Source of the DNA: a bacterium
Lineage (GTDB): Bacteria > UBP7 > UBA6624
Assembly (NCBI GenBank): GCA_014384545.1
Contig: JACNFQ010000052.1
Span: forward strand, 1-57,171
Direction: 5' to 3'
DNA length: 57,171 bases
The notes under the pieces were generated by a model. That model searched no databases. It was not told the origin of the DNA and saw nothing but the letters and a program-made list of their open reading frames with translations. Positions 1 to 57,171 of the stretch are shown here, in pieces; positions within the stretch are counted from its first letter, which is position 1; every line of letters begins with the position of its first letter. Made by a program: the position numbers and the translations under genes.

Positions 1-233
1 GCTCCAACCTCGATGCCCTAGCGGGCATCAATCTGGGCAAATCTCCTACATTTGGAGGAAGAAAGATGCGGTTGGAAGCCCATCTTCTAGACTGGGAAGG
101 CGACCTGCTCAACGACCCCGTTGAGGTTCGGTTTGATACCTACTTGCGAGAAGAGGTAGAATACCCGACAATTGAGGAGCTGCGGCGTCAGCTGGAGAGA
201 GATCTTCAAGCGGTTCGCGGTAATGGAGGATAA
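1..233 (+). CDS. ribF: riboflavin kinase/FMN adenylyltransferase, C-terminal fragment (5' end outside the window)
   Basis: Frame 3 is open from the window edge to TAA 231-233. The translation ...GINLGKSPTFGGRKMRLEAHLLDWEGDLLNDPVEVRFDTYLREEVEYPTIEELRRQLERDL has the riboflavin-kinase-domain end pattern (PTF, EAHLLD..GDL, LR.E..). The ribF-rpsO adjacency is classical. Confidence 0.8.
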   Translation, partial: SNLDALAGINLGKSPTFGGRKMRLEAHLLDWEGDLLNDPVEVRFDTYLREEVEYPTIEELRRQLERDLQAVRGNGG

Positions 234-236
234 TGA

Positions 237-506
237 ATGACGATACACCCTGAGGTTAAGTCTCAGATCATAAAGGACTTTGCCCTAACCCCCGAGGATA
301 CAGGTAGCCCAGAAGTGCAGGTTGCTCTACTTACATACCGTATCAAGCAACTGACTGAACATCTGGAGAAAAACCGCAAAGACAACCACTCTCGAAGAGG
401 GTTCCTTGCCCTGATTCAGCGCCGTCGAGATCTCTTGGCTTATCTTAGAGAAAACGAGAACGAACGGTACCAATCCCTAATCAAGCGTCTCTCGCTAAGG
501 AGATAA
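237..506 (+). CDS. rpsO: 30S ribosomal protein S15
   Basis: 89 aa with typical S15 sequence ([48 protein letters not shown]). Confidence 0.97.
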
Positions 507-508
507 TC

Positions 509-1048
509 ATGACAAATCAACTCTCCGTTGAACTGCGCCAACAGTGCGGCACTTCGGCTGCAAAGGGAATACGAAGGGAGGGCAAGGTGCCCGGTGTTGT
601 TTATGGGGCAAACCGCGAACCCCTCTCAGTTTCGGTCAACCGTCAAGAGGCGTTGAACGCCCTAGACGAAGTGTACAAAGGGACCCAATTGTTGCTCGTG
701 GACATATCAGGAAAAGAGACGGTTTCTGCTATTATTCGGGAAGTCCAAACACATTACATGGATGGAACTTTACAGAATCTAGACATCTGGGTTGTTAACC
801 CCAAGAAAGAGATTACAGTCAAGGTCTACTTGATTCCCACAGGTGATTGGGATCTCCAGCGGGCCAAGGGGTTTCATATGGAAATCAAATCGATCAAGGT
901 AACAGGGCTTCCAGAAAACCTTCCGGGAACAGTTCCCTTTTCTACAACGAACTTAGCCGAGGGGGAGAAACTTCGTATCAAAGATATAGCTCTTCCAGAA
1001 GGAATCTCTATCGCAGAACACGGAAACACCGTCGTCTGTCGACAGTAG
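509..1048 (+). CDS. rplY: 50S ribosomal protein L25 / general stress protein Ctc
   Basis: 179 aa. The N-terminus (AKGIRREGKVPGVVYG...PLSVSV) is typical of L25/Ctc, and the gene sits immediately upstream of pth as in many bacteria. Confidence 0.9.
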   Translation: MTNQLSVELRQQCGTSAAKGIRREGKVPGVVYGANREPLSVSVNRQEALNALDEVYKGTQLLLVDISGKETVSAIIREVQTHYMDGTLQNLDIWVVNPKKEITVKVYLIPTGDWDLQRAKGFHMEIKSIKVTGLPENLPGTVPFSTTNLAEGEKLRIKDIALPEGISIAEHGNTVVCRQ

Positions 1049-1053
1049 ACCGG

Positions 1054-1632
1054 CTGGTCGCTACGCTGGGAAACCCTGGCGACAATTACGCAAGTAGCCG
1101 GCACAATATCGCTTGGCGTCTTGCTGATTTCCTTAGAGAGCGGGAAGGTTGGTCCCCTTGGAAATCTGTTAGAAGTGGTTTCTTGGGACTCCGAAGAGCA
1201 AAAGGTCTTTGGTCGTTTGGGGTATGGAAAGGACTAAACATCGCACTCCTAAAACCGACCACTTTCATGAACAAATCGGGGGGACCCATCTATCAAATCC
1301 TCAAGAACGAATCTCTGCCACTTGAGGCTCTACTTGTGGTAGCTGATGATATCCATCTTGAGCCTGGCAAGGCCCGCATTCGCGCCCAAGGGAGCCATGG
1401 GGGGCACAACGGACTCTCCCATATTTCTGATACCCTAAGAACGACGAACTACCCTCGGTTTAGGTTGGGTGTGGGTAGTGACAAGGGTAATAATCTAGTT
1501 GACCATGTTCTTTCACCTTTGGACGCCCCTGACGAAGCCAGAATCCAATCTCGTTTTGACCACTTTGGAGATGCTCTCCTTTGTTGGGCAAAGGAGGGTT
1601 TTCCATCATGCCAAGACCTTCTTGCTAGGTAA
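1054..1632 (+). CDS. pth: peptidyl-tRNA hydrolase (start codon uncertain)
   Basis: LVATLGNPGDNYASSRHNIAW...FMNKSG...VVADDIHL..G..R....GSHGGHNGL are Pth hallmarks. The ORF-track start (TTG 847) would overlap rplY by 200 nt. There is no ATG/GTG/TTG between 850 and 1054, so CTG 1054 or CTG 1036 is assumed. Confidence 0.85.
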   Translation: MVATLGNPGDNYASSRHNIAWRLADFLREREGWSPWKSVRSGFLGLRRAKGLWSFGVWKGLNIALLKPTTFMNKSGGPIYQILKNESLPLEALLVVADDIHLEPGKARIRAQGSHGGHNGLSHISDTLRTTNYPRFRLGVGSDKGNNLVDHVLSPLDAPDEARIQSRFDHFGDALLCWAKEGFPSCQDLLAR

Positions 1633-1666
1633 ACTCCTTTTCTCTTTTTCGGATATAGAATAAAGT

Positions 1667-2524
1667 ATGCCTGAACAGGACTCGGGTGCCCCCCTTCTTT
1701 CTATAGATTCCGCGCCCTATGCCCTCTCCCAGTTAGAAGCATTTGCTCGAAAATGCCGAGTTGATATTCTCAGGATGACCACACGGGCACAATCGGGACA
1801 TCCAGGTGGCTCCCTATCAGCGATTGATCTTCTTGTCGCTCTTTATGGAACCCAACTTAGGGTTAGCCCAGCTGCTCCAAATAACCCCCACAGAGACCGT
1901 TTTATCCTGAGTAAAGGGCACGCCAGCCCTAGTGTCTATGCCGTATTGGCACAAGCGGGGTTTCTGAGTGAGGATGATTTGGATCGGTTTCGTACGCTTG
2001 GTGGCGTCTGCCAAGGGCATGTCGATGTTCGATGTCCCGGAGTTGATTTTTCGGGTGGGTCGTTGGGTATGGGACTTTCCTTTGGGGTAGGGTGTGCTTT
2101 GGCAGCTCGCTTAGATGGAAATGACCGAACAGTTACCGTCATGATGGGAGATGGAGAACTCCAAGAAGGACAGTTGTGGGAAGCTGCGATGTCGGCGTCG
2201 CACCACAAACTGGGAAACCTCAAGGGAATCGTTGATTTGAATGGTATCCAAAATGACGACTTCTGCTACCAACAGATGGACATGGGTGATATCGCTTCCA
2301 AGTGGTCTGCCTTTGGTTGGGCAACTCGGAGCCTTGACGGACATAATATGGAAGAGATTGTGGAGGGTTTAGCGTGGCAACACGAACAACAGAACGGACC
2401 CTCTGTCCTCTTAGCAAATACGATAAAAGGTAAAGGAGTTTCGTTCATGGAGAACAACCCCAAGTACCATGGCTGTGCTGCAACCCCTGAAGAACTCGTC
2501 GTTGCCTTGGAGGCACTCGGATGA
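1667..2524 (+). CDS. tkt: transketolase, N-terminal (TPP-binding) subunit
   Basis: 285 aa with SGHPGGSLS, LSKGHASP and GDGELQEG motifs. There is a 4-nt overlap with the next gene, as in split transketolases. Confidence 0.9.
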   Translation: MPEQDSGAPLLSIDSAPYALSQLEAFARKCRVDILRMTTRAQSGHPGGSLSAIDLLVALYGTQLRVSPAAPNNPHRDRFILSKGHASPSVYAVLAQAGFLSEDDLDRFRTLGGVCQGHVDVRCPGVDFSGGSLGMGLSFGVGCALAARLDGNDRTVTVMMGDGELQEGQLWEAAMSASHHKLGNLKGIVDLNGIQNDDFCYQQMDMGDIASKWSAFGWATRSLDGHNMEEIVEGLAWQHEQQNGPSVLLANTIKGKGVSFMENNPKYHGCAATPEELVVALEALG

Positions 2525-3462
2525 GCTTTGGTGCTTCCCGAGATGGCTATGGAGAGGCTCTACTAGAACTTTCCTCTAACGAAAAAGTCGTCGTTCTAGA
2601 GGCCGACTTGGGCAAGAGCACCAAGAGTTGCTGGTTTCGTGCAAAATACCCCGAACGCACTTTCTCTTTTGGGATCGCCGAACAGAACATGGTTCTGGCG
2701 GCGGCTGGGTTGGCATCTTCGGGCTACATCCCGTTTGCTAGCACTTTTTCTATCTTCTGTGAACGCGCCTTTGAACAGATGCGTAACGGGGTTGCTCGGC
2801 CTGGTTATGCCGTCCATCTATGTGGCAGTCACGGTGGCATACACACCGGCGAAGATGGTTCGTCTGCTCAGGCGATTGAAGACCTCTCGGTCTTTAGGAG
2901 TATTCCAAAGCTCACCGTTCTCCATCCCTGCGATGATATCTCTGCCCGTATCCTGACCTGTCAATTGGCTGAATCTAGGCATCCTTCTTACACGCGAACT
3001 GCAAGGAATAAAGTGCCTCGGCTATATGAGGGGAAAGAGAGCGTATTGCGGATTGGGAAAGGTGTTACTCTTCGCCAGGGGCGTGATGTAGCAATCTTAG
3101 CGGTGGGGGTGATGGTTCATAGGGCCTTGGATGCTGCACAACAGTTGTCCAAAGAGGGGATTGAGGCAACCGTAGCCGATTTCCATACCCTAAAGCCACT
3201 GGATGAAGATCTTGTGGGGGAACTTGCGCATCGGTGTGGAGCTTTCGTTACAGCTGAAGACCACTCACTCATTGGGGGACTTGGTGGTGCAGTCGCCGAA
3301 TCTCTCTCTCAAATCCATCCTGTCCCCCTAGAACGCGTGGGTGTCAAGGACCGGTTTGGTGAATCAGGCAAACCCGAACCCCTTATGGATATGATGGGGC
3401 TAACCGCAGAGGATATCGTAGCAGCAGCAAAGAGAGCAATTACCCGAAAGGAGACCAACTGA
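2521..3462 (+). CDS. tkt: transketolase, C-terminal (pyrimidine-binding) subunit
   Basis: 313 aa with FGIAEQNMV and GEDGSSAQAIEDL motifs, followed by a C-terminal transketolase domain. Confidence 0.9.
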   Translation: MSFGASRDGYGEALLELSSNEKVVVLEADLGKSTKSCWFRAKYPERTFSFGIAEQNMVLAAAGLASSGYIPFASTFSIFCERAFEQMRNGVARPGYAVHLCGSHGGIHTGEDGSSAQAIEDLSVFRSIPKLTVLHPCDDISARILTCQLAESRHPSYTRTARNKVPRLYEGKESVLRIGKGVTLRQGRDVAILAVGVMVHRALDAAQQLSKEGIEATVADFHTLKPLDEDLVGELAHRCGAFVTAEDHSLIGGLGGAVAESLSQIHPVPLERVGVKDRFGESGKPEPLMDMMGLTAEDIVAAAKRAITRKETN

Positions 3463-3464
3463 CC

Positions 3465-4130
3465 ATGGAGATTTATCTAGATACAGCAATCGTTGATGAA
3501 ATCAAGGAAATCCAAGAGTGGGGTCTCGTTCGAGGCGTAACGACCAACCCCAGTTTGATTGCCCAAACGGGGCGAGACTATAAGGACGCTGTGATGGAGG
3601 TTCTTTCCTTAGTAGATGGTCCTGTTTCGGTAGAAACTCTCTCGGATAACGCTGCCGAAATCGTCTCCCAGGGGGAAGAGTATGCGACATGGGGAGATCT
3701 TGTCGTTGTCAAGGTGGCGACCACTGTTGAAGGACTAAAGGCGATTTCTCAGTTGCGGGCGTTGGGTATTCCCACCAATGCGACTCTCATCTTTTCGCTC
3801 AATCAAAGTATCCTAGCTGCAGAAGCGGGTGCTAACTACATCTCCCCCTTTGTGGGTAGATTGGATGATATTGGCGGGGACGGGATTGGGCTCGTTGCTG
3901 AATCGGTTGACTATGTGGAAGAAAACGACCTTGATTGCGATGTGATTTCTGCCAGTTTACGCCACCCTCAACATCTTGAAGATTCCGCCAAAGTCGGAGC
4001 TCATATTGCGACTTGTCCCCCCTCCTTACTTAAGAAGGCACTCAAGCACCCCCTTAGTGATATCGGTCTGGCAGCGTTCTTTTCGGATTGGAGAAAGGCA
4101 AGTAGAAATGTAAGGGGGTTGGAAGAATGA
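3465..4130 (+). CDS. tal: transaldolase, short (fructose-6-phosphate aldolase-like) type
   Basis: 221 aa. MEIYLDTA...GVTTNPSL...VKV..T.EGL.A...L...GI.TNATLIFS...A..AA.AGA.YISPFVGR is the short Tal/Fsa family pattern. Confidence 0.9.
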   Translation: MEIYLDTAIVDEIKEIQEWGLVRGVTTNPSLIAQTGRDYKDAVMEVLSLVDGPVSVETLSDNAAEIVSQGEEYATWGDLVVVKVATTVEGLKAISQLRALGIPTNATLIFSLNQSILAAEAGANYISPFVGRLDDIGGDGIGLVAESVDYVEENDLDCDVISASLRHPQHLEDSAKVGAHIATCPPSLLKKALKHPLSDIGLAAFFSDWRKASRNVRGLEE

Positions 4131-5746
4131 AATATATCTTCGTTACCGGTGGGAACATCTCTGCTTTGGGAAAAGGCATCGCTGCAGCAAGTGTAGGGAC
4201 TTTGCTCAAGGCACGCGGGTGGAATGTGGCAGCTGTAAAAGTAGATCCCTATCTAAATGTAGACGCTGGCACGATGAGCCCCTACCAGCATGGAGAGGTA
4301 TTTGTAACGAAAGATGGTGCCGAGACCGATTTGGATTTGGGTCATTACGAGCGTTTCTTAGATACCGACCTCTTCCAAGTCAATAATGTGACCGCAGGCA
4401 GAGTTTATCGGAATGTCCTTGACAAGGAGCGCAAAGGGGAGTATCTGGGTGCTACAGTCCAGGTTGTCCCCCACGTCATCAACGAAATCAAATCTCTCAT
4501 CAAGACTGCAGGTGAAGGGAAAGAAATCCTGTTGGTAGAACTAGGAGGCACAGTAGGTGATATTGAAAGTGCCGCCTTTGTAGAGTCGATTAGACAGTTT
4601 AGGAAAGATGTAGGGCAAGAGAATGTCTGTTATATCCATTTGACTTTGCTTCCTTACATTCCCAGTGCGGGAGAAGTCAAGACAAAACTTACACAGCACT
4701 CGGTTAGGGAGCTTCGTGGCTTAGGGATTCAGCCCGATATCATCATCGCAAGAACGACTCAACCGATTGATCAATCTGTTCGAGACAAGATCGCTTTGTT
4801 TTGTGATATCTCAACCGATGCGGTGATTCAAGGGCTTGATACGAACTGTATCTACCGAATTCCCCTCAAGATGGAATCGGAAGGACTAGCCAGACAGGTA
4901 GAAGCTGCTTTGGGATTAGAGCCCCGCAAACCTTCCTTGGGTGATTGGACGGATTTTGTGGAGTCGGTTGTCTCTTCTCCTAAAAAGATAGAGGTCGCAA
5001 TTGTCGGAAAATACATCACACTTGAAGATTCTTACAAATCCGTTACAGAAGCCCTTATCCATGCTGGAGCAGCTTCTCAAAGGCAAGTGACGATTCGATG
5101 GGTTCATGCCTCGGATGTCAAGAGCGAAGAAGATGCGGATCGCCTCCTCTCTGGCGTCCATGGCGTCGTCGTACCTGGAGGGTTTGATAACCGAGGGCTA
5201 GAAGGGAAGATCGCTGCAGCTAAGTGGTGCCGTGAAACAGATACCCCCTATTTGGGTCTCTGTCTGGGGCTTCAAGTGATGGTAATAGAGTTTGCCCGCA
5301 ACGTGGCGGGTTTAGCAGGGGCAAACACCACCGAGGCTGAACCCGACACCCCTTATCCCGTCATCGCCCTCCTAGAAGAGCAAGAGCGTATTCGATACAA
5401 AGGGGGCACGATGCGTTTGGGGGATTACCCCTGCCATCTCAAAGAGGGGACTTTGGCCCACCGACTTTATGGTAAATCTGAGATTGCAGAGCGCCACCGC
5501 CACCGCTACGAAGTAAACAATGCTTGGAGAGAGATACTAGAAGAAGAGGGGATCCTTTGGAGTGGCTGTTCCCCCGATGGATTCTTGGTTGAAGTAGCAG
5601 AACTCCCTCATCACCCTTTCTTCATTGCGAGCCAGTTCCACCCCGAGTTTACCAGCCGACCATTAGCACCCAATCCTCTCTTTGGTGGTTTCCTAAGAGC
5701 CGCTGTTTCCCTAGCCCAACAGAGAATTACCCTAGCCAAGAAGTAA
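4127..5746 (+). CDS. pyrG: CTP synthase
   Basis: 539 aa. MKYIFVTGG..S.LGKGI, DPYLNVDAGTMSPYQHGEVFVT and a C-terminal glutamine amidotransferase domain (GLCLGLQ, HRHRYEVN). Confidence 0.97.
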   Translation: MKYIFVTGGNISALGKGIAAASVGTLLKARGWNVAAVKVDPYLNVDAGTMSPYQHGEVFVTKDGAETDLDLGHYERFLDTDLFQVNNVTAGRVYRNVLDKERKGEYLGATVQVVPHVINEIKSLIKTAGEGKEILLVELGGTVGDIESAAFVESIRQFRKDVGQENVCYIHLTLLPYIPSAGEVKTKLTQHSVRELRGLGIQPDIIIARTTQPIDQSVRDKIALFCDISTDAVIQGLDTNCIYRIPLKMESEGLARQVEAALGLEPRKPSLGDWTDFVESVVSSPKKIEVAIVGKYITLEDSYKSVTEALIHAGAASQRQVTIRWVHASDVKSEEDADRLLSGVHGVVVPGGFDNRGLEGKIAAAKWCRETDTPYLGLCLGLQVMVIEFARNVAGLAGANTTEAEPDTPYPVIALLEEQERIRYKGGTMRLGDYPCHLKEGTLAHRLYGKSEIAERHRHRYEVNNAWREILEEEGILWSGCSPDGFLVEVAELPHHPFFIASQFHPEFTSRPLAPNPLFGGFLRAAVSLAQQRITLAKK

Positions 5747-5752
5747 ACCTTT

Positions 5753-6610
5753 CTAAACAGCGATATGGACCGCCCCTTCTCTCTCTATTTGAAGGGGAAG
5801 TGGTGCCATCACCAAATCGCCATCGACAGCCAAAGGGACCTCTATTCCCTCTTTGCCCGAAACGACAAATTGATTCCCCACACCTCTAAAAACATCCTTT
5901 TTGGTCAGTTTTCCCTTCTCTGCTCGGGGAAGTAAGAAGGGTAACGCCATCCGAGAACGAGGCAAAAAGACCGCCAGATCCAAGTTACCATCAGAGGGAT
6001 CTGCTTGTGGCGCAATCTGAATCCCCCCCCCTGTAAGTCCACTATTGAACAGCCCCATCCAAAATGTCTCGCCTTCCCACTTGCACCCAACACCATCCAC
6101 CCGGAGATTCAGGAGGGGGAGGGAGGGGAGGGTCATTAAGAAGATCAATCTGTAATCAAGCCATTTTGGCACCGTTTCCCGCACTTTATTAACCTCGCCA
6201 TCTAATCCAATTCCAAACGAGTTAACGAAGCGTATTCGGTGACCTTGTTTATCTGTTGCAACCCATAAGTCAACGTCTTTCCACTGGGGATTCCTTAATC
6301 GTTCCTTAGCCTCGCTTAGATTCCCAGGAGTTAGCCCCATCCGACGCGCCAAATCGTTTCCATGTCCCAAGGGAACGGGGATAATGCGGGCACCCGGTCC
6401 TAGCGCTTCAACAGCCTCTCGCAAAGTGCCATCCCCCCCCACCACAGCGACTGGATTCTGACCCTTTGAAGAGGCCCAACTCTCCCTGTCTGTCACAACC
6501 TCACAGTTCCCCAAGACCTGAGCAATACCGTTTACTCCCCCTCCAAACGCCCTTACAGCTCGCGCCTTGGGATTGACCCACAGGGGGACTTTAGTCACGG
6601 GAGACAACAC
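5753..6610 (-). CDS. diacylglycerol/lipid kinase family protein (YegS/BmrU-like)
   Basis: 285 aa with the GGDGTLREAV catalytic-domain motif and typical DAGK_cat architecture. Confidence 0.8.
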   Translation of the reverse strand: MLSPVTKVPLWVNPKARAVRAFGGGVNGIAQVLGNCEVVTDRESWASSKGQNPVAVVGGDGTLREAVEALGPGARIIPVPLGHGNDLARRMGLTPGNLSEAKERLRNPQWKDVDLWVATDKQGHRIRFVNSFGIGLDGEVNKVRETVPKWLDYRLIFLMTLPSLPLLNLRVDGVGCKWEGETFWMGLFNSGLTGGGIQIAPQADPSDGNLDLAVFLPRSRMALPFLLPRAEKGKLTKKDVFRGVGNQFVVSGKEGIEVPLAVDGDLVMAPLPLQIEREGAVHIAV

Positions 6611-7277
6611 CCGCTACGACAGAGGAGACCCCCTTAGACAAGAGAGCGTTTGAAGATGCCCGTAGAGTAGACCCCGTCGTCATCACATCATCCAGCAAGA
6701 GGATTCGTGCCCCAAATAACTCGGGACCCTCGGCACAGACGAAAGCCCCTTTTAGATTTGCGCGCCTCTCCTCTCTGGAAAGCCCTCTTTGGGGGGGCGT
6801 AGGTCGTGCCCTCAATAGGCGTCCCCTAAAGGGCCACCCTTTGAGGCGAGAGATCTCTTTTGCTAAGAGAGCTGGGGGGTTGTATCCTCGCTCTCTTCTC
6901 CGCTCTGGCCACATGGGAACTGCTTCTACCGCTGAAAACTCCTCATTCTCTAAGTGCTCCACCAAGAGTTCAGCCAACAGGGGGGCAATCCAAGGAGAAG
7001 TCTCTTTGAATCTACGAGCCACCCGAGACCATGCCCCTTCATGCCTTCCAAGAGCAACCGTCTTCTCTAGGGGAATAGGTTCGACAGCACACGCTGGACA
7101 TCCTTCTCTGTCAAGGATCTCGGCACACCTAGGGCAGATTGGTTCTTTCTTGGGAGCACTCTCCTTACAAGGGGGACATAAAAGCCCCAAACTAGGACGA
7201 CTACAAGAAACACATTGCGCTACGGGGAACAACAGTGCCCCCACTTGCCGACCCCAGTGGCTAACCCAAGAACGCAC
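6591..7277 (-). CDS. comF: ComF family protein (phosphoribosyltransferase domain)
   Basis: N-terminal paired CxxC motifs (CVSC, CPPC, CPRC, CPAC) and a C-terminal PRTase motif ILLLDDVMTTGSTL. Confidence 0.75.
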   Translation of the reverse strand: MRSWVSHWGRQVGALLFPVAQCVSCSRPSLGLLCPPCKESAPKKEPICPRCAEILDREGCPACAVEPIPLEKTVALGRHEGAWSRVARRFKETSPWIAPLLAELLVEHLENEEFSAVEAVPMWPERRRERGYNPPALLAKEISRLKGWPFRGRLLRARPTPPQRGLSREERRANLKGAFVCAEGPELFGARILLLDDVMTTGSTLRASSNALLSKGVSSVVAGVVSRD

Positions 7278-8676
7278 GGGTAGAAAACCCCTCCAGAAGG
7301 GGAATCGTCTCTACGCGCCCCCCAGCCGCTTTCGTCTCTTTAGCACCCACTATCTCGTGGGGGGAGTAATCCCCCCCCTTGATGAGGATGTCGGGATAAT
7401 CAATGGTGGACAGAAGTGTGGCTGGTGTCTCTTCTCCAAAAGGTATCACCAAATCAACGAAAGGTATGTCACAAAGTGCCTCTACTCTCCTCTCCATCCT
7501 GTTTTGGGGGCGACCCTTCCCTTTTAGATTTCTAACCGAGAGATCATCATTTAGCCCCACAATCAACCGATCCCCCCTAGAGGCAGCCTGGGCTAATAAC
7601 GAGAGGTGCCCTGCGTGAAGCCCGTCAAAACAGCCATTCGTGAAGATGATTGTTTCCCCCTTTTTTCGCCACTCTTCTATCCGCGTTTTCCCTTCGTCTT
7701 GTCCCGCACCAAAGCCCCGTGGAGGAGATAAGACAAGACGCCCGATATCCCCTACAGATAGTATTGATGTGTCTGGTCGCGTTACGGAGAGTCCAGCCGC
7801 ATCGTTTGCCAAACGAATCATCTCTTCCCACTTTACCCCAGAAGCGAACCCCGCAGCTAACAGTGAAACGACCACATCCCCTGCACCCGTCACATCAAAC
7901 AGACGGTGGACTTTCCCCGATACGGATCCCGTTTCTCCATCCTGCCTTGCCCAAGCCATGCCTTGGGCTGCCAAGGTAATCACCACAGCCTCTATACCCA
8001 ATCCCTCTACCAATTGTGTTGCCGCCTTGATACCTCCAACTCGCCCTTCCAAAAGGGGGTGTCCAAGCAAGCGCTCGGCTTCCTTTTTGTTGGGCGTCAA
8101 AACACCACAACCTCTATACCTATTTCTATGGGGCGGCTTAGGGTCTGCAACGGTGGGAATTCCCCAATCCCGCGCTTTCTCTAGATGTGCTTGTAGAGAA
8201 GTAGCTGATAGAGCTCCCTTTCCGTAGTCTGAAAGAACCAAGACATCATCCTCTTTGCAAACGCACGCCTCTTCGGGCGAGATTTTCTCTGGGGGAGACT
8301 CGCGGTCAACCCTAAGTAAATGTCTTCCCTTCCCGATATATCTAGTTTTAGTGGTGGTTTCCGTATCGGTGATTACCCGAACACCTTCTAGACGAACCCG
8401 GCTCCGGGAGAGACAAGCCAACAGAGATTGACCCTCTTCATCGTCTCCCACCGAACCCTGAAGAGCTACATCTGCCCCCAAAGTCGCTAGTTGTGTGGCA
8501 ACTACCCCTGCTCCCCCAGCTGTTTCCCGAACCGTTCCCTCTAAGAGAATCGGTACGGGCGCTTCTGGACTTTGACGAGGAATCAATCCCCTGACAAAAC
8601 GATCTAACATCAAGTCGCCCACCACGCGAATCCTGCTTCCAAGAGGAAGATGTTTTCGCAAGCGCTCGCACTTCAC
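7261..8676 (-). CDS. hldE: bifunctional D-beta-D-heptose 7-phosphate kinase / heptose 1-phosphate adenylyltransferase
   Basis: 471 aa. The N-terminal half is a PfkB-type sugar kinase (DVTGAGD). The C-terminal half is a cytidylyltransferase (FTNGCFDGLHAGHLSLL). Confidence 0.9.
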   Translation of the reverse strand: MKCERLRKHLPLGSRIRVVGDLMLDRFVRGLIPRQSPEAPVPILLEGTVRETAGGAGVVATQLATLGADVALQGSVGDDEEGQSLLACLSRSRVRLEGVRVITDTETTTKTRYIGKGRHLLRVDRESPPEKISPEEACVCKEDDVLVLSDYGKGALSATSLQAHLEKARDWGIPTVADPKPPHRNRYRGCGVLTPNKKEAERLLGHPLLEGRVGGIKAATQLVEGLGIEAVVITLAAQGMAWARQDGETGSVSGKVHRLFDVTGAGDVVVSLLAAGFASGVKWEEMIRLANDAAGLSVTRPDTSILSVGDIGRLVLSPPRGFGAGQDEGKTRIEEWRKKGETIIFTNGCFDGLHAGHLSLLAQAASRGDRLIVGLNDDLSVRNLKGKGRPQNRMERRVEALCDIPFVDLVIPFGEETPATLLSTIDYPDILIKGGDYSPHEIVGAKETKAAGGRVETIPLLEGFSTRAFLG

Positions 8677-9218
8677 AGAAGGAGCCTCTCGGTAAGTGAA
8701 ACAAAACCTTCAAATATCTCCGTAAAGGGAGGGAGAATCTCCGGAGCAATCCTCTCGCCCTGCCCCGTCCGCACCAAGGCAGTTTTCATGCCTAGACTGT
8801 AAGGAGCTAAGAGATCTCGGGGGGTGTCCCCCACAGCCCACGAAAGTGAAGGGTCGATACTCCATTCTTCTATCGCCTGGTGAAACATCCCGGGCGCAGG
8901 CTTTCTACACGCGCTGTTCTTATCAAAATCAGGGTGGTGCGGGCAGAAGTAATAGGCATCAATAGACGCATTGCTTCTACTTAGAATCTCACTCATTCGG
9001 TGATGAATCGCTTCTACATCTCTAGAAGTATGAAACCCCCTTGCTACGCCCGACTGGTTCGTAATCACGATGCGTAAGTACTCCGCTTTTTCCCAATCAA
9101 GCAGAGCTTTCTCGACTCCTTCATAGAACTGCACGCCATCTGGTGTGGCTAGATAGCCCCCATTATCAATCAGGGTGCCGTCCCTGTCAAGAAAGACCGC
9201 TTTTCTCACAAACCCCAA
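8673..9218 (-). CDS. gmhB: D-glycero-D-manno-heptose 1,7-bisphosphate phosphatase
   Basis: 181 aa HAD phosphatase (AVFLDRDGTLI, ITNQSGVARG, CPHHP...C.CRKP). Its stop region overlaps the hldE start. Confidence 0.85.
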   Translation of the reverse strand: MGFVRKAVFLDRDGTLIDNGGYLATPDGVQFYEGVEKALLDWEKAEYLRIVITNQSGVARGFHTSRDVEAIHHRMSEILSRSNASIDAYYFCPHHPDFDKNSACRKPAPGMFHQAIEEWSIDPSLSWAVGDTPRDLLAPYSLGMKTALVRTGQGERIAPEILPPFTEIFEGFVSLTERLLL

Positions 9219-9988
9219 TGGGGGGCAAGCCGACCGATAAGGGTATCCATCTCATCCAAGGGCACCATATTGGGGCCATCACTTGGCGCCTTTTCAGGGT
9301 TGGGATGAGTCTCCAAGAACAAGCCCATAGCACCTGCTGCCAACGCCGCTTTTGCCAAAGGCTCAATGAACTCGCGTTGTCCCGATGAAACACCATCTCC
9401 ACCACCCGGAAGTTGAACCGAATGGGTCGCATCAAAAACGACGGGTCCCCACCTTTTCATAATGGGAATCCCACGCATATCTACAACCAAATTGCGGTAG
9501 CCAAAAGTGGAACCTCTTTCACACAAGAGAACAGGAACCTCCCCCCCCAATCTGACTTTCTCCACGGCATGCCCCATATCTTCAGGGTGGAGAAACTGCC
9601 CTTTCTTGACATTAACAGGAAGCCCCGTTGCCCCGCATGCTTCAAGCAAATCAGTTTGACGACATAAAAATGCTGGCGTTTGGAGCACGTCCACTACCCC
9701 AGCCACCTTTACGGCTTGTTCCGGATGATGCACGTCGGTCAGCACCGCCAAGTCCGTCTTTTCTTTCACTAAAGCCAGAATGCGGAGACCCTCTTCTAAC
9801 CCCACACCCCTGTAGGAATCCCCCTTTGTTCTGTTCGCCTTATCCCAAGATCCCTTGAAAATAACGGGGATGCGCTGCTCAACAGAGAGCTGGACAAGGC
9901 TCTCTGCCACTTCAAGAGAAAGAGCCTCGCTTTCTAGGGAACATGGACCTGCAATGAGAAAGGGTGCGTGAAAATCAGGAAGAGCCAC
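9206..9988 (-). CDS. kdsA: 3-deoxy-8-phosphooctulonate (Kdo-8-P) synthase
   Basis: 260 aa with IAGPCSLES, FKGSWDKANR, LQTPAFLCRQTDL and DATHSVQLPGG motifs. Confidence 0.93.
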   Translation of the reverse strand: MALPDFHAPFLIAGPCSLESEALSLEVAESLVQLSVEQRIPVIFKGSWDKANRTKGDSYRGVGLEEGLRILALVKEKTDLAVLTDVHHPEQAVKVAGVVDVLQTPAFLCRQTDLLEACGATGLPVNVKKGQFLHPEDMGHAVEKVRLGGEVPVLLCERGSTFGYRNLVVDMRGIPIMKRWGPVVFDATHSVQLPGGGDGVSSGQREFIEPLAKAALAAGAMGLFLETHPNPEKAPSDGPNMVPLDEMDTLIGRLAPHWGL

Positions 9989-10078
9989 GGCGGGTAGATT
10001 CTAGCGTCCGAACCACAACCGACCCCTCTTGAATCCCTAGTGAGGAGTGCTCTGGTGGGGAGATTCCCTTTGCTCGCC

Positions 10079-10954
10079 CTAGGGCAGGGTTGCTCGTTCG
10101 CCAGCACCCTTCCAACGGTTATGTAACCACAGCCACTGGTCTGGAGATTCCAGAACGAGGCTCTCTATCTCGCTTGTATATCTCTGTGCACCCTCATCTA
10201 AGGACAAACCCGCCAAAGAAAAGGGTTTCCTCACTGCCCAGCGAAACTGCCCCCACGACACACGAAAACATGCTGTAGCCACCAGGGGCACATCTCCTCT
10301 TTGGGCATAAACAACAGGACCCTTGAACGCTCTTGCCATCCTGTCCATAAAGACGACGGGGGTTCCCGATCCTGCGTGTTGGTCACTAACCAACCCCAAG
10401 ACGGTCCCCTCTTCTAGGGCACGTGCCAACTTGACAGCCTCTCGCCAATCTCGTGTAGCGTGACCCATCCCAAACTTCTTCCTCGTTGAAACAGAAATCT
10501 CATCTAATAAACTGTTCTCTTGGCTACGACCCACCACCATGAAAGGTGTGGGGTGTAAACCCCTTGTGATGAGTGCTCCAGCTAACTCCCAGTTGCCTAG
10601 GTGCCCCGTCAATACGATACCCCCGCCCGCTATTGCCTCTAACCCCTCTTCTCCTTCCGCAGTGATTTCAACCTCTTCAAGGAAGGAGGTACCAAGGTGG
10701 TGCATATATAGAACCTCTACAGCTGTCGTTGACAGATTGCGAACAGATTCTTCTAGTAGGACCTCTCTCTCATGGGGCGACAATGTGGGCAAACTCTGAG
10801 ACATCCGTTCCAATGCCCGTAGACGAGGTCCCTTCATCAAGGGCCAAATAAGGCGGTGGGCAGCGGTCGCAATCCTCTCCCCTTGGGCATAGGGCGTGGT
10901 GGCGACCTTCCGCATGGCAAAACGGAGAATGATCGTTTCTAGCCATCTTCTCAT
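10079..10954 (-). CDS. lipid A late acyltransferase family protein (LpxL/HtrB-like)
   Basis: 291 aa. LTGHLGNWELAG matches the H(x)GNWE acyltransferase motif of the LpxL family, and the gene lies next to Kdo/heptose genes. Confidence 0.7.
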   Translation of the reverse strand: MRRWLETIILRFAMRKVATTPYAQGERIATAAHRLIWPLMKGPRLRALERMSQSLPTLSPHEREVLLEESVRNLSTTAVEVLYMHHLGTSFLEEVEITAEGEEGLEAIAGGGIVLTGHLGNWELAGALITRGLHPTPFMVVGRSQENSLLDEISVSTRKKFGMGHATRDWREAVKLARALEEGTVLGLVSDQHAGSGTPVVFMDRMARAFKGPVVYAQRGDVPLVATACFRVSWGQFRWAVRKPFSLAGLSLDEGAQRYTSEIESLVLESPDQWLWLHNRWKGAGERATLP

Positions 10955-10957
10955 TCT

Positions 10958-11926
10958 TTATCCCACGGGGGTAAGTGGAGGGCGTCCCTCCCAGACGGCA
11001 AGGATGTTCTCAATCACCAGACGCCCCATCTCTTCTCTTACCCCCACCGAAGCGCTTCCAAGATGGGGGGCAAGAACGATGCGGGGATGTTTCAAGAGGG
11101 GATTGCTCTGTAATGGGGGTTCGGGGTCGTACACATCAAGCCCGGCTCCAAACAACTCGCCTTTGTCCAACGCCTCTAGAAGGGCGTCCTCATCCACCAA
11201 TCCACCCCGAGCCGCATTGATAAGAATCGCTGTTGGTTTCATCCTAGAAAAGGCATCCCTGTTCATGACCTTTTCTGTATCTGGGAGAAGGGGGGCATGG
11301 AGCGAAAGAAAATCACTTTGCTCCAAAAGCTCTTCCCATGCAACCCGCTTGGCTCCTAATCTCTTTTCACCTTCTTCCCATGGGTAACTATCCGTATAAA
11401 GGACCTTCATGCCAAACCCCACGCTTCGTTCGGCAACGGCACGTCCGATTCTCCCCGCACCGAAGATACCCAATACCCGCCCCCCTACATCCTGTCCCAA
11501 GAGAAGATGGGGTGCCCAACCCTGATACTCACCTCTTGAAACCAAGCGATGCCCCTCTACCAATCGTCTAGCCGAACCTAACAACAACGCCCAAGTGAGG
11601 TCAGCCGTTGCTTCTGTTAGCACGTCGGGCGTGTTTGTAACCACGATTCCCCGTTCTTTACACGCTGACAAGTCAATATTGTCATAACCCACCGCATAGT
11701 TGGCAACGATCTTTAGCCTTGGTGCGGCATCAAGAAGTTCGGTATCTACCCTGTCTGAAAGGAGGGTCACCAACGCAAAAGCCTCTTTCACTTCAGATAA
11801 CAACCCAACTCGAGACATCCGCCCACCTCTTTCGGGGACGACCACATCCCATCCCTCACTCCGTGCCTTCTTGTCGGGTTGTCCGGGAAGATCATGACTC
11901 ATTACCAGTCTCTTTTTCATTGCCAC
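10958..11926 (-). CDS. D-isomer-specific 2-hydroxyacid dehydrogenase (glyoxylate/hydroxypyruvate reductase-like)
   Basis: 322 aa with the NAD-binding motif GIFGAGRIGRAVA, plus INAARGGLVDE and PHLGSAS. Confidence 0.85.
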   Translation of the reverse strand: MAMKKRLVMSHDLPGQPDKKARSEGWDVVVPERGGRMSRVGLLSEVKEAFALVTLLSDRVDTELLDAAPRLKIVANYAVGYDNIDLSACKERGIVVTNTPDVLTEATADLTWALLLGSARRLVEGHRLVSRGEYQGWAPHLLLGQDVGGRVLGIFGAGRIGRAVAERSVGFGMKVLYTDSYPWEEGEKRLGAKRVAWEELLEQSDFLSLHAPLLPDTEKVMNRDAFSRMKPTAILINAARGGLVDEDALLEALDKGELFGAGLDVYDPEPPLQSNPLLKHPRIVLAPHLGSASVGVREEMGRLVIENILAVWEGRPPLTPVG

Positions 11927-11941
11927 TTCCTTAACAGCCCA

Positions 11942-13825
11942 CTACTTGACCTTTGTTCCAGGAGGAACGGCACGATCAGGTGAGAGTAATACGGGTGCAC
12001 CATCACTTGCTGCCAAAATCATCCCCTCGCTCTTTTCTCCGCGCAACAGTGCAGGCTTCAAGTTAGCAACGACCACAACTTGGCGGCCCACCAATTCCTT
12101 GGGTTTATAGGAGCCAGCAATCCCTGCAACAAGCTGCCTGTTGTTCGCTTCTCCCACATCCACACCCAATACCAACAGCCTCTCTGCATCCGGATGGGGT
12201 TCCGCCTTTATCACGGTGCCCACTCTAAGTGAGACCTTTGAAAACTCTTCAATTCCAATCATTTTGTCCTCTTCCTCCCTTGTCACCTTTTTCTCTTTCT
12301 TAGGTGGAGTCTCTGCTTCGATCCGAGGGAATAACTGTTCGGGTAGTCGAAGCGTTGTGCCACCTTCCACTACCCAAACCTCTTTAGAGGGTGTTGCCTC
12401 TGTCGCTCCCAATGCAGCTTGAATCGCCACCGCCGTCTTGGGCATGATTGGTGCCAACATCCTGGCTCCAGTAACCAAGACATCTCCCACATGGGCAAAG
12501 ACCTCTTTCAAAGCCTCAACATCTCCCTCTTTTTGTGATTGCCAAGGCGCTGCATCATTTATGTACTTATGCCCCCACCTCATTAAATCCAATGCAGATT
12601 CTGTTGCCTTTTGCAAAGCACAAGCCTCCATCGAACACCTCCACGACTCTAGTAAGGCGTCACGCTTTTCGGTATATTCAGACAGGGGGGTTCTTAACGG
12701 AGGAACCTTGCCACCTAACCATCTCTCTACCATCGTTCCTGCACGATGGAGCAGATTGCCCACTTCGTTGGCTAGATAAGCGTTGTAACTCTCACCAATC
12801 TGGTCGGGGTGCACAGCCCTATCACTTCCAAAAGCGACTTCATGGAGGCAAAAAAACCGCACAAGCTCATCTCCAAAGGGGCCCATCCCCTCGCCCAGAT
12901 TAGTAGGGTCAATAACATTCCCCAAACTCTTGCTCATCTTCGTCTCGCCGATCGTGAGATAGCCATGAAGTTGCATCCCCAACGGTAAAGGCACATCGGC
13001 AGCCATAAGTAAGGCGGGCCAAACACCCGCATGGAACCATAAGATATCTTGAGCCAACAGATGAATGGTACCTTTCCACCTCTCTTCCCAATTATCCTCA
13101 CGCTCCCACCCAACTCCCGTGAGATAACTAATCAACGCATCAAACCAAACATAGAAGACGAAATCTTCATCATCTGGCACCTCAACACCAAATGCGTGGC
13201 GTGCCTTTGGTCGCGTGATGCAAAGATCTTCAACGGGGCCTCGCAACCTGCTAAGAATCTCGTGGCGCCGTTTCATTGGCTTAACAAATTCAGGATTAGC
13301 TTCAATATGGTCGGCGACTTTAGGTGCCCACTTTGAAAGTGGAAAAAACCAAGCAGGCTCTTCTATTTCTTCAAGTTTGTCCCCTGTCAATGGATCTCTA
13401 TTTCCGCACTTTTCTGCTTCCATCGGGGGCACAAATCGCGCTTCTCTAACGTTGTACCACCCTTCATAAACACCTTTGGTAACTTCTCCTCTCTCCTTTA
13501 GCCGAAGAAAAAACCTCTGCACATCTTGATGATGTAAAGGTTTGTCTGTAGCAACAAAGGTATACGCTTGAACTCCCAACGTCTCCATGAGGTTCTCCCA
13601 CCGTGGTCGCATTAGTTCTACAAATGCTTGGGGGGTAAAGCCCCTTTCTTCTGCCACTTTGGCAATCTTCTCGGCATGTTCATCCGTACCCGTAATGAGG
13701 CGCACGTCCCCGCCCTTGCCTCTGTGATATCTAGCCAAAGCATCCGCAGCAATTGTGGTATACGCATGCCCCAAATGGGGGTCCGCGTTGGGATAGAAGA
13801 TGGGCGTCGTTATCGCACGAATCAT
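11942..13825 (-). CDS. metG: methionine--tRNA ligase with C-terminal tRNA-binding (Trbp111/EMAP-like) domain
   Basis: 627 aa with ITTPIFYPNADPHLGHAY (HIGH), KMSKSLGN (KMSKS) and a C-terminal LRVGTV..AEPHPDA..L....VD.G tRNA-binding domain. Confidence 0.97.
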   Translation of the reverse strand: MIRAITTPIFYPNADPHLGHAYTTIAADALARYHRGKGGDVRLITGTDEHAEKIAKVAEERGFTPQAFVELMRPRWENLMETLGVQAYTFVATDKPLHHQDVQRFFLRLKERGEVTKGVYEGWYNVREARFVPPMEAEKCGNRDPLTGDKLEEIEEPAWFFPLSKWAPKVADHIEANPEFVKPMKRRHEILSRLRGPVEDLCITRPKARHAFGVEVPDDEDFVFYVWFDALISYLTGVGWEREDNWEERWKGTIHLLAQDILWFHAGVWPALLMAADVPLPLGMQLHGYLTIGETKMSKSLGNVIDPTNLGEGMGPFGDELVRFFCLHEVAFGSDRAVHPDQIGESYNAYLANEVGNLLHRAGTMVERWLGGKVPPLRTPLSEYTEKRDALLESWRCSMEACALQKATESALDLMRWGHKYINDAAPWQSQKEGDVEALKEVFAHVGDVLVTGARMLAPIMPKTAVAIQAALGATEATPSKEVWVVEGGTTLRLPEQLFPRIEAETPPKKEKKVTREEEDKMIGIEEFSKVSLRVGTVIKAEPHPDAERLLVLGVDVGEANNRQLVAGIAGSYKPKELVGRQVVVVANLKPALLRGEKSEGMILAASDGAPVLLSPDRAVPPGTKVK

Positions 13826-15126
13826 TCCTCTAAACTCCTCAAATTGAACCGAATACGCTCTGGAGTCAATATCTCAAAGTTCGGTATTGCCGAAGTCGCC
13901 TCAATCTCTACCAATACGCCCCCTGTAAAGTTCGTCATTTCTCGGGCAATCTCAACCAACGATGCCAACGGGTACAAAACACGCTTCTGAGAAAGACGGT
14001 CTGGCAATACCCCCCTATCTCCCGCCAATCGACTTGCCTCACCCAACATCTCCTCCAGCCGACCATAGTTCGTATTCAAATCTCCCGACTCCTGGAAAAA
14101 CCGTCTAACGACGACCTCCCCCTTCGGAAAGACAGCCCTTACAGGCACCCAAGACATCGTCAAGCGAACGCCCTCTCCTCGAAAAGCATTCGTTGCAGCA
14201 ATCACCCGCAAGAACTGCCACCCCAAGGAGTTGTCCCATACCTCCATCGCTTGGCGGGACAAACTTTCAGGGGTCTCAGTTCCTAATCTGACCTCTAGTC
14301 GCTCCAGCTCGGACTCTAACAAGACAAACTGAGAAGCAAGCCCTTCTTCCATCGCTTCAGGAGTTGCCTCTTGCCTAAATAGGTATCGTCTAAGCTCTAG
14401 CCCCTTGGGAAAAAGCATCGTTCCTTCTCCGGGCAACGCCTCTGCCTCTAGAAGGGCAGCCCCCAACTGAAGAACCTGTTCCTCCAGCGCTGCTCTCGTA
14501 GCTGTCAATACCTCTACTTCGCCCTGTTTTTTGGCCAGATCGTCCTCCACATCCACCAAGGCTGTCTTCAAAAGGTTGAGCTGATAGAGGCGCTGTCCCG
14601 ATTCTTCCTGAGCCACATCCCTTTCACTCTCCAGTCCTGAGATTTCTCCTTGGAGCGATTCCACTTCTGTTGCAATCGCCAAGAGTTCCTCTTCTGCGGT
14701 CAGTCTCTCCGCATCTAAACGAAGAATTGTCTCGTTTTTCTCGGCAAGGTCCCCTTGCAACCTCCCCTGATCTTCCAGAAGTGCCTCATTCCTGATTTCC
14801 AGCAATGCCAAAGAGGCTGTGGCGTCTTCCATCTGTATTGAGACCGTCTGGAACTCTTCTTTCAGTTCCTCTATCTTGAAGATAGCGTCTCGCACATCTG
14901 CACTCACCCAAGAAAGGAGACCGAAGATAAACCCCGATACGACAATGCCCGAGAATCCTGCCCAAATCGCAGAAGCATGCTTGGGGCGCAATCCCCACAA
15001 TCTCCGACGAGACCGTGCAAACCGCCTGCCCGCTAAATCGCCCAAATAGGACAACACACCCCCCGCCAACAGAAGGAAGAGAAGCCGGAGTGCCCCGCCT
15101 GGGGTCAACCCAACACACCATACCAA
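13822..15126 (-). CDS. membrane-anchored coiled-coil protein, DUF3084-like
   Basis: 434 aa. The N-terminal TM segments with YLGDLAGRRFARSRRRLWGLRPKHAS resemble the DUF3084 N-terminus as I recall it. A long E/L/Q-rich coiled coil follows. Its stop region overlaps the metG start by 4 nt. Confidence 0.55.
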   Translation of the reverse strand: MVWCVGLTPGGALRLLFLLLAGGVLSYLGDLAGRRFARSRRRLWGLRPKHASAIWAGFSGIVVSGFIFGLLSWVSADVRDAIFKIEELKEEFQTVSIQMEDATASLALLEIRNEALLEDQGRLQGDLAEKNETILRLDAERLTAEEELLAIATEVESLQGEISGLESERDVAQEESGQRLYQLNLLKTALVDVEDDLAKKQGEVEVLTATRAALEEQVLQLGAALLEAEALPGEGTMLFPKGLELRRYLFRQEATPEAMEEGLASQFVLLESELERLEVRLGTETPESLSRQAMEVWDNSLGWQFLRVIAATNAFRGEGVRLTMSWVPVRAVFPKGEVVVRRFFQESGDLNTNYGRLEEMLGEASRLAGDRGVLPDRLSQKRVLYPLASLVEIAREMTNFTGGVLVEIEATSAIPNFEILTPERIRFNLRSLEE

Positions 15127-15229
15127 TGTAGATAGATGGCAACGAACAACGGGAACCCCACCAAGAGGAGAAGAGCTCCTCCTAATAGAAGGGGGTGGGG
15201 CACCATGCCTTTAGAGGGTTTCAGGGGCC

Positions 15230-16024
15230 TTATCCCTCTTTCTTCTTTGCTGCTTGATCGTCCAAGAAAGAATGTACTTTCTTCTTTGATGCGGGCAAAG
15301 ACCAAGACTCTGCAAAGAAGGAGGCTTCCGCTTCTAGCCCCGCACACAACCCCCTTTCAAGTGGCATTTGAAGTGCTTTCTTTGCCAGTGCAATGACATC
15401 GGGGTCTTTCGCAACGATAGGCGCCAAGAAAGCGAATGTCTCTTCTAAAAGGTCGCTATGGGCAACCGCCTTGTGAACCAAGCCCATTTCAAGCGCTTCC
15501 TTTGCGCGAAACTGCCTACCAGTCAAAACCAAATCCAACGCAGTAGGTCTCCCGACTAAGCGCGTAAGACGCTGAGTACCCCCCCAACCAGGGATTAGAC
15601 CGAGGTTGACTTCAGTCTGCCCAAACCGTGCACGCTTACTGGCAATCCGAAAATCACAACAAAGGGCAAGCTCTAATCCACCACCCAAACAGATGCCGTT
15701 GATAGCAGCGACCGTTACTAGGGGTATTGATTCAAACATCCCCCAAACCCGAATACCTTTCTTAGAGAGAGAGTGGGCACCAACGCTATCTTGCTCAATA
15801 AGTTCGGGTAAGTACGCCCCTGTTGAAAAGACGGGTCCACACCCCGTAAGAACGACCGCGTGTAATCGGTCGTCATTTGTAGCATTATTCAAAACCAGCT
15901 CTGTCTCTTCCAAAAGGGCATCAGATAAATTGTTTAGGGGATTGCCCGCCCACACAATCCGAACCACAAGCACTCTCTCTTGCTCAATCGCAGCCTCGAT
16001 GTAGTCTCCTTTATATGGGAACAC
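15230..16024 (-). CDS. enoyl-CoA hydratase/isomerase (crotonase) family protein
   Basis: 264 aa. VVLTGCGPVFSTGA...AAINGICLGGGLELALCCDFRIAS...FGQTEVNLGLIPGWGGTQRL is the crotonase fold signature. Its GTG start shares one nucleotide with the stop of the upstream gene (TAGTG). Confidence 0.85.
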   Translation of the reverse strand: MFPYKGDYIEAAIEQERVLVVRIVWAGNPLNNLSDALLEETELVLNNATNDDRLHAVVLTGCGPVFSTGAYLPELIEQDSVGAHSLSKKGIRVWGMFESIPLVTVAAINGICLGGGLELALCCDFRIASKRARFGQTEVNLGLIPGWGGTQRLTRLVGRPTALDLVLTGRQFRAKEALEMGLVHKAVAHSDLLEETFAFLAPIVAKDPDVIALAKKALQMPLERGLCAGLEAEASFFAESWSLPASKKKVHSFLDDQAAKKKEG

Positions 16025-17808
16025 TAGAACTTGAACTCAACCCCTCCCTTTTTCTTCCACTCCGCCGCCTTGGGTGCTCTCTTCTTACCCCTGTCAATCT
16101 CTTCCTTGCTTTGGAGGTAAAGGTCACCAGGGACACAGGGTGGGTAAGGGAATTGCATAATGACTGGTTGACTAAACCGTGCATGTTTCAAAAGGAGCGT
16201 TCCCTTAGGGAAAATCGCCATCTTGGACTTCACCTCTTCTGGCAAATAGGCGTAATCGGGTAGACCCAACTCGGTGGGTCCCGACCTTCCATAACAGAGG
16301 GTACTGGAGTTATCCGTAACCTGCTTGTCAATCATGGAGGCAAACTGTTCTGCTCCAAAAAGGGTAAGTCCCAACGACCGACCCCGTGCTGTGGCATGGA
16401 CAATCGCTTCCTTGAGGCTCGTTTCACTATCCGCAGGGGCAAACTTATTCAACTCATCCACAAAGACGATGATGTTATCTAGTCCTTCGGTTTCGGTCTT
16501 CTTTTCAACGAGTTCCGCCAAGCGACGCAATGTGCGTTCAAAGACCATTTTTTGCCCCCTCTCATGGAGAGCTTGGATATCAATTACGAAGATGTCTCCC
16601 GTCTGGAAATCATCCAAAGGAATGTCTTTGGGCTCCTCAGGAATGTCCCTTGAGTTCACCAATCCTTGGAAAAGGTCAGGGAGTGTCACGATGTTCTGAA
16701 CCAACTTGAAGAAGACCGTGCGCGTATGCCCATGCCAATGTTCTCTATCCCTCATCACCCGCCGCTCTTCGGTTAGGAAATCTACCAAATCAGGGAAATC
16801 GGACAGGGTATCGTCCTTATCTACGATATCCAGTAGATCCTCGTAGGCTGCTTGGACATTGTCATCCCAGTCCTCCTTCTCAAAAAGGTTGGGTAAGTAT
16901 CGGCGGAGTTCAGGAATATCCCAGAGGAAAACTTCTACTTTTCCGTCTTGACGCAAACAGTTCACCTTTGCTGTGGTATGCCCAGCATAGGGTGCAAAAA
17001 TACGGATTTGGTCAAAAGGTTCCGCTGGTACACCTAACTCTTTGTAGATGCGACGGTAGTAATCCCCCCGTTCGCCCACTTCATCAAGTTCGGGGTTCTT
17101 CTTGTCTAAGAACAGAAGATCCTTCCCTTTGACATTGAAGAGAACGATCCCAATGCGCCTCTTACGATAGGCATCGTTTTTCTTGAAGAAAGTCTGGACA
17201 CTCTTTAGCATAAACTCCACCAAACTTGTCTTTGTAGCCAAACCCGAGATACCACTAATATTGAAGTGGGCGCCTTCGGGCCCCAATAGAAACTCCACAT
17301 CTAAGAAGATCGGTGTGAGTTGCCCATCACCATTCTTGATAACACCGATGGGAACACCCCTGTCTTCGATGTATCCCTCCATCCCAAAAGCACGGCGAAT
17401 TCCCCCGGGGCTGGCGTAGTAGATGCTGGCTCGGGTAACGGGGCGGGCACGCTTATCCGTAGAGCCGATGATATTGGCACGCGCCACTATCACCTCAGAA
17501 ATATCTGTAGGAAGAGTTTGCTCGGGTCGACCAAAATCATGACTAATGAAGTCTGAAAGAAAGTTGGGCATATCCATTGTGGAACGGAGGTCAACAACGA
17601 CACCAAATGTAATGTGTCCATCTGCCCGAACTGCAGCAACGATATTTCCTAGTTCTAGGTTCTCTTCTTGGCGAGAAAGCCAAAAATGGAAGAATGACGA
17701 GGTGTTCGGGTTTTCGGCTGTACTTGCACCCTTCCCTACGGGACCATGGAACTCGTTGATATAACCCCGATAGTCCTCGGTTGCTAACTGAATTTTATTC
17801 TCGGTCAC
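16024..17808 (-). CDS. herA: HerA-like (DUF87/FtsK-HerA superfamily) ATPase
   Basis: Walker B IIVFVDELNKFAP, ARGRSLGLTLFGAEQFAS and an N-terminal barrel-like GNIVAAVRADGHITFGVVVDL. The P-loop position reads NISGISGLATKTS. Start set to GTG 17808, which has GAAGGA 9-10 nt upstream. The longest ORF (to 17967) would overlap the upstream gene by 109 nt. Confidence 0.72.
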   Translation of the reverse strand: MTENKIQLATEDYRGYINEFHGPVGKGASTAENPNTSSFFHFWLSRQEENLELGNIVAAVRADGHITFGVVVDLRSTMDMPNFLSDFISHDFGRPEQTLPTDISEVIVARANIIGSTDKRARPVTRASIYYASPGGIRRAFGMEGYIEDRGVPIGVIKNGDGQLTPIFLDVEFLLGPEGAHFNISGISGLATKTSLVEFMLKSVQTFFKKNDAYRKRRIGIVLFNVKGKDLLFLDKKNPELDEVGERGDYYRRIYKELGVPAEPFDQIRIFAPYAGHTTAKVNCLRQDGKVEVFLWDIPELRRYLPNLFEKEDWDDNVQAAYEDLLDIVDKDDTLSDFPDLVDFLTEERRVMRDREHWHGHTRTVFFKLVQNIVTLPDLFQGLVNSRDIPEEPKDIPLDDFQTGDIFVIDIQALHERGQKMVFERTLRRLAELVEKKTETEGLDNIIVFVDELNKFAPADSETSLKEAIVHATARGRSLGLTLFGAEQFASMIDKQVTDNSSTLCYGRSGPTELGLPDYAYLPEEVKSKMAIFPKGTLLLKHARFSQPVIMQFPYPPCVPGDLYLQSKEEIDRGKKRAPKAAEWKKKGGVEFKF

Positions 17809-17858
17809 AAGTCGTTGTCCTTCTTCTATTTTACTCTTATTCTTTCTGTTATCTCTAT

Positions 17859-18848
17859 CTAGACAGCCATTGCTCCATGTAGATACCACTTGATTGTCTC
17901 CGTTTTGGGGAGGTGGTTTGTCAAGAACTCGGTGCAAACTCTCACAGGATATATGAGCCTTTCCCACTTGGGGCGGGGGTAGGCAACAGGGTTTCGTAGG
18001 GCAAATACCCGTCGAGAAATCACGTCCACCTCGGTAGGGGGAATGGGATACCCAGAATAGATCTCGGGGCGAACAAGTCCAAAACTGGATGTATGCCCCA
18101 TCGGCTGCCTAATGCGGAGAAACCAAGATGTTATTTCGGCGCCTAGATCGTTCCTAAAAGTGAAAAGGGCGCTCCTCTCTCCATACCCAAGGCTATGTGT
18201 CCGCCGTTGTTGCTCGGAAGACAAAAAGAGAGGGTGGTTGTCCTTACATAACCCCACGGCGTGGGGCACACCCTCTGGTAGGTGCGAAAGAGAGCCATCA
18301 ACAAGAATCGTCTCTTGCCCACCCCTCTCTTTGACCCAGTCCAGCAGATGTTCCGATTCCAACTTGTGACGCAACTTACGAACCGCAAAGACTGCAGATC
18401 TTCGTTGGTCAGAAAAATACCCCGATTTTGCCCCCGTGTCGGTAAATCCTTCAGGAAGAGCACACCCTAGATGGGATTGCGAAAGGAGACCAAACTCTTC
18501 AATTCGTGGAGGACCAAACATCTGGAAGCCATTCCTTGTGGTTTGAATAATCAGACTGGCAATGATCGCATAGTGAACAGCAAGCCGCGTATCCCCCAGT
18601 TCGCACGCCCCCACTAGATGTGTGTGCTGAATCCCATCCATAAACCAAGCAATCTTCTCTTCTCCTCCTTCTAGAACCCCCTCTAGGGGTTGGATGATTC
18701 CCCCTTCATGTACTGTGGTGTTTTCCCTTAGATCAAGCCGAGAAGGTCCAAACGCCATCTCTTCAATATGATCTGCCGCAGCAATCTCCCCACCAGAGTC
18801 CACAAGAAAACGGCGAATCAGTTTCAGCTTGTCGGCAAGAAAGGGCAC
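17859..18848 (-). CDS. nurA: NurA-like nuclease
   Basis: 329 aa. The acidic motif series WFMDG..., ...KLESEHLL..., ETILVDGSL resembles the NurA D/E/D active-site pattern, and the gene lies directly upstream of the HerA-like ATPase. Confidence 0.55.
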   Translation of the reverse strand: MPFLADKLKLIRRFLVDSGGEIAAADHIEEMAFGPSRLDLRENTTVHEGGIIQPLEGVLEGGEEKIAWFMDGIQHTHLVGACELGDTRLAVHYAIIASLIIQTTRNGFQMFGPPRIEEFGLLSQSHLGCALPEGFTDTGAKSGYFSDQRRSAVFAVRKLRHKLESEHLLDWVKERGGQETILVDGSLSHLPEGVPHAVGLCKDNHPLFLSSEQQRRTHSLGYGERSALFTFRNDLGAEITSWFLRIRQPMGHTSSFGLVRPEIYSGYPIPPTEVDVISRRVFALRNPVAYPRPKWERLIYPVRVCTEFLTNHLPKTETIKWYLHGAMAV

Positions 18849-19035
18849 ATCGGGATTCTAGATGGGGTATAGGACGCCTTGCGCTCATAGAAAAGGAGTG
18901 CGAAGGTCTGAAGATGGTCTAGCCCATGCCACTAAAGTGTAAAATAGGTCTCTGTCTCCCCAGGGACTCCCCAAAAACGAGGGTTGCCACTTAGATTACC
19001 AGTGCAGAGACTATTACTTGATTAGGAGGTTTGTT

Positions 19036-20064
19036 ATGAGACAGAAAAACGGAACAAGAAAAATACTCTTGGCTTTGTTGATTCTGACCCCGGTCGCTCT
19101 AGTGGCAATACCGGTGGGCGGAACAGATGTTTCTCTAAAAGGAGATGTCAACTTTAGGTATATTGACAACGATGGAGATACCGTTGGGGATAGTGCGGCT
19201 AGCGAACTACGCATCCGTCTCTTTGTTGGTGCAAAACTCACCGAATCGTTTTCGACAAATGCGGTGCTTTATGTCACTAGTAACCCACCCAACACAATTG
19301 CCGAGATTGGGAGTTCTTTGGGGGGGTCGATGGTCGCTGGTCCCGCCTATGTGACTTGGCACAATCCTTGGGGAGATTTAAAGGTAGGAAGGTTACACGC
19401 CAAGATGATTGGGAATAACTTGGTGGATAACACCGATATCTTTCATCAGTTCCAACTAGGCGTTTTCCATGGTGCTTTTGCTAGCTTCAATGACTTCAAT
19501 CGCTGGGACTTGGATTTCTATCTAAGAGAATCAAATGGTGTTGGTGCAACGGACGAAGGGCTTGCTTGGGGTCTCACCGTAGGTTTGGATGAGATGCTAG
19601 GTAACAAAGTGCACTTTGGGACAATCTCCTATGACAGTGATTATGCTTTACCTGGCAACTATCCAGCAGCACTAGCAGCGACCTACGATGGATTCCGTGC
19701 TTTTTATGCAGGTGCTTCTATCGGGCTGTCAGATATCACCGACCTGAACCTTGAGTGGATTTCTGGTTCTCAAGACAACTTGGGTGGTGGTTCAACCGAA
19801 GGAACTGCGCTCTTGAGCAGACTAGTTTACCCATTGGGAGATGACCTTTCCTTGGGTGTCGCTTATGGAACGATGGAGCCAGGAGCTACCATTGATGGTC
19901 TCTTTGGTGAGGCAGTTGCAGGAAACCCCGCATCAATGGATGGAGATATGTTGCGGTTTGATCTTCGTTGGAAGAACTGGACATTTAGCTTTATCAACTG
20001 GGAGGATGACTTGGCGGCTCAACAGGATACAGTTCTGCGTGCCGAATACCACATCAAATTCTAG
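19036..20064 (+). CDS. outer-membrane beta-barrel (porin-like) protein
   Basis: ATG 19036 is preceded by TAGGAGG. It has a signal peptide (KILLALLILTPVALVA), alternating beta-strand-like sequence, and a C-terminal ...AEYHIKF with terminal Phe, as in OMPs. Confidence 0.55.
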   Translation: MRQKNGTRKILLALLILTPVALVAIPVGGTDVSLKGDVNFRYIDNDGDTVGDSAASELRIRLFVGAKLTESFSTNAVLYVTSNPPNTIAEIGSSLGGSMVAGPAYVTWHNPWGDLKVGRLHAKMIGNNLVDNTDIFHQFQLGVFHGAFASFNDFNRWDLDFYLRESNGVGATDEGLAWGLTVGLDEMLGNKVHFGTISYDSDYALPGNYPAALAATYDGFRAFYAGASIGLSDITDLNLEWISGSQDNLGGGSTEGTALLSRLVYPLGDDLSLGVAYGTMEPGATIDGLFGEAVAGNPASMDGDMLRFDLRWKNWTFSFINWEDDLAAQQDTVLRAEYHIKF

Positions 20065-20065
20065 T

Positions 20066-20530
20066 TTGAACCCGTCGGAGAAGGCCAAAACCCCAAAGAC
20101 TGGCGTTGATCGCCGGGGGTTCCTTGCGCGGGCGTTGGCTATTGGCGGAGCTGCTGTCTCTTATGCGACCTTTGGTGGCTTCGCCCTCCGTTTCTTATAT
20201 CCCGATACCACGGGTGAAAAGAGACGGATGTACCTCGCGTCGATCTCTTCGCTTCCTAAGGGAAAAGCTGTTGTCGTTTCAACACCCTCAGGAAAACGAG
20301 TCGTTGTCTTGAATACCGCCGACGGCATTCGTGCATTCTCTACAATTTGTCCTCACTTGGGGTGCCAAGTACACTGGGAAGATGAAAATAACCACTTTTT
20401 CTGCCCTTGCCACAGCGCCGTGTTTGATCCCACAGGAAAGGCAATGGAGGGCCCCCCTGCTTCAGATGGAAAAGATATGTTGGCAGTGGAGATTGCCTTA
20501 GAAGGAGATGGTGTCTTCGCCTGGGTATGA
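20066..20530 (+). CDS. Rieske [2Fe-2S] subunit of a cytochrome b/Rieske complex (TAT signal)
   Basis: TTG 20066 lies just after the porin stop. Twin-arginine motif VDRRGFLARAL, and cluster ligands CPHLGC...CPCHSAVF. 4-nt overlap with the cytochrome b gene. Confidence 0.85.
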   Translation: MNPSEKAKTPKTGVDRRGFLARALAIGGAAVSYATFGGFALRFLYPDTTGEKRRMYLASISSLPKGKAVVVSTPSGKRVVVLNTADGIRAFSTICPHLGCQVHWEDENNHFFCPCHSAVFDPTGKAMEGPPASDGKDMLAVEIALEGDGVFAWV

Positions 20531-21564
20531 GTGGTTTCTGGCGTTCACGCATGCCCGTCAATGAAGAGGCGATAAAGGAGTTTGGTTCCGAGGCGGTTCC
20601 TGGACACCTGAAGAGATGGTGGTTTGCCCTAGGTGGCACACCAGCCTATCTCTTCATTGTCCAAGTATTTACGGGGATACTCCTTACTTTCTACTACATT
20701 CCCAACCCCGAAAAAGCCTATGATTCTGTCAGGTATATTACCGAGACAGTACCTTTTGGATGGTATATACGGGGGATGCATTTGTGGGGGTCTCACCTGT
20801 TGATTGTCGCTGTGATTCTCCATATGATGCGTGCGTTCTTTACGGGAACTTACCGAAAGCCCCGCGAGTTGACGTGGGTGTTGGGAGTCCTCCTCTTGCT
20901 ATTGATGATGGGGATGGGTTTCACAGGGTACAGTCTCGTTTACGAGCAGCTCTCCTATTGGGGGGCAACTGTGGCAAGCAATCTTACCGAGTCGGCACCC
21001 GGGATTGGACCGATCTTAGCAAACTTCATTCGGGGAGGTGCTGAAATTGGAGAAAACACACTTACCCGGTTTTATATCTTCCATATCGCTGCTGTGCCCA
21101 CCTTACTCGTTATGGTCTTGGCGGGTCATATTTGGATGGTGCGGACCCATGGTGTGAAAGAGCTTCATTTTGAGGATGAAGAGGAGTCGGAAAAGGGAAC
21201 ATTCCCCTTCTTCCCTAATCATTTCTTGACAGAGTTGCTCGTAGGTCTGGTGTTGATGGTTCTTCTATCAACACTCTCGGTTGTTTTCCCGGCTACTTTA
21301 GCAGATCCAGCAAACCCCTTAGTCACCCCCGAACATATCAAACCCGAATGGTATTTCCTCTTTACATTTAGGTGGTTGAAGTTAGCTGGTACAGATATGG
21401 CTATAGCCACAATGGGTCTATTTGCGCTCCTTTTTGTAGGGTGGCCTTGGGTGGACAAGTTGTTACGAAAGAAGAATCCTTCTAGTGAGGCGAGTGTGTT
21501 GATTGGAAGCCTCGTTACTTTGGGCTTGGTGGGGATGACGATGTGGGAGATATTCTCAGGTTAG
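20527..21564 (+). CDS. cytochrome b (fused b6 + subunit IV-type)
   Basis: 345 aa. Haem ligand pairs in GMHLWGSHLLIVAVILHMMR and FYIFHIAAVPTLLVMVLAGHIWM, and the Qo-site motif KPEWYFL in the C-terminal part. Confidence 0.92.
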   Translation: MSGFWRSRMPVNEEAIKEFGSEAVPGHLKRWWFALGGTPAYLFIVQVFTGILLTFYYIPNPEKAYDSVRYITETVPFGWYIRGMHLWGSHLLIVAVILHMMRAFFTGTYRKPRELTWVLGVLLLLLMMGMGFTGYSLVYEQLSYWGATVASNLTESAPGIGPILANFIRGGAEIGENTLTRFYIFHIAAVPTLLVMVLAGHIWMVRTHGVKELHFEDEEESEKGTFPFFPNHFLTELLVGLVLMVLLSTLSVVFPATLADPANPLVTPEHIKPEWYFLFTFRWLKLAGTDMAIATMGLFALLFVGWPWVDKLLRKKNPSSEASVLIGSLVTLGLVGMTMWEIFSG

Positions 21565-21579
21565 AAAAGGAGTAGATAG

Positions 21580-22992
21580 ATGGCAAGACATATGAGTCTC
21601 AATAGAAAGCAGGTTGTCGTTGGCACCTTGGGGTTGGTCTTTTTAGCCTCCCTTGTTGTCGTGGCTTGGGTAGAAGGAGGAAAACTCCGTTTCCAGCCCA
21701 AACCCGAACCTATCATTTCTAGTGAAAATGAAGGATGTGTTGCGTGTCATACCGAAAAAACCCCTGTGATTGTTCAACAATGGGCAGATAGTGAACATGG
21801 TCAATTAGGGGTGGGGTGTATTGGGTGTCACCAAGCCGAAAAGACGGATGTTGATGCGTATCGCCACGAGGGTGCTTTGATTGCAACGATCGTTACCCCC
21901 AATGATTGTGCGCGATGCCATGCCCAAGTTGCTGAAGAGTTCCAAGCAAGCCACCACGCCAAGGCGGGGGATATCTTGAACTCATTGGACAATATATTAG
22001 GGGAAGTTATAGAGGGGGTGCCAGCTGCGACAAATGGTTGTATCCAGTGCCACGGATCCAAAGTCGCACTCTTGACTGACGCGAATGGCAATGTACGGAA
22101 GGATGACGGCGGTCGACCGATGTTTGATCCTTCTACTTGGCCCAACTCAGGGATGGGACGCATCAACTTAGATGGAAGTCTTGGTTCTTGTTCCGCCTGT
22201 CATAGTCGACACACTTTTTCTCGCGCTATGGCTAGACAACCCGAGAACTGTGGGAAGTGCCACATGGGACCAGATCACCCGCAGATTGAGATCTACAACG
22301 AAAGTAAGCATGGTATCGCCTATGCCGCTTCTTCAGATGAAGATATGAATCTTGACGCTAAGAAATGGGTTGTGGGAGAAGATTACTTTGCAGCCCCCAC
22401 CTGTGCCACCTGCCATATGAGTGCCACACGCAACTTACCCGTTACTCACGATGTGGGCGACCGCATTTCATGGACGCTTCGTCCCAAGATATCTAAGCTA
22501 CTGGAAAACCACGAAGAGCGCCGCAGTCGGATGAAGGATGTGTGTGAGGCTTGCCACAGCCCTGGATTTACTCGGGGTTTCTATAAGCAATACGATGAGG
22601 CGATTCATCTGTACAACGACAAGTATGGGGGCCCCTCAACGACGATCATGGGGATGTTGAAAGAGAGAGGGTTGATTTCTCCCGATCCATTTGACGATCA
22701 TATTGAATGGGTCTATTTTGAACTTTGGCATCACGAAGGGAGACGCGCTCGGATGGGAGCCTCCATGATGGGACCAGACTACACCCAATGGCATGGTTTC
22801 TACGAAGTGGCTAAGCACTTCTACTTCAAGTTCCTTCCAATGGCCAAAGAGCTGTCTGAAGGGGACGAAGTGGCAATGGCATTGATAGACAGCATTCTCG
22901 CATCAGAAGAACACGCTTGGCTAGACGGGTTGTCCCTTGAGGACAGGGAGCGGCTAAAAGCGTACTACAAAGAGCGCTACGGCGACGAGTAG
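21580..22992 (+). CDS. membrane-anchored octahaem cytochrome c, hydroxylamine-oxidoreductase (HAO)-like family
   Basis: 470 aa with an N-terminal TM helix (VVVGTLGLVFLASLVVVAWV). Eight CxxCH motifs: CVACH, CIGCH, CARCH, CIQCH, CSACH, CGKCH, CATCH, CEACH. CGKCHMGPDHPQIEIYNESKHG and PTCATCHM resemble HAO-family signatures. Confidence 0.78.
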   Translation: MARHMSLNRKQVVVGTLGLVFLASLVVVAWVEGGKLRFQPKPEPIISSENEGCVACHTEKTPVIVQQWADSEHGQLGVGCIGCHQAEKTDVDAYRHEGALIATIVTPNDCARCHAQVAEEFQASHHAKAGDILNSLDNILGEVIEGVPAATNGCIQCHGSKVALLTDANGNVRKDDGGRPMFDPSTWPNSGMGRINLDGSLGSCSACHSRHTFSRAMARQPENCGKCHMGPDHPQIEIYNESKHGIAYAASSDEDMNLDAKKWVVGEDYFAAPTCATCHMSATRNLPVTHDVGDRISWTLRPKISKLLENHEERRSRMKDVCEACHSPGFTRGFYKQYDEAIHLYNDKYGGPSTTIMGMLKERGLISPDPFDDHIEWVYFELWHHEGRRARMGASMMGPDYTQWHGFYEVAKHFYFKFLPMAKELSEGDEVAMALIDSILASEEHAWLDGLSLEDRERLKAYYKERYGDE

Positions 22993-23016
22993 CCAGGAGG
23001 AATAAGGAGGAGCGAA

Positions 23017-25503
23017 ATGGCATTAGTATCTTTGATAATAACTAAGGAAGGTAAGGAGAGTGTGCGTGTGCTGGAGGGTGGTGATCTTGAAACCCTTGAC
23101 GCACAGATAGAAGCGATAAAGGCATCTGGCGAGGCTGATGATGTCAAGCCCGTTTTTATGAGTATTGAGAGGGCTGATTTTTCCAGGCGAGAGTTCCTCA
23201 AGCGCACAGCTTATACATTTGCTGCAGCTTTGATCCTGCCCACTTTCTCTTCTTGTGCTCCCTCCCTACAGCAATCGGCCGAGAAGATTCTCCTTTCGGA
23301 CCCCACCGTCAAGTGGAACAAGTCCACCTGTAGATTCTGCGGTGTGGGGTGTGGGGTAATGGTTGCAACGAAAGCGGGAACCGTTGTGGCAGTAGCAGGA
23401 GATGAAAAAAACCCTGTAAACAAGGGGCTTCTTTGTGTCAAGGGTTACCATCTTCCATCCATCCTTTATGGCTCGGATAGGCTTAAGAAACCCCTTGTAA
23501 GGAAGAATGGTGAGTTGGTGGAGACATCTTGGGACGAAGCTCTCTCTTTGGTTGCGTCCAAACTGAGTGAAACTCTCCAAACGAAGGGGCCTCGAGGTGT
23601 CGCGTTCTATGGTTCTGGTCAGTGGACTATCCAAGAGGGGTATGCGGCGAGCAAATTTATGCGCGCAGGCGTAAAGAGCAATCACCTAGAGGCAAACGCC
23701 AGGCTTTGTATGGCTTCAGCGGTTGTGGGTTTCCTTTTGTCCTTTGGGAAAGATGAACCAATGGGACCTTATGACGACATAGAGAAGACAGACAACTATG
23801 TGTTGTGGGGAAACAATATGGCGGAAATGCACCCCGTTCTTTTCTCTCGCATGCTAGAGAGACGAAAGAAAGCAAGCCATGTCAAGATTGTGGACCTTTC
23901 TACCCGAACGACCCGCACCTCGCAAGCTTCCGACCTCCATATTCTCTTCAAGCCCCAATCAGACTTAGCGATTGCTAATGGGATTGCGAATCTCCTAATA
24001 GAGAAGAACAAGATTGATAAAGATTTTGTCTCTAAGCACTGCAACTTCTCCGCTGGAAAAGAAGATATTGGGTATGGGTTGGAAGACAAGTTCGCGTTCA
24101 AGAAAGAGTCCCGTAAGCTTAGCTTTGAAGAATACGCTGCCTATGTTGCTGAATACACCCCCCAGCGTGTAGAAGAGATTTCTGGGGTATCTCCCAAGAA
24201 CCTAGCGACTCTAGCAGAGATTTATGGAGATCCCAATAGTGGCGTGGTCTCCTTTTGGTGTATGGGTGTGAACCAACATACAAGGGGTACTTGGATGAAC
24301 AACCTCATCAACAATCTCCATCTTTTGACAGGGAAGATCTCAAAGCCTGGAAACAACCCCTTCTCGCTTACAGGGCAGCCATCTGCGTGTGGAACGGTTC
24401 GTGAAGTGGGAACACTTGCTCACGCTCTCCCTGGCGGGCGAAAAGTCACAGTGCCAGATCATCGTGCTGATGTAGAGAAGGCTTGGAATGTGGAAGAGGG
24501 AACGATTCCCGATTGGGTGGGATACCATACAGTGGAGATGTTCCGTGCGGTTGACAGGGGTGAAATAGGATGGATGTGGATTCAGACAACGAACCCCATG
24601 GTGTCGATGCCCAAGTTGGGCAGGTATCTCAAGGCGATGGAAGATCGAAAGACCTTTCTCGTTGTTTCCGAAGTCTATCCCACGCCCACATCAGCTGTGG
24701 CGGATGTTGTCTTTCCCACCAACCTATGGGTTGAGAAAGAGGGTTGTTTTGGGAATAGCGAACGGCGCACCCAACAATGGGATGCAATTGCTACGCCTCC
24801 CGGTGAGGCGAAAAGCGATCTGTGGCAAATCATTGAAGTTGCAAAGCGTATGGGTTGGCACCATCTCTTTGAAGGGAACCACCCAGAAGAAGATCTCTAT
24901 GAGGAATATCGACAACTCACATTGGGGCGGGGCAAGGATGTTGCCCCCTACGAAACACTGAAAAAGACGCGAGGCATGAGATGGCCCGTTGTGGACGGGA
25001 AAGAGACCCTATATCGGTATAGGGGCGGAGAAGATCCCTATGTGCCAGACGGTGAAGATGTCTATTTTTACGGCAAGCCCGATGGAAAAGCTGTCATTTG
25101 GGCTCGCCCTTGGGAGCCTGCCCCTGAGATTCCTGATGAAGATTACCCCTTGTGGCTTTGCACGGGGAGAGTGTTGGAACATTGGCATACAGGATCGATG
25201 ACACGCCGTGTTCCTGAGCTACACGGCGCTATGCCAAAAGGTTTCATTGAGATACATCCTGAAGATGCAACTCTTCTTGGCATTCAAGACGGACAAGAGG
25301 TTCGCCTGACTAGCCGAAGAGGAGAGATTACTCTTCCTGCCTCAATAGGTGAAACCGCCCGGGGCACGCCCCCAATGGGGTCCGTCTTTGTCCCCTTCTT
25401 TGACGAGTCAAAACTAGTCAACCTTGTGACCCTAGATAGTTTCTGCCCCTTATCAAAAGAACCTGATTACAAGAAGTGTGCGGTAAGAGTCGAAGCTGTA
25501 TGA
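23017..25503 (+). CDS. napA: periplasmic nitrate reductase catalytic subunit NapA (molybdopterin oxidoreductase) with N-terminal extension
   Basis: TAT motif SRREFLKRTAY, [4Fe-4S] motif CRFCGVGCGV, and NapA-like sequence throughout (KGLLCVKGY, WCMGVNQHTRGTW, TGRVLEHWHTGSMT). ATG 23017 has a very strong SD (AGGAGGAATAAGGAGG). The alternative start ATG 23158 lies directly before the TAT motif. Confidence 0.9.
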   Translation: MALVSLIITKEGKESVRVLEGGDLETLDAQIEAIKASGEADDVKPVFMSIERADFSRREFLKRTAYTFAAALILPTFSSCAPSLQQSAEKILLSDPTVKWNKSTCRFCGVGCGVMVATKAGTVVAVAGDEKNPVNKGLLCVKGYHLPSILYGSDRLKKPLVRKNGELVETSWDEALSLVASKLSETLQTKGPRGVAFYGSGQWTIQEGYAASKFMRAGVKSNHLEANARLCMASAVVGFLLSFGKDEPMGPYDDIEKTDNYVLWGNNMAEMHPVLFSRMLERRKKASHVKIVDLSTRTTRTSQASDLHILFKPQSDLAIANGIANLLIEKNKIDKDFVSKHCNFSAGKEDIGYGLEDKFAFKKESRKLSFEEYAAYVAEYTPQRVEEISGVSPKNLATLAEIYGDPNSGVVSFWCMGVNQHTRGTWMNNLINNLHLLTGKISKPGNNPFSLTGQPSACGTVREVGTLAHALPGGRKVTVPDHRADVEKAWNVEEGTIPDWVGYHTVEMFRAVDRGEIGWMWIQTTNPMVSMPKLGRYLKAMEDRKTFLVVSEVYPTPTSAVADVVFPTNLWVEKEGCFGNSERRTQQWDAIATPPGEAKSDLWQIIEVAKRMGWHHLFEGNHPEEDLYEEYRQLTLGRGKDVAPYETLKKTRGMRWPVVDGKETLYRYRGGEDPYVPDGEDVYFYGKPDGKAVIWARPWEPAPEIPDEDYPLWLCTGRVLEHWHTGSMTRRVPELHGAMPKGFIEIHPEDATLLGIQDGQEVRLTSRRGEITLPASIGETARGTPPMGSVFVPFFDESKLVNLVTLDSFCPLSKEPDYKKCAVRVEAV

Positions 25504-26009
25504 GGAGGATCTTCCTAGTAGTAACGACCACCTTGCTCCTAGGGGGGTGTGGGGACGGTGGTGATCCCCGTCCTGGCACACGTGCTTACGCTGGGGCACC
25601 TCCGACGATACCTCACCAAGTGGAATCGCTGGGTCGAGGAAACTGTCTGGGTTGCCATGGGGCGGGGTTAGAGGTCTCGTTAGATGGTGACAAACAGAGG
25701 GGGCCAGAAACACCACACCCTAATCAACTCTCTTGCCGACAATGCCATGTCGTCTCTTCTGGAGAGAGCGTTGCATTTGGCCATACGATCTTTCAAGGTG
25801 CCCTTCCCGGGAAAGGTGGAAACCGTAGCCACCCTATCGCCCCACCCCTGATACCGCACCCTCTTCAAAACAGGAAGGAATGTCTCTCTTGCCATGGGGA
25901 CTTAGGGGATTTAAAAGCTCCAACGAGCTCTCACCAAGATCGTCTATCTTGTTCCCAGTGCCATATCCCCTTAAACCCAGAGCTAGGGGCTTGGCTTCCG
26001 CCTAAGTAG
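25500..26009 (+). CDS. napB: tetrahaem lipoprotein composed of two tandem NapB-like dihaem units
   Basis: The ATG at 25500 overlaps the napA stop (ATGA). Lipobox LLLGGC. Unit 1 is PPTIPH..CLGCH...PHP..LSCRQCHV and unit 2 is APPLIPH...CLSCH...SH..RLSCSQCHI. Each reproduces the NapB pattern PP.IPH / C..CH / C.QCH. Confidence 0.75.
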   Translation: MRRIFLVVTTTLLLGGCGDGGDPRPGTRAYAGAPPTIPHQVESLGRGNCLGCHGAGLEVSLDGDKQRGPETPHPNQLSCRQCHVVSSGESVAFGHTIFQGALPGKGGNRSHPIAPPLIPHPLQNRKECLSCHGDLGDLKAPTSSHQDRLSCSQCHIPLNPELGAWLPPK

Positions 26010-26158
26010 AAGAAGAGTTTAGTTTCTTTCGTGCATTGGGAACGAAAAGCCACAGCACTGGGGCACAACACCGGTATTGAGACTTGGCAAACGCCGCGCC
26101 TCTTTGCTCGCTCTTGAAACTCTTTGTCACTTAACTCATTCCTCTGTTTGAAGGGGGG

Positions 26159-26500
26159 CTAAGGAGGTGTGCCTAGATAGATTGCCCATATCACTTCGCT
26201 AGCTGGGTAGGTGCTTGCTGGGGTTAGGTACTTCTTGTAGAGTTTACAGAGGCGAGACCCGTTCGGTGTACACCATTCCCCTGCACCGGGCCATTCATGA
26301 CCAGCACCCTTGAGAGTAAGGAGGGAAACCTCAACACTGGAGCACTCCCAACGCATCCATTCGACTTAATGTCCTCAAAAGTGATCCTTCCTTCCTTACC
26401 ACACCCCATCCGTCCTGCCCACATCTCCATGCTCTCTGGAACGGATGAGAACGGCATCGCCTTGCCACTTTCAAACTCGCTCCCCTGCGGGTTTGGTGGG
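26159..26500 (-). pseudogene. 3' remnant of a PHB-depolymerase-family esterase (LpqC-like), frameshifted
   Basis: Two overlapping minus-strand frames together give ...SVPESMEMWAGRMGCGKEG... and ...WECSSVEVSLLTLKGAGHEWPGAG...ASEVIWAIY. This is the C-terminal pattern of this esterase family (W...NGC, C...V.L..I.G.GH.WPG, AS..MW.FF). The whole N-terminal hydrolase core is missing. Confidence 0.5.
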
Positions 26501-26501
26501 G

Positions 26502-27818
26502 TTAGAGGGGGATTGATTTGCCATCAATCAGGACCGCATAGGGGTCATAGGTAGTCGCTTCTAGGTCACCACTAAAGTCGGAGTGTTCCACCTTTACATC
26601 TAAGACGGTCACCTCTTCTCCCGTCTTTGTCTGTCCAAGGCGCTTCCCAGCAGCATCCCAACCCTTGACTAGGATTTCGCCACCATCAAGTGTTGAAAGT
26701 CGTGCACTACCAGGGCGATTCCCTCGTAGGGGGTTAGAAACCTTTACTTTTCCCTTGATTGCCTTCCCAAATCCTTCCGAACGCCATGGGGTCTCTAGCG
26801 CCATTTCCTGGTACGGTTTGCACCATGGCTTGGCATCGCACCAGTTGCAAGTTTCGGGGTGGGGGTTGGCTTCAAAAGAAGCTTCTGGCTTGCCCGATAA
26901 CCTAGAGATTTCGGCACCCGCCTCTCTAATCATCAACCCTATCGCATCGGCCTCCTTCTTGTCGGGGGCAAACCCCTCAACGTGGTCGTGCGCCGTGTAC
27001 CAGAACTCTACCCTTTTGGGTAATGCCCCCCACATCTCTTCTGCCAAATGAGCATAGATCTGTCCCTGCAAGGCATGGTCTGGTGGTAAACCCTCTACGG
27101 GGGGAGAACATCCGCCACTCTTGAAGTCTACCAAGAGGGTCCCTTCTTTGTTCTCTTGGGCGTAATCAATATAGCCCCCTACTTTGCCATCTTTACTAAA
27201 CGCAGCAACTTCCCTATGGGTGGGCATTGCTCTTTCCAGCCCCTCTGCTGTCATCCTCCCTTGGGTGATGCGGTCTAATGCCCAAAGAGCTTGGTCAATC
27301 GCTGATGTTTCTTTTCTGTCGTCCCACCTGCCCCTAGACCGTTTCGCGGTCTCAAATTGGCTCTTCTTTTTGCTCCATTGGGTGCGCACAATATGGTCTA
27401 CCCACTGGGGGGGCGAAGCCAAACTGAAGTCGCAATCAAAGACGCGTTCAATGGCATCATGGACGAGTGTCCCCACATGGAGAGCTTGGCTGTCCACAAA
27501 GGGGATCGTTCTCTCATAAGAAAAGTGATAGTTTCGGGGACACGCCAAAAACCCCTTTGCCTTAGAGAAACTCGTAGCCCCTTTCTTCCACTCACCCCGA
27601 GTCCGCTGGGGGGCAACAAGTGGAGGACCTTCCCGCATGGGGGAAAGAGGATTCTTGCCCAAGAACCATTCCTCAATCTTTAGCTCTCCCTCGGTATTGG
27701 GCCCCTCAACAACGCTCTTCGGAAACCACTGTTCATATCCATCTTGCCTTGCAAGAAGCAGTGCTTTTGCGGTCTCCCTCACCTTTGTCCATACGCCGAT
27801 TACTTCTTCTTTTGCCAT
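26502..27818 (-). CDS. PD-(D/E)XK nuclease, Cas4/AddB-like with four-Cys Fe-S motif, plus extra N- and C-terminal domains
   Basis: 438 aa. The first Cys is in LACPRNY, followed by HVGTLVHDAIE, GGYIDY (Asp), LLVDFKSGG (D-x-K), QGQIYAHL (QxxxY) and a C-terminal CNWCDAKPWC. Confidence 0.7.
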   Translation of the reverse strand: MAKEEVIGVWTKVRETAKALLLARQDGYEQWFPKSVVEGPNTEGELKIEEWFLGKNPLSPMREGPPLVAPQRTRGEWKKGATSFSKAKGFLACPRNYHFSYERTIPFVDSQALHVGTLVHDAIERVFDCDFSLASPPQWVDHIVRTQWSKKKSQFETAKRSRGRWDDRKETSAIDQALWALDRITQGRMTAEGLERAMPTHREVAAFSKDGKVGGYIDYAQENKEGTLLVDFKSGGCSPPVEGLPPDHALQGQIYAHLAEEMWGALPKRVEFWYTAHDHVEGFAPDKKEADAIGLMIREAGAEISRLSGKPEASFEANPHPETCNWCDAKPWCKPYQEMALETPWRSEGFGKAIKGKVKVSNPLRGNRPGSARLSTLDGGEILVKGWDAAGKRLGQTKTGEEVTVLDVKVEHSDFSGDLEATTYDPYAVLIDGKSIPL

Positions 27819-27923
27819 GACGTTAGTTTACTGCTGTTTGCCAAGCCGTGTGGGGAGTTCGGAGACCTTCACCAACGATAGCCCTCTAGAATCTCCATAG
27901 GGCGCCTCGTAGGCGCCCTCTTT

Positions 27924-29171
27924 ATGGAACCAGGCACAGCTCTTTCACACATCCTTGACCTCCTCATTATTCTGGGGGCAGCCAAGATTGGGGCCGAGGT
28001 GATGGTTCGGTTTAAGCAACCCCCCGTAATTGGTGAGTTGTTAGCTGGTGTTGTGGTTGGTGGTAGTGTTCTAGGGTTAATTCACCCTGAGGGAGATGTG
28101 ATTAGCACTTTGGCAGAAGTAGGCGTTATCCTCTTGCTTTTTGAAGTGGGGATGGAAACGGATTTGGGCGAGTTCGTAAAGATTGGACCACAGGCGATTC
28201 TTGTCGCTCTTATTGGTATCATTTTTCCATTTGGTTTAGGTTACTACGGCTCGTTGGCGTTGGGCTTGGGTGAAGGAAGCACGATGGTCGCCCTTTTTGT
28301 GGGTGCCGCTATGACAGCAACGAGTGTTGGTATTACGGCTAGGGTCTTTGCCGACCTAAAACAGCTAGGGAGCAAGGAAGCTCGTACCGTGATTGGGGCG
28401 GCGGTGGTAGATGATATTCTGGGGTTGGTTATTTTGGCGACTGTGGTAGGGGCATTCCAGAGCGGTGGCGAGATAGAAGCGGGTGCTATTGGACTGATTG
28501 CACTCAAAGCATTTGGGTTCTTTGCCGGGGTCATCCTTTTGGGCAAAGTCTTTGCCGAACCTCTGTTCAAATTCCTATTAGCGATGCGGGTCTCTGGTTC
28601 ATTAGTTGTAGGCGCTTTTATCTTTGCCGCCATCACAGCTGTAGCAGCTGAACGGTTGGCTGGATTGGCTCCAATCGTGGGTGCTTTTGCCGCCGGTATG
28701 GTTGTGGCAGATACATCTCACGACACAGTGATTCGCGAGCGGTTAAGACCCATCGGACTGCTCTTGATTCCCATCTTCTTCCTCTCTATAGGTGCCCAAG
28801 TGGACTTGTCAGCATTGGCTTCCCCCAAGGTTCTCATTGCAGGGGGGGTCATTACTCTATTAGCGATGGCCGGAAAGATTCTTTCAGGATGGGGGGCATT
28901 TGGGCAAGGCATCAACCGGTGGGTAGTGGGCTGGGGAATGTTGCCTAGGGGCGAGGTGGGACTCATCTTTGCGTCAATCGGCTTGTCCGTAGGGTTAGTA
29001 GGTCCTGATGTGCATGGCGTCATCATTCTGATGGTCGTACTCACCACTCTAATTGCGCCTATGGTTCTTACACGACTATTAGGCAAAAAGAGCCCTGAAA
29101 CAGATTTTGAGGATGCCGCGATTCTTGAATCAACCTCCCCCCATGTGGGCGGAGGGGATAATCCTCTCTAA
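27924..29171 (+). CDS. cation:proton antiporter (CPA2/Kef-type)
   Basis: 415 aa polytopic membrane protein. The N-terminus LLIILGAAKIGAEVMVRFKQPPVIGELLAGVVVG is typical of Na+/H+-K+/H+ exchanger family proteins. Confidence 0.85.
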   Translation: MEPGTALSHILDLLIILGAAKIGAEVMVRFKQPPVIGELLAGVVVGGSVLGLIHPEGDVISTLAEVGVILLLFEVGMETDLGEFVKIGPQAILVALIGIIFPFGLGYYGSLALGLGEGSTMVALFVGAAMTATSVGITARVFADLKQLGSKEARTVIGAAVVDDILGLVILATVVGAFQSGGEIEAGAIGLIALKAFGFFAGVILLGKVFAEPLFKFLLAMRVSGSLVVGAFIFAAITAVAAERLAGLAPIVGAFAAGMVVADTSHDTVIRERLRPIGLLLIPIFFLSIGAQVDLSALASPKVLIAGGVITLLAMAGKILSGWGAFGQGINRWVVGWGMLPRGEVGLIFASIGLSVGLVGPDVHGVIILMVVLTTLIAPMVLTRLLGKKSPETDFEDAAILESTSPHVGGGDNPL

Positions 29172-29195
29172 CTATTCGTCCTCTACAATAAACAG

Positions 29196-29561
29196 ATGAA
29201 AGGTCAAATCTATACAGCGATTCTTACAGGTTTCTTGGTCGGTTTGGTCTTTCCCACCATCACCATGATTCCTGACATCATGATGACGAAAGTCTCCGCA
29301 GCACTTGTAGGGCTCTTCGTCCCTCTCTTTGCGGTCTTTACTGCTATTGCCATTGCGAAAGCGTGCAAGTGGGGTTTGCCCCACATGGGCAATCTCTTTG
29401 TAATCGCCTATCTCACAGAGATGCTCCCCGTTCTTGGCCCCTCGTTTGGTAGGGCAGGCCACCTTTGGGAAATCCCCCTGATTGCCCTCTTGGGCGCTGC
29501 AGGTGGTGCATTATGGAGCCTCCCCTTCGGGTTGTGGAAGAGGAACCCCAAGACTCGCTAG
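29196..29561 (+). CDS. small hydrophobic membrane protein, unknown function
   Basis: 121 aa with about four predicted TM segments. No recognisable motif. Confidence 0.45.
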   Translation: MKGQIYTAILTGFLVGLVFPTITMIPDIMMTKVSAALVGLFVPLFAVFTAIAIAKACKWGLPHMGNLFVIAYLTEMLPVLGPSFGRAGHLWEIPLIALLGAAGGALWSLPFGLWKRNPKTR

Positions 29562-29636
29562 AGGGCTAATACTCTGTTACCTAGCCTTCTTCCTCTTCTC
29601 CTCAACTTAGAGAGGGCCTCCTCATTTGATGACTCG

Positions 29637-30281
29637 GTGATGGTGAGGCTGATTGTGGGAGCGGTTCTCGTCTTGGTAGCCGTCTTTCTCGTCCTTGTGA
29701 TGCGGGCAACGAAGAAGCGGAGGGAAGAGATGGCGATGGTGGCAGAAGCGTTGGGTTGGGGTTTTCAACCCCATAGGTTTTCTCTAAAGGGCAAACCCTA
29801 CGCCCGCCTGCCGTTGCTGCGGAGGGGGTCATTCGGAACCAACGCCCTCTTGAAAGAAGGGGAAGCCGTCTCTTTCTTTGATTTTACCTATGTGGTCCAT
29901 ACGGGCAAGAGTTCCCAGGCTGTCATCCAAACGGTCGCTCTCTTCCAGTCTGAGGGTGACCTCCCGCGATTCTCCCTAAGGCCCGAACACTTTGGGGATC
30001 GCATAGCGTCCAAACTGGGCTGGAAGGATATTGACTTTGAAGATGAAGAGGACTTCTCAAACGCCTACTTCCTGAAGGGGAAGGACGAATCCGCTGTGCG
30101 GAGCCTCTTCAACTGGCACTTGCGTGATCACTTGTCCAGAGAACAGGGATGGTCCCTAGAGGGCGAGGGGCACTGGGTGCTGATTTACCGCCATGGCAAA
30201 CGCGCTTCGCCCGGAGATTATGCCCGGTTCATAGAAGCGACAGAGACGCTCTTTGGCTATCTGGAGAAATCGACCCTCTAA
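29637..30281 (+). CDS. N-terminally anchored protein, unknown function
   Basis: 214 aa with one N-terminal TM helix (LIVGAVLVLVAVFLVLV) followed by a soluble domain. Coding-like composition. Confidence 0.5.
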   Translation: MMVRLIVGAVLVLVAVFLVLVMRATKKRREEMAMVAEALGWGFQPHRFSLKGKPYARLPLLRRGSFGTNALLKEGEAVSFFDFTYVVHTGKSSQAVIQTVALFQSEGDLPRFSLRPEHFGDRIASKLGWKDIDFEDEEDFSNAYFLKGKDESAVRSLFNWHLRDHLSREQGWSLEGEGHWVLIYRHGKRASPGDYARFIEATETLFGYLEKSTL

Positions 30282-30988
30282 TCTCTAAGTTTTCTCTGGA
30301 AGGAAAGTCCAGCCCATAAGGCGTAGCCAAGAACGAGGACCACCCCACTAAACCACGTAATGGCGTAGGGAAGGTGCGGGGTATCTCGGACGGGCAATGT
30401 CCATCCAGTAACAGGTAATGAGGGGCTAGGTGGATGCCCTGCGGGGTCTTTTTCTTTGCCGACAATAACTGACCAACCCAATAGCGACAGCCCCAAATCG
30501 GCTGCCATTTCCTGGGGGGCAAAGCCTCGCCAATGGTTTCCCTCTAGACGGGGATTACCTTTCCACGCAGGCAAGAACGCTGCAATCCCATCAATCCTGT
30601 CATTGGTGGGGAGGGCATCTAAGTGAGTCTCAATTCCCTCTTGGGGTAGCCACCCACGGTCAACCAAGATTGCGTAATCAGGATTACCACCCACCAAGAA
30701 TCGCATGACCACCCTAAAGCCAGGTTGACTACTTTCGAAATACCCCACCACAAGTTGAGGTTTTCCTACAAATTCACCCTCCAAAACAACCAACCTGCGA
30801 CCCCCTTCCATAGGGCCACCCCCCGCCAATACCTCCTCGTTCTCTAAGGGTAGCAGCGCCAGTTCTTTGTGGGCAATAGCAAGCAATTCTTGTTGTTCTT
30901 GGTGCCGCTCCCATTGCCACATCCCCAACGAAGAGAAGAGTGTCAATGCCCCCACAACGGCAACCCATCCCAGTACTGTTCTAGCCAT
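30278..30988 (-). CDS. SURF1 family protein (haem-copper oxidase assembly factor-like)
   Basis: 236 aa with an N-terminal TM helix plus LGMWQWERHQEQQ, then VDRGWLP and a C-terminal TM helix. This is the SURF1/Shy1 pattern. Confidence 0.72.
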   Translation of the reverse strand: MARTVLGWVAVVGALTLFSSLGMWQWERHQEQQELLAIAHKELALLPLENEEVLAGGGPMEGGRRLVVLEGEFVGKPQLVVGYFESSQPGFRVVMRFLVGGNPDYAILVDRGWLPQEGIETHLDALPTNDRIDGIAAFLPAWKGNPRLEGNHWRGFAPQEMAADLGLSLLGWSVIVGKEKDPAGHPPSPSLPVTGWTLPVRDTPHLPYAITWFSGVVLVLGYALWAGLSFQRKLRD

Positions 30989-31023
30989 CCGCCAAGCCTA
31001 ATCGGTTGCTATAGACTGGTGGG

Positions 31024-31464
31024 ATGATTCGCCGCGCCGTTCTTTCTGACTTAGATGCCCTTGTAGAGCGTGGGTTAGAGGCGGCGTCGGACAGTGAGGG
31101 GTTGGCTCTGGACGCATCCGTTCTCAAGGAGGGAATCAAAGGAATACTAACTGGGGAGCAACAGGGGTATATCTGGGTAGTGGTGGAAGGGGGAATCGTT
31201 GTCGCTACGGCGATGGTGACCTTCGAGTGGAGTGATTGGCGAAACGCCCCCGTTTGGTGGCTCCAGTCGGTCAATACAGCACTCTCACACCGCCGCAAAG
31301 GTCTCCTCCGACGCCTCTATGCCCAGATCCGTTCCGAAGCGAAAGCAGCGGGTGCCTGTGCCTTGCGCCTCTATGTGGATACGGAGAACACCACAGCTTG
31401 CCAAGCGTACGAGGCGTTGGGGATGGACGGCGACCACTATCGCGTTTATGAAGAGATGCTCTAG
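31024..31464 (+). CDS. GNAT family N-acetyltransferase
   Basis: 146 aa. V...HRRKGLLRRLYAQIRSEAKAAGACALRLYVDTENTTACQAYEALGM is the acetyl-CoA-binding motif A region. Confidence 0.8.
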   Translation: MIRRAVLSDLDALVERGLEAASDSEGLALDASVLKEGIKGILTGEQQGYIWVVVEGGIVVATAMVTFEWSDWRNAPVWWLQSVNTALSHRRKGLLRRLYAQIRSEAKAAGACALRLYVDTENTTACQAYEALGMDGDHYRVYEEML

Positions 31465-31595
31465 TGGATTGGGAACCCATCAAGAACGAGATCGTCTAGA
31501 AGGGGAAGCGTCCACCGTCCCCCTAGATCTAACACACACCAAGAAACAGCCGTCTATAATAATAGTTGTTCTCAGTGGGTCTCTTGGAGGTTGGT

Positions 31596-34500
31596 ATGAA
31601 TAAACGAGCAATCATCACCATCGTTCTCTTTGTAGTGGGGTGTGGTGGTGGTGGTGGCAATAATCCCCTAGTGAACGATAGAAAACCACCTACGCCCACT
31701 GAAGTTGCACTAGGGTTTGAACATGGGACACCAGGGCGACATATCCGGGCAACCACGATGGACGCTGCCGAAGGCTCCCTAGTTGTAGCAGATGGCGAGG
31801 TGTTGATTAGGTACAAAGAAGGCACACCTTGGTCAAGAATAGAGCGTGTGGTCCTGGCGTATGGCCATCTGATTGATGGGCATATCCCCGCCATCAACGC
31901 AATCAGGATTCGTCTACCGGAGGGCTTTGACCTTCAAGAAGCGATTGGCGTCTATGGTGGACTGGACTGGTCAACCTATTCAGCGCCTAACGGTATGGTG
32001 GAACTAGCCCGCACCTCAAACGACCCCCTACGGTACAGCCAGTGGTGGCATCAAACTGCAAACATTCCTACAGCTTGGGATACCTCTACCGGCGATCCAC
32101 ATCAGTCCATCGCCATCATCGACTCGGGCATTGCCAACACACACGCTGACCTATCTGGCAAAATAGATTCTGATCCCGGCTGGGATCTCTGGAACGATGA
32201 CGCTGAGCCTTGGGAGGAGTGGGGGGATTGCGGGTCGCTGTTCAACTATGGCCATGGCTCACACGTCGCCGGGATCGCCACGGCATCAAGCAACAACCTT
32301 CAAGGGGTTGCTGGCGTGTCTTGGGATACAAAGATCGTCTCATATAGGGTGTTTGGTCCTTGCTGGGGTAATGGTGCTTCGTTTTGGGATATCGCCACGG
32401 CAATCACGATGGCCGCCAAGAGACCTGACGTGGTGGTCATCAACCTTAGTTTAGGTGGCGAGGGGGCTGATGGGGTAATACACGGTGCTGTCAAGTTTGC
32501 GCACGAAAAGGGAAAGGTAATCGTTGCAGCCGCTGGGAATAGCAACTCCAGCATAGTGAATTACCCTGCCGGCTACCCCGAAGTGATTGCTGTCGCCTCT
32601 CTGGGGCAAAGCGAGTGCCGTGCTTCCTACTCAAACTATGGCTCTTGGATTGACATCGCTGCCCCCGGTGGTGAATCCAGTGTTGACAATGGCGTTCTCT
32701 CTACCTACTTTGATGGGATCACCTCCAACCTTTATGCTGGCTTACAAGGGACCTCAATGGCTTCTCCCGTTGTAGCGGGTATAGTTGCGCTCCTCAAGGC
32801 ACAACACCCCGAATGGGGGCCCGAAACAGTTAGGCAAGTACTCAAGCAGAGTGCTGACGCATCTATTTTCAACCTTGGGTGCAATGCCGGGTTCGAGAGC
32901 CTCCTAGGCGCAGGGCTAGTCGATGCTGCAGCTGCCATTGGTTCTACCGATATCACATCCCCTCAATTACAGGATGCGTTTCCTGTTGCGCCCGATGTCG
33001 TCCAGATGGTTTTCACCGAGAAGATGGATCTTTCAACACTTATCCCTGGGCAAGCTTATCTAAGGGTATGGGGAACCAGTGGGTTCCAGATACCCTCTTT
33101 GGTCCAGGTACTAGACAAGGGGAGGGACACAACCGTCTTGCTGACCTTTGATTCGCCCCTGCCCACCACGGAAACCCTCTATGCCGGCGCAGGTGCGGGC
33201 GTGACGGATCTTGCCGGAAATGCCTTCACAGGAAACGGGGTGGGCTTCGTCGCCCCTTCCGCACCTGTGAACTGGGCTTCTGCTCTTGAAAGCGCCACCG
33301 CCCAATCCAACTGTACCTTTAGTGGTGGTACAAGTGGGTTGTCAGGCATCGATGGCGATACGGCAACTGTGTGGGAGGGGTGTTCTTGGATTGACAATGG
33401 ACAGTTAGGTTCAACTTGCTTTATCAGTAGGTTTTCTGAACCTCGTTATGTGGGGCAGGTCACTGTGCATCTAGGTTGGAACGAGGATAACATGGGTGGA
33501 ATCGTCTATCTCATGATGGATGAGCAAGACAACCCATCTCTTGATGAATGTGACGCTGGGATGCTAGGAGAGTCTCACGTGCGCATCGGTGAGATTCCTG
33601 CTGGACAATCTGGGTGGATGAGCTTTGAAACAGCCTCTCCCGTCTATGCCCAAGAGGTTTATATCTGTTGGGTGTCAAGCGATGGAATGTCTTGTGCCTC
33701 AGACAAGCGCCCCACAGTCTCGGAGTTGGAAGCTTACACTGTACAGGTGCCAACGATGGAAGAGGGCTGTGTCGCGTGTTCTGTTCCAGGCCCCACCCCC
33801 ACCATTAGCCTTGTCCAAGGGGCGCTTGATCTCCGTCTAAAGTGGAAAGATATAAACTGGGCAAGTGAATACCGGGTTTATAGGGATGACGGGCTTGGCA
33901 ATTGGAACGCTGTAGCCACGCTTCCAGCTGGTACATTGAACTGGACTGATACCACTGTTGATCCAGCCACCACATACATCTATGCCTTGACCGCAGTGGA
34001 TGAAGGTGGCAATGAGACCACCTTTGGGCAAACTGCCTCTGGATTTGTGGTTCGAGGTGAGCAAGCCTCACCTCTTTGGGGGTCGCGCGCCGTTGTTCTT
34101 CATCAAGCTAGCGGGAAGCCTCGTCTTCCTTTCCAAGATGCGTATTCTTTTCGGCGGGTCAAGGATGGAGGAATGAACAGCAACATCTCCTCATGGTGGC
34201 AAAACAACATTGATACATCCACCTCAGGAGGGGATCTTGGCGTAGAACTGCGCGGTGCTATAAGTGGTGGGAACTTAGCGCTCTCCTACCTAGATGTAGG
34301 GCGCTTTTATGTGAAGACCTCCTACAACTTTGGGGGAGGATGGGTGCTGTCTACTGTTGACACAGGGGGGGCTAAAGCGAACGGGCCCTCGGTCGCCTTA
34401 GACAACAGCACCATCTTTGTCGGGTATGGGCGCGAAGCCTATTACTTCCTAGAGTCCAACGATTACTTGAGGGTAGCTACAAAGTATGCCGGCCAATCCT

Positions 34501-35090
34501 GGATTACACAGGCACCCGTTCAGGTAAATGGCCCCGTCACCACAAGCGCCCAGTTTGATTCCAAGGGCCTTCGCCATCTGTTCTATTCAGATTCGTCAGG
34601 CGGGTTGAAAGTGCTATATGACTGTGGTGTGTGGTGCTTTGAAACGGTTATTAATGAGGGTAATGGCGTCACTAGACCCCGTGCGACAGCCCTTGATGAC
34701 GGTTTCCTTTTGGCGTATTGCCAGGTAGGGAATTCGCCATCGGTTGACAGAATCGTTCTCGTTTGGGGGGGCGTTGCAACTACTTGGAACACAATCCAAC
34801 TAGGCGTGGGGGCTTCTTGTCGGGATAATGATCATTATGATGTTGGTTTAGATGCGCTTGGTCGTGTCCACTTTGTGGTTCACTTGCAGTCTGGCTCTGT
34901 TAGACACTATTGGAATGATGACTTGGGTGGTTCCCCGTGGTCTAGTGTAGATTATTCCTTCGGAATAGGTCATTTGCCTGGTGGGAACTTAGACTTGGAT
35001 GTGGGGGAGGGCGGTGTTGTTCATATCGCTTTTACGGATGGATATTCTGGATTGATTCACTATATCAAGAGTGAAGTTGGCCCCAACTAG
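31596..35090 (+). CDS. S8 (subtilisin-like) serine protease lipoprotein with very large C-terminal extension
   Basis: ATG 31596 is preceded by GGAGG. Lipobox LFVVGCGG. Catalytic triad AIIDSGI / HGSHVAGIA / GTSMASPVVAG. Downstream are an FN3-like segment (LRLKWKDINWASEYRVYRDDG...TYIYALTAVDEGGNE) and about 350 aa of repetitive beta-rich sequence. Confidence 0.85.
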   Translation: MNKRAIITIVLFVVGCGGGGGNNPLVNDRKPPTPTEVALGFEHGTPGRHIRATTMDAAEGSLVVADGEVLIRYKEGTPWSRIERVVLAYGHLIDGHIPAINAIRIRLPEGFDLQEAIGVYGGLDWSTYSAPNGMVELARTSNDPLRYSQWWHQTANIPTAWDTSTGDPHQSIAIIDSGIANTHADLSGKIDSDPGWDLWNDDAEPWEEWGDCGSLFNYGHGSHVAGIATASSNNLQGVAGVSWDTKIVSYRVFGPCWGNGASFWDIATAITMAAKRPDVVVINLSLGGEGADGVIHGAVKFAHEKGKVIVAAAGNSNSSIVNYPAGYPEVIAVASLGQSECRASYSNYGSWIDIAAPGGESSVDNGVLSTYFDGITSNLYAGLQGTSMASPVVAGIVALLKAQHPEWGPETVRQVLKQSADASIFNLGCNAGFESLLGAGLVDAAAAIGSTDITSPQLQDAFPVAPDVVQMVFTEKMDLSTLIPGQAYLRVWGTSGFQIPSLVQVLDKGRDTTVLLTFDSPLPTTETLYAGAGAGVTDLAGNAFTGNGVGFVAPSAPVNWASALESATAQSNCTFSGGTSGLSGIDGDTATVWEGCSWIDNGQLGSTCFISRFSEPRYVGQVTVHLGWNEDNMGGIVYLMMDEQDNPSLDECDAGMLGESHVRIGEIPAGQSGWMSFETASPVYAQEVYICWVSSDGMSCASDKRPTVSELEAYTVQVPTMEEGCVACSVPGPTPTISLVQGALDLRLKWKDINWASEYRVYRDDGLGNWNAVATLPAGTLNWTDTTVDPATTYIYALTAVDEGGNETTFGQTASGFVVRGEQASPLWGSRAVVLHQASGKPRLPFQDAYSFRRVKDGGMNSNISSWWQNNIDTSTSGGDLGVELRGAISGGNLALSYLDVGRFYVKTSYNFGGGWVLSTVDTGGAKANGPSVALDNSTIFVGYGREAYYFLESNDYLRVATKYAGQSWITQAPVQVNGPVTTSAQFDSKGLRHLFYSDSSGGLKVLYDCGVWCFETVINEGNGVTRPRATALDDGFLLAYCQVGNSPSVDRIVLVWGGVATTWNTIQLGVGASCRDNDHYDVGLDALGRVHFVVHLQSGSVRHYWNDDLGGSPWSSVDYSFGIGHLPGGNLDLDVGEGGVVHIAFTDGYSGLIHYIKSEVGPN

Positions 35091-35302
35091 AGACATCGCT
35101 TTCCTACCAAGACCTAGCGGGCTAGCGGTTTTGCGAGTAGGTGGACGCAAGCTCTGGCGTCCCTATCGCAGAGCCAACGCGACATCCCACTGGTCTCCGA
35201 CCGAGGAGATTCAAGAAACCAAAACAACCTAAACCCATACATCCATAGCCCATTTCTTCCGGTTGCGTCTGATGGAGACAGGTAGGGGATTGGACGATTC
35301 CC

Positions 35303-35659
35303 CTAGGTTACTGCAACTATTCGTCGGCGTATTCTCTTCTCCTTTTCTTTGGCCTCTTGGTCAGATGATGTCACTTCAATCTCAACATCTTCAAAGACAC
35401 CAATAACCTCTTGAAAAACGATCTCCCCATCTTCGTCAAGGGCAAGAAGAATTCTCTCTGCCCCGTCCACATCATCTGTTAGTTGATCAATTGAGGCATT
35501 TGTTACATCTGCTTTCTTCCAAACGTCACCCTTGACGATGAAACTCTCTTCTACCCCTATAACAAACCACTTCGATTCAGCATAAATAACCACATTGGTC
35601 ATTAAATCCCCGCCTGCACTCTCAAGTGCACGGTCGGCTGCCTCTTCTAAGCTTGGCAC
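35303..35659 (-). CDS. hypothetical protein
   Basis: 118-aa ORF with a GTG start and no signal peptide. Its acidic C-terminal half gives only weak support. Confidence 0.35.
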   Translation of the reverse strand: MPSLEEAADRALESAGGDLMTNVVIYAESKWFVIGVEESFIVKGDVWKKADVTNASIDQLTDDVDGAERILLALDEDGEIVFQEVIGVFEDVEIEVTSSDQEAKEKEKRIRRRIVAVT

Positions 35660-35774
35660 GCCACCTGGAAAAATGAGGATGGTGGTCTTGGTGTCCTTTC
35701 ATTATTGGTGAAACTACCTTAGTGTCCCTTCGTTTCAAATCACCTTGGTGTGATACTGTTCCAGATGTGGCTCC

Positions 35775-36137
35775 TTATTCGTTGCAGGTTAGAAGCATGG
35801 TGTGGACTTCACCGTTGGCAACATAGGCGGTTTCACGCCAGAAGATGCCTGTAGATTGGTCCTCGGCTCGCCCTGTGTATGTCTTTCCAGCACCCGTACC
35901 TATGAGAATAGTGTTGTGGACTTCACCGGGAGAAAGAACCTCTTCACCAGATTCGGTACCATCAATGAAAAAAGTAAGATTACGTGAACCAATACAGGTT
36001 GCAATATCTAAATGAAATGTCCAGTTTCGCGCATTGAAATCTAAATCAGGGGAACTACACCCAGCCGCACCAATCAACAAACCAAGAACAAGAAAACCCC
36101 TAGTCAACCCCCGCCATTCCATTCTATGGAATCGCAA
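35775..36137 (-). CDS. small lipoprotein, unknown function
   Basis: 120 aa with lipobox LLIGAAGCSS. Its start region overlaps the stop region of the upstream gene by 14 nt. Confidence 0.5.
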   Translation of the reverse strand: MRFHRMEWRGLTRGFLVLGLLIGAAGCSSPDLDFNARNWTFHLDIATCIGSRNLTFFIDGTESGEEVLSPGEVHNTILIGTGAGKTYTGRAEDQSTGIFWRETAYVANGEVHTMLLTCNE

Positions 36138-36648
36138 TGCGGTGCAACTCTCTGGCTCCGGTGGTGTTTTCTATCATTTCAAGGGGGGTGCTATCTAAAT
36201 CAGACACAGCAATCACAAAGTACTCCTCCCCCATATCCATGCCAAAGTCAGCTGTGTCAATACCAGCTCTTTCAAGTGAGATTTGCACATCCTTTGGTGC
36301 AAGATCATAGGCAGAGCCCGAACCAAAATCAATGACCATACCGAGAACCCCACCAAAGAGAATGTTACCTATAAGGTGAGGGAAAAAAGCATAATTCTTC
36401 TCGATGCGCATTTCAAAAGTATCGTATCCCTCTTTGCTGAATCGCACCGTATACGGAGCACCATCTCTTGCCAAGGAAACGACTGCGGGCATCTGATAAG
36501 TGCCAATCCCAACGACCTCAATCGTGACACCCGCCAAGGATGAAGAGAAATCCACATCTTGGGTGCGCCCGACGGTAATAGTCCTACATCCACTCAGTGA
36601 GAAGAATCCAAGAACAACTAACGCTAGCAAGAATTTGTAATGTCGCAT
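36124..36648 (-). CDS. lipoprotein with PEGA-like domain
   Basis: Start taken at ATG 36648 (MRHYKFLLALVVLGFFSLSGC lipobox). GVTIEVVGIGTYQMPAVVSLARDGAPYTVRFSKEGYDTFEMRI resembles a PEGA domain. A Gly-rich hydrophobic segment GNILFGGVLGMVIDFGSGSAY follows. Confidence 0.5.
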   Translation of the reverse strand: MRHYKFLLALVVLGFFSLSGCRTITVGRTQDVDFSSSLAGVTIEVVGIGTYQMPAVVSLARDGAPYTVRFSKEGYDTFEMRIEKNYAFFPHLIGNILFGGVLGMVIDFGSGSAYDLAPKDVQISLERAGIDTADFGMDMGEEYFVIAVSDLDSTPLEMIENTTGARELHRIAIP

Positions 36649-36803
36649 AGCAACCTCTTTTCCGACAAGCGGATTCACATTTTACCCCCACACCCCCCCC
36701 GTTTTGAGTGATTTCGTAAGCCAAACTGGTTGGCATCAGGTAGACAACTTCACAACACCCATTATCAGTTGGTCTCTTTCCTCAATGGGAAGGCAACCCA
36801 TCT

Positions 36804-38345
36804 TTAGCAGGTAGGGGGGCGAAGGCGGTACTGGAGTGCCTCGGCGATGTGGGGGGCTTCAATCGTAGATGCGCCCTCCATATCAGCGATGGTGCGGGCT
36901 ACCCGCCTTACACGAGCTACAGCGCGAGCAGAGAGCTTGTAACGCTCGGCTGCAAGCCCCAATAGACGGTCTGCTTCACCCTTTACGGGCGCATGTTTAT
37001 CCAAGGCACACCCCGGCAACCCGCCATTAGTACGCCATGCTTCGTTCGTATACCTTTGGCTTTGTAGAGTACGAGCTGCAGTTACCCTGCGTGCGACTGC
37101 CTGGGACCCTTCCCGTGCAGGAGCATCTACCCGAAGGTCACGGTAAGGAACACGCGCCATCTCTACCACCAAATCAATACGGTCCATGATGGGACCCGAA
37201 ATGCGCTTTCGGTACTTGGTCACTTCGGCAGGAATACAACGACAAGCCGTCTCGGGATCTCCCCAATGACCACAGGGGCAAGGATTCATCGCTGCTACCA
37301 ACTGAAAACCCGCCGGGAAACGGACACTGCCCGCCGCACGCGTCACCGTAACCCATCCCTCCTCCAATGGCTCGCGCAATGCTTCCAACGAACCCTTCTG
37401 AAAATGTGGAATCTCATCAAGGAAAAGTACTCCAAGATGAGCCAAAGAGACGGCTCCTGGGGAGGGTCTTGAACCCCCACCCACCAACCCTGCGGGGCTC
37501 GTTGTATGGTGTGGCGAGACAAAGGGGCGACGCACCACCACCCCCCCTGCCTGAATCCTCCCCACCACCGAATGAATCGCGGTTGCCTCTAAGACCTCTG
37601 AACGCTCTAGAGGCGGAACCAACCCGGGAATCGCACGAGCAAGGAGTGTCTTTCCAGAACCTGGGGGGCCCATCATCAGGATATGGTGCCCCCCCGATGC
37701 GGCGACCTCTACGGCTCGTCTGGCTAAGATCTGCCCAGCAATATCCCTAAAATCAACGATGGGGGTCTCACCCTCTACCCCTACGGTTGTCAAGGGGAGC
37801 GGGTCAGCAGGCGTCTCTAAGAGACTTAGGGCATGGCGAAGCGAGCGCACCCCAAAGACCTTCACCCCCTCAACCAACGCTCCCTCTTCGCCATTCTCTT
37901 CTGCCACCAAGATCTGCGTTGCTCCTGCTTCTTTTAAGGCAAGAACCGAAGGTAATACACCAGCAACTGGGCGAACCCTCCCATCCAGAGAGAGCTCACC
38001 TACAAATCCCCAACCCTCTAATAGGGTTCTTGGGAACTTGCCGTTAGAGCCACGAAGGAGAAGAGCGACAGCTAAGGGAAGATCGAGCCCTGTGGAGCGC
38101 TTGTCTACCCCGGCTGGGGCTAGGTTGATTACCCAATGCCTGTCAAAACTGACCAAACCTGGAAGGCTATTCGTTACCGCTGCTTGCACCCTGTCTACAG
38201 CTTCACGCACCATGCGCCCTGGCAATCCGACAAGGTCGAACGAGCGGGCTCCCGCCCGTGCATGGGCCTCTACCACCACCCGACGCCCACTTACCCCCTC
38301 TGGAACTGCACCCCACGCCGAGACGATCTCTTTCTTCTTGTTCAT
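36804..38345 (-). CDS. comM: YifB/ComM family Mg-chelatase-like AAA+ ATPase
   Basis: 513 aa with an N-terminal Lon-protease-like domain, Walker A MMGPPGSGKTLLA, Walker B VLFLDEI and a C-terminal ChlI-like region. Confidence 0.9.
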   Translation of the reverse strand: MNKKKEIVSAWGAVPEGVSGRRVVVEAHARAGARSFDLVGLPGRMVREAVDRVQAAVTNSLPGLVSFDRHWVINLAPAGVDKRSTGLDLPLAVALLLRGSNGKFPRTLLEGWGFVGELSLDGRVRPVAGVLPSVLALKEAGATQILVAEENGEEGALVEGVKVFGVRSLRHALSLLETPADPLPLTTVGVEGETPIVDFRDIAGQILARRAVEVAASGGHHILMMGPPGSGKTLLARAIPGLVPPLERSEVLEATAIHSVVGRIQAGGVVVRRPFVSPHHTTSPAGLVGGGSRPSPGAVSLAHLGVLFLDEIPHFQKGSLEALREPLEEGWVTVTRAAGSVRFPAGFQLVAAMNPCPCGHWGDPETACRCIPAEVTKYRKRISGPIMDRIDLVVEMARVPYRDLRVDAPAREGSQAVARRVTAARTLQSQRYTNEAWRTNGGLPGCALDKHAPVKGEADRLLGLAAERYKLSARAVARVRRVARTIADMEGASTIEAPHIAEALQYRLRPPTC

Positions 38346-38436
38346 TTTCTGTTCACCCTTTGTTCATCTTATTGCTCCTTTTGTTTCGTGCGCCACTTTC
38401 GTTTGATTTGGGTGGGTATCCGTTATCCTCCCCCTT

Positions 38437-39816
38437 ATGAATAATCCTTCCCTACCCGCTGACCCAGCAGAGGCAAACGACCCCTTAGGTTCGCTCTCGG
38501 AGCAAGAGACGACCTCTTACCATACGGCGTTTGGTTCAGACCCCAAAAACCGTTTAGCTATGAATGCTGTGACCCGTAGCGACCTCTCTGATATTGCGAT
38601 GGACAGGGATGCTTTCCGTGCTGTAGACCACCATTTTTCTGATCGTGTTCATCCCAAAGGAGATGCCACCAGCCAAAAGGCGAGTGGGCGTTGTTGGCTT
38701 TTTGCGGGGCTGAATGTGATGCGTCTGGGATTGATGAAAGAGAAGAACATCAAGAACATAGAACTCTCCCAGTCCTATCTGCTATTCTGGGACAAGTATG
38801 AAAAGGCGAACTGGCACCTAGAGTGTATTATCCAAACTGTAAACGAGCCCTTAGAAGGCCGCCTCGTTTCCTGGCTGTTAGCAAACGCCGTTCCCGATGG
38901 AGGGCAATGGGATATGTTTGTCAACCTCATAGAAAAATATGGCGTCGTTCCCCAGTCTGCAATGCCCGAAAGCCACAGTAGTAGTGCCACCGCCAAGATG
39001 AACCGCCTCTTGCTCCACAAACTCCGGGAGTGGACAAAGAGCCTCCGTGATGCCCACGACGAGGGGGGCTCTTTAGCTGATTTGCGCACCCTCAAGGACA
39101 GAATGATGGCAGAAGTTTACCGTATCTTAGCCATCCACATTGGCGAGCCCCCCTCTACCTTTGATTGGCAGTATGAAGACAAGGATGAGGCGTTCCACCG
39201 ATACGAGGGGCTTACCCCTCACAGATTTAGGGACGAACATCTCCCCTTCAATGTCTCTGATACCGTTTGCCTTGTCCATGCTCCTACAGAGGACAAACCT
39301 CTCAACACGCTCCTGACCGTCTCTTTTTTGGGCAATGTTGTGGGTGGGCATACCACCCGATACGCCAATGTCTCCCTCGACACCATGAAGAAAGCTGCCA
39401 TCGCCTCTATCCAAGCGGGAGAAGCGGTCTGGTTTGGGTGTGATGTGGGAAAACGATTCCACCGAGACCTAGGCGTAATGGACACAGATCTCTACGACTA
39501 CAACCTCGTTCTTGGTACAGATACAGCTCTTACTAAAGCCGACCGGCTAAACTATGGAGACAGCCTGATGACCCACGCCATGGTCTTTACAGGGGTAGAC
39601 CTGCGTGATGGCAAACCCCAAAAGTGGATGGTTGAAAACAGTTGGGGCGACAAGGTGGGAAGTAAAGGGTATTTCATAATGACCGACGCCTGGTTTGATG
39701 AATACAACTACGAAATCGTTGTCAGTAAGCGCTTCGTGGACAAAGCGATTCTGGACATCTTCGACCAAGACCCCATCGTCCTTGCCCCATGGGACCCCAT
39801 GGGCGCCCTCGCCTAA
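38437..39816 (+). CDS. pepC: aminopeptidase C / bleomycin hydrolase (peptidase C1B)
   Basis: 459 aa. QKASGRCWLFAGLN contains the catalytic Cys. HAMVFTGVD and ENSWG match the C1B family. Confidence 0.9.
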   Translation: MNNPSLPADPAEANDPLGSLSEQETTSYHTAFGSDPKNRLAMNAVTRSDLSDIAMDRDAFRAVDHHFSDRVHPKGDATSQKASGRCWLFAGLNVMRLGLMKEKNIKNIELSQSYLLFWDKYEKANWHLECIIQTVNEPLEGRLVSWLLANAVPDGGQWDMFVNLIEKYGVVPQSAMPESHSSSATAKMNRLLLHKLREWTKSLRDAHDEGGSLADLRTLKDRMMAEVYRILAIHIGEPPSTFDWQYEDKDEAFHRYEGLTPHRFRDEHLPFNVSDTVCLVHAPTEDKPLNTLLTVSFLGNVVGGHTTRYANVSLDTMKKAAIASIQAGEAVWFGCDVGKRFHRDLGVMDTDLYDYNLVLGTDTALTKADRLNYGDSLMTHAMVFTGVDLRDGKPQKWMVENSWGDKVGSKGYFIMTDAWFDEYNYEIVVSKRFVDKAILDIFDQDPIVLAPWDPMGALA

Positions 39817-39905
39817 GAAGGTGCTTTTCTCCGGCTGAACTAACCCCCCTGGGAAGGGGTTGGCGAACGAGAACATAGGCGGTCAATCCTCGGTAAAATC
39901 ATCCC

Positions 39906-40391
39906 ATGCCCACACCCAAAAAACCAGGGGAGGACCGTGCTGCCCATGAACGGGACAGCGACAGGCTGCAACGTGTACGCCAAAGACGAATGGAGCATAG
40001 AGACACACCACCACCCCCATCACTTGAACTCACACGAGGGCATCGATTGGGTTGCTTGGTGGTTGTTTTACTTGTTACTCTTCCTCTAGCCAAACTTCTC
40101 GTTCACCCTTGGGAGATGACTTGGTTAGGGGCATGGATGGTTATGGTCGGGATTCTCTTGATGATAGGGGGAGCCGCATGGCGGGGATGGGCAATCTGGG
40201 AGGAGATCTCTCATTGGCCCTTGGATAGCTTGTTGAACTTCTTCCTTTGGCCCAAGAAGTTTATCTTTCTCTTCTTCCATGCAACCTCCTGGAAACAGAT
40301 GAAAGTGCCATTCTTTCTATCCCTTTTTGGAATCCTGTTAATCCTCTTAGGTTTTGTTCAAAACGCCGTCTTCCACGCCCCTTCTACCTAA
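39906..40391 (+). CDS. hypothetical membrane protein
   Basis: 161 aa with a basic, Pro-rich N-terminus followed by 3-4 hydrophobic segments. No motif recognised. Confidence 0.4.
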   Translation: MPTPKKPGEDRAAHERDSDRLQRVRQRRMEHRDTPPPPSLELTRGHRLGCLVVVLLVTLPLAKLLVHPWEMTWLGAWMVMVGILLMIGGAAWRGWAIWEEISHWPLDSLLNFFLWPKKFIFLFFHATSWKQMKVPFFLSLFGILLILLGFVQNAVFHAPST

Positions 40392-41259
40392 TGACGACAC
40401 GCCACAACCCCCATAACAGCCCCAAGCTAAGCACGGCACCTAAGACACAGAGTTGGGGTTCGCGGGCACAACGACAAAGGGGACCTTTGGTCGCTGTCTC
40501 TCCTCTCTCATAAACGCCACAAGCTCCCCCAGGCTCTAAGAACGAACCCGCTTGGGCTATGCCATCCCAAAATCGTTTGCCCATCATGGGGTCCACCTGT
40601 TCTAGCTTCTGTTTTAAGTAGGTAACTTTCGCCCTTAGAACACGATTCTGTCCCATCCATTTCTGGAGTGCAAATCCTGAAACGACCATTTCTGCGAACG
40701 TCTCAGCACGATCTTCTTTTTCGTTACTTGTGGCATACCTAGAAACAAAACCTGCTGGTGTTGCCTCTTTCCACCAATCCACACTTCGATAGGAAAAACC
40801 CTGAGGATTCAGTGCGGTCCAGCCATCCGCGATTAACTTCTTGTTCGCTTGCTCCAAGGTGTGAAAAACCTCGTGGTGAATCGTGGAGGCTGCTTGATGA
40901 CATGCGCCTGCTGAAAGCGGAAGCGTCAAGTAGATCTCACCATTACCCGCTAGCCCACCCACCCGTTGCCCGCCCATCCTTATGTGATGCCCCAAGAGAA
41001 TCGTTCGGACATCAGCCTTCAAGAAGATGTCGTTGGGGTACCTTCCCAATTCCGCTTCTAACAGCGGAAAGAACCCATCCAAGACCTCAGAGTAAGCTCC
41101 CTTTCCCGTAACAAACGATCCTCGCAAATCTGCCTCATCAAAGAGAACTTCAATCGTGTATCGCTCTTCAATCCGCTCCTTAGCTCGTATTGCCCCTGGC
41201 GACACCGGACAACACCCCACAAAGAGCGTGATGGCGAGTCCGAGGCATAATCTGTTCAT
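40384..41259 (-). CDS. HExxH-motif putative zinc metallopeptidase lipoprotein
   Basis: 291 aa with lipobox ITLFVGCC and TIHHEVFHTLE (HExxH). It has a Cys-rich C-terminus ending in a hydrophobic helix plus basic residues. Confidence 0.55.
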   Translation of the reverse strand: MNRLCLGLAITLFVGCCPVSPGAIRAKERIEERYTIEVLFDEADLRGSFVTGKGAYSEVLDGFFPLLEAELGRYPNDIFLKADVRTILLGHHIRMGGQRVGGLAGNGEIYLTLPLSAGACHQAASTIHHEVFHTLEQANKKLIADGWTALNPQGFSYRSVDWWKEATPAGFVSRYATSNEKEDRAETFAEMVVSGFALQKWMGQNRVLRAKVTYLKQKLEQVDPMMGKRFWDGIAQAGSFLEPGGACGVYERGETATKGPLCRCAREPQLCVLGAVLSLGLLWGLWRVVIR

Positions 41260-41600
41260 GAGAGGGGAACTCTATCAACCCTTTCCACAGAACCATCAAT
41301 CGCTCGTGTAACGAGGACCATTTCAAGGCGCACGGGACCTTCATGTGGTGATTTTGCTAGCCATAGGTCAACTGAACGAAGGAGGCGTCTTTTCTGTGCT
41401 CTGGTCACCAAAGAGCGTGGGCGCCCTTTCTTGCGTGATTTGACCTCTAGAAACAGGAGGGTATCGCCCTCCAGCGCCACTATATCAACTTCCCCACCAC
41501 CCCGCGGCCGCCAGTTGCGTGCTAACAGCTTCGCCTTCACACAGATCAACCCCGCCACCAGATCTTCAGTCATTGCTCCTAGCCTTCTTCTCGTGTCCAT
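41256..41600 (-). CDS. yraN: YraN family (UPF0102) endonuclease-like protein
   Basis: 114 aa. GGGEVDIVALEGDTLLFLEVKSR is the YraN/PD-(D/E)XK core. Confidence 0.8.
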   Translation of the reverse strand: MDTRRRLGAMTEDLVAGLICVKAKLLARNWRPRGGGEVDIVALEGDTLLFLEVKSRKKGRPRSLVTRAQKRRLLRSVDLWLAKSPHEGPVRLEMVLVTRAIDGSVERVDRVPLS

Positions 41601-41720
41601 ACACCCATTTAATCACAGCAGCAGACAGATGTTCGCTCTTGGGGTACTATCTATCCCCAAAACACCTTGCTCCCGCCCTGAAAACACCGGTTGGATAGGT
41701 GTCCCCTAGAATAAGTGGCG

Positions 41721-44700
41721 ATGAAAAGGACTTTTCTTTTCCTTGTCGTTCTTCTAGCGGGTTGCTCTGGCGGAAACAACACTCGGCTCCAAGAGGGGGC
41801 TCCCCCCGGGCAAGTGGGTTCGGGGTGTGCCGCTTGCCCCCTCGTTCCCACCGATTTGGCAGGAACCCAAGGTGATCACGACAACCAAGTCGTTCTAACT
41901 TGGTCGTTGGGAACAGGGCAAGAGTCCCATCAGGTTTGGCGCGGTACTGGGGGGGTAACAGAACCCGTAAAGGTCGCAGATTTACTCGTTGATGCTCTTA
42001 CATGGACAGATACCACCATGACGCGTGGAACCACCTACCGATACCATGTGGTGCTCAAGGATAGTGCTTCGGGTTTTGTGGGCGGGATGGGGCAGGGGGT
42101 CAAGGGGTGGGCAAACCCCATTACTACGATTGATTCGGGGCCACCAGACCCCTCCACAACAGATACAGCCACTTTTGTCTTTTCGGGAGACTTGCCCACC
42201 TTTGAATGTGAACTAGATGGGGACGGTACGGCATGGGCACTTTGCGAAAGCCCTAAAGTTTATACGGGATTAGCGGATGGAACACATAACTTTCAAGTGC
42301 GTACGCGAGAGGGGGAGATTTTTGACCTAACACCTGATACATGGTCATGGCGCGTGAACGACCTTCCCGAAACGACGATCGATAGTGGTCCTCCCAACCC
42401 CGATACCAGCGATACCGCCACATTTACATTTAGCAGCGATGATCCTGCCGCCACTTTTGAGTGTGAGTTGGACGGGGATGGCACAGGGTGGGCACCATGT
42501 ACCAGCCCCCATGTGATTACAGGACTAACCGAGATGACCCACCACTTTGAGGTGCGCGCAGTGGTGGGGACACGCATTGATGATACCCCAGCCACCTGGG
42601 ATTGGTTGGTGGACCTCTCAGCCCCAGAAACCCAAATCGACAGTGGTCCTGCCCAAGATTCCTTTACCTCTTCAACAGAAGCAACCTTTACTTTTAGTAG
42701 CCCCGACACGCCCACCGCGACCTTCCTTTGTGATTTGGATGGTCTTGGGTTTTCCTCTTGTACAAGCCCCATTACCTATATTGAACTGGCAGAAGAAGCA
42801 CACCACTTTGAGGTGAAAGCGTTTGATGGGGTTTCTGAAGACCCCACTCCTGCAACGAGGGATTGGACAGTGGACATTACCCCCCCCGACACGACGATTG
42901 ATTCGGGTCCTGCAGACCCCACATCATCACAGAATGCAACATTTGCTTTTTCGTCAAACGAAACGGGGGGCTCCTTTGAGTGTGATTTGGATACAGGGGG
43001 ATGGGCAGCATGTACTAGCCCCCATACCTATACGGGGCTAACAGAAGGTCCTCACCATTTTGAGGTGCGCTCTTCCGATCTAGCGGGAAATGTGGATGCC
43101 ACTCCTGCTCCTTGGGACTGGACGATAGACCTTCCTCCTGAAACGACGATTGATAGTGGCCCCGCAGACCCTGACGCCAACACCTCTGCTACTTTCAGTT
43201 TTAGCAGTAGCGACCCCGGCTCCACCTTTGACTGTGCTTTGGAAGGAGGAGCTTGGGCATCGTGCACCAGCCCCCATACCTATACGGGGCTGACAGAAGG
43301 TGCCCACCACTTTGAAGTGCGTGCCCATGACGGCCTTTCAAACGACCCCACGCCTGCCGTTTGGGATTGGACGATTGACACCACCCCCCCCGACACGACG
43401 ATCGATTCGGGCCCCAACGACCCCACCACCGCTACAGATGCCACTTTTACCTTTAGTAGCAACGACCCTGCCGCCACATTCTCTTGCGACTTGGATACGG
43501 GGGGGTGGGCTTCGTGTACAAGCCCCCAAACTTATACCAGATTATCGGTAGGGACACACCACTTTGAGGTGCGCGCTACCGACTTAGCCGGGAACATTGA
43601 CCCCACCCCCGCTGTTTGGGACTGGACGATCGAACCGGGTATTGAGCCCGAGACCACGATAGATTCAGGACCAGCAGAGGGCTCCGTTACCCCATCTACC
43701 GAAGCGACCTTTACCTTTAGTAGCGACGATCCATTGGCTACTTTTGAGTGTGATCTCAACAGTGGTGGATTTGCCGTTTGTACTACCCCCAAAACCTATA
43801 CGGGTTTGACAGATGGTGAACAGGTTTTTCAAGTAAGAGCAGTCGCCGCGGGCGGCCTTAAGGATAGCACCCCTGCTACCCGCAAGTGGACCGTTGATAC
43901 GATCCCCCCCGAAACGACGATTGATTCGGGTCCTGCAGACCCCACCACCGCGACCGATGCGACCTTTACCTTTAGTAGCGACGACCCCGCCGCTACCTTT
44001 GAGTGTGATCTAGATATTTCTGGATGGGTCGCTTGCACCAGCCCCAAGACTTATACGGGGCTTTCGGTGGGTGCACACCACTTTGAAGTCATGGCGACCG
44101 ACTTAGCTGGGAACATTGATTCCACCCCTGCAGTTTGGGATTGGACGATTGACCCCGCTGCCGAACCCGAAACGACGATTGAGTCGGGACCTGCTGAAGG
44201 CTCTTCGACACAACTCACCGAAGCGACCTTTACCTTTAGTAGTGATGACCCTGACGCCACCTTTGAGTGTGATTTGGATGGGGGGGGGTGGCTGGTCTGC
44301 GTTACTCCCAAGACTTATACGGGGTTAGCGGATGGTGGTCATACTTTCCAGGTGCGCGCAGTCGCTTTGGATGGCAGCAAGGACAGCACCCCCGCGACCC
44401 GCAACTGGACGGTTGATACTCTCCCACCTGAAACGACGATTGATAGTGGCCCCGCAGACCCCACATTCTTAACGGATGCCACCTTTACATTTAGCAGTAG
44501 CGAAGCGGGTAGTTCTTTTGGTTGTCAACTGGATGGAGGGGGTTGGTTTACTTGCTTTAGCCCCAAAACCTACACAGGGCTTGCCCCAGGAGCTCATACT
44601 TTTGAGGTAGAGGCTACCGATAGTGCAGGCAACCAAGATCCCACGCCCGCTGTCTGGAACTGGACCATCCAAGCACGCGTCCACGAGCCCCCGCCCATTT

Positions 44701-45542
44701 TGGATGATTTTGAGACAGGGGATTTCTCTAAGTACAGTTGGGTTTCCGAGAACCCTGGATGGGTCGTTCAAACTGGAACTGTTTACGAAGGACTCTATTC
44801 AGCGGGAAGTGAAGTCATTACCCACAACGAAACGGCTGCGCTAGAACTAGATGTTGAAATCACAATAGGGTATGTGGGGACCGTTCAGTTTGCCCATAGG
44901 GTCTCTTCAGAAGCGACTTATGACTTCCTCCGGTTCTATGTGGACGGGGTGCAACAAGACGAATGGGATGGCGAGGTGGCTTGGGCTACCTCTTCCTACG
45001 AGATTTCAGAAGGGCAACATACCCTGCGATGGACTTACGAGAAGGATGGCTCCGTTTCAAGTGGGCAGGATGCCGCCTACATTGACCTTGTTGAAATCAC
45101 CGAACTCATTCCCGAACCCCCACCCCAACCCCCGATTTTGGATGACTTTGAGACAGGAGACTTCTCTAAATACCCTTGGAAAGTAGGAGCGCCGGGATGG
45201 AATGTTGGAACCGATCAGATCCATGGCGGTTTGTTCTCTGCTGGAAGTGATGTGATTACCCACGGCGAAGCTGCTACCTTGGAGCTTACCGTTGAAATGA
45301 CTGCTCCAGGAACCGTCAAGTTTTGGTATAGCGTCTCTTCGGAGACAAACTGGGATTTCCTTCGCTTCTATATTGATGGGGTTGAACAGAGTAGTTGGTC
45401 GGGCATTGTCGCTTGGGCACAAGCGTCCTTCGCCCTTACCACAGGGCAACATACCCTAAAATGGGTCTATGACAAAGATGGTTCTGTCAACTCCAACTCG
45501 GACAAGGCTTGGATTGATGACGTCGAAGTGACCCAACCTTAG
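41721..45542 (+). CDS. giant repeat-containing surface lipoprotein (FN3-like domain + 10 two-Cys Ig-like repeats + duplicated C-terminal beta-sandwich-like module)
   Basis: ATG 41721 (a GTG at 41715 is also possible). Lipobox VVLLAGCSGG. See the two repeat features for the internal structure. Confidence 0.85.
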   Translation: MKRTFLFLVVLLAGCSGGNNTRLQEGAPPGQVGSGCAACPLVPTDLAGTQGDHDNQVVLTWSLGTGQESHQVWRGTGGVTEPVKVADLLVDALTWTDTTMTRGTTYRYHVVLKDSASGFVGGMGQGVKGWANPITTIDSGPPDPSTTDTATFVFSGDLPTFECELDGDGTAWALCESPKVYTGLADGTHNFQVRTREGEIFDLTPDTWSWRVNDLPETTIDSGPPNPDTSDTATFTFSSDDPAATFECELDGDGTGWAPCTSPHVITGLTEMTHHFEVRAVVGTRIDDTPATWDWLVDLSAPETQIDSGPAQDSFTSSTEATFTFSSPDTPTATFLCDLDGLGFSSCTSPITYIELAEEAHHFEVKAFDGVSEDPTPATRDWTVDITPPDTTIDSGPADPTSSQNATFAFSSNETGGSFECDLDTGGWAACTSPHTYTGLTEGPHHFEVRSSDLAGNVDATPAPWDWTIDLPPETTIDSGPADPDANTSATFSFSSSDPGSTFDCALEGGAWASCTSPHTYTGLTEGAHHFEVRAHDGLSNDPTPAVWDWTIDTTPPDTTIDSGPNDPTTATDATFTFSSNDPAATFSCDLDTGGWASCTSPQTYTRLSVGTHHFEVRATDLAGNIDPTPAVWDWTIEPGIEPETTIDSGPAEGSVTPSTEATFTFSSDDPLATFECDLNSGGFAVCTTPKTYTGLTDGEQVFQVRAVAAGGLKDSTPATRKWTVDTIPPETTIDSGPADPTTATDATFTFSSDDPAATFECDLDISGWVACTSPKTYTGLSVGAHHFEVMATDLAGNIDSTPAVWDWTIDPAAEPETTIESGPAEGSSTQLTEATFTFSSDDPDATFECDLDGGGWLVCVTPKTYTGLADGGHTFQVRAVALDGSKDSTPATRNWTVDTLPPETTIDSGPADPTFLTDATFTFSSSEAGSSFGCQLDGGGWFTCFSPKTYTGLAPGAHTFEVEATDSAGNQDPTPAVWNWTIQARVHEPPPILDDFETGDFSKYSWVSENPGWVVQTGTVYEGLYSAGSEVITHNETAALELDVEITIGYVGTVQFAHRVSSEATYDFLRFYVDGVQQDEWDGEVAWATSSYEISEGQHTLRWTYEKDGSVSSGQDAAYIDLVEITELIPEPPPQPPILDDFETGDFSKYPWKVGAPGWNVGTDQIHGGLFSAGSDVITHGEAATLELTVEMTAPGTVKFWYSVSSETNWDFLRFYIDGVEQSSWSGIVAWAQASFALTTGQHTLKWVYDKDGSVNSNSDKAWIDDVEVTQP
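42123..44693 (+). repeat. 10 tandem in-frame coding repeats of 249-261 nt (83-87 aa)
   Basis: Units start at 42123, 42372, 42630, 42891, 43143, 43395, about 43653, 43914, about 44172 and 44433. The consensus is TTIDSGP.DP....ATFTFSS.DP.ATFEC.LDG.GW..CTSP.TYTGL..G.HHFEVRA.D.AGN.D.TPA.WDWTID. Confidence 0.9.
44694..45539 (+). repeat. two tandem copies of a roughly 140-aa C-terminal module
   Basis: The copies span 44694-45131 and 45132-45539. Both read PILDDFETGDFSKY.W....PGW.V.T....GL.SAGS.VITH.E.A.LEL.VE......V.F...VSSE...DFLRFY.DGV.Q..W.G.VAW...S.....GQHTL.W.Y.KDGSV.S..D.A.ID.VE.T. Confidence 0.88.
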
Positions 45543-45550
45543 ACCGTATC

Positions 45551-46159
45551 TTGATGACTTCACAAGACGAAATAACTAAGATTCATCAGGAAATTTTCCA
45601 CCTCGTCTCCAAACTCAACACCCTACAGAATGAGGCTCCATTGACCCCCGTACCCCATTACAGTTTCAGAACTTTGGCGGGCACTCCCACACTTTCCGAT
45701 CTATTTGGCGAAAAGAAATCTCTCTTTGCGATTCACAATATGGGGCAGGGCTGCCGCTACTGTACCCTGTGGGCTGATGGTATCAACGCCTTTCTTCCCC
45801 ACCTTGAAACTGAATTCTCGGTGGTGCTGTTCTCAAAGGACAGCCCCGAGACCCAAAGACGCTTTGCTAACGATAGGGGATGGAGATTCCAGTTGGCATC
45901 CCACGGCGGAGATAACTACATCAAGGAACAATCTGTGGTGCCCAATCAAGACAACTATCCAGGAGTCGTTTACTACGAAAAGAAATCAGGTGAGATATAT
46001 AGAAAGAACAGTGCTCCCTTTGGCCCTGGCGATATGTACTGTTCGCTATGGCACCTGTTGTCCCTTGCTGGGCGAAGTGCCGAAGATTGGACCCCCCAGT
46101 TTCGTTACTGGACACGCCCTAAGCTTCTGGATGATGGAGGCGAGAATCTCGTTGAGTAG
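45551..46159 (+). CDS. DUF899-like thioredoxin-fold protein
   Basis: 202 aa. The family call rests on GQGCRYCTLWADG (CxxC) and the overall pattern as I recall DUF899. Confidence 0.7.
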   Translation: MMTSQDEITKIHQEIFHLVSKLNTLQNEAPLTPVPHYSFRTLAGTPTLSDLFGEKKSLFAIHNMGQGCRYCTLWADGINAFLPHLETEFSVVLFSKDSPETQRRFANDRGWRFQLASHGGDNYIKEQSVVPNQDNYPGVVYYEKKSGEIYRKNSAPFGPGDMYCSLWHLLSLAGRSAEDWTPQFRYWTRPKLLDDGGENLVE

Positions 46160-46169
46160 TCCCTACTTG

Positions 46170-46379
46170 ATGTGGGACGAACCCACCCCTTCTCTGTGGG
46201 ATTGGACGATTGACCTTCACCCCGAAACGACGATAGATTCAGGCTCTGACCATCCCGATGTAGCGACGAGCCTTGGGAATCTTGCTGCTTTTTTTCGTGC
46301 CCCTAATCGGGATAAGGAAGCTGAACCCTTAGAACAGCGTGCAACGAAAATCCGCACCATCAAGCGAGGATCCAGCTAA
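46170..46379 (+). pseudogene. chimeric gene fragment: junction of the 42-44.7 kb repeat fused to a single TPR_12-like unit
   Basis: The 69-codon ORF reads MWDEPTPSLWDWTIDLHPETTIDSGSDHPDVATSLGNLAAFFRAPNRDKEAEPLEQRATKIRT.... The first half copies the repeat junction (...TPA.WDWTIDLPPETTIDSGP.DPD). The stretch gggattggacgattgacc (46199-46216) is identical to 44135-44152. The second half matches the HPDVATSLNNLA.LY..QG.Y.EAEPLY.RAL.I TPR pattern. Confidence 0.45.
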
Positions 46380-46454
46380 CAATCGGTTTTATCGGACGGT
46401 CCGCTATGCGGCTCGCCATTGAGCCGGGGTGTTGGGTTGCAACGAGGTAACAGG

Positions 46455-47213
46455 ATGAATCGTGCCGTAGTGTTTCATGTGCCACATAGTTCCGACGTGA
46501 TTCCTAGCGAGGCACGGGCCGGGCTCCTGCTGAGCGATTCAGAGCTAGCTAATGAGTTGCTTCGCATGACCGATTGGTATACGGACGAGCTCTTTGCGCA
46601 GGCGGCTTGTGGGTGCCCAACAGTTGTTTTTCCCGTGAGTCGGCTCGTCTTGGATCCCGAGCGATTCGAGAGTGATGAACGCGAGGTGATGGCTGCTCAA
46701 GGCATGGGGGTCATCTACACGAAAACCTCAAGTGGGCACCGGTTGCGTGAATGCCCTGCCGCCGTGATGCGGGAGGCTGCTCTAGCCAAGTACTATCGTC
46801 CCCATCATGCGCGGTTAACCCGGGCTGTGAGTCAGTGCCTAGAAGAACATGGGCGTGCGTTGATTATCGATTGCCACAGCTTTCCAGCCGCACCCCTACC
46901 ATTCGAGCTCCAAAAAGAGTTGGACCGCCCCGAGATCTGTATTGGCACGGACTCCTTCCATACTCCAGCCGCCCTTACCGACACCGCTCGTACCGCCTTC
47001 GAGGGACAAGGTTTCACCGTAGATATTGATAGGCCGTTCTCAGGAGCTCTAGTACCGTCTAGGTATTATCAAAAGGACCAGACCGTCTCCAGTATCATGA
47101 TTGAGGTCCGCCGCGACCTTTACATGGATGAGGTCACCGGCAGGCGGCACCCCACGTTTGCAGACGTAGTTCACCGCCTGACGGTTGCTTTGCGAGCCAT
47201 TACCATAGAATGA
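46455..47213 (+). CDS. N-formylglutamate amidohydrolase family protein
   Basis: Start taken at ATG 46455 (MNRAVVFHVPHSS). HVPHSS..IP and LIIDCHSFP motifs, with size typical of the FGase family. Confidence 0.72.
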   Translation: MNRAVVFHVPHSSDVIPSEARAGLLLSDSELANELLRMTDWYTDELFAQAACGCPTVVFPVSRLVLDPERFESDEREVMAAQGMGVIYTKTSSGHRLRECPAAVMREAALAKYYRPHHARLTRAVSQCLEEHGRALIIDCHSFPAAPLPFELQKELDRPEICIGTDSFHTPAALTDTARTAFEGQGFTVDIDRPFSGALVPSRYYQKDQTVSSIMIEVRRDLYMDEVTGRRHPTFADVVHRLTVALRAITIE

Positions 47214-47335
47214 ACATGGAAGCAACCCAATCAAGTCACTTGAGCCGCGGGCAATCCCGTGTCTCCGTTGCTCGACGGCCAAATGGTAAGCGGTTAGGCT
47301 AATAGTACAAGTCAAGAGTCCCTTATGATTATCTT

Positions 47336-48262
47336 ATGAAACCCTTATCCCTCCTATCTCTTCTTCTGTTTTTTGGAGGCGTGCTATCTCCTCATCCCAT
47401 TGCCGAATCTCTGGCGCCAGGAAGGCCCCCTCACGGTCCGCCACCACACCGTCATCCACCATCACATAACACCACAAATGAAGACGCCAAGCCCCGTGTC
47501 TCAATCACGGTTCAGGGGCATTGGCGAATCATCAACAGCAATGGTATTCCTTCCCACGATACGGGGAGTTTTCCAAATAGAGGTAATCCCAATGCAATCT
47601 CAGCTCAGTCTTATACCTATCGAGTTCCCTTGCATCCAACACCTGCCCCATCAGCCACACCCCTTGGGCAGCACCCCTTTGGCGTTGCGATCAATGGTGT
47701 ACCCTTTGACCCCAATACGGCAGAGTGGTGGAATAACGACCCCCAGTCGGGTTGGCACATCGAAGCGTTCACGGGGGCAACCCTTGGTATGGACGACAAC
47801 AACGCCCATGTGCAACCCACGGGCGGATACCACTACCACGCCCTCCCCACAGGACTTGTAGAGAGCCTAGAGGGCTCCTTGCCCATGATTGTGGGGTGGG
47901 CAGCCGATGGGTATCCCATCACGACGCCTTGGGGATATACCGACCCGCTTGATTCTGAAGCCGACTTAGTAGCTCTCCATTCTGGGTATACAGTCAAGAC
48001 GGGTACTCGCCCCAGTGGTCCGGGTGGTATTCATGACGGTACCTATGCCGAAGATTGGATCTTTACGGATTCGGGCAACCTAGACGAAAAGAATGGGCGG
48101 TTTGCCGTTTTGCCCGAGTTTCCTGAGGGTACTTACCATTATGTCATTACGGACAGCTGGCCCTTCATCCCCCGTTCCTTTAGAGGAACACCCAACGAGA
48201 GCTTCCTCAGGCATGGTCCCCCAGGGGGCAACCGTCGTCCCCCACCACCCCATACACGCTAG
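47336..48262 (+). CDS. secreted YHYH-domain protein
   Basis: Signal peptide, Pro/His-rich linker, NGIPSH...FPN..NPN and GGYHYHALP motifs. Confidence 0.75.
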   Translation: MKPLSLLSLLLFFGGVLSPHPIAESLAPGRPPHGPPPHRHPPSHNTTNEDAKPRVSITVQGHWRIINSNGIPSHDTGSFPNRGNPNAISAQSYTYRVPLHPTPAPSATPLGQHPFGVAINGVPFDPNTAEWWNNDPQSGWHIEAFTGATLGMDDNNAHVQPTGGYHYHALPTGLVESLEGSLPMIVGWAADGYPITTPWGYTDPLDSEADLVALHSGYTVKTGTRPSGPGGIHDGTYAEDWIFTDSGNLDEKNGRFAVLPEFPEGTYHYVITDSWPFIPRSFRGTPNESFLRHGPPGGNRRPPPPHTR

Positions 48263-48465
48263 GGTAAGGATTGTGTGAGGTCGCTACATGCGGGGGGATA
48301 GACATGAGGGACGGAGGCCAAGACCGGGCGCTTGCGTTTGGTCTTGTGCCGGAGCACCCGACATGGTGGCTCGGAGAGCCACAACCCCCCGCCTAACGGG
48401 TTCCTGGGGGGCAACCTAACGGAATCTGGGAGGGGACGGTTCCACGGGATGCGGGGGGTGGGGGG

Positions 48466-49401
48466 TTATTTGAGCCAACGGAGGGCAGAGAGGGGCCAGA
48501 AATTAAAGAACGGTTTGCCTGCTACCGTATCAATGGGCACATACCCGCCGCTGGAGTGCTTTTCCAAGCCTTCAAGGGCAATCCCTCCCAGCGATCCCAG
48601 AACCCACGTGCGGGAGTCCTCTGAAGAGGGGCGGTTGTCCCCCATCACAAAGAGATGTCCTTCGGGCACCACCACGGGGCCCACCGAAAGAAAAGAGACT
48701 CCCCTAGTGATATACCCCTCTACCAACTGCTCTCCATTGACCCACACCGCATCCCCTTGAACCACCACTTCGTCGCCGGGGATACCAATCACTCTCTTCA
48801 CATATAGGACTTTCGCGATACCCCCTTTATTCGCTCCATCAATCATTGAAAGAGACGCCGCATCAACCTCTCGCCAAAAGACGATAACACTCCCTCTTTT
48901 GGGCGTCCCGAACCAACTCCCTCCCTTCCAGTAAAAAAACCGCTCCTCCAACTCTAAATAGGGGCTCATGGAAGACGCTTCTAAGATATCTTTGCCCGGC
49001 ACAGCCCCCGCCCCTAACATGAATTGGCTTACCAACAAGAACAAAAGAGCGATGCGCCCCACTCGCCACAACCCCACACGCATATCGGTAACTTCCGTCC
49101 CCAAGAAATCCACCGAACCCGATGCCAAGATCGTCTCGCCAAGAGAGACAACAACTGTTGCTTTACCCGGAGCCATAGAAGAGAGATCGAAATCTAAACC
49201 GTCATAAGGCAAGGGCAATGTAATCTCCCTTCCCTGTTTCTCGCCCACAGTCAGGACACCTTTCGTTGTCCGAAATGTAACCAAAGGAGGATCGCCACTT
49301 GGGTTGGGATTTTTGACGAAAAAGGGCATCTGTTTCCCGTTCGCTCGGGCCCGCCACGAACCCCCCTGCCGAAACTCAATCCTGTTGACACCACCGACCA
49401 T
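48466..49401 (-). CDS. lepB: signal peptidase I with roughly 120-aa N-terminal extension
   Basis: SSMSPYLE (catalytic Ser box), GSVIVFW, YVKRVIGIPGDEV (Lys box) and GDNRPSSEDSR. 1-nt overlap with rnhB. Confidence 0.8.
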   Translation of the reverse strand: MVGGVNRIEFRQGGSWRARANGKQMPFFVKNPNPSGDPPLVTFRTTKGVLTVGEKQGREITLPLPYDGLDFDLSSMAPGKATVVVSLGETILASGSVDFLGTEVTDMRVGLWRVGRIALLFLLVSQFMLGAGAVPGKDILEASSMSPYLELEERFFYWKGGSWFGTPKRGSVIVFWREVDAASLSMIDGANKGGIAKVLYVKRVIGIPGDEVVVQGDAVWVNGEQLVEGYITRGVSFLSVGPVVVPEGHLFVMGDNRPSSEDSRTWVLGSLGGIALEGLEKHSSGGYVPIDTVAGKPFFNFWPLSALRWLK

Positions 49402-49973
49402 CAGGCACCCCCTCCTACCAAGAGGGAGAATGCGACAGGGCGAAACGACCTTCTATGGCAAGGAGTAGGTCCCTTTTCTTCTATTGCTCTCCTATGTCTC
49501 TCTGTCCCATACCCCATATGAACCCCTAATCCATACCCTGACCAACGCTTGTCTAACCCATGCATGATTGCATCCCTACTCACTTTTGCTACTAGGGATG
49601 CTGCACCTACCGCTTTGTGGTCTCTATCTGCCTTGGGAATGGGACGCATCGGGGCTGGAATCTTTGGGGAGTCGTTCCCGTCAATGACGACAAGAACCTC
49701 TTTAGGGAGACCCGCCGCTTGCCAAGCTAAACCCATCGCACGCATCGTCGCTTCAACGATACCCAACTTGTCCACTTCTGCCGCTCCCATCACCCCCACG
49801 CCCACTTGAGCTGTTGACGAATAGATGCACTTGACCAACGCCTTCCTTCGGGCGGGAGGAATCGTTTTACTATCTCCCAAACCAGGAATTGCTTCGTTCA
49901 AGAACACACACGCTGCCACCACTGGTCCCGCCAAGGCACCCCGCCCCGCCTCATCAATCCCAGCTTCGTTCAA
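49401..49973 (-). CDS. rnhB: ribonuclease HII
   Basis: 190 aa with GIDEAGRGALAGPVV, DSK and ASLVAKV motifs. Confidence 0.92.
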   Translation of the reverse strand: MNEAGIDEAGRGALAGPVVAACVFLNEAIPGLGDSKTIPPARRKALVKCIYSSTAQVGVGVMGAAEVDKLGIVEATMRAMGLAWQAAGLPKEVLVVIDGNDSPKIPAPMRPIPKADRDHKAVGAASLVAKVSRDAIMHGLDKRWSGYGLGVHMGYGTERHRRAIEEKGPTPCHRRSFRPVAFSLLVGGGA

Positions 49974-50782
49974 GTCGGCATCTCTAACGAGATTCTTCCC
50001 AATCGACCTTTCCTATAACTATCCACGAGCCTCCTCGCTGCTGCGGGTCTATTCAGGACGCCCCCCCTCCCTAACAACCCTTGTCGCCGAGCGAGGCGGT
50101 CTAGGAAATCTCCTTCTCCTGTGGTATCACCGGGCAAATCCAATACATCCGACCACCCCCTACGCTTCTCATCTAAGTAGGTAACCAAATGCCCCGCTAC
50201 CTCTTCAGGATCCCAATCTCCTTGGGGAATCGTTCCACAACAGACACGACGCCAATAGGACTCCATTTCAACTTGGTCATCCCCCATCACTCCGGGCTGA
50301 TCTAACAGGAGGATTCCGTCTACCAAACGGACCCATTCCACCCCTCGAGTTACCCCTGGGCGATCGCCCGTTTCTTGCTTCTTTCGCCCCACCATGGCGT
50401 TGATCAATGAAGATTTTCCGGTATTGGGAATCCCCACCACACTTGCCCGAATCTTCCTGAAAGGGCTTTTGTGCTTCGCCCACTCGGTCAGTGCGGCACT
50501 CGCCTCTCTAACCTGTTGTCTGTTGTTCCTATCGATCGCAACGACCATCGAGCCATCACGCCCAAGCCGTTGAACCCACGCCCTGTTTGCTGAAGGGCTG
50601 GCAAGATCTGATTTCATGAGGAAACGAATCACAGGGCGTCCCTTGAATCGGTGGCGGAATGTCAGGGATGTGGTGGAAAGAGGAGCGCGTGCATCCAAGA
50701 CCTCTAGGAAAAGACCACACTTCTCAATCGCTCTCCAAGGGCTCGCCATCTGTACCCCTGTTCTACTCTGCCCCACCATCAC
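49970..50782 (-). CDS. rbgA: circularly permuted ribosome-biogenesis GTPase YlqF/RbgA (start may be ATG 50749)
   Basis: Permuted motif order: EVLDARAPLS, MKSDL (G4), GIPNTGKSSLIN (G1), LLDQPGV (G3). The position between rplS/lepB and rnhB matches that in Bacillus. Confidence 0.86.
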   Translation of the reverse strand: MMVGQSRTGVQMASPWRAIEKCGLFLEVLDARAPLSTTSLTFRHRFKGRPVIRFLMKSDLASPSANRAWVQRLGRDGSMVVAIDRNNRQQVREASAALTEWAKHKSPFRKIRASVVGIPNTGKSSLINAMVGRKKQETGDRPGVTRGVEWVRLVDGILLLDQPGVMGDDQVEMESYWRRVCCGTIPQGDWDPEEVAGHLVTYLDEKRRGWSDVLDLPGDTTGEGDFLDRLARRQGLLGRGGVLNRPAAARRLVDSYRKGRLGRISLEMPT

Positions 50783-51590
50783 GATGAGGGACTGTGCCAG
50801 CCCTCTCGCTGGGCCAGTAAATAAAGAGAGGTCTCCCTCGCAACCGATCTGGAGGAAGAACGCCCCAGCATCGAGAATCTAATGAGTTTGTCCTGTTATC
50901 ACCTAACAAGAACCACCCCGAGCCCTCCTCCCCCTCCGCGGGAATATCCCAATTGCTTTTTCCCGAACAGCCAGCATTGAATACCGCTTCCGTTTCTTGG
51001 TCTGTATAGGACTCGTCTAACAGAAGTCCGTTTACCCAAACACCCCCCCCTATCAGCTCAATCCTGTCCCCCGGTCCCGCGATGACCCTCTTTACCCACA
51101 AGTCTCCCTGAGGTAACTTTAGGTCAGGTGGGGGAGAAAAAATGACCATTTGCCCATGGGATGGTTCGGTAAAGAGAAAGTCATACTTCGTCCCAAACAA
51201 CTTATCTCCCTCTTGAAGATTGGGAATCATTGAACCGGAAGGAACGAAGAAAGTCTGCAAGATCCATGTTTTCAAGAGAATCCAGAAGAAGAACGCAAAC
51301 CCCAACGACTCGGTCCAATCCAATAGGTGTGAAAGGAACGTTGAAGAAAAGAGAAGAGTTCCCTCTCTTTTTCCATTGATGAACAGAGGGTTTTTTCCAT
51401 GAACCCTAGCAGCGACTTCTACCTCTTGCCCCCGTTCCCACTTAACCTTCTTCCCCTCTTGAGCACCTACCCGCACGACCCCCCACTTTACGGACAGCAC
51501 CCCACCCCTCTTCGGTAGGAAATCTGGGGGAACGGGATGGAACCGACCGTCGGCCGGAAGGGCCCCGTTCTTCGGGGCCGCTTTGCTCAC
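50763..51590 (-). CDS. lepB: signal peptidase I with roughly 100-aa N-terminal extension
   Basis: VPSGSMIPNL, GQMVIFSPP, WVKRVIAGPGD and GDNRTNSLDSRCWG boxes. Confidence 0.85.
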   Translation of the reverse strand: MSKAAPKNGALPADGRFHPVPPDFLPKRGGVLSVKWGVVRVGAQEGKKVKWERGQEVEVAARVHGKNPLFINGKREGTLLFSSTFLSHLLDWTESLGFAFFFWILLKTWILQTFFVPSGSMIPNLQEGDKLFGTKYDFLFTEPSHGQMVIFSPPPDLKLPQGDLWVKRVIAGPGDRIELIGGGVWVNGLLLDESYTDQETEAVFNAGCSGKSNWDIPAEGEEGSGWFLLGDNRTNSLDSRCWGVLPPDRLRGRPLFIYWPSERAGTVPHRDGGAE

Positions 51591-51592
51591 CC

Positions 51593-51952
51593 CTACTTCC
51601 GCTCCTTGATGCGGCTTTGTCGTCGACTTAGCCCTCGGAGGTGCTTCAGTTTGGCTCGGCGAACCTTACCCTTTCTTACAACCTCAACCTTCTCTAATCG
51701 TGGACTGTGCAAGGGGAATGTTTTCTCTACCCCAACCTTGTGGCTCTCTTTTCGCAAAGTAAAAGTCGCCCCTACTTCCATCCCGCCGTGGCGCGCTGTA
51801 CAGACACCGATAAATGTCTGGAGTGGTTGGCTCTTTTCCCCATCGTTTTCTTTGTAGAGGACTTTGAGGGTATCCCCCGAACGAAAATCGGGGACCTCCC
51901 TCTGTCTCTCGGCTAAGAAAGCCTCTACATCTTCTGTTCTTCTGATTGCCAT
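51593..51952 (-). CDS. rplS: 50S ribosomal protein L19
   Basis: 119 aa with FRSGDTLKV...EG.K.R.Q.F.GV......G...TFT.RK...GVGVE..FPLHSP. Confidence 0.96.
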   Translation of the reverse strand: MAIRRTEDVEAFLAERQREVPDFRSGDTLKVLYKENDGEKSQPLQTFIGVCTARHGGMEVGATFTLRKESHKVGVEKTFPLHSPRLEKVEVVRKGKVRRAKLKHLRGLSRRQSRIKERK

Positions 51953-51953
51953 A

Positions 51954-52646
51954 TCAACGCTTACTCCTGCTTACCAAATCGGGGCGCCGGGCTCGTGTTC
52001 GCTTTGTTGCCTCATTCTGACGCCAGTTGGCTACTTCTTTGTGGTTGCCACCCAACAGAACGGGGGGTACCTGAAGCCCTCTGTACTCTCGAGGACGCGT
52101 GTAATGGGGGTATTCCAGCCCCTTGCCCGAAAACGACTCTTCTGTCAAACTTTCTGGCGAGAGAAATCCCTCTTGGAGACGCACTGTCCCCTCTAGCAAC
52201 GTCAAAGCCGCAACTTCTCCGCCCATCACCACAAAATCTCCCAACGAAATCTCTCGTGTCGCTAGGGTTCGCACCCGCTCGTCTACCCCCTCATACCTGC
52301 CACACATCAAGATCCAACCCGGACCCTCTGCCAACTCCTCTACCAATCCTTGGTCTAATCTCTCGCCTTGAGGGGAAAGAAGGAGCGTTTGGGGTTTTTC
52401 ACCAGCCCATCTATTCTCTACGATTTCGTCAACAGCCCTAAAAAAAGGTTCTGGCTTCATCACCATTCCAGCACCCCCGCCATAAGGAGTATCGTCCACC
52501 ATGCGGTGGCTCCCCAACGCCCACTTCCGTAGGTCATGTGCCTCCAAATCTAGGACACCCTCGCCCTGGGCCCGACCCAATAGAGAGTGGTGGGCGTAGT
52601 CTCGGATCATCTCCGGGAAAATCGTGATGATATCAGCCTGAATCAA
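51954..52646 (-). CDS. trmD: tRNA (guanine37-N1)-methyltransferase
   Basis: IITIFPEMI, DDTPYGGGAGMVM and CGRYEGVDERV. Start placed at TTG 52646, which gives MIQADIITIFPEM and begins 1 nt after the stop of the upstream KH gene. The longest ORF extends to 52688. Confidence 0.92.
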   Translation of the reverse strand: MIQADIITIFPEMIRDYAHHSLLGRAQGEGVLDLEAHDLRKWALGSHRMVDDTPYGGGAGMVMKPEPFFRAVDEIVENRWAGEKPQTLLLSPQGERLDQGLVEELAEGPGWILMCGRYEGVDERVRTLATREISLGDFVVMGGEVAALTLLEGTVRLQEGFLSPESLTEESFSGKGLEYPHYTRPREYRGLQVPPVLLGGNHKEVANWRQNEATKRTRARRPDLVSRSKR

Positions 52647-52647
52647 C

Positions 52648-52932
52648 CTAGAGTGCTTCCTCTTCAAACTCCTCTTCATCGCGGTCAAGATCCTCAGGTC
52701 GTGGTCGAAGGTCTACCTTCAATAGGCGTCCCTCCTTTGCTCCAATAGCACCGAAAATTGCACGGAGTGCTTGAATCGTTCGCCCTCGTTTTCCGATAAT
52801 GCGACCCTTTTGATCATCGGGCGAATCGATAAGGAGCATCGTCCCTTCATCCTCTGCAATCTCTGTAACTTGTGCTTCGCCACTCTCTAACAAGCGGCTC
52901 AAGATAGCGCCTAACAACTCTATATCTTTCAT
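52648..52932 (-). CDS. KH-domain RNA-binding protein (YlqC/UPF0109 family) with acidic tail
   Basis: DQKGRIIGKRGRTIQALRAIF is the KH GxxG core. The position after rpsP is conserved. Confidence 0.8.
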   Translation of the reverse strand: MKDIELLGAILSRLLESGEAQVTEIAEDEGTMLLIDSPDDQKGRIIGKRGRTIQALRAIFGAIGAKEGRLLKVDLRPRPEDLDRDEEEFEEEAL

Positions 52933-53516
52933 TCTGTTTTCTCCTCGCTTTCGGTTTCTGGCTCTTCTGAATCTCCTTCTTCTTCAGACGGAGACTCCTC
53001 GGTATCAACTAAGGATTCAACTTGATCAGCCTCCTCCGTTTTTTCAACGACCTCCTCCACGGGCGATTCTTCTAGAGCCTCAGCAACGACCGCTTCCGTT
53101 CTCTCTTCGTCTGCGGCATCCCCTTCTTCCTTTGCCTCTTCAGAGAGGGGCTCTTCGGGCGTCTCTTCACCAGCAGTTTCCTCCACGACTTCTTCAATCA
53201 CTGGAACAACTTCTTCTTTAGGTGTCGCCTCTACTACGGAGCCATCTTGGGTAAGAACGCCTGTGCCCCCTGCCTTGCGGTACTTTGATACGATTTTCTT
53301 CACGCGTTTAGAGGGCTTAGCACCCACCGAAATCCAATGGTCGTACCTCTCTAAGTTGATCTCTAAAGGTTGCCCCGGGAAACTCGCTCCGTGGCTGCCC
53401 AGAATCTCTAACGACTTTCCATCTCGGGGCGACCGATAGGGGACAGCCACGATCCGGAAACTGGGTTGTTTTTTCTTCCCTACTCGGGACAATCTAATCG
53501 CAACTCTCATCACCAT
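52929..53516 (-). CDS. rpsP: 30S ribosomal protein S16 with roughly 110-aa acidic C-terminal extension
   Basis: VAIRLSRVGKKKQPSFRIVAV..RSPRDGK.LE.LG is the S16 core. The remainder is E/V/T-rich low-complexity sequence. Confidence 0.9.
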   Translation of the reverse strand: MVMRVAIRLSRVGKKKQPSFRIVAVPYRSPRDGKSLEILGSHGASFPGQPLEINLERYDHWISVGAKPSKRVKKIVSKYRKAGGTGVLTQDGSVVEATPKEEVVPVIEEVVEETAGEETPEEPLSEEAKEEGDAADEERTEAVVAEALEESPVEEVVEKTEEADQVESLVDTEESPSEEEGDSEEPETESEEKTE

Positions 53517-53841
53517 CCTCCTTCAATCTCAACGCACCTTCTATTAGGGCGTTTATATCTATTTCCTCGATGCCACCCGCCTGCAAGACTTCGGCAAGGC
53601 GTACAGATCGCACCTTTCCACTCTTTCTCTCTGTAGGGGTCAGTGCCCCCAAGACAGCTCCAAAAGCCTCCAATCGACCTTTGGCGAGAATCATCTCTTT
53701 CATCTCTTCGGGGATTTTTAGCGGTAACAAGTTGAGTGCCGATCGCCTCATGAAACGAGGAACCTTGAGAAACCCCTGAAGAGCCTTATGAATCGCTTCA
53801 AGATTGGGCTTGGTAATACCTTTTGGTAATATAGAGGTCAT
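53494..53841 (-). CDS. stand-alone SRP54 (Ffh) M-domain-like ORF; possibly an ffh relic
   Basis: 115 aa, located where ffh normally precedes rpsP. RLEAFGAVLGALTPTERKSGKV...RLAEVLQAGGIEEIDINALIE parallels the Ffh M-domain pattern (...ME/LEAI..SMT..ER..P......R..RIA.GSG....DVN.L.). There is no N/G GTPase domain and no obvious SD. Confidence 0.4.
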   Translation of the reverse strand: MTSILPKGITKPNLEAIHKALQGFLKVPRFMRRSALNLLPLKIPEEMKEMILAKGRLEAFGAVLGALTPTERKSGKVRSVRLAEVLQAGGIEEIDINALIEGALRLKEDGDESCD

Positions 53842-53912
53842 CGTTGGTCTAGGTCTGCAAATACGCGTAGCACTCTATTCTACCCTAGCAGAGAGCAGAG
53901 GGTGTTTGGTCG

Positions 53913-54794
53913 CTATTTCTTGGTGTAGCTGTAAAACCCCTCCCCAGACTTGCGACCTAGTTTTCCTTCGGATACCAACTTGTCCAACAAGGGGCTGGGG
54001 TCAAAGAGGGCTTGGTCTGGAAATGCATTGTGCCACCCATCCATAATGAACTTCGTTGTATCCAACCCCACATAATCCAGAAGTTGGAGAGGCCCCATGG
54101 GGTAACCACACCCCATCTTCATCGCGTCATCTATATCTGCCTCGGATGCATCCCCTCTATCTAACAGGCGAACTGCTTCCATAAGGTAGGGGACTAAGAG
54201 TCTGTTGACAATGAACCCTGGTGTATCCTTGCAAGTTACGGCTCGCTTCCCTACGCCTTCGCCAAACGCCAGCAAAGCGGTGTGTGTTTCTTCACTCGTC
54301 TCTTCGGCTTTTACCACCTCTACGAGACGCATGACTGGAACGGGGTTAAAGAAATGAAGCCCCCCAAAGCGATCGGCACGGTTTGTGGCTGCAGCTAGCT
54401 CTTTGATCGGTAATGAGGATGTGTTGGATGCAAAGAGACAAGGGGCAGGTGCCGCCTTGTCCAACGAGGCAAAGAGATCTTGTTTAATCTCAAGGTTTTC
54501 AATGATCGCCTCGACAACCAAGTCTGCATTTGCTACGGCACCTTCGGCATCGGTGCTCGTAGAGATTCTTGCCATAACCTCGTTGAATGCGATTTGTTGG
54601 GCTTCTTCTCCCTCAACTTTCTTCCGTAGAACGCGCTTAAGGCTACCCTCAAGCCGAGCTATTCCCTTCTCTAAAAACGCCTTGTCAACATCTACGAGAG
54701 TGACTCTATATCCGTTTTGGGCTGCTACTTGAGCAATCCCATTCCCCATTAATCCTGCCCCAAAAACCGTTACATTCTTAATATTTGATCCCAT
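53913..54794 (-). CDS. hbd: 3-hydroxybutyryl-CoA (3-hydroxyacyl-CoA) dehydrogenase
   Basis: Start at ATG 54794, preceded by AAAGGAGG. VTVFGAGLMGNGIAQV is the NAD-binding motif. HFFNPVPVMRLVEV and GFIVNRLL are also present. Confidence 0.9.
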   Translation of the reverse strand: MGSNIKNVTVFGAGLMGNGIAQVAAQNGYRVTLVDVDKAFLEKGIARLEGSLKRVLRKKVEGEEAQQIAFNEVMARISTSTDAEGAVANADLVVEAIIENLEIKQDLFASLDKAAPAPCLFASNTSSLPIKELAAATNRADRFGGLHFFNPVPVMRLVEVVKAEETSEETHTALLAFGEGVGKRAVTCKDTPGFIVNRLLVPYLMEAVRLLDRGDASEADIDDAMKMGCGYPMGPLQLLDYVGLDTTKFIMDGWHNAFPDQALFDPSPLLDKLVSEGKLGRKSGEGFYSYTKK

Positions 54795-54845
54795 GATGAA
54801 ATACCTCCTTTTTCCAAAGGGGGAGGATACCATCCCTTTCGACAA

Positions 54846-55919
54846 ATGAAGGTCTCATTCTTGTCTGAACGGATGCTTCCGGGCTTGGGGATGGATCGCT
54901 TGGTCCATTCGTACGCCTCGTTCTTGGCTCAAGATGGGCATGATGTCAGATTACATACCCCCGAAGCTTCCCTCGATCTAGTACCCTCTGGCCTAACCCA
55001 CACCCCCCTCCCCCCCATCCGGTCGCGCCGTGCTCCGATTCAAGACTGGGAAGTTTGGGGAGCTTTGCCTGCTCTGCCCACCTCTAAAGAGAGACATTGG
55101 GTCTTGGCGACCCCCCCCTATACATCTCTGTCGGGCTTTCTGGGTGATACGACGATTCTCCACGGAGGAACGAGCCCTCCCACAGGATTGGGGTGGAAAG
55201 GGACTGCTACCTATTTGTGGCGAGAACTCTCTTCCTCTCTTGTCCATCTCCCCCTTGCTACACGAATCGTGACGCTCTCTAAGTTCCTTGCCAAAGGGTT
55301 GCCTGCTTCGGTCCATGGTGCCACCGCTATCATCCCCCCTGGGTGGGACCATTACCCTCTGAAAACCCGAGAAGAATCTGCCTTGATGCGGGAGCGCCTT
55401 TTGGGGGGAAGACAACACCTACTCTTGGTGATGGGGCGACTCAACGCAAAGTATCAACCCTATAAGGGTCTCCTTGATATTCTTAGAATTGTTCGTTCCC
55501 TCCCCCATGTGCGCTTAGCCGCTTCTGGTTGGGGCGACGATCGAGATGGGTGCGCGCTACAACACGCTGGGGTTGCTGTCCTCCCCCAACACCCCTCCGA
55601 AGATATGGGCAACCTTATTGGTGCAGCAGACTTGGTGGTCATGGCTAGCCGGTGGGAGGGATACGGGTTGCCCGCAGCCGAAGCCCAGTTCCAAGGTGTC
55701 CCTGTTATTGCGCTCAACCGTGGCGCTCTCTCCGAGGTGGTCCATCAGGGTGTTTCTGGGATGTTGGTTGATGATGTCCAAGGACTAGCCGATGGGATTC
55801 GCAACCTTCTAGACGAACCCCAACGGCGCAAGGAAATGGGTTTGGCGGGGCAAGAGCGTGCCCAATCAAGAACTTGGGCTCATGCTGCAGCGACCTTCTC
55901 CTCTTTCCTATTCTCCTAA
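54846..55919 (+). CDS. glycosyltransferase family 4 (GT-B, RfaG-like)
   Basis: 357 aa with the C-terminal motif ASRWEGYGLPAAEAQFQGVPVIA...GALSEVV. Confidence 0.8.
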   Translation: MKVSFLSERMLPGLGMDRLVHSYASFLAQDGHDVRLHTPEASLDLVPSGLTHTPLPPIRSRRAPIQDWEVWGALPALPTSKERHWVLATPPYTSLSGFLGDTTILHGGTSPPTGLGWKGTATYLWRELSSSLVHLPLATRIVTLSKFLAKGLPASVHGATAIIPPGWDHYPLKTREESALMRERLLGGRQHLLLVMGRLNAKYQPYKGLLDILRIVRSLPHVRLAASGWGDDRDGCALQHAGVAVLPQHPSEDMGNLIGAADLVVMASRWEGYGLPAAEAQFQGVPVIALNRGALSEVVHQGVSGMLVDDVQGLADGIRNLLDEPQRRKEMGLAGQERAQSRTWAHAAATFSSFLFS

Positions 55920-55937
55920 GAGACTAGGATATTCGTA

Positions 55938-57020
55938 ATGACTTTCACCTTTCTCTTTATTCTCCTCAATATGGGGTGGAATCTAGAAGAAGAGAGCAAA
56001 CTTATCCAATCTGATCTTTCCGAGATTAGGGGGCTCCCTTTCTTGAGAGATGTCGCCGTTGCTTCAATCAACACAGAAGGATTCCTAGACTACGCTAGGA
56101 GGCGGATGGAAATGGAAAACAGCCCCGAAGAGCAAGCCTCTTGGGAAGTGGCAGCATCCTTGCTGGGGTTGTTGCCTCCTCAAACAGATATCGAAGCTGA
56201 AACTCTCTCACTCCTTGAAGAACAAGTGGGGGGCTTCTACGACCCTCCTACCGAAACGATGTATGTGATGGAGGGGTTTGAGGGGGGGGTGGCAAGAATG
56301 ATTCTTGCCCACGAACTGACCCACGCTCTAGATGACCAACATTACGGATTAGATGAGGGGATTGAGGCACGCCAGGGGAATAGTGATGCCCTCTTTGCCT
56401 ACCAAGCAGTCGTTGAGGGGAGTGGCGTAGCGATGATGACGCGGTGGATGATCGCTCATATTACAGAGCTTTCTAGGGAGGATCTCCAAGAAGCTCAGGG
56501 TGCTGGGAGTGCCGGTTTTGGAACGGCGCCACCCCTCCTATGGAAACCCCTAATAGCGGTCTATATGGCGGGCGACCTCTTCCTAAAAGCAGGACCGAAT
56601 GCCCCTCATACGATGATGAAACAAGCTGTGGGCGAAGATATCGATACAGCCCTAGAAACACCTCCTCTCTCTTCTGAGCAGATTCTTCACCCAGAGAAGT
56701 ATTGGAGCGATGAAGAGAGAGACGATCCTGTGGTCGTCCAATGGGATGCTTCAAGATTGCTCGCGGGCTGGGCCGTTGTGGGTGAAGATACCCTAGGCGA
56801 GATTCTCCTTGCCCTTCTAACGACATCACCAGACCAAGGGGGCGGGTTTGATCCCAACAACCCCCTCTCACTTCTTCGTCTCCGCTTTACCAACGACGCT
56901 GCAAAAGGGTGGGGAGGAGACCGATACATCCACATCCAACGAGGGGAGGAACACGCCCTTCGACTCCATACAGTCTGGGATACACCCAAAGACGCGGCGG
57001 AATTTGGTGTTGCATTATAA
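55938..57020 (+). CDS. HExxH-motif putative metallopeptidase (MA-clan-like)
   Basis: 360 aa with ILAHELTHALDDQHY (HExxH) and a hydrophobic N-terminus. It ends at a TAA that is in frame with the next ORF. Confidence 0.55.
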   Translation: MTFTFLFILLNMGWNLEEESKLIQSDLSEIRGLPFLRDVAVASINTEGFLDYARRRMEMENSPEEQASWEVAASLLGLLPPQTDIEAETLSLLEEQVGGFYDPPTETMYVMEGFEGGVARMILAHELTHALDDQHYGLDEGIEARQGNSDALFAYQAVVEGSGVAMMTRWMIAHITELSREDLQEAQGAGSAGFGTAPPLLWKPLIAVYMAGDLFLKAGPNAPHTMMKQAVGEDIDTALETPPLSSEQILHPEKYWSDEERDDPVVVQWDASRLLAGWAVVGEDTLGEILLALLTTSPDQGGGFDPNNPLSLLRLRFTNDAAKGWGGDRYIHIQRGEEHALRLHTVWDTPKDAAEFGVAL

Positions 57021-57026
57021 ACTGCG

Positions 57027-57171
57027 ATGCCTCTTGTCAGCAGGGTGTGGGGGGACGAATCGGGGTTTGGATACTCCCTTCTACGAGAAGGTGGCGGGGG
57101 TGTGTCCTTGCTCGTTGGTTGGACGGATGCCCCCGCTCAAGCACGGGACGCCCTAGAGGCGCTTGTGGCCA
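57027..57171 (+). CDS. open reading frame running off the window, in the same frame as the preceding gene
   Basis: ATG 57027 and then no stop to the window end (MPLVSRVWGDESGFGYSLLREGGGGVSLLVGWTDAPAQARDALEALVA...). It is separated from the upstream ORF only by TAA plus 2 codons. Confidence 0.3.
   Translation, partial: MPLVSRVWGDESGFGYSLLREGGGGVSLLVGWTDAPAQARDALEALVA

Follow-up and report, generated by a model that had tools for sequence, protein, structure and literature searches.

In 2017 a nap-Rieske/cytochrome b-εHao cluster was reported from Caldithrix abyssi; the electron path put forward for it is the same as the one favored below (PMC5317091). In Nitrospira, a Rieske/cytochrome b pair and an octahaem nitrite reductase form a co-expressed module (PMC6606698, PMC12342949), whose expression serves to assimilate nitrite to ammonium (PMC6606698). 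The HAO-like protein Kuste4574 of anammox bacteria co-migrates with a Rieske/cytochrome b complex (PMC12954380), and in C. jejuni Nap depends on QcrABC (PMC6195509). The window, meaning the whole 57,171-nt stretch of bacterial DNA analyzed here, carries a six-gene unit that we compare and contrast with these systems.

Organization of the probable operon

ORF inspection located six co-directional genes on the + strand at 19036-26009, in the order porin-like, Rieske, cytochrome b, octahaem, NapA and double NapB. Packing is tight, with intergenic gaps of 1, 15 and 24 nt and two ATGA overlaps (Rieske/cytochrome b at 20527-20530 and napA/NapB2 at 25500-25503), at the same coordinates as in an initial annotation made from the sequence alone. 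The six gene identities assigned there were borne out by Pfam and NCBIfam profiles, motifs, and profile and structure searches, the porin-like gene by Foldseek only. Genes on the opposite strand border the unit at both ends, and scans for σ70 promoters and for terminators returned no clear bounding signals. The 4-nt overlaps and 15-24-nt gaps indicate a single transcript, and we conclude that the six genes are most likely one operon for respiratory nitrate reduction via nitrite.

Pfam scans of most window ORFs of at least 150 aa, including every ORF without public annotation, found no napC, napG/H, napF, nrfA, nirS or nirK in the 57-kb window, in agreement with the initial annotation, and no nor or nos genes. 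Outside the six-gene unit, no window ORF has two or more CxxCH motifs. The sole quinol-oxidizing module beside NapA-NapB2 in the window is Rieske/cytochrome b. To call the cluster self-contained, as had been done, goes too far, since a 57-kb window alone cannot show this; the rest of the genome could hold napC, napGH or a gene for a soluble cytochrome c.

Porin-like protein

The first gene (19036..20064, + strand) starts at an ATG 3' of an AGGAGG ribosome-binding site and encodes a porin-like outer-membrane beta-barrel that has a signal peptide and ends in YHIKF. Its family is an orphan one: Pfam and NCBIfam gave zero matches, and only five relatives were found among 1.84 billion representative proteins. 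The AF2 model has about 16 strands at low confidence (pLDDT 57.8), and the top Foldseek matches obtained from this low-confidence model were OmpC, OmpF and OmpK36 (E~5e-9, TM~0.6). A relative in another genome does not adjoin Rieske/cytochrome b genes, and the barrels that recur in related clusters are of the unrelated Alginate_exp type. The porin-like family is not conserved together with the cluster.

Rieske protein and cytochrome b

The Rieske [2Fe-2S] protein (20066..20530, + strand) matches PF00355 (49 bits) and has a TAT signal/anchor (RRGFL) and the motifs CPHLGC and CPCHSAVF. Its start is either TTG 20066 or ATG 20006, the latter being taken by a public gene call. In box II, Ala and Phe replace the Ser and Tyr of bc1 complexes, and the form CPCH-x-G/A-x-F/Y was found in 36 of 36 related loci, with F in 34 of them. 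These residues are taken by us to predict a low-potential, menaquinol-type cluster. The cytochrome b gene (20527..21564, + strand), whose ATGA overlaps the Rieske stop codon, encodes a fusion of b6-like and subunit-IV-like parts. It matches PF00033 (181 bits), PF13631 and PF00032 (41 bits), and the NCBIfam models for cytochrome b6 (203 bits) and ExtP (218 bits), both under their respective cut-offs. His85, His99, His186 and His201 stand in b6-type spacing, and PEWYF is present.

Octahaem cytochrome

The fourth gene (21580..22992, + strand) encodes a membrane-anchored octahaem cytochrome c of the HAO/IhOCC clade, matching PF13447 (102 bits), with eight CxxCH motifs that are all invariant among 30 homologues. 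A profile search of the PDB favored IhOCC (4qo5, E 3e-62) over HAO (1fgj, 1e-26), and Foldseek returned 4qo5 at 1e-13 and 4n4j at 1e-6. In alignment, the invariant pair D232-H233 falls on the distal Asp-His of N. europaea HAO. Y463 and Y467 near the C-terminus are also invariant, and by sequence the HAO Tyr cross-link may be either present or absent. Many haems are low-potential in HAO-family enzymes with known haem potentials. IhOCC, the nearest solved relative, reportedly reduces both nitrite and hydroxylamine, a result ascribed to Parey et al. in 2016. The P460 cross-link is missing from this nitrite reductase (PMC9250108), and we regard the octahaem as a putative nitrite reductase.

The octahaem is also the putative c-type subunit of the Rieske/cytochrome b complex. 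Its predicted N-terminal helix comprises residues 7-37 (pLDDT ~90). The anchor sequence MSLxxKRxIVAxLSFLFL is common to all Rieske/cytochrome b-linked octahaems, while unlinked ones have signal peptides unrelated to it. Among 80 genome loci that carry an octahaem homologue (47-63% identity), Rieske and cytochrome b genes lie directly upstream of the octahaem gene in 39. This three-gene adjacency and the linked-only anchor support the partnership indirectly.

NapA and double NapB

NapA (23017..25503, + strand), the catalytic subunit of a periplasmic molybdopterin nitrate reductase, has the TAT motif SRREFLK and the Pfam domains Molybdop_Fe4S4, Molybdopterin and Molydop_binding, and exceeds the cut-offs of NF010055 (1014 bits against 904) and TIGR01706 (984 bits against 930.55). 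A 47-aa N-terminal extension (23017..23157, + strand) precedes the twin-arginine motif; a strong Shine-Dalgarno sequence lies 5' of ATG 23017 and none lies 5' of the internal ATG 23158. Where the window has this extension, relatives have a separate 75-aa napD (PF03927, 45 bits) between hao and napA, and in locus L016 a full NapD is fused in frame. The extension may be a truncated NapD fused to NapA, although it scores 0.4 bits (E 0.03) against an HMM of the relatives' NapDs and has no Pfam match.

The last gene (25500..26009, + strand), whose ATGA overlaps the napA stop, encodes the tetrahaem lipoprotein NapB2, with an LGGC lipobox, four CxxCH and two PPxIPH motifs. It matches PF03892 NapB (34.9 bits, cut-off 25.1), and its first half aligns with NapB 3ml1_B over residues 26-90. 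Profile comparison of the two halves (hhalign, 99.3%, E 5e-20) identifies a tandem duplication, confirming the double NapB first annotated.

Proposed electron path and alternatives

We give an even chance to a path in which menaquinol feeds Rieske/cytochrome b, and from there electrons reach both the octahaem, which would reduce nitrite, probably to ammonium, and NapB2 and NapA. The Q-cycle complex would oxidize quinol in place of NapC or NapGH, with menaquinol oxidized by the Qo site of the b6-type cytochrome b and the low-potential Rieske protein. One electron would be recycled by the b haems, making the step proton-motive; the Rieske cluster would hand the other to the membrane-anchored octahaem, which would stand in for cytochrome c1 or f. 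The octahaem would itself be a terminal enzyme, whose product from nitrite would most likely be ammonium, like that of IhOCC and εHao, or alternatively NO. Lipid-anchored NapB2 would be fed by the same periplasmic haem network or directly by the Rieske protein, and would hand electrons to NapA for the reduction of nitrate to nitrite; the porin-like protein would admit both ions across the outer membrane. With such a layout, the reduction of nitrate and nitrite is probably coupled to proton pumping. Counted against the path is whether a Rieske protein at roughly +100-150 mV would reduce low-potential octahaem haems efficiently.

The strongest competitor, possible but clearly less probable, is that two independent systems are co-located and co-regulated. 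Rieske/cytochrome b and the octahaem would then be a quinol:nitrite oxidoreductase, and NapA-NapB2 would draw on a donor whose gene lies beyond the window (NapC, NapGH, a cytochrome c/FeS/NrfD module or a soluble cytochrome c). The genes would be neighbors because Nap makes the nitrite that the octahaem consumes. Adjacency of nap and hao without Rieske/cytochrome b is common and has been interpreted along these lines in Campylobacterota, Deferribacteres and cable bacteria (PMC6896113; bioRxiv 10.1101/2020.02.22.960823). The Bacteroidales/Chlorobiota relatives L009 and L014 hold NapGH in the same cluster as Rieske/cytochrome b-Hao, and in these and in C. abyssi Nap may bypass the Rieske/cytochrome b complex altogether. 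Eighteen loci have Rieske-cytochrome b-octahaem with no Nap or other reductase alongside.

The gene order was sought in other genomes and recurs across phyla. Fifteen of the 39 Rieske/cytochrome b-linked loci have NapA (at least 50% identity) directly downstream, usually with the 75-aa NapD too, and 14 of these 15 also have NapB2, with its four heme motifs kept in all 14. The order Rieske-cytochrome b-Hao-(NapD)-NapA-NapB2 occurs in Planctomycetota, Myxococcota, Acidobacteriota, Gemmatimonadota, Cloacimonadota and Calditrichaceae. Against two separate systems stand the indicated single transcript and the neighborhoods of the 14 fully syntenic loci: as in the window, they hold no NapG or NapH homologue over up to 10 kb, and only three have an extra multihaem ORF. 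A metagenome scan with a NapB2 profile placed NapA-NapB2 beside Rieske/cytochrome b-Hao in 12 loci, including the permuted order NapA-NapB2-Rieske-cytochrome b-Hao, beside NapG in 10, and beside a multihaem c + Fer4_11 + NrfD module in further loci. In these metagenome loci NapA-NapB2 is usually adjoined by exactly one quinol-oxidizing module, a slot filled in the window by Rieske/cytochrome b.

NapA-NapB2 appears to be a portable terminal module, docked elsewhere to NapG(H) or cytochrome c/FeS/NrfD without Rieske/cytochrome b, and since NapB2 is not specific to Rieske/cytochrome b clusters it gives no direct evidence of docking. Of the serial wiring first suggested, the Rieske/cytochrome b-octahaem partnership stands on indirect support; the onward leg from octahaem to NapB2 to NapA was conjecture, and NapGH in L009 and L014 and the other NapA-NapB2 neighborhoods speak against it.

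That the wiring is as we propose and the octahaem product is NO, so that the operon starts denitrification or NO production rather than ammonification, is unlikely. Sequence cannot tell the product of nitrite reduction, and NO formation has been proposed for Kuste4574 in its Rieske/cytochrome b complex (PMC12954380). HAO-family members lacking the cross-link are reported to be capable of producing NO (Ferousi et al. 2021, cited in PMC9250108), as the tyrosine-less Kuenenia HAO does. However, ammonium is the reported product of εHao and of the related BOGUAY_0691 (bioRxiv 10.1101/2020.02.22.960823), the Nitrospira module serves ammonium formation, IhOCC is the nearest solved relative, and nor and nos genes were not found in the window.

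It is very improbable that the octahaem is a mere electron wire replacing cytochrome c1 or f in a cluster performing nitrate reduction to nitrite only. Multihaem cytochromes do replace c1 in many Rieske/cytochrome b clusters (PMC5317091 citing Dibrova 2013; PMC12954380), but the 18 loci without Nap leave the octahaem as the necessary terminal acceptor, neither the distal Asp-His pair nor any of the eight haem motifs varies, and the relatives are enzymes. Oxidation of hydroxylamine or a similar donor, with the complex running backward and delivering electrons to the quinone pool, is barely credible: the family includes true hydroxylamine and hydrazine oxidases and one invariant C-terminal tyrosine is possibly a cross-link residue, but the octahaem resembles IhOCC far more than the oxidizing HAO/HDH group, its partner is a nitrate reductase, no amo-like genes were found in the window, and the C. 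abyssi homologue is reported to be without the cross-link tyrosine (PMC5317091).

Comparison with known systems

The preferred path, from menaquinol through Rieske/cytochrome b to octahaem and NapA, places the locus beside the C. abyssi cluster, which differs in having NapGH together with Rieske/cytochrome b-Hao, whereas the window has none. The initial annotation had regarded the architecture as undescribed. The C. abyssi locus, the Nitrospira module and the anammox HAO-like complex contradict this, and the novelty claim was overstated. The gene layout is common in uncultured bacteria, and the architecture has already been predicted in close variants.

Organization of the gene cluster

Six ORFs lie on the plus strand within 19036-26009 of the window, between opposite-strand genes upstream (17859-18848) and downstream (26502-27818). 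The porin-like gene (19036-20064, plus strand) starts with an ATG that has an AGGAGG motif ahead of it. The Rieske gene follows on the same strand with an in-frame TTG start at 20066; the public gene call places its start at an ATG at 20006, which gives a 59-nt overlap with the porin gene. The Rieske and cytochrome b genes are joined by an ATGA overlap (20527-20530), a gap of 15 nt separates the cytochrome b gene from the octahaem gene, and another of 24 nt precedes napA, whose ATG at 23017 stands behind a strong Shine-Dalgarno sequence. A second ATGA overlap (25500-25503) links napA to the last gene. Inspection of these ORFs, starts and junctions showed that the initial annotation was right in its coordinates and in its description of the six genes. 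Scans for promoters and terminators at the unit borders gave no useful signal.

Immediately ahead of the cluster, the opposite strand carries two adjacent large ORFs of 647 aa (16024-17967, minus strand) and 329 aa (17859-18848, minus strand), which overlap by ~110 nt as listed. Neither matched a Pfam family, and the larger contains a Walker-B-like stretch (IIVFVDELNKF).

Rieske protein and cytochrome b

The Rieske protein matches PF00355 and carries the motifs CPHLGC and CPCHSAVF. Box II reads CPCH-x-G/A-x-F/Y in all 36 of 36 related loci, with F at the last position in 34, and has neither the Ser nor the Tyr of bc1 complexes. These two residues raise the potential of the cluster in bc1 complexes, and, going by what is established for Rieske proteins, their lack suggests that the window protein has a low-potential cluster of the menaquinol type.

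Cytochrome b matches PF00033 and PF13631, as well as the subunit-IV-like PF00032 at its C-terminus, and its best NCBIfam matches, cytochrome b6 and ExtP, each score under the cut-off. His85, His99, His186 and His201 are in b6-type spacing, and PEWYF is present. The pair therefore has the motifs of a b6f-like Rieske/cytochrome b complex (CxHxGC...CxCH, four His ligands and PEWY). As third subunit, the neighbouring gene supplies neither a monohaem cytochrome (c1 or f) nor a dihaem cytochrome c; it encodes an anchored octahaem protein of the HAO family.

The octahaem protein

The octahaem protein (21580-22992) matches PF13447, with partial matches to hydrazine dehydrogenase (HDH)/HAO, and its eight CxxCH motifs are all invariant across 30 homologues. 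A sequence-profile search of the PDB returned IhOCC of Ignicoccus hospitalis as the closest structure (4QO5, E 3e-62), with N. europaea HAO (1fgj, 1e-26) and the Kuenenia HAO-like proteins and HDH far behind. Foldseek searches with a structural model of moderate confidence (pLDDT 76.8) found 4qo5 (1e-13) and 4n4j (1e-6) at TM-scores of ~0.3, which are low because the haem-free model is distorted. The eight CxxCH motifs stand in HAO order and, together with the similarity in sequence and fold, place the protein in the HAO/IhOCC clade.

In the alignment, the distal Asp-His pair of HAO (GVDHNNWEAY) falls on GPDHPQIEIY, which is invariant in the octahaem family. This suggests that the protein has a catalytic haem pocket and is not a pure electron wire. 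In three PDB searches, including one with a C-terminal profile, the alignments to HAO, KsHOX and HDH stop short of the region of the Tyr cross-link. The homologue in C. abyssi has been reported without the cross-link tyrosine (PMC5317091), and IhOCC, which falls in one clade with HAO/HDH, is an octahaem nitrite reductase without a P460 cross-link (PMC9250108). With CxxCH in all eight motifs and no CxxCK, the protein falls outside the TvNiR/TaNiR/NrfA type. Trichlorobacter TaNiR was considered as the closest characterised enzyme and set aside on the same ground, its relatives having been described with a CxxCK haem (PMC12142623).

Linked octahaem proteins, whose genes adjoin Rieske and cytochrome b genes, all share an N-terminal hydrophobic segment (MSLxxKRxIVAxLSFLFL) predicted as a long helix (pLDDT ~90). 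Unlinked homologues have unrelated signal peptides.

NapA and the double NapB

NapA reaches the equivalog threshold of both curated models (NF010055, 1014.2 bits against a cut-off of 904; TIGR01706, 984.2 bits against 930.55). It carries the TAT motif SRREFLK at residues 56-62 and the [4Fe-4S] domain PF04879 (67 bits). Ahead of the twin-arginine motif is an unusual extension of 47 aa (23017-23157), translated from the strong ribosome-binding site. In seven related loci (L002, L003, L004, L006, L023, L028 and L041) a separate napD of 75 aa (PF03927, 45 bits) sits between hao and napA, and the NapA of a Cloacimonadota locus (L016, 6394-6700) carries a complete NapD as an in-frame fusion. In the window the interval between hao and napA is too short for a napD; the initial annotation had listed no free-standing napD, and the 47-aa extension of NapA is what is found instead. 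By eye the extension resembles the second half of NapD; against an HMM derived from the NapD proteins of the relatives it scored only 0.4 bits, and it had no Pfam match. It is possibly a truncated, fused NapD. A chaperone fused ahead of the very signal peptide that it binds would be unusual.

The last protein (25500-26009), a lipoprotein by its LGGC motif, has four CxxCH motifs and two PPxIPH motifs. Its match to the NapB family PF03892 is weak yet above threshold (34.9 bits, cut-off 25.1), and residues 26-90 align with NapB 3ml1_B. Where NapB proper is a single dihaem domain, this protein consists of two NapB-like repeats with four haem motifs. Profiles of its two halves align with each other at 99.3% probability (hhalign, E 5e-20), which makes the "double NapB" of the initial annotation (hereafter NapB2) an accurate name.

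The porin-like protein

The porin-like protein has no match among Pfam families. It matched only itself in a word-indexed search of 5.8 billion proteins, and an exhaustive search of 1.84 billion representative proteins found five relatives. A structural model of low confidence (pLDDT 57.8), built from four sequences, has ~16 strands, and with this model Foldseek retrieved OmpC/OmpF-type porins (E~5e-9, TM 0.57-0.62). The idea that the family is kept with the cluster was rejected: there are only five relatives, the one with usable genomic context is not beside Rieske/cytochrome b, and tblastn against the 80 octahaem loci described below gave no match.

An outer-membrane barrel of the Alginate_exp type does occur in 16 loci of related clusters, upstream of Rieske in Bacteroidales and downstream of NapB2 elsewhere, so that an outer-membrane channel is a recurring companion. 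An Rrf2 regulator is another recurrent neighbour. The window's porin was also tried as an Alginate_exp relative, and the family HMM stayed under the inclusion threshold (0.1 bits, E 0.017). We conclude that it belongs to a separate orphan family.

Conservation of gene order

A scan with the octahaem profile, limited to one genome per species, yielded at least 595 relatives, of which the 80 closest (47-63% identity) were examined. Rieske and cytochrome b genes lie directly upstream of the octahaem gene in 39 of these loci, and 36 are without them. Among the 39 linked loci, 15 have NapA (at least 50% identity) directly downstream, followed by the double NapB in 14, the fifteenth being cut by the contig end. 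Another three, from Bacteroidales/Chlorobiota, have a more distant NapA and a single NapB, with NapG and NapH in between in two; 18 are without Nap, and three could not be evaluated. The stretch from Rieske to NapA of the gene order singled out by the initial annotation therefore recurs in 15 of the 80 closest octahaem loci and in several phyla, fully syntenic loci being found in Planctomycetota, Myxococcota, Acidobacteriota, Gemmatimonadota, Cloacimonadota, Calditrichaceae and unclassified bacteria. No fully syntenic locus contains a NapG or NapH homologue, and only three contain additional multihaem ORFs. In a rough neighbor-joining tree, linked and unlinked octahaem proteins are interleaved, which contradicts monophyly of the linked proteins and indicates repeated shuffling of the modules with no simple single origin.

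The Bacteroidales/Chlorobiota variant (L009, 6543-16629; L014, 6493-16595; L018, 1595-9546) has the order Rrf2, Alginate_exp-type porin, Rieske, cytochrome b, octahaem, NapA, NapG, NapH and single NapB. Its NapA is distant (~40% identity), and Rieske/cytochrome b and NapGH share one cluster. Several loci, including two Myxococcota genomes and one Gemmatimonadota genome, encode a conserved protein of ~208 aa with no Pfam match after the double NapB or the octahaem gene (L006, 14613-15239; L003, 8509-9021; L061, 14662-15120; L051, 11687-12157; L092, 8533-9156; L107, 963-1301). This protein is possibly accessory to the system.

Metagenomes scanned with a NapB2 profile gave 524 relatives, and in the 80 loci examined NapA is directly upstream of NapB2 wherever this could be evaluated. 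Rieske/cytochrome b-Hao stands beside NapA-NapB2 in 12 of these loci, four of them in the order of the window. The other eight (L091, L093, L094, L096, L097, L102, L106 and L116) have the permuted order NapA-NapB2-Rieske-cytochrome b-octahaem, so that the two modules can be linked in either order. A NapG-like protein is encoded downstream of NapA-NapB2 in 10 loci. Neither Rieske/cytochrome b-Hao nor NapG is present in 17 loci evaluable on both sides, and many of these have a multihaem cytochrome c, a TAT Fer4_11 protein and an NrfD-family protein, either before NapA or after NapB2. Examples of this last arrangement are L095 (8467-11420) and L100 (1927-4684), and it also occurs in L101, L111, L126, L127, L129, L141, L145 and L148. 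The cytochrome c/Fer4_11/NrfD module looks like a third quinol-oxidising partner of Nap, besides NapC and NapGH.

NapA-NapB2 is thus a portable terminal module, usually found beside one of three kinds of quinol-oxidising module. The presence of NapB2 with NapG and with cytochrome c/FeS/NrfD modules led us to discard the double NapB as an adapter specific to Rieske/cytochrome b, and it removes one argument for direct docking. A positional argument is gained, since in the window Rieske/cytochrome b fills the slot that a module of the NapGH or NrfD type occupies elsewhere.

Remainder of the window and host

The rest of the window was surveyed by Pfam scans of most ORFs of at least 150 aa and from the Pfam families recorded for public gene calls near the cluster. 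The initial annotation had reported that napC/napGH, napF, nrfA, nirS and nirK are absent from the window. The Pfam scans, covering most ORFs of at least 150 aa in the 57 kb, bear this out and extend it to nrfH, nor and nos; the window also has no further ORFs with two or more CxxCH motifs. Housekeeping genes in the window encode L25, Pth, transketolase, transaldolase, PyrG, a KdsA-like protein, a lipid A acyltransferase and MetRS, and signal peptidases, RNase HII, TrmD, S16, proteases, a Na+/H+ exchanger and SURF1 are likewise encoded. From the SURF1 gene (30278-30988) one may suspect a haem-copper oxidase encoded outside the window. Two very large proteins of secreted type were also noted, a 1174-aa S8 subtilase (31566-35090) and a 1275-aa protein with Ig-like (Big_13) and Y_Y_Y domains (41715-45542).

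The host CTP synthase (PyrG, 4127-5746) shares at most 74% identity with any database protein and only 56-60% with those of named taxa, the best matches being spread across many phyla, too distant and too scattered for a taxonomic assignment. The host would appear to be a diderm from a deep branch with few sampled members.

Proposed electron path

A putative three-subunit assembly of Rieske, cytochrome b and octahaem protein with Q-cycle activity has indirect support in the adjacency of the genes in 39 of 80 loci and in the anchor, which is conserved only in linked homologues. In the proposed path, menaquinol would be oxidised by the Rieske/cytochrome b pair in a Q-cycle, and the high-potential electron would pass to the anchored octahaem protein, which would take the position of cytochrome c1 or f and then reduce nitrite. 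With IhOCC, εHao, BOGUAY_0691 and the Nitrospira module as analogues, ammonium is more likely to be formed than NO, the alternative. The 18 loci that have the three-gene module alone imply that the octahaem protein must itself be the terminal acceptor there.

For nitrate, the lipid-anchored double NapB would take electrons from the same complex and deliver them to NapA. This Nap branch is the weakest link of the path: as the relatives with NapGH in the cluster and C. abyssi indicate, Nap can own a separate donor despite an adjoining Rieske/cytochrome b-Hao module. At its fullest, the proposal is one membrane supercomplex of Rieske/cytochrome b, octahaem nitrite reductase, NapB2 and NapA, in which an enzyme, in place of cytochrome c1 or f, ends the high-potential chain and all eight electrons from nitrate to ammonium pass via a Q-cycle, as a widespread ammonification route invisible to nrfA surveys. 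We hold this full form to be tentative and rather unlikely.

Periplasmic reduction of nitrate and nitrite is usually held to be non-electrogenic at the quinol-oxidising step. If both Nap and the octahaem protein hang on Rieske/cytochrome b, extra proton-motive force would be gained per electron, and nitrate ammonification would have a higher energy yield. This bears on how ammonification, which retains nitrogen, competes with denitrification, which loses it. Were the supercomplex to exist, the compact operon would be a major route in uncultured Planctomycetota, Myxococcota, Acidobacteriota, Gemmatimonadota and others. Because the module, found in many uncultured phyla, contains no nrfA, it would be missed by gene-marker surveys of DNRA. 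The variant in the window is compact and widespread in uncultured phyla and offers a clean system in which to test Q-cycle-coupled nitrate ammonification, while NapA with a duplicated NapB, plugged into at least three quinol-oxidising modules, provides a comparative framework for experiments.

Comparison with known systems

The initial interpretation is supported in part. The gene identities, the packing and the conserved adjacency are demonstrated, as is the correlation between the N-terminal anchor and Rieske/cytochrome b linkage. The further claim that this is not a described system holds for the exact variant, Rieske-cytochrome b-anchored octahaem-(NapD)-NapA-double NapB without NapGH/NapM, for which a non-exhaustive full-text literature search found no description. 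It found none either of the double NapB as such or of the three-way modularity of NapA-NapB2. The claim fails for the concept and for two close architectures, which are previously in the literature as genomic predictions.

Canonical NapAB shares with the window a NapA at the equivalog threshold, the TAT signal and a NapB-type haem partner. The window differs in that NapC, NapG and NapH, one or other of which accompanies canonical Nap, are absent from its 57 kb, in the duplicated tetrahaem lipoprotein that serves as NapB, and in having no free-standing NapD or NapF. IhOCC (4QO5) is the closest solved structure to the octahaem protein by both sequence profile and fold. It is, however, archaeal and ~25% identical, with Asp-Val where the window protein has Asp-His, and we know of no documented Rieske/cytochrome b partner for it.

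Clusters of nap with εHao or pMHC, described from Campylobacterota, Deferribacteres and cable bacteria (PMC6896113; bioRxiv 10.1101/2020.02.22.960823), resemble the window in placing Nap beside an octahaem nitrite reductase of the HAO family that replaces NrfA in nitrate ammonification. Their electrons come from NapGH or NapC/NrfH-type proteins and not from Rieske/cytochrome b, and the octahaem protein that they encode is either soluble or anchored in another way. The Nap system of Campylobacter jejuni requires QcrABC (Garg et al. 2018, PMC6195509), so that a menaquinol-oxidising Rieske/cytochrome b complex feeds Nap electrogenically, as in the path proposed here. Unlike in the window, qcr and nap are unlinked, QcrC is a dihaem protein, NapGH is also present and the complex has no octahaem subunit.

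In Kuenenia stuttgartiensis, an HAO-like octahaem protein co-migrates with a Rieske/cytochrome b complex (Kuste4569-4574; PMC12954380). Both systems combine a b6-type Rieske/cytochrome b with an HAO-like octahaem protein proposed as nitrite reductase, but the Kuenenia complex has extra multihaem subunits, an NAD(P) oxidoreductase and no Nap, its Rieske protein is high-potential (~+300 mV), and its cytochrome b comes as separate b6 and subunit IV. In Nitrospira, Rieske/cytochrome b genes stand beside an octahaem nitrite reductase ("ONR") and are co-expressed with it (Koch 2015; PMC6606698, PMC12342949). That module is proposed to link nitrite reduction to ammonium with the quinone pool, and lineage IV has NapC in place of the Rieske/cytochrome b pair (PMC6606698, PMC12342949). 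In gene set the three-gene unit is the same as in the window; its proposed role in Nitrospira is assimilatory, with no Nap attached.

The nearest published description is that of C. abyssi. Its cluster Cabys_2564-2556 encodes NapM, NapA, NapG, NapH, Rieske, cytochrome b and εHao, and a path from quinol via Rieske/cytochrome b to NapM and/or εHao, in which a multihaem c feeds Nap and/or εHao, with a possible gain in proton-motive force, has been predicted from the genome (Kublanov et al. 2017, PMC5317091). As in that description, the Rieske, cytochrome b, octahaem hao and napA genes of the window form a single cluster read in one direction, and neither system has NapC. The order in C. abyssi is napM-napA-napG-...-napH-Rieske-cytochrome b-hao, with NapM and NapGH and without NapB, whereas the window has Rieske-cytochrome b-hao-napA-napB2 without NapGH or NapM, together with the double NapB, the porin-like gene and a NapA that bears a candidate truncated NapD-like extension.
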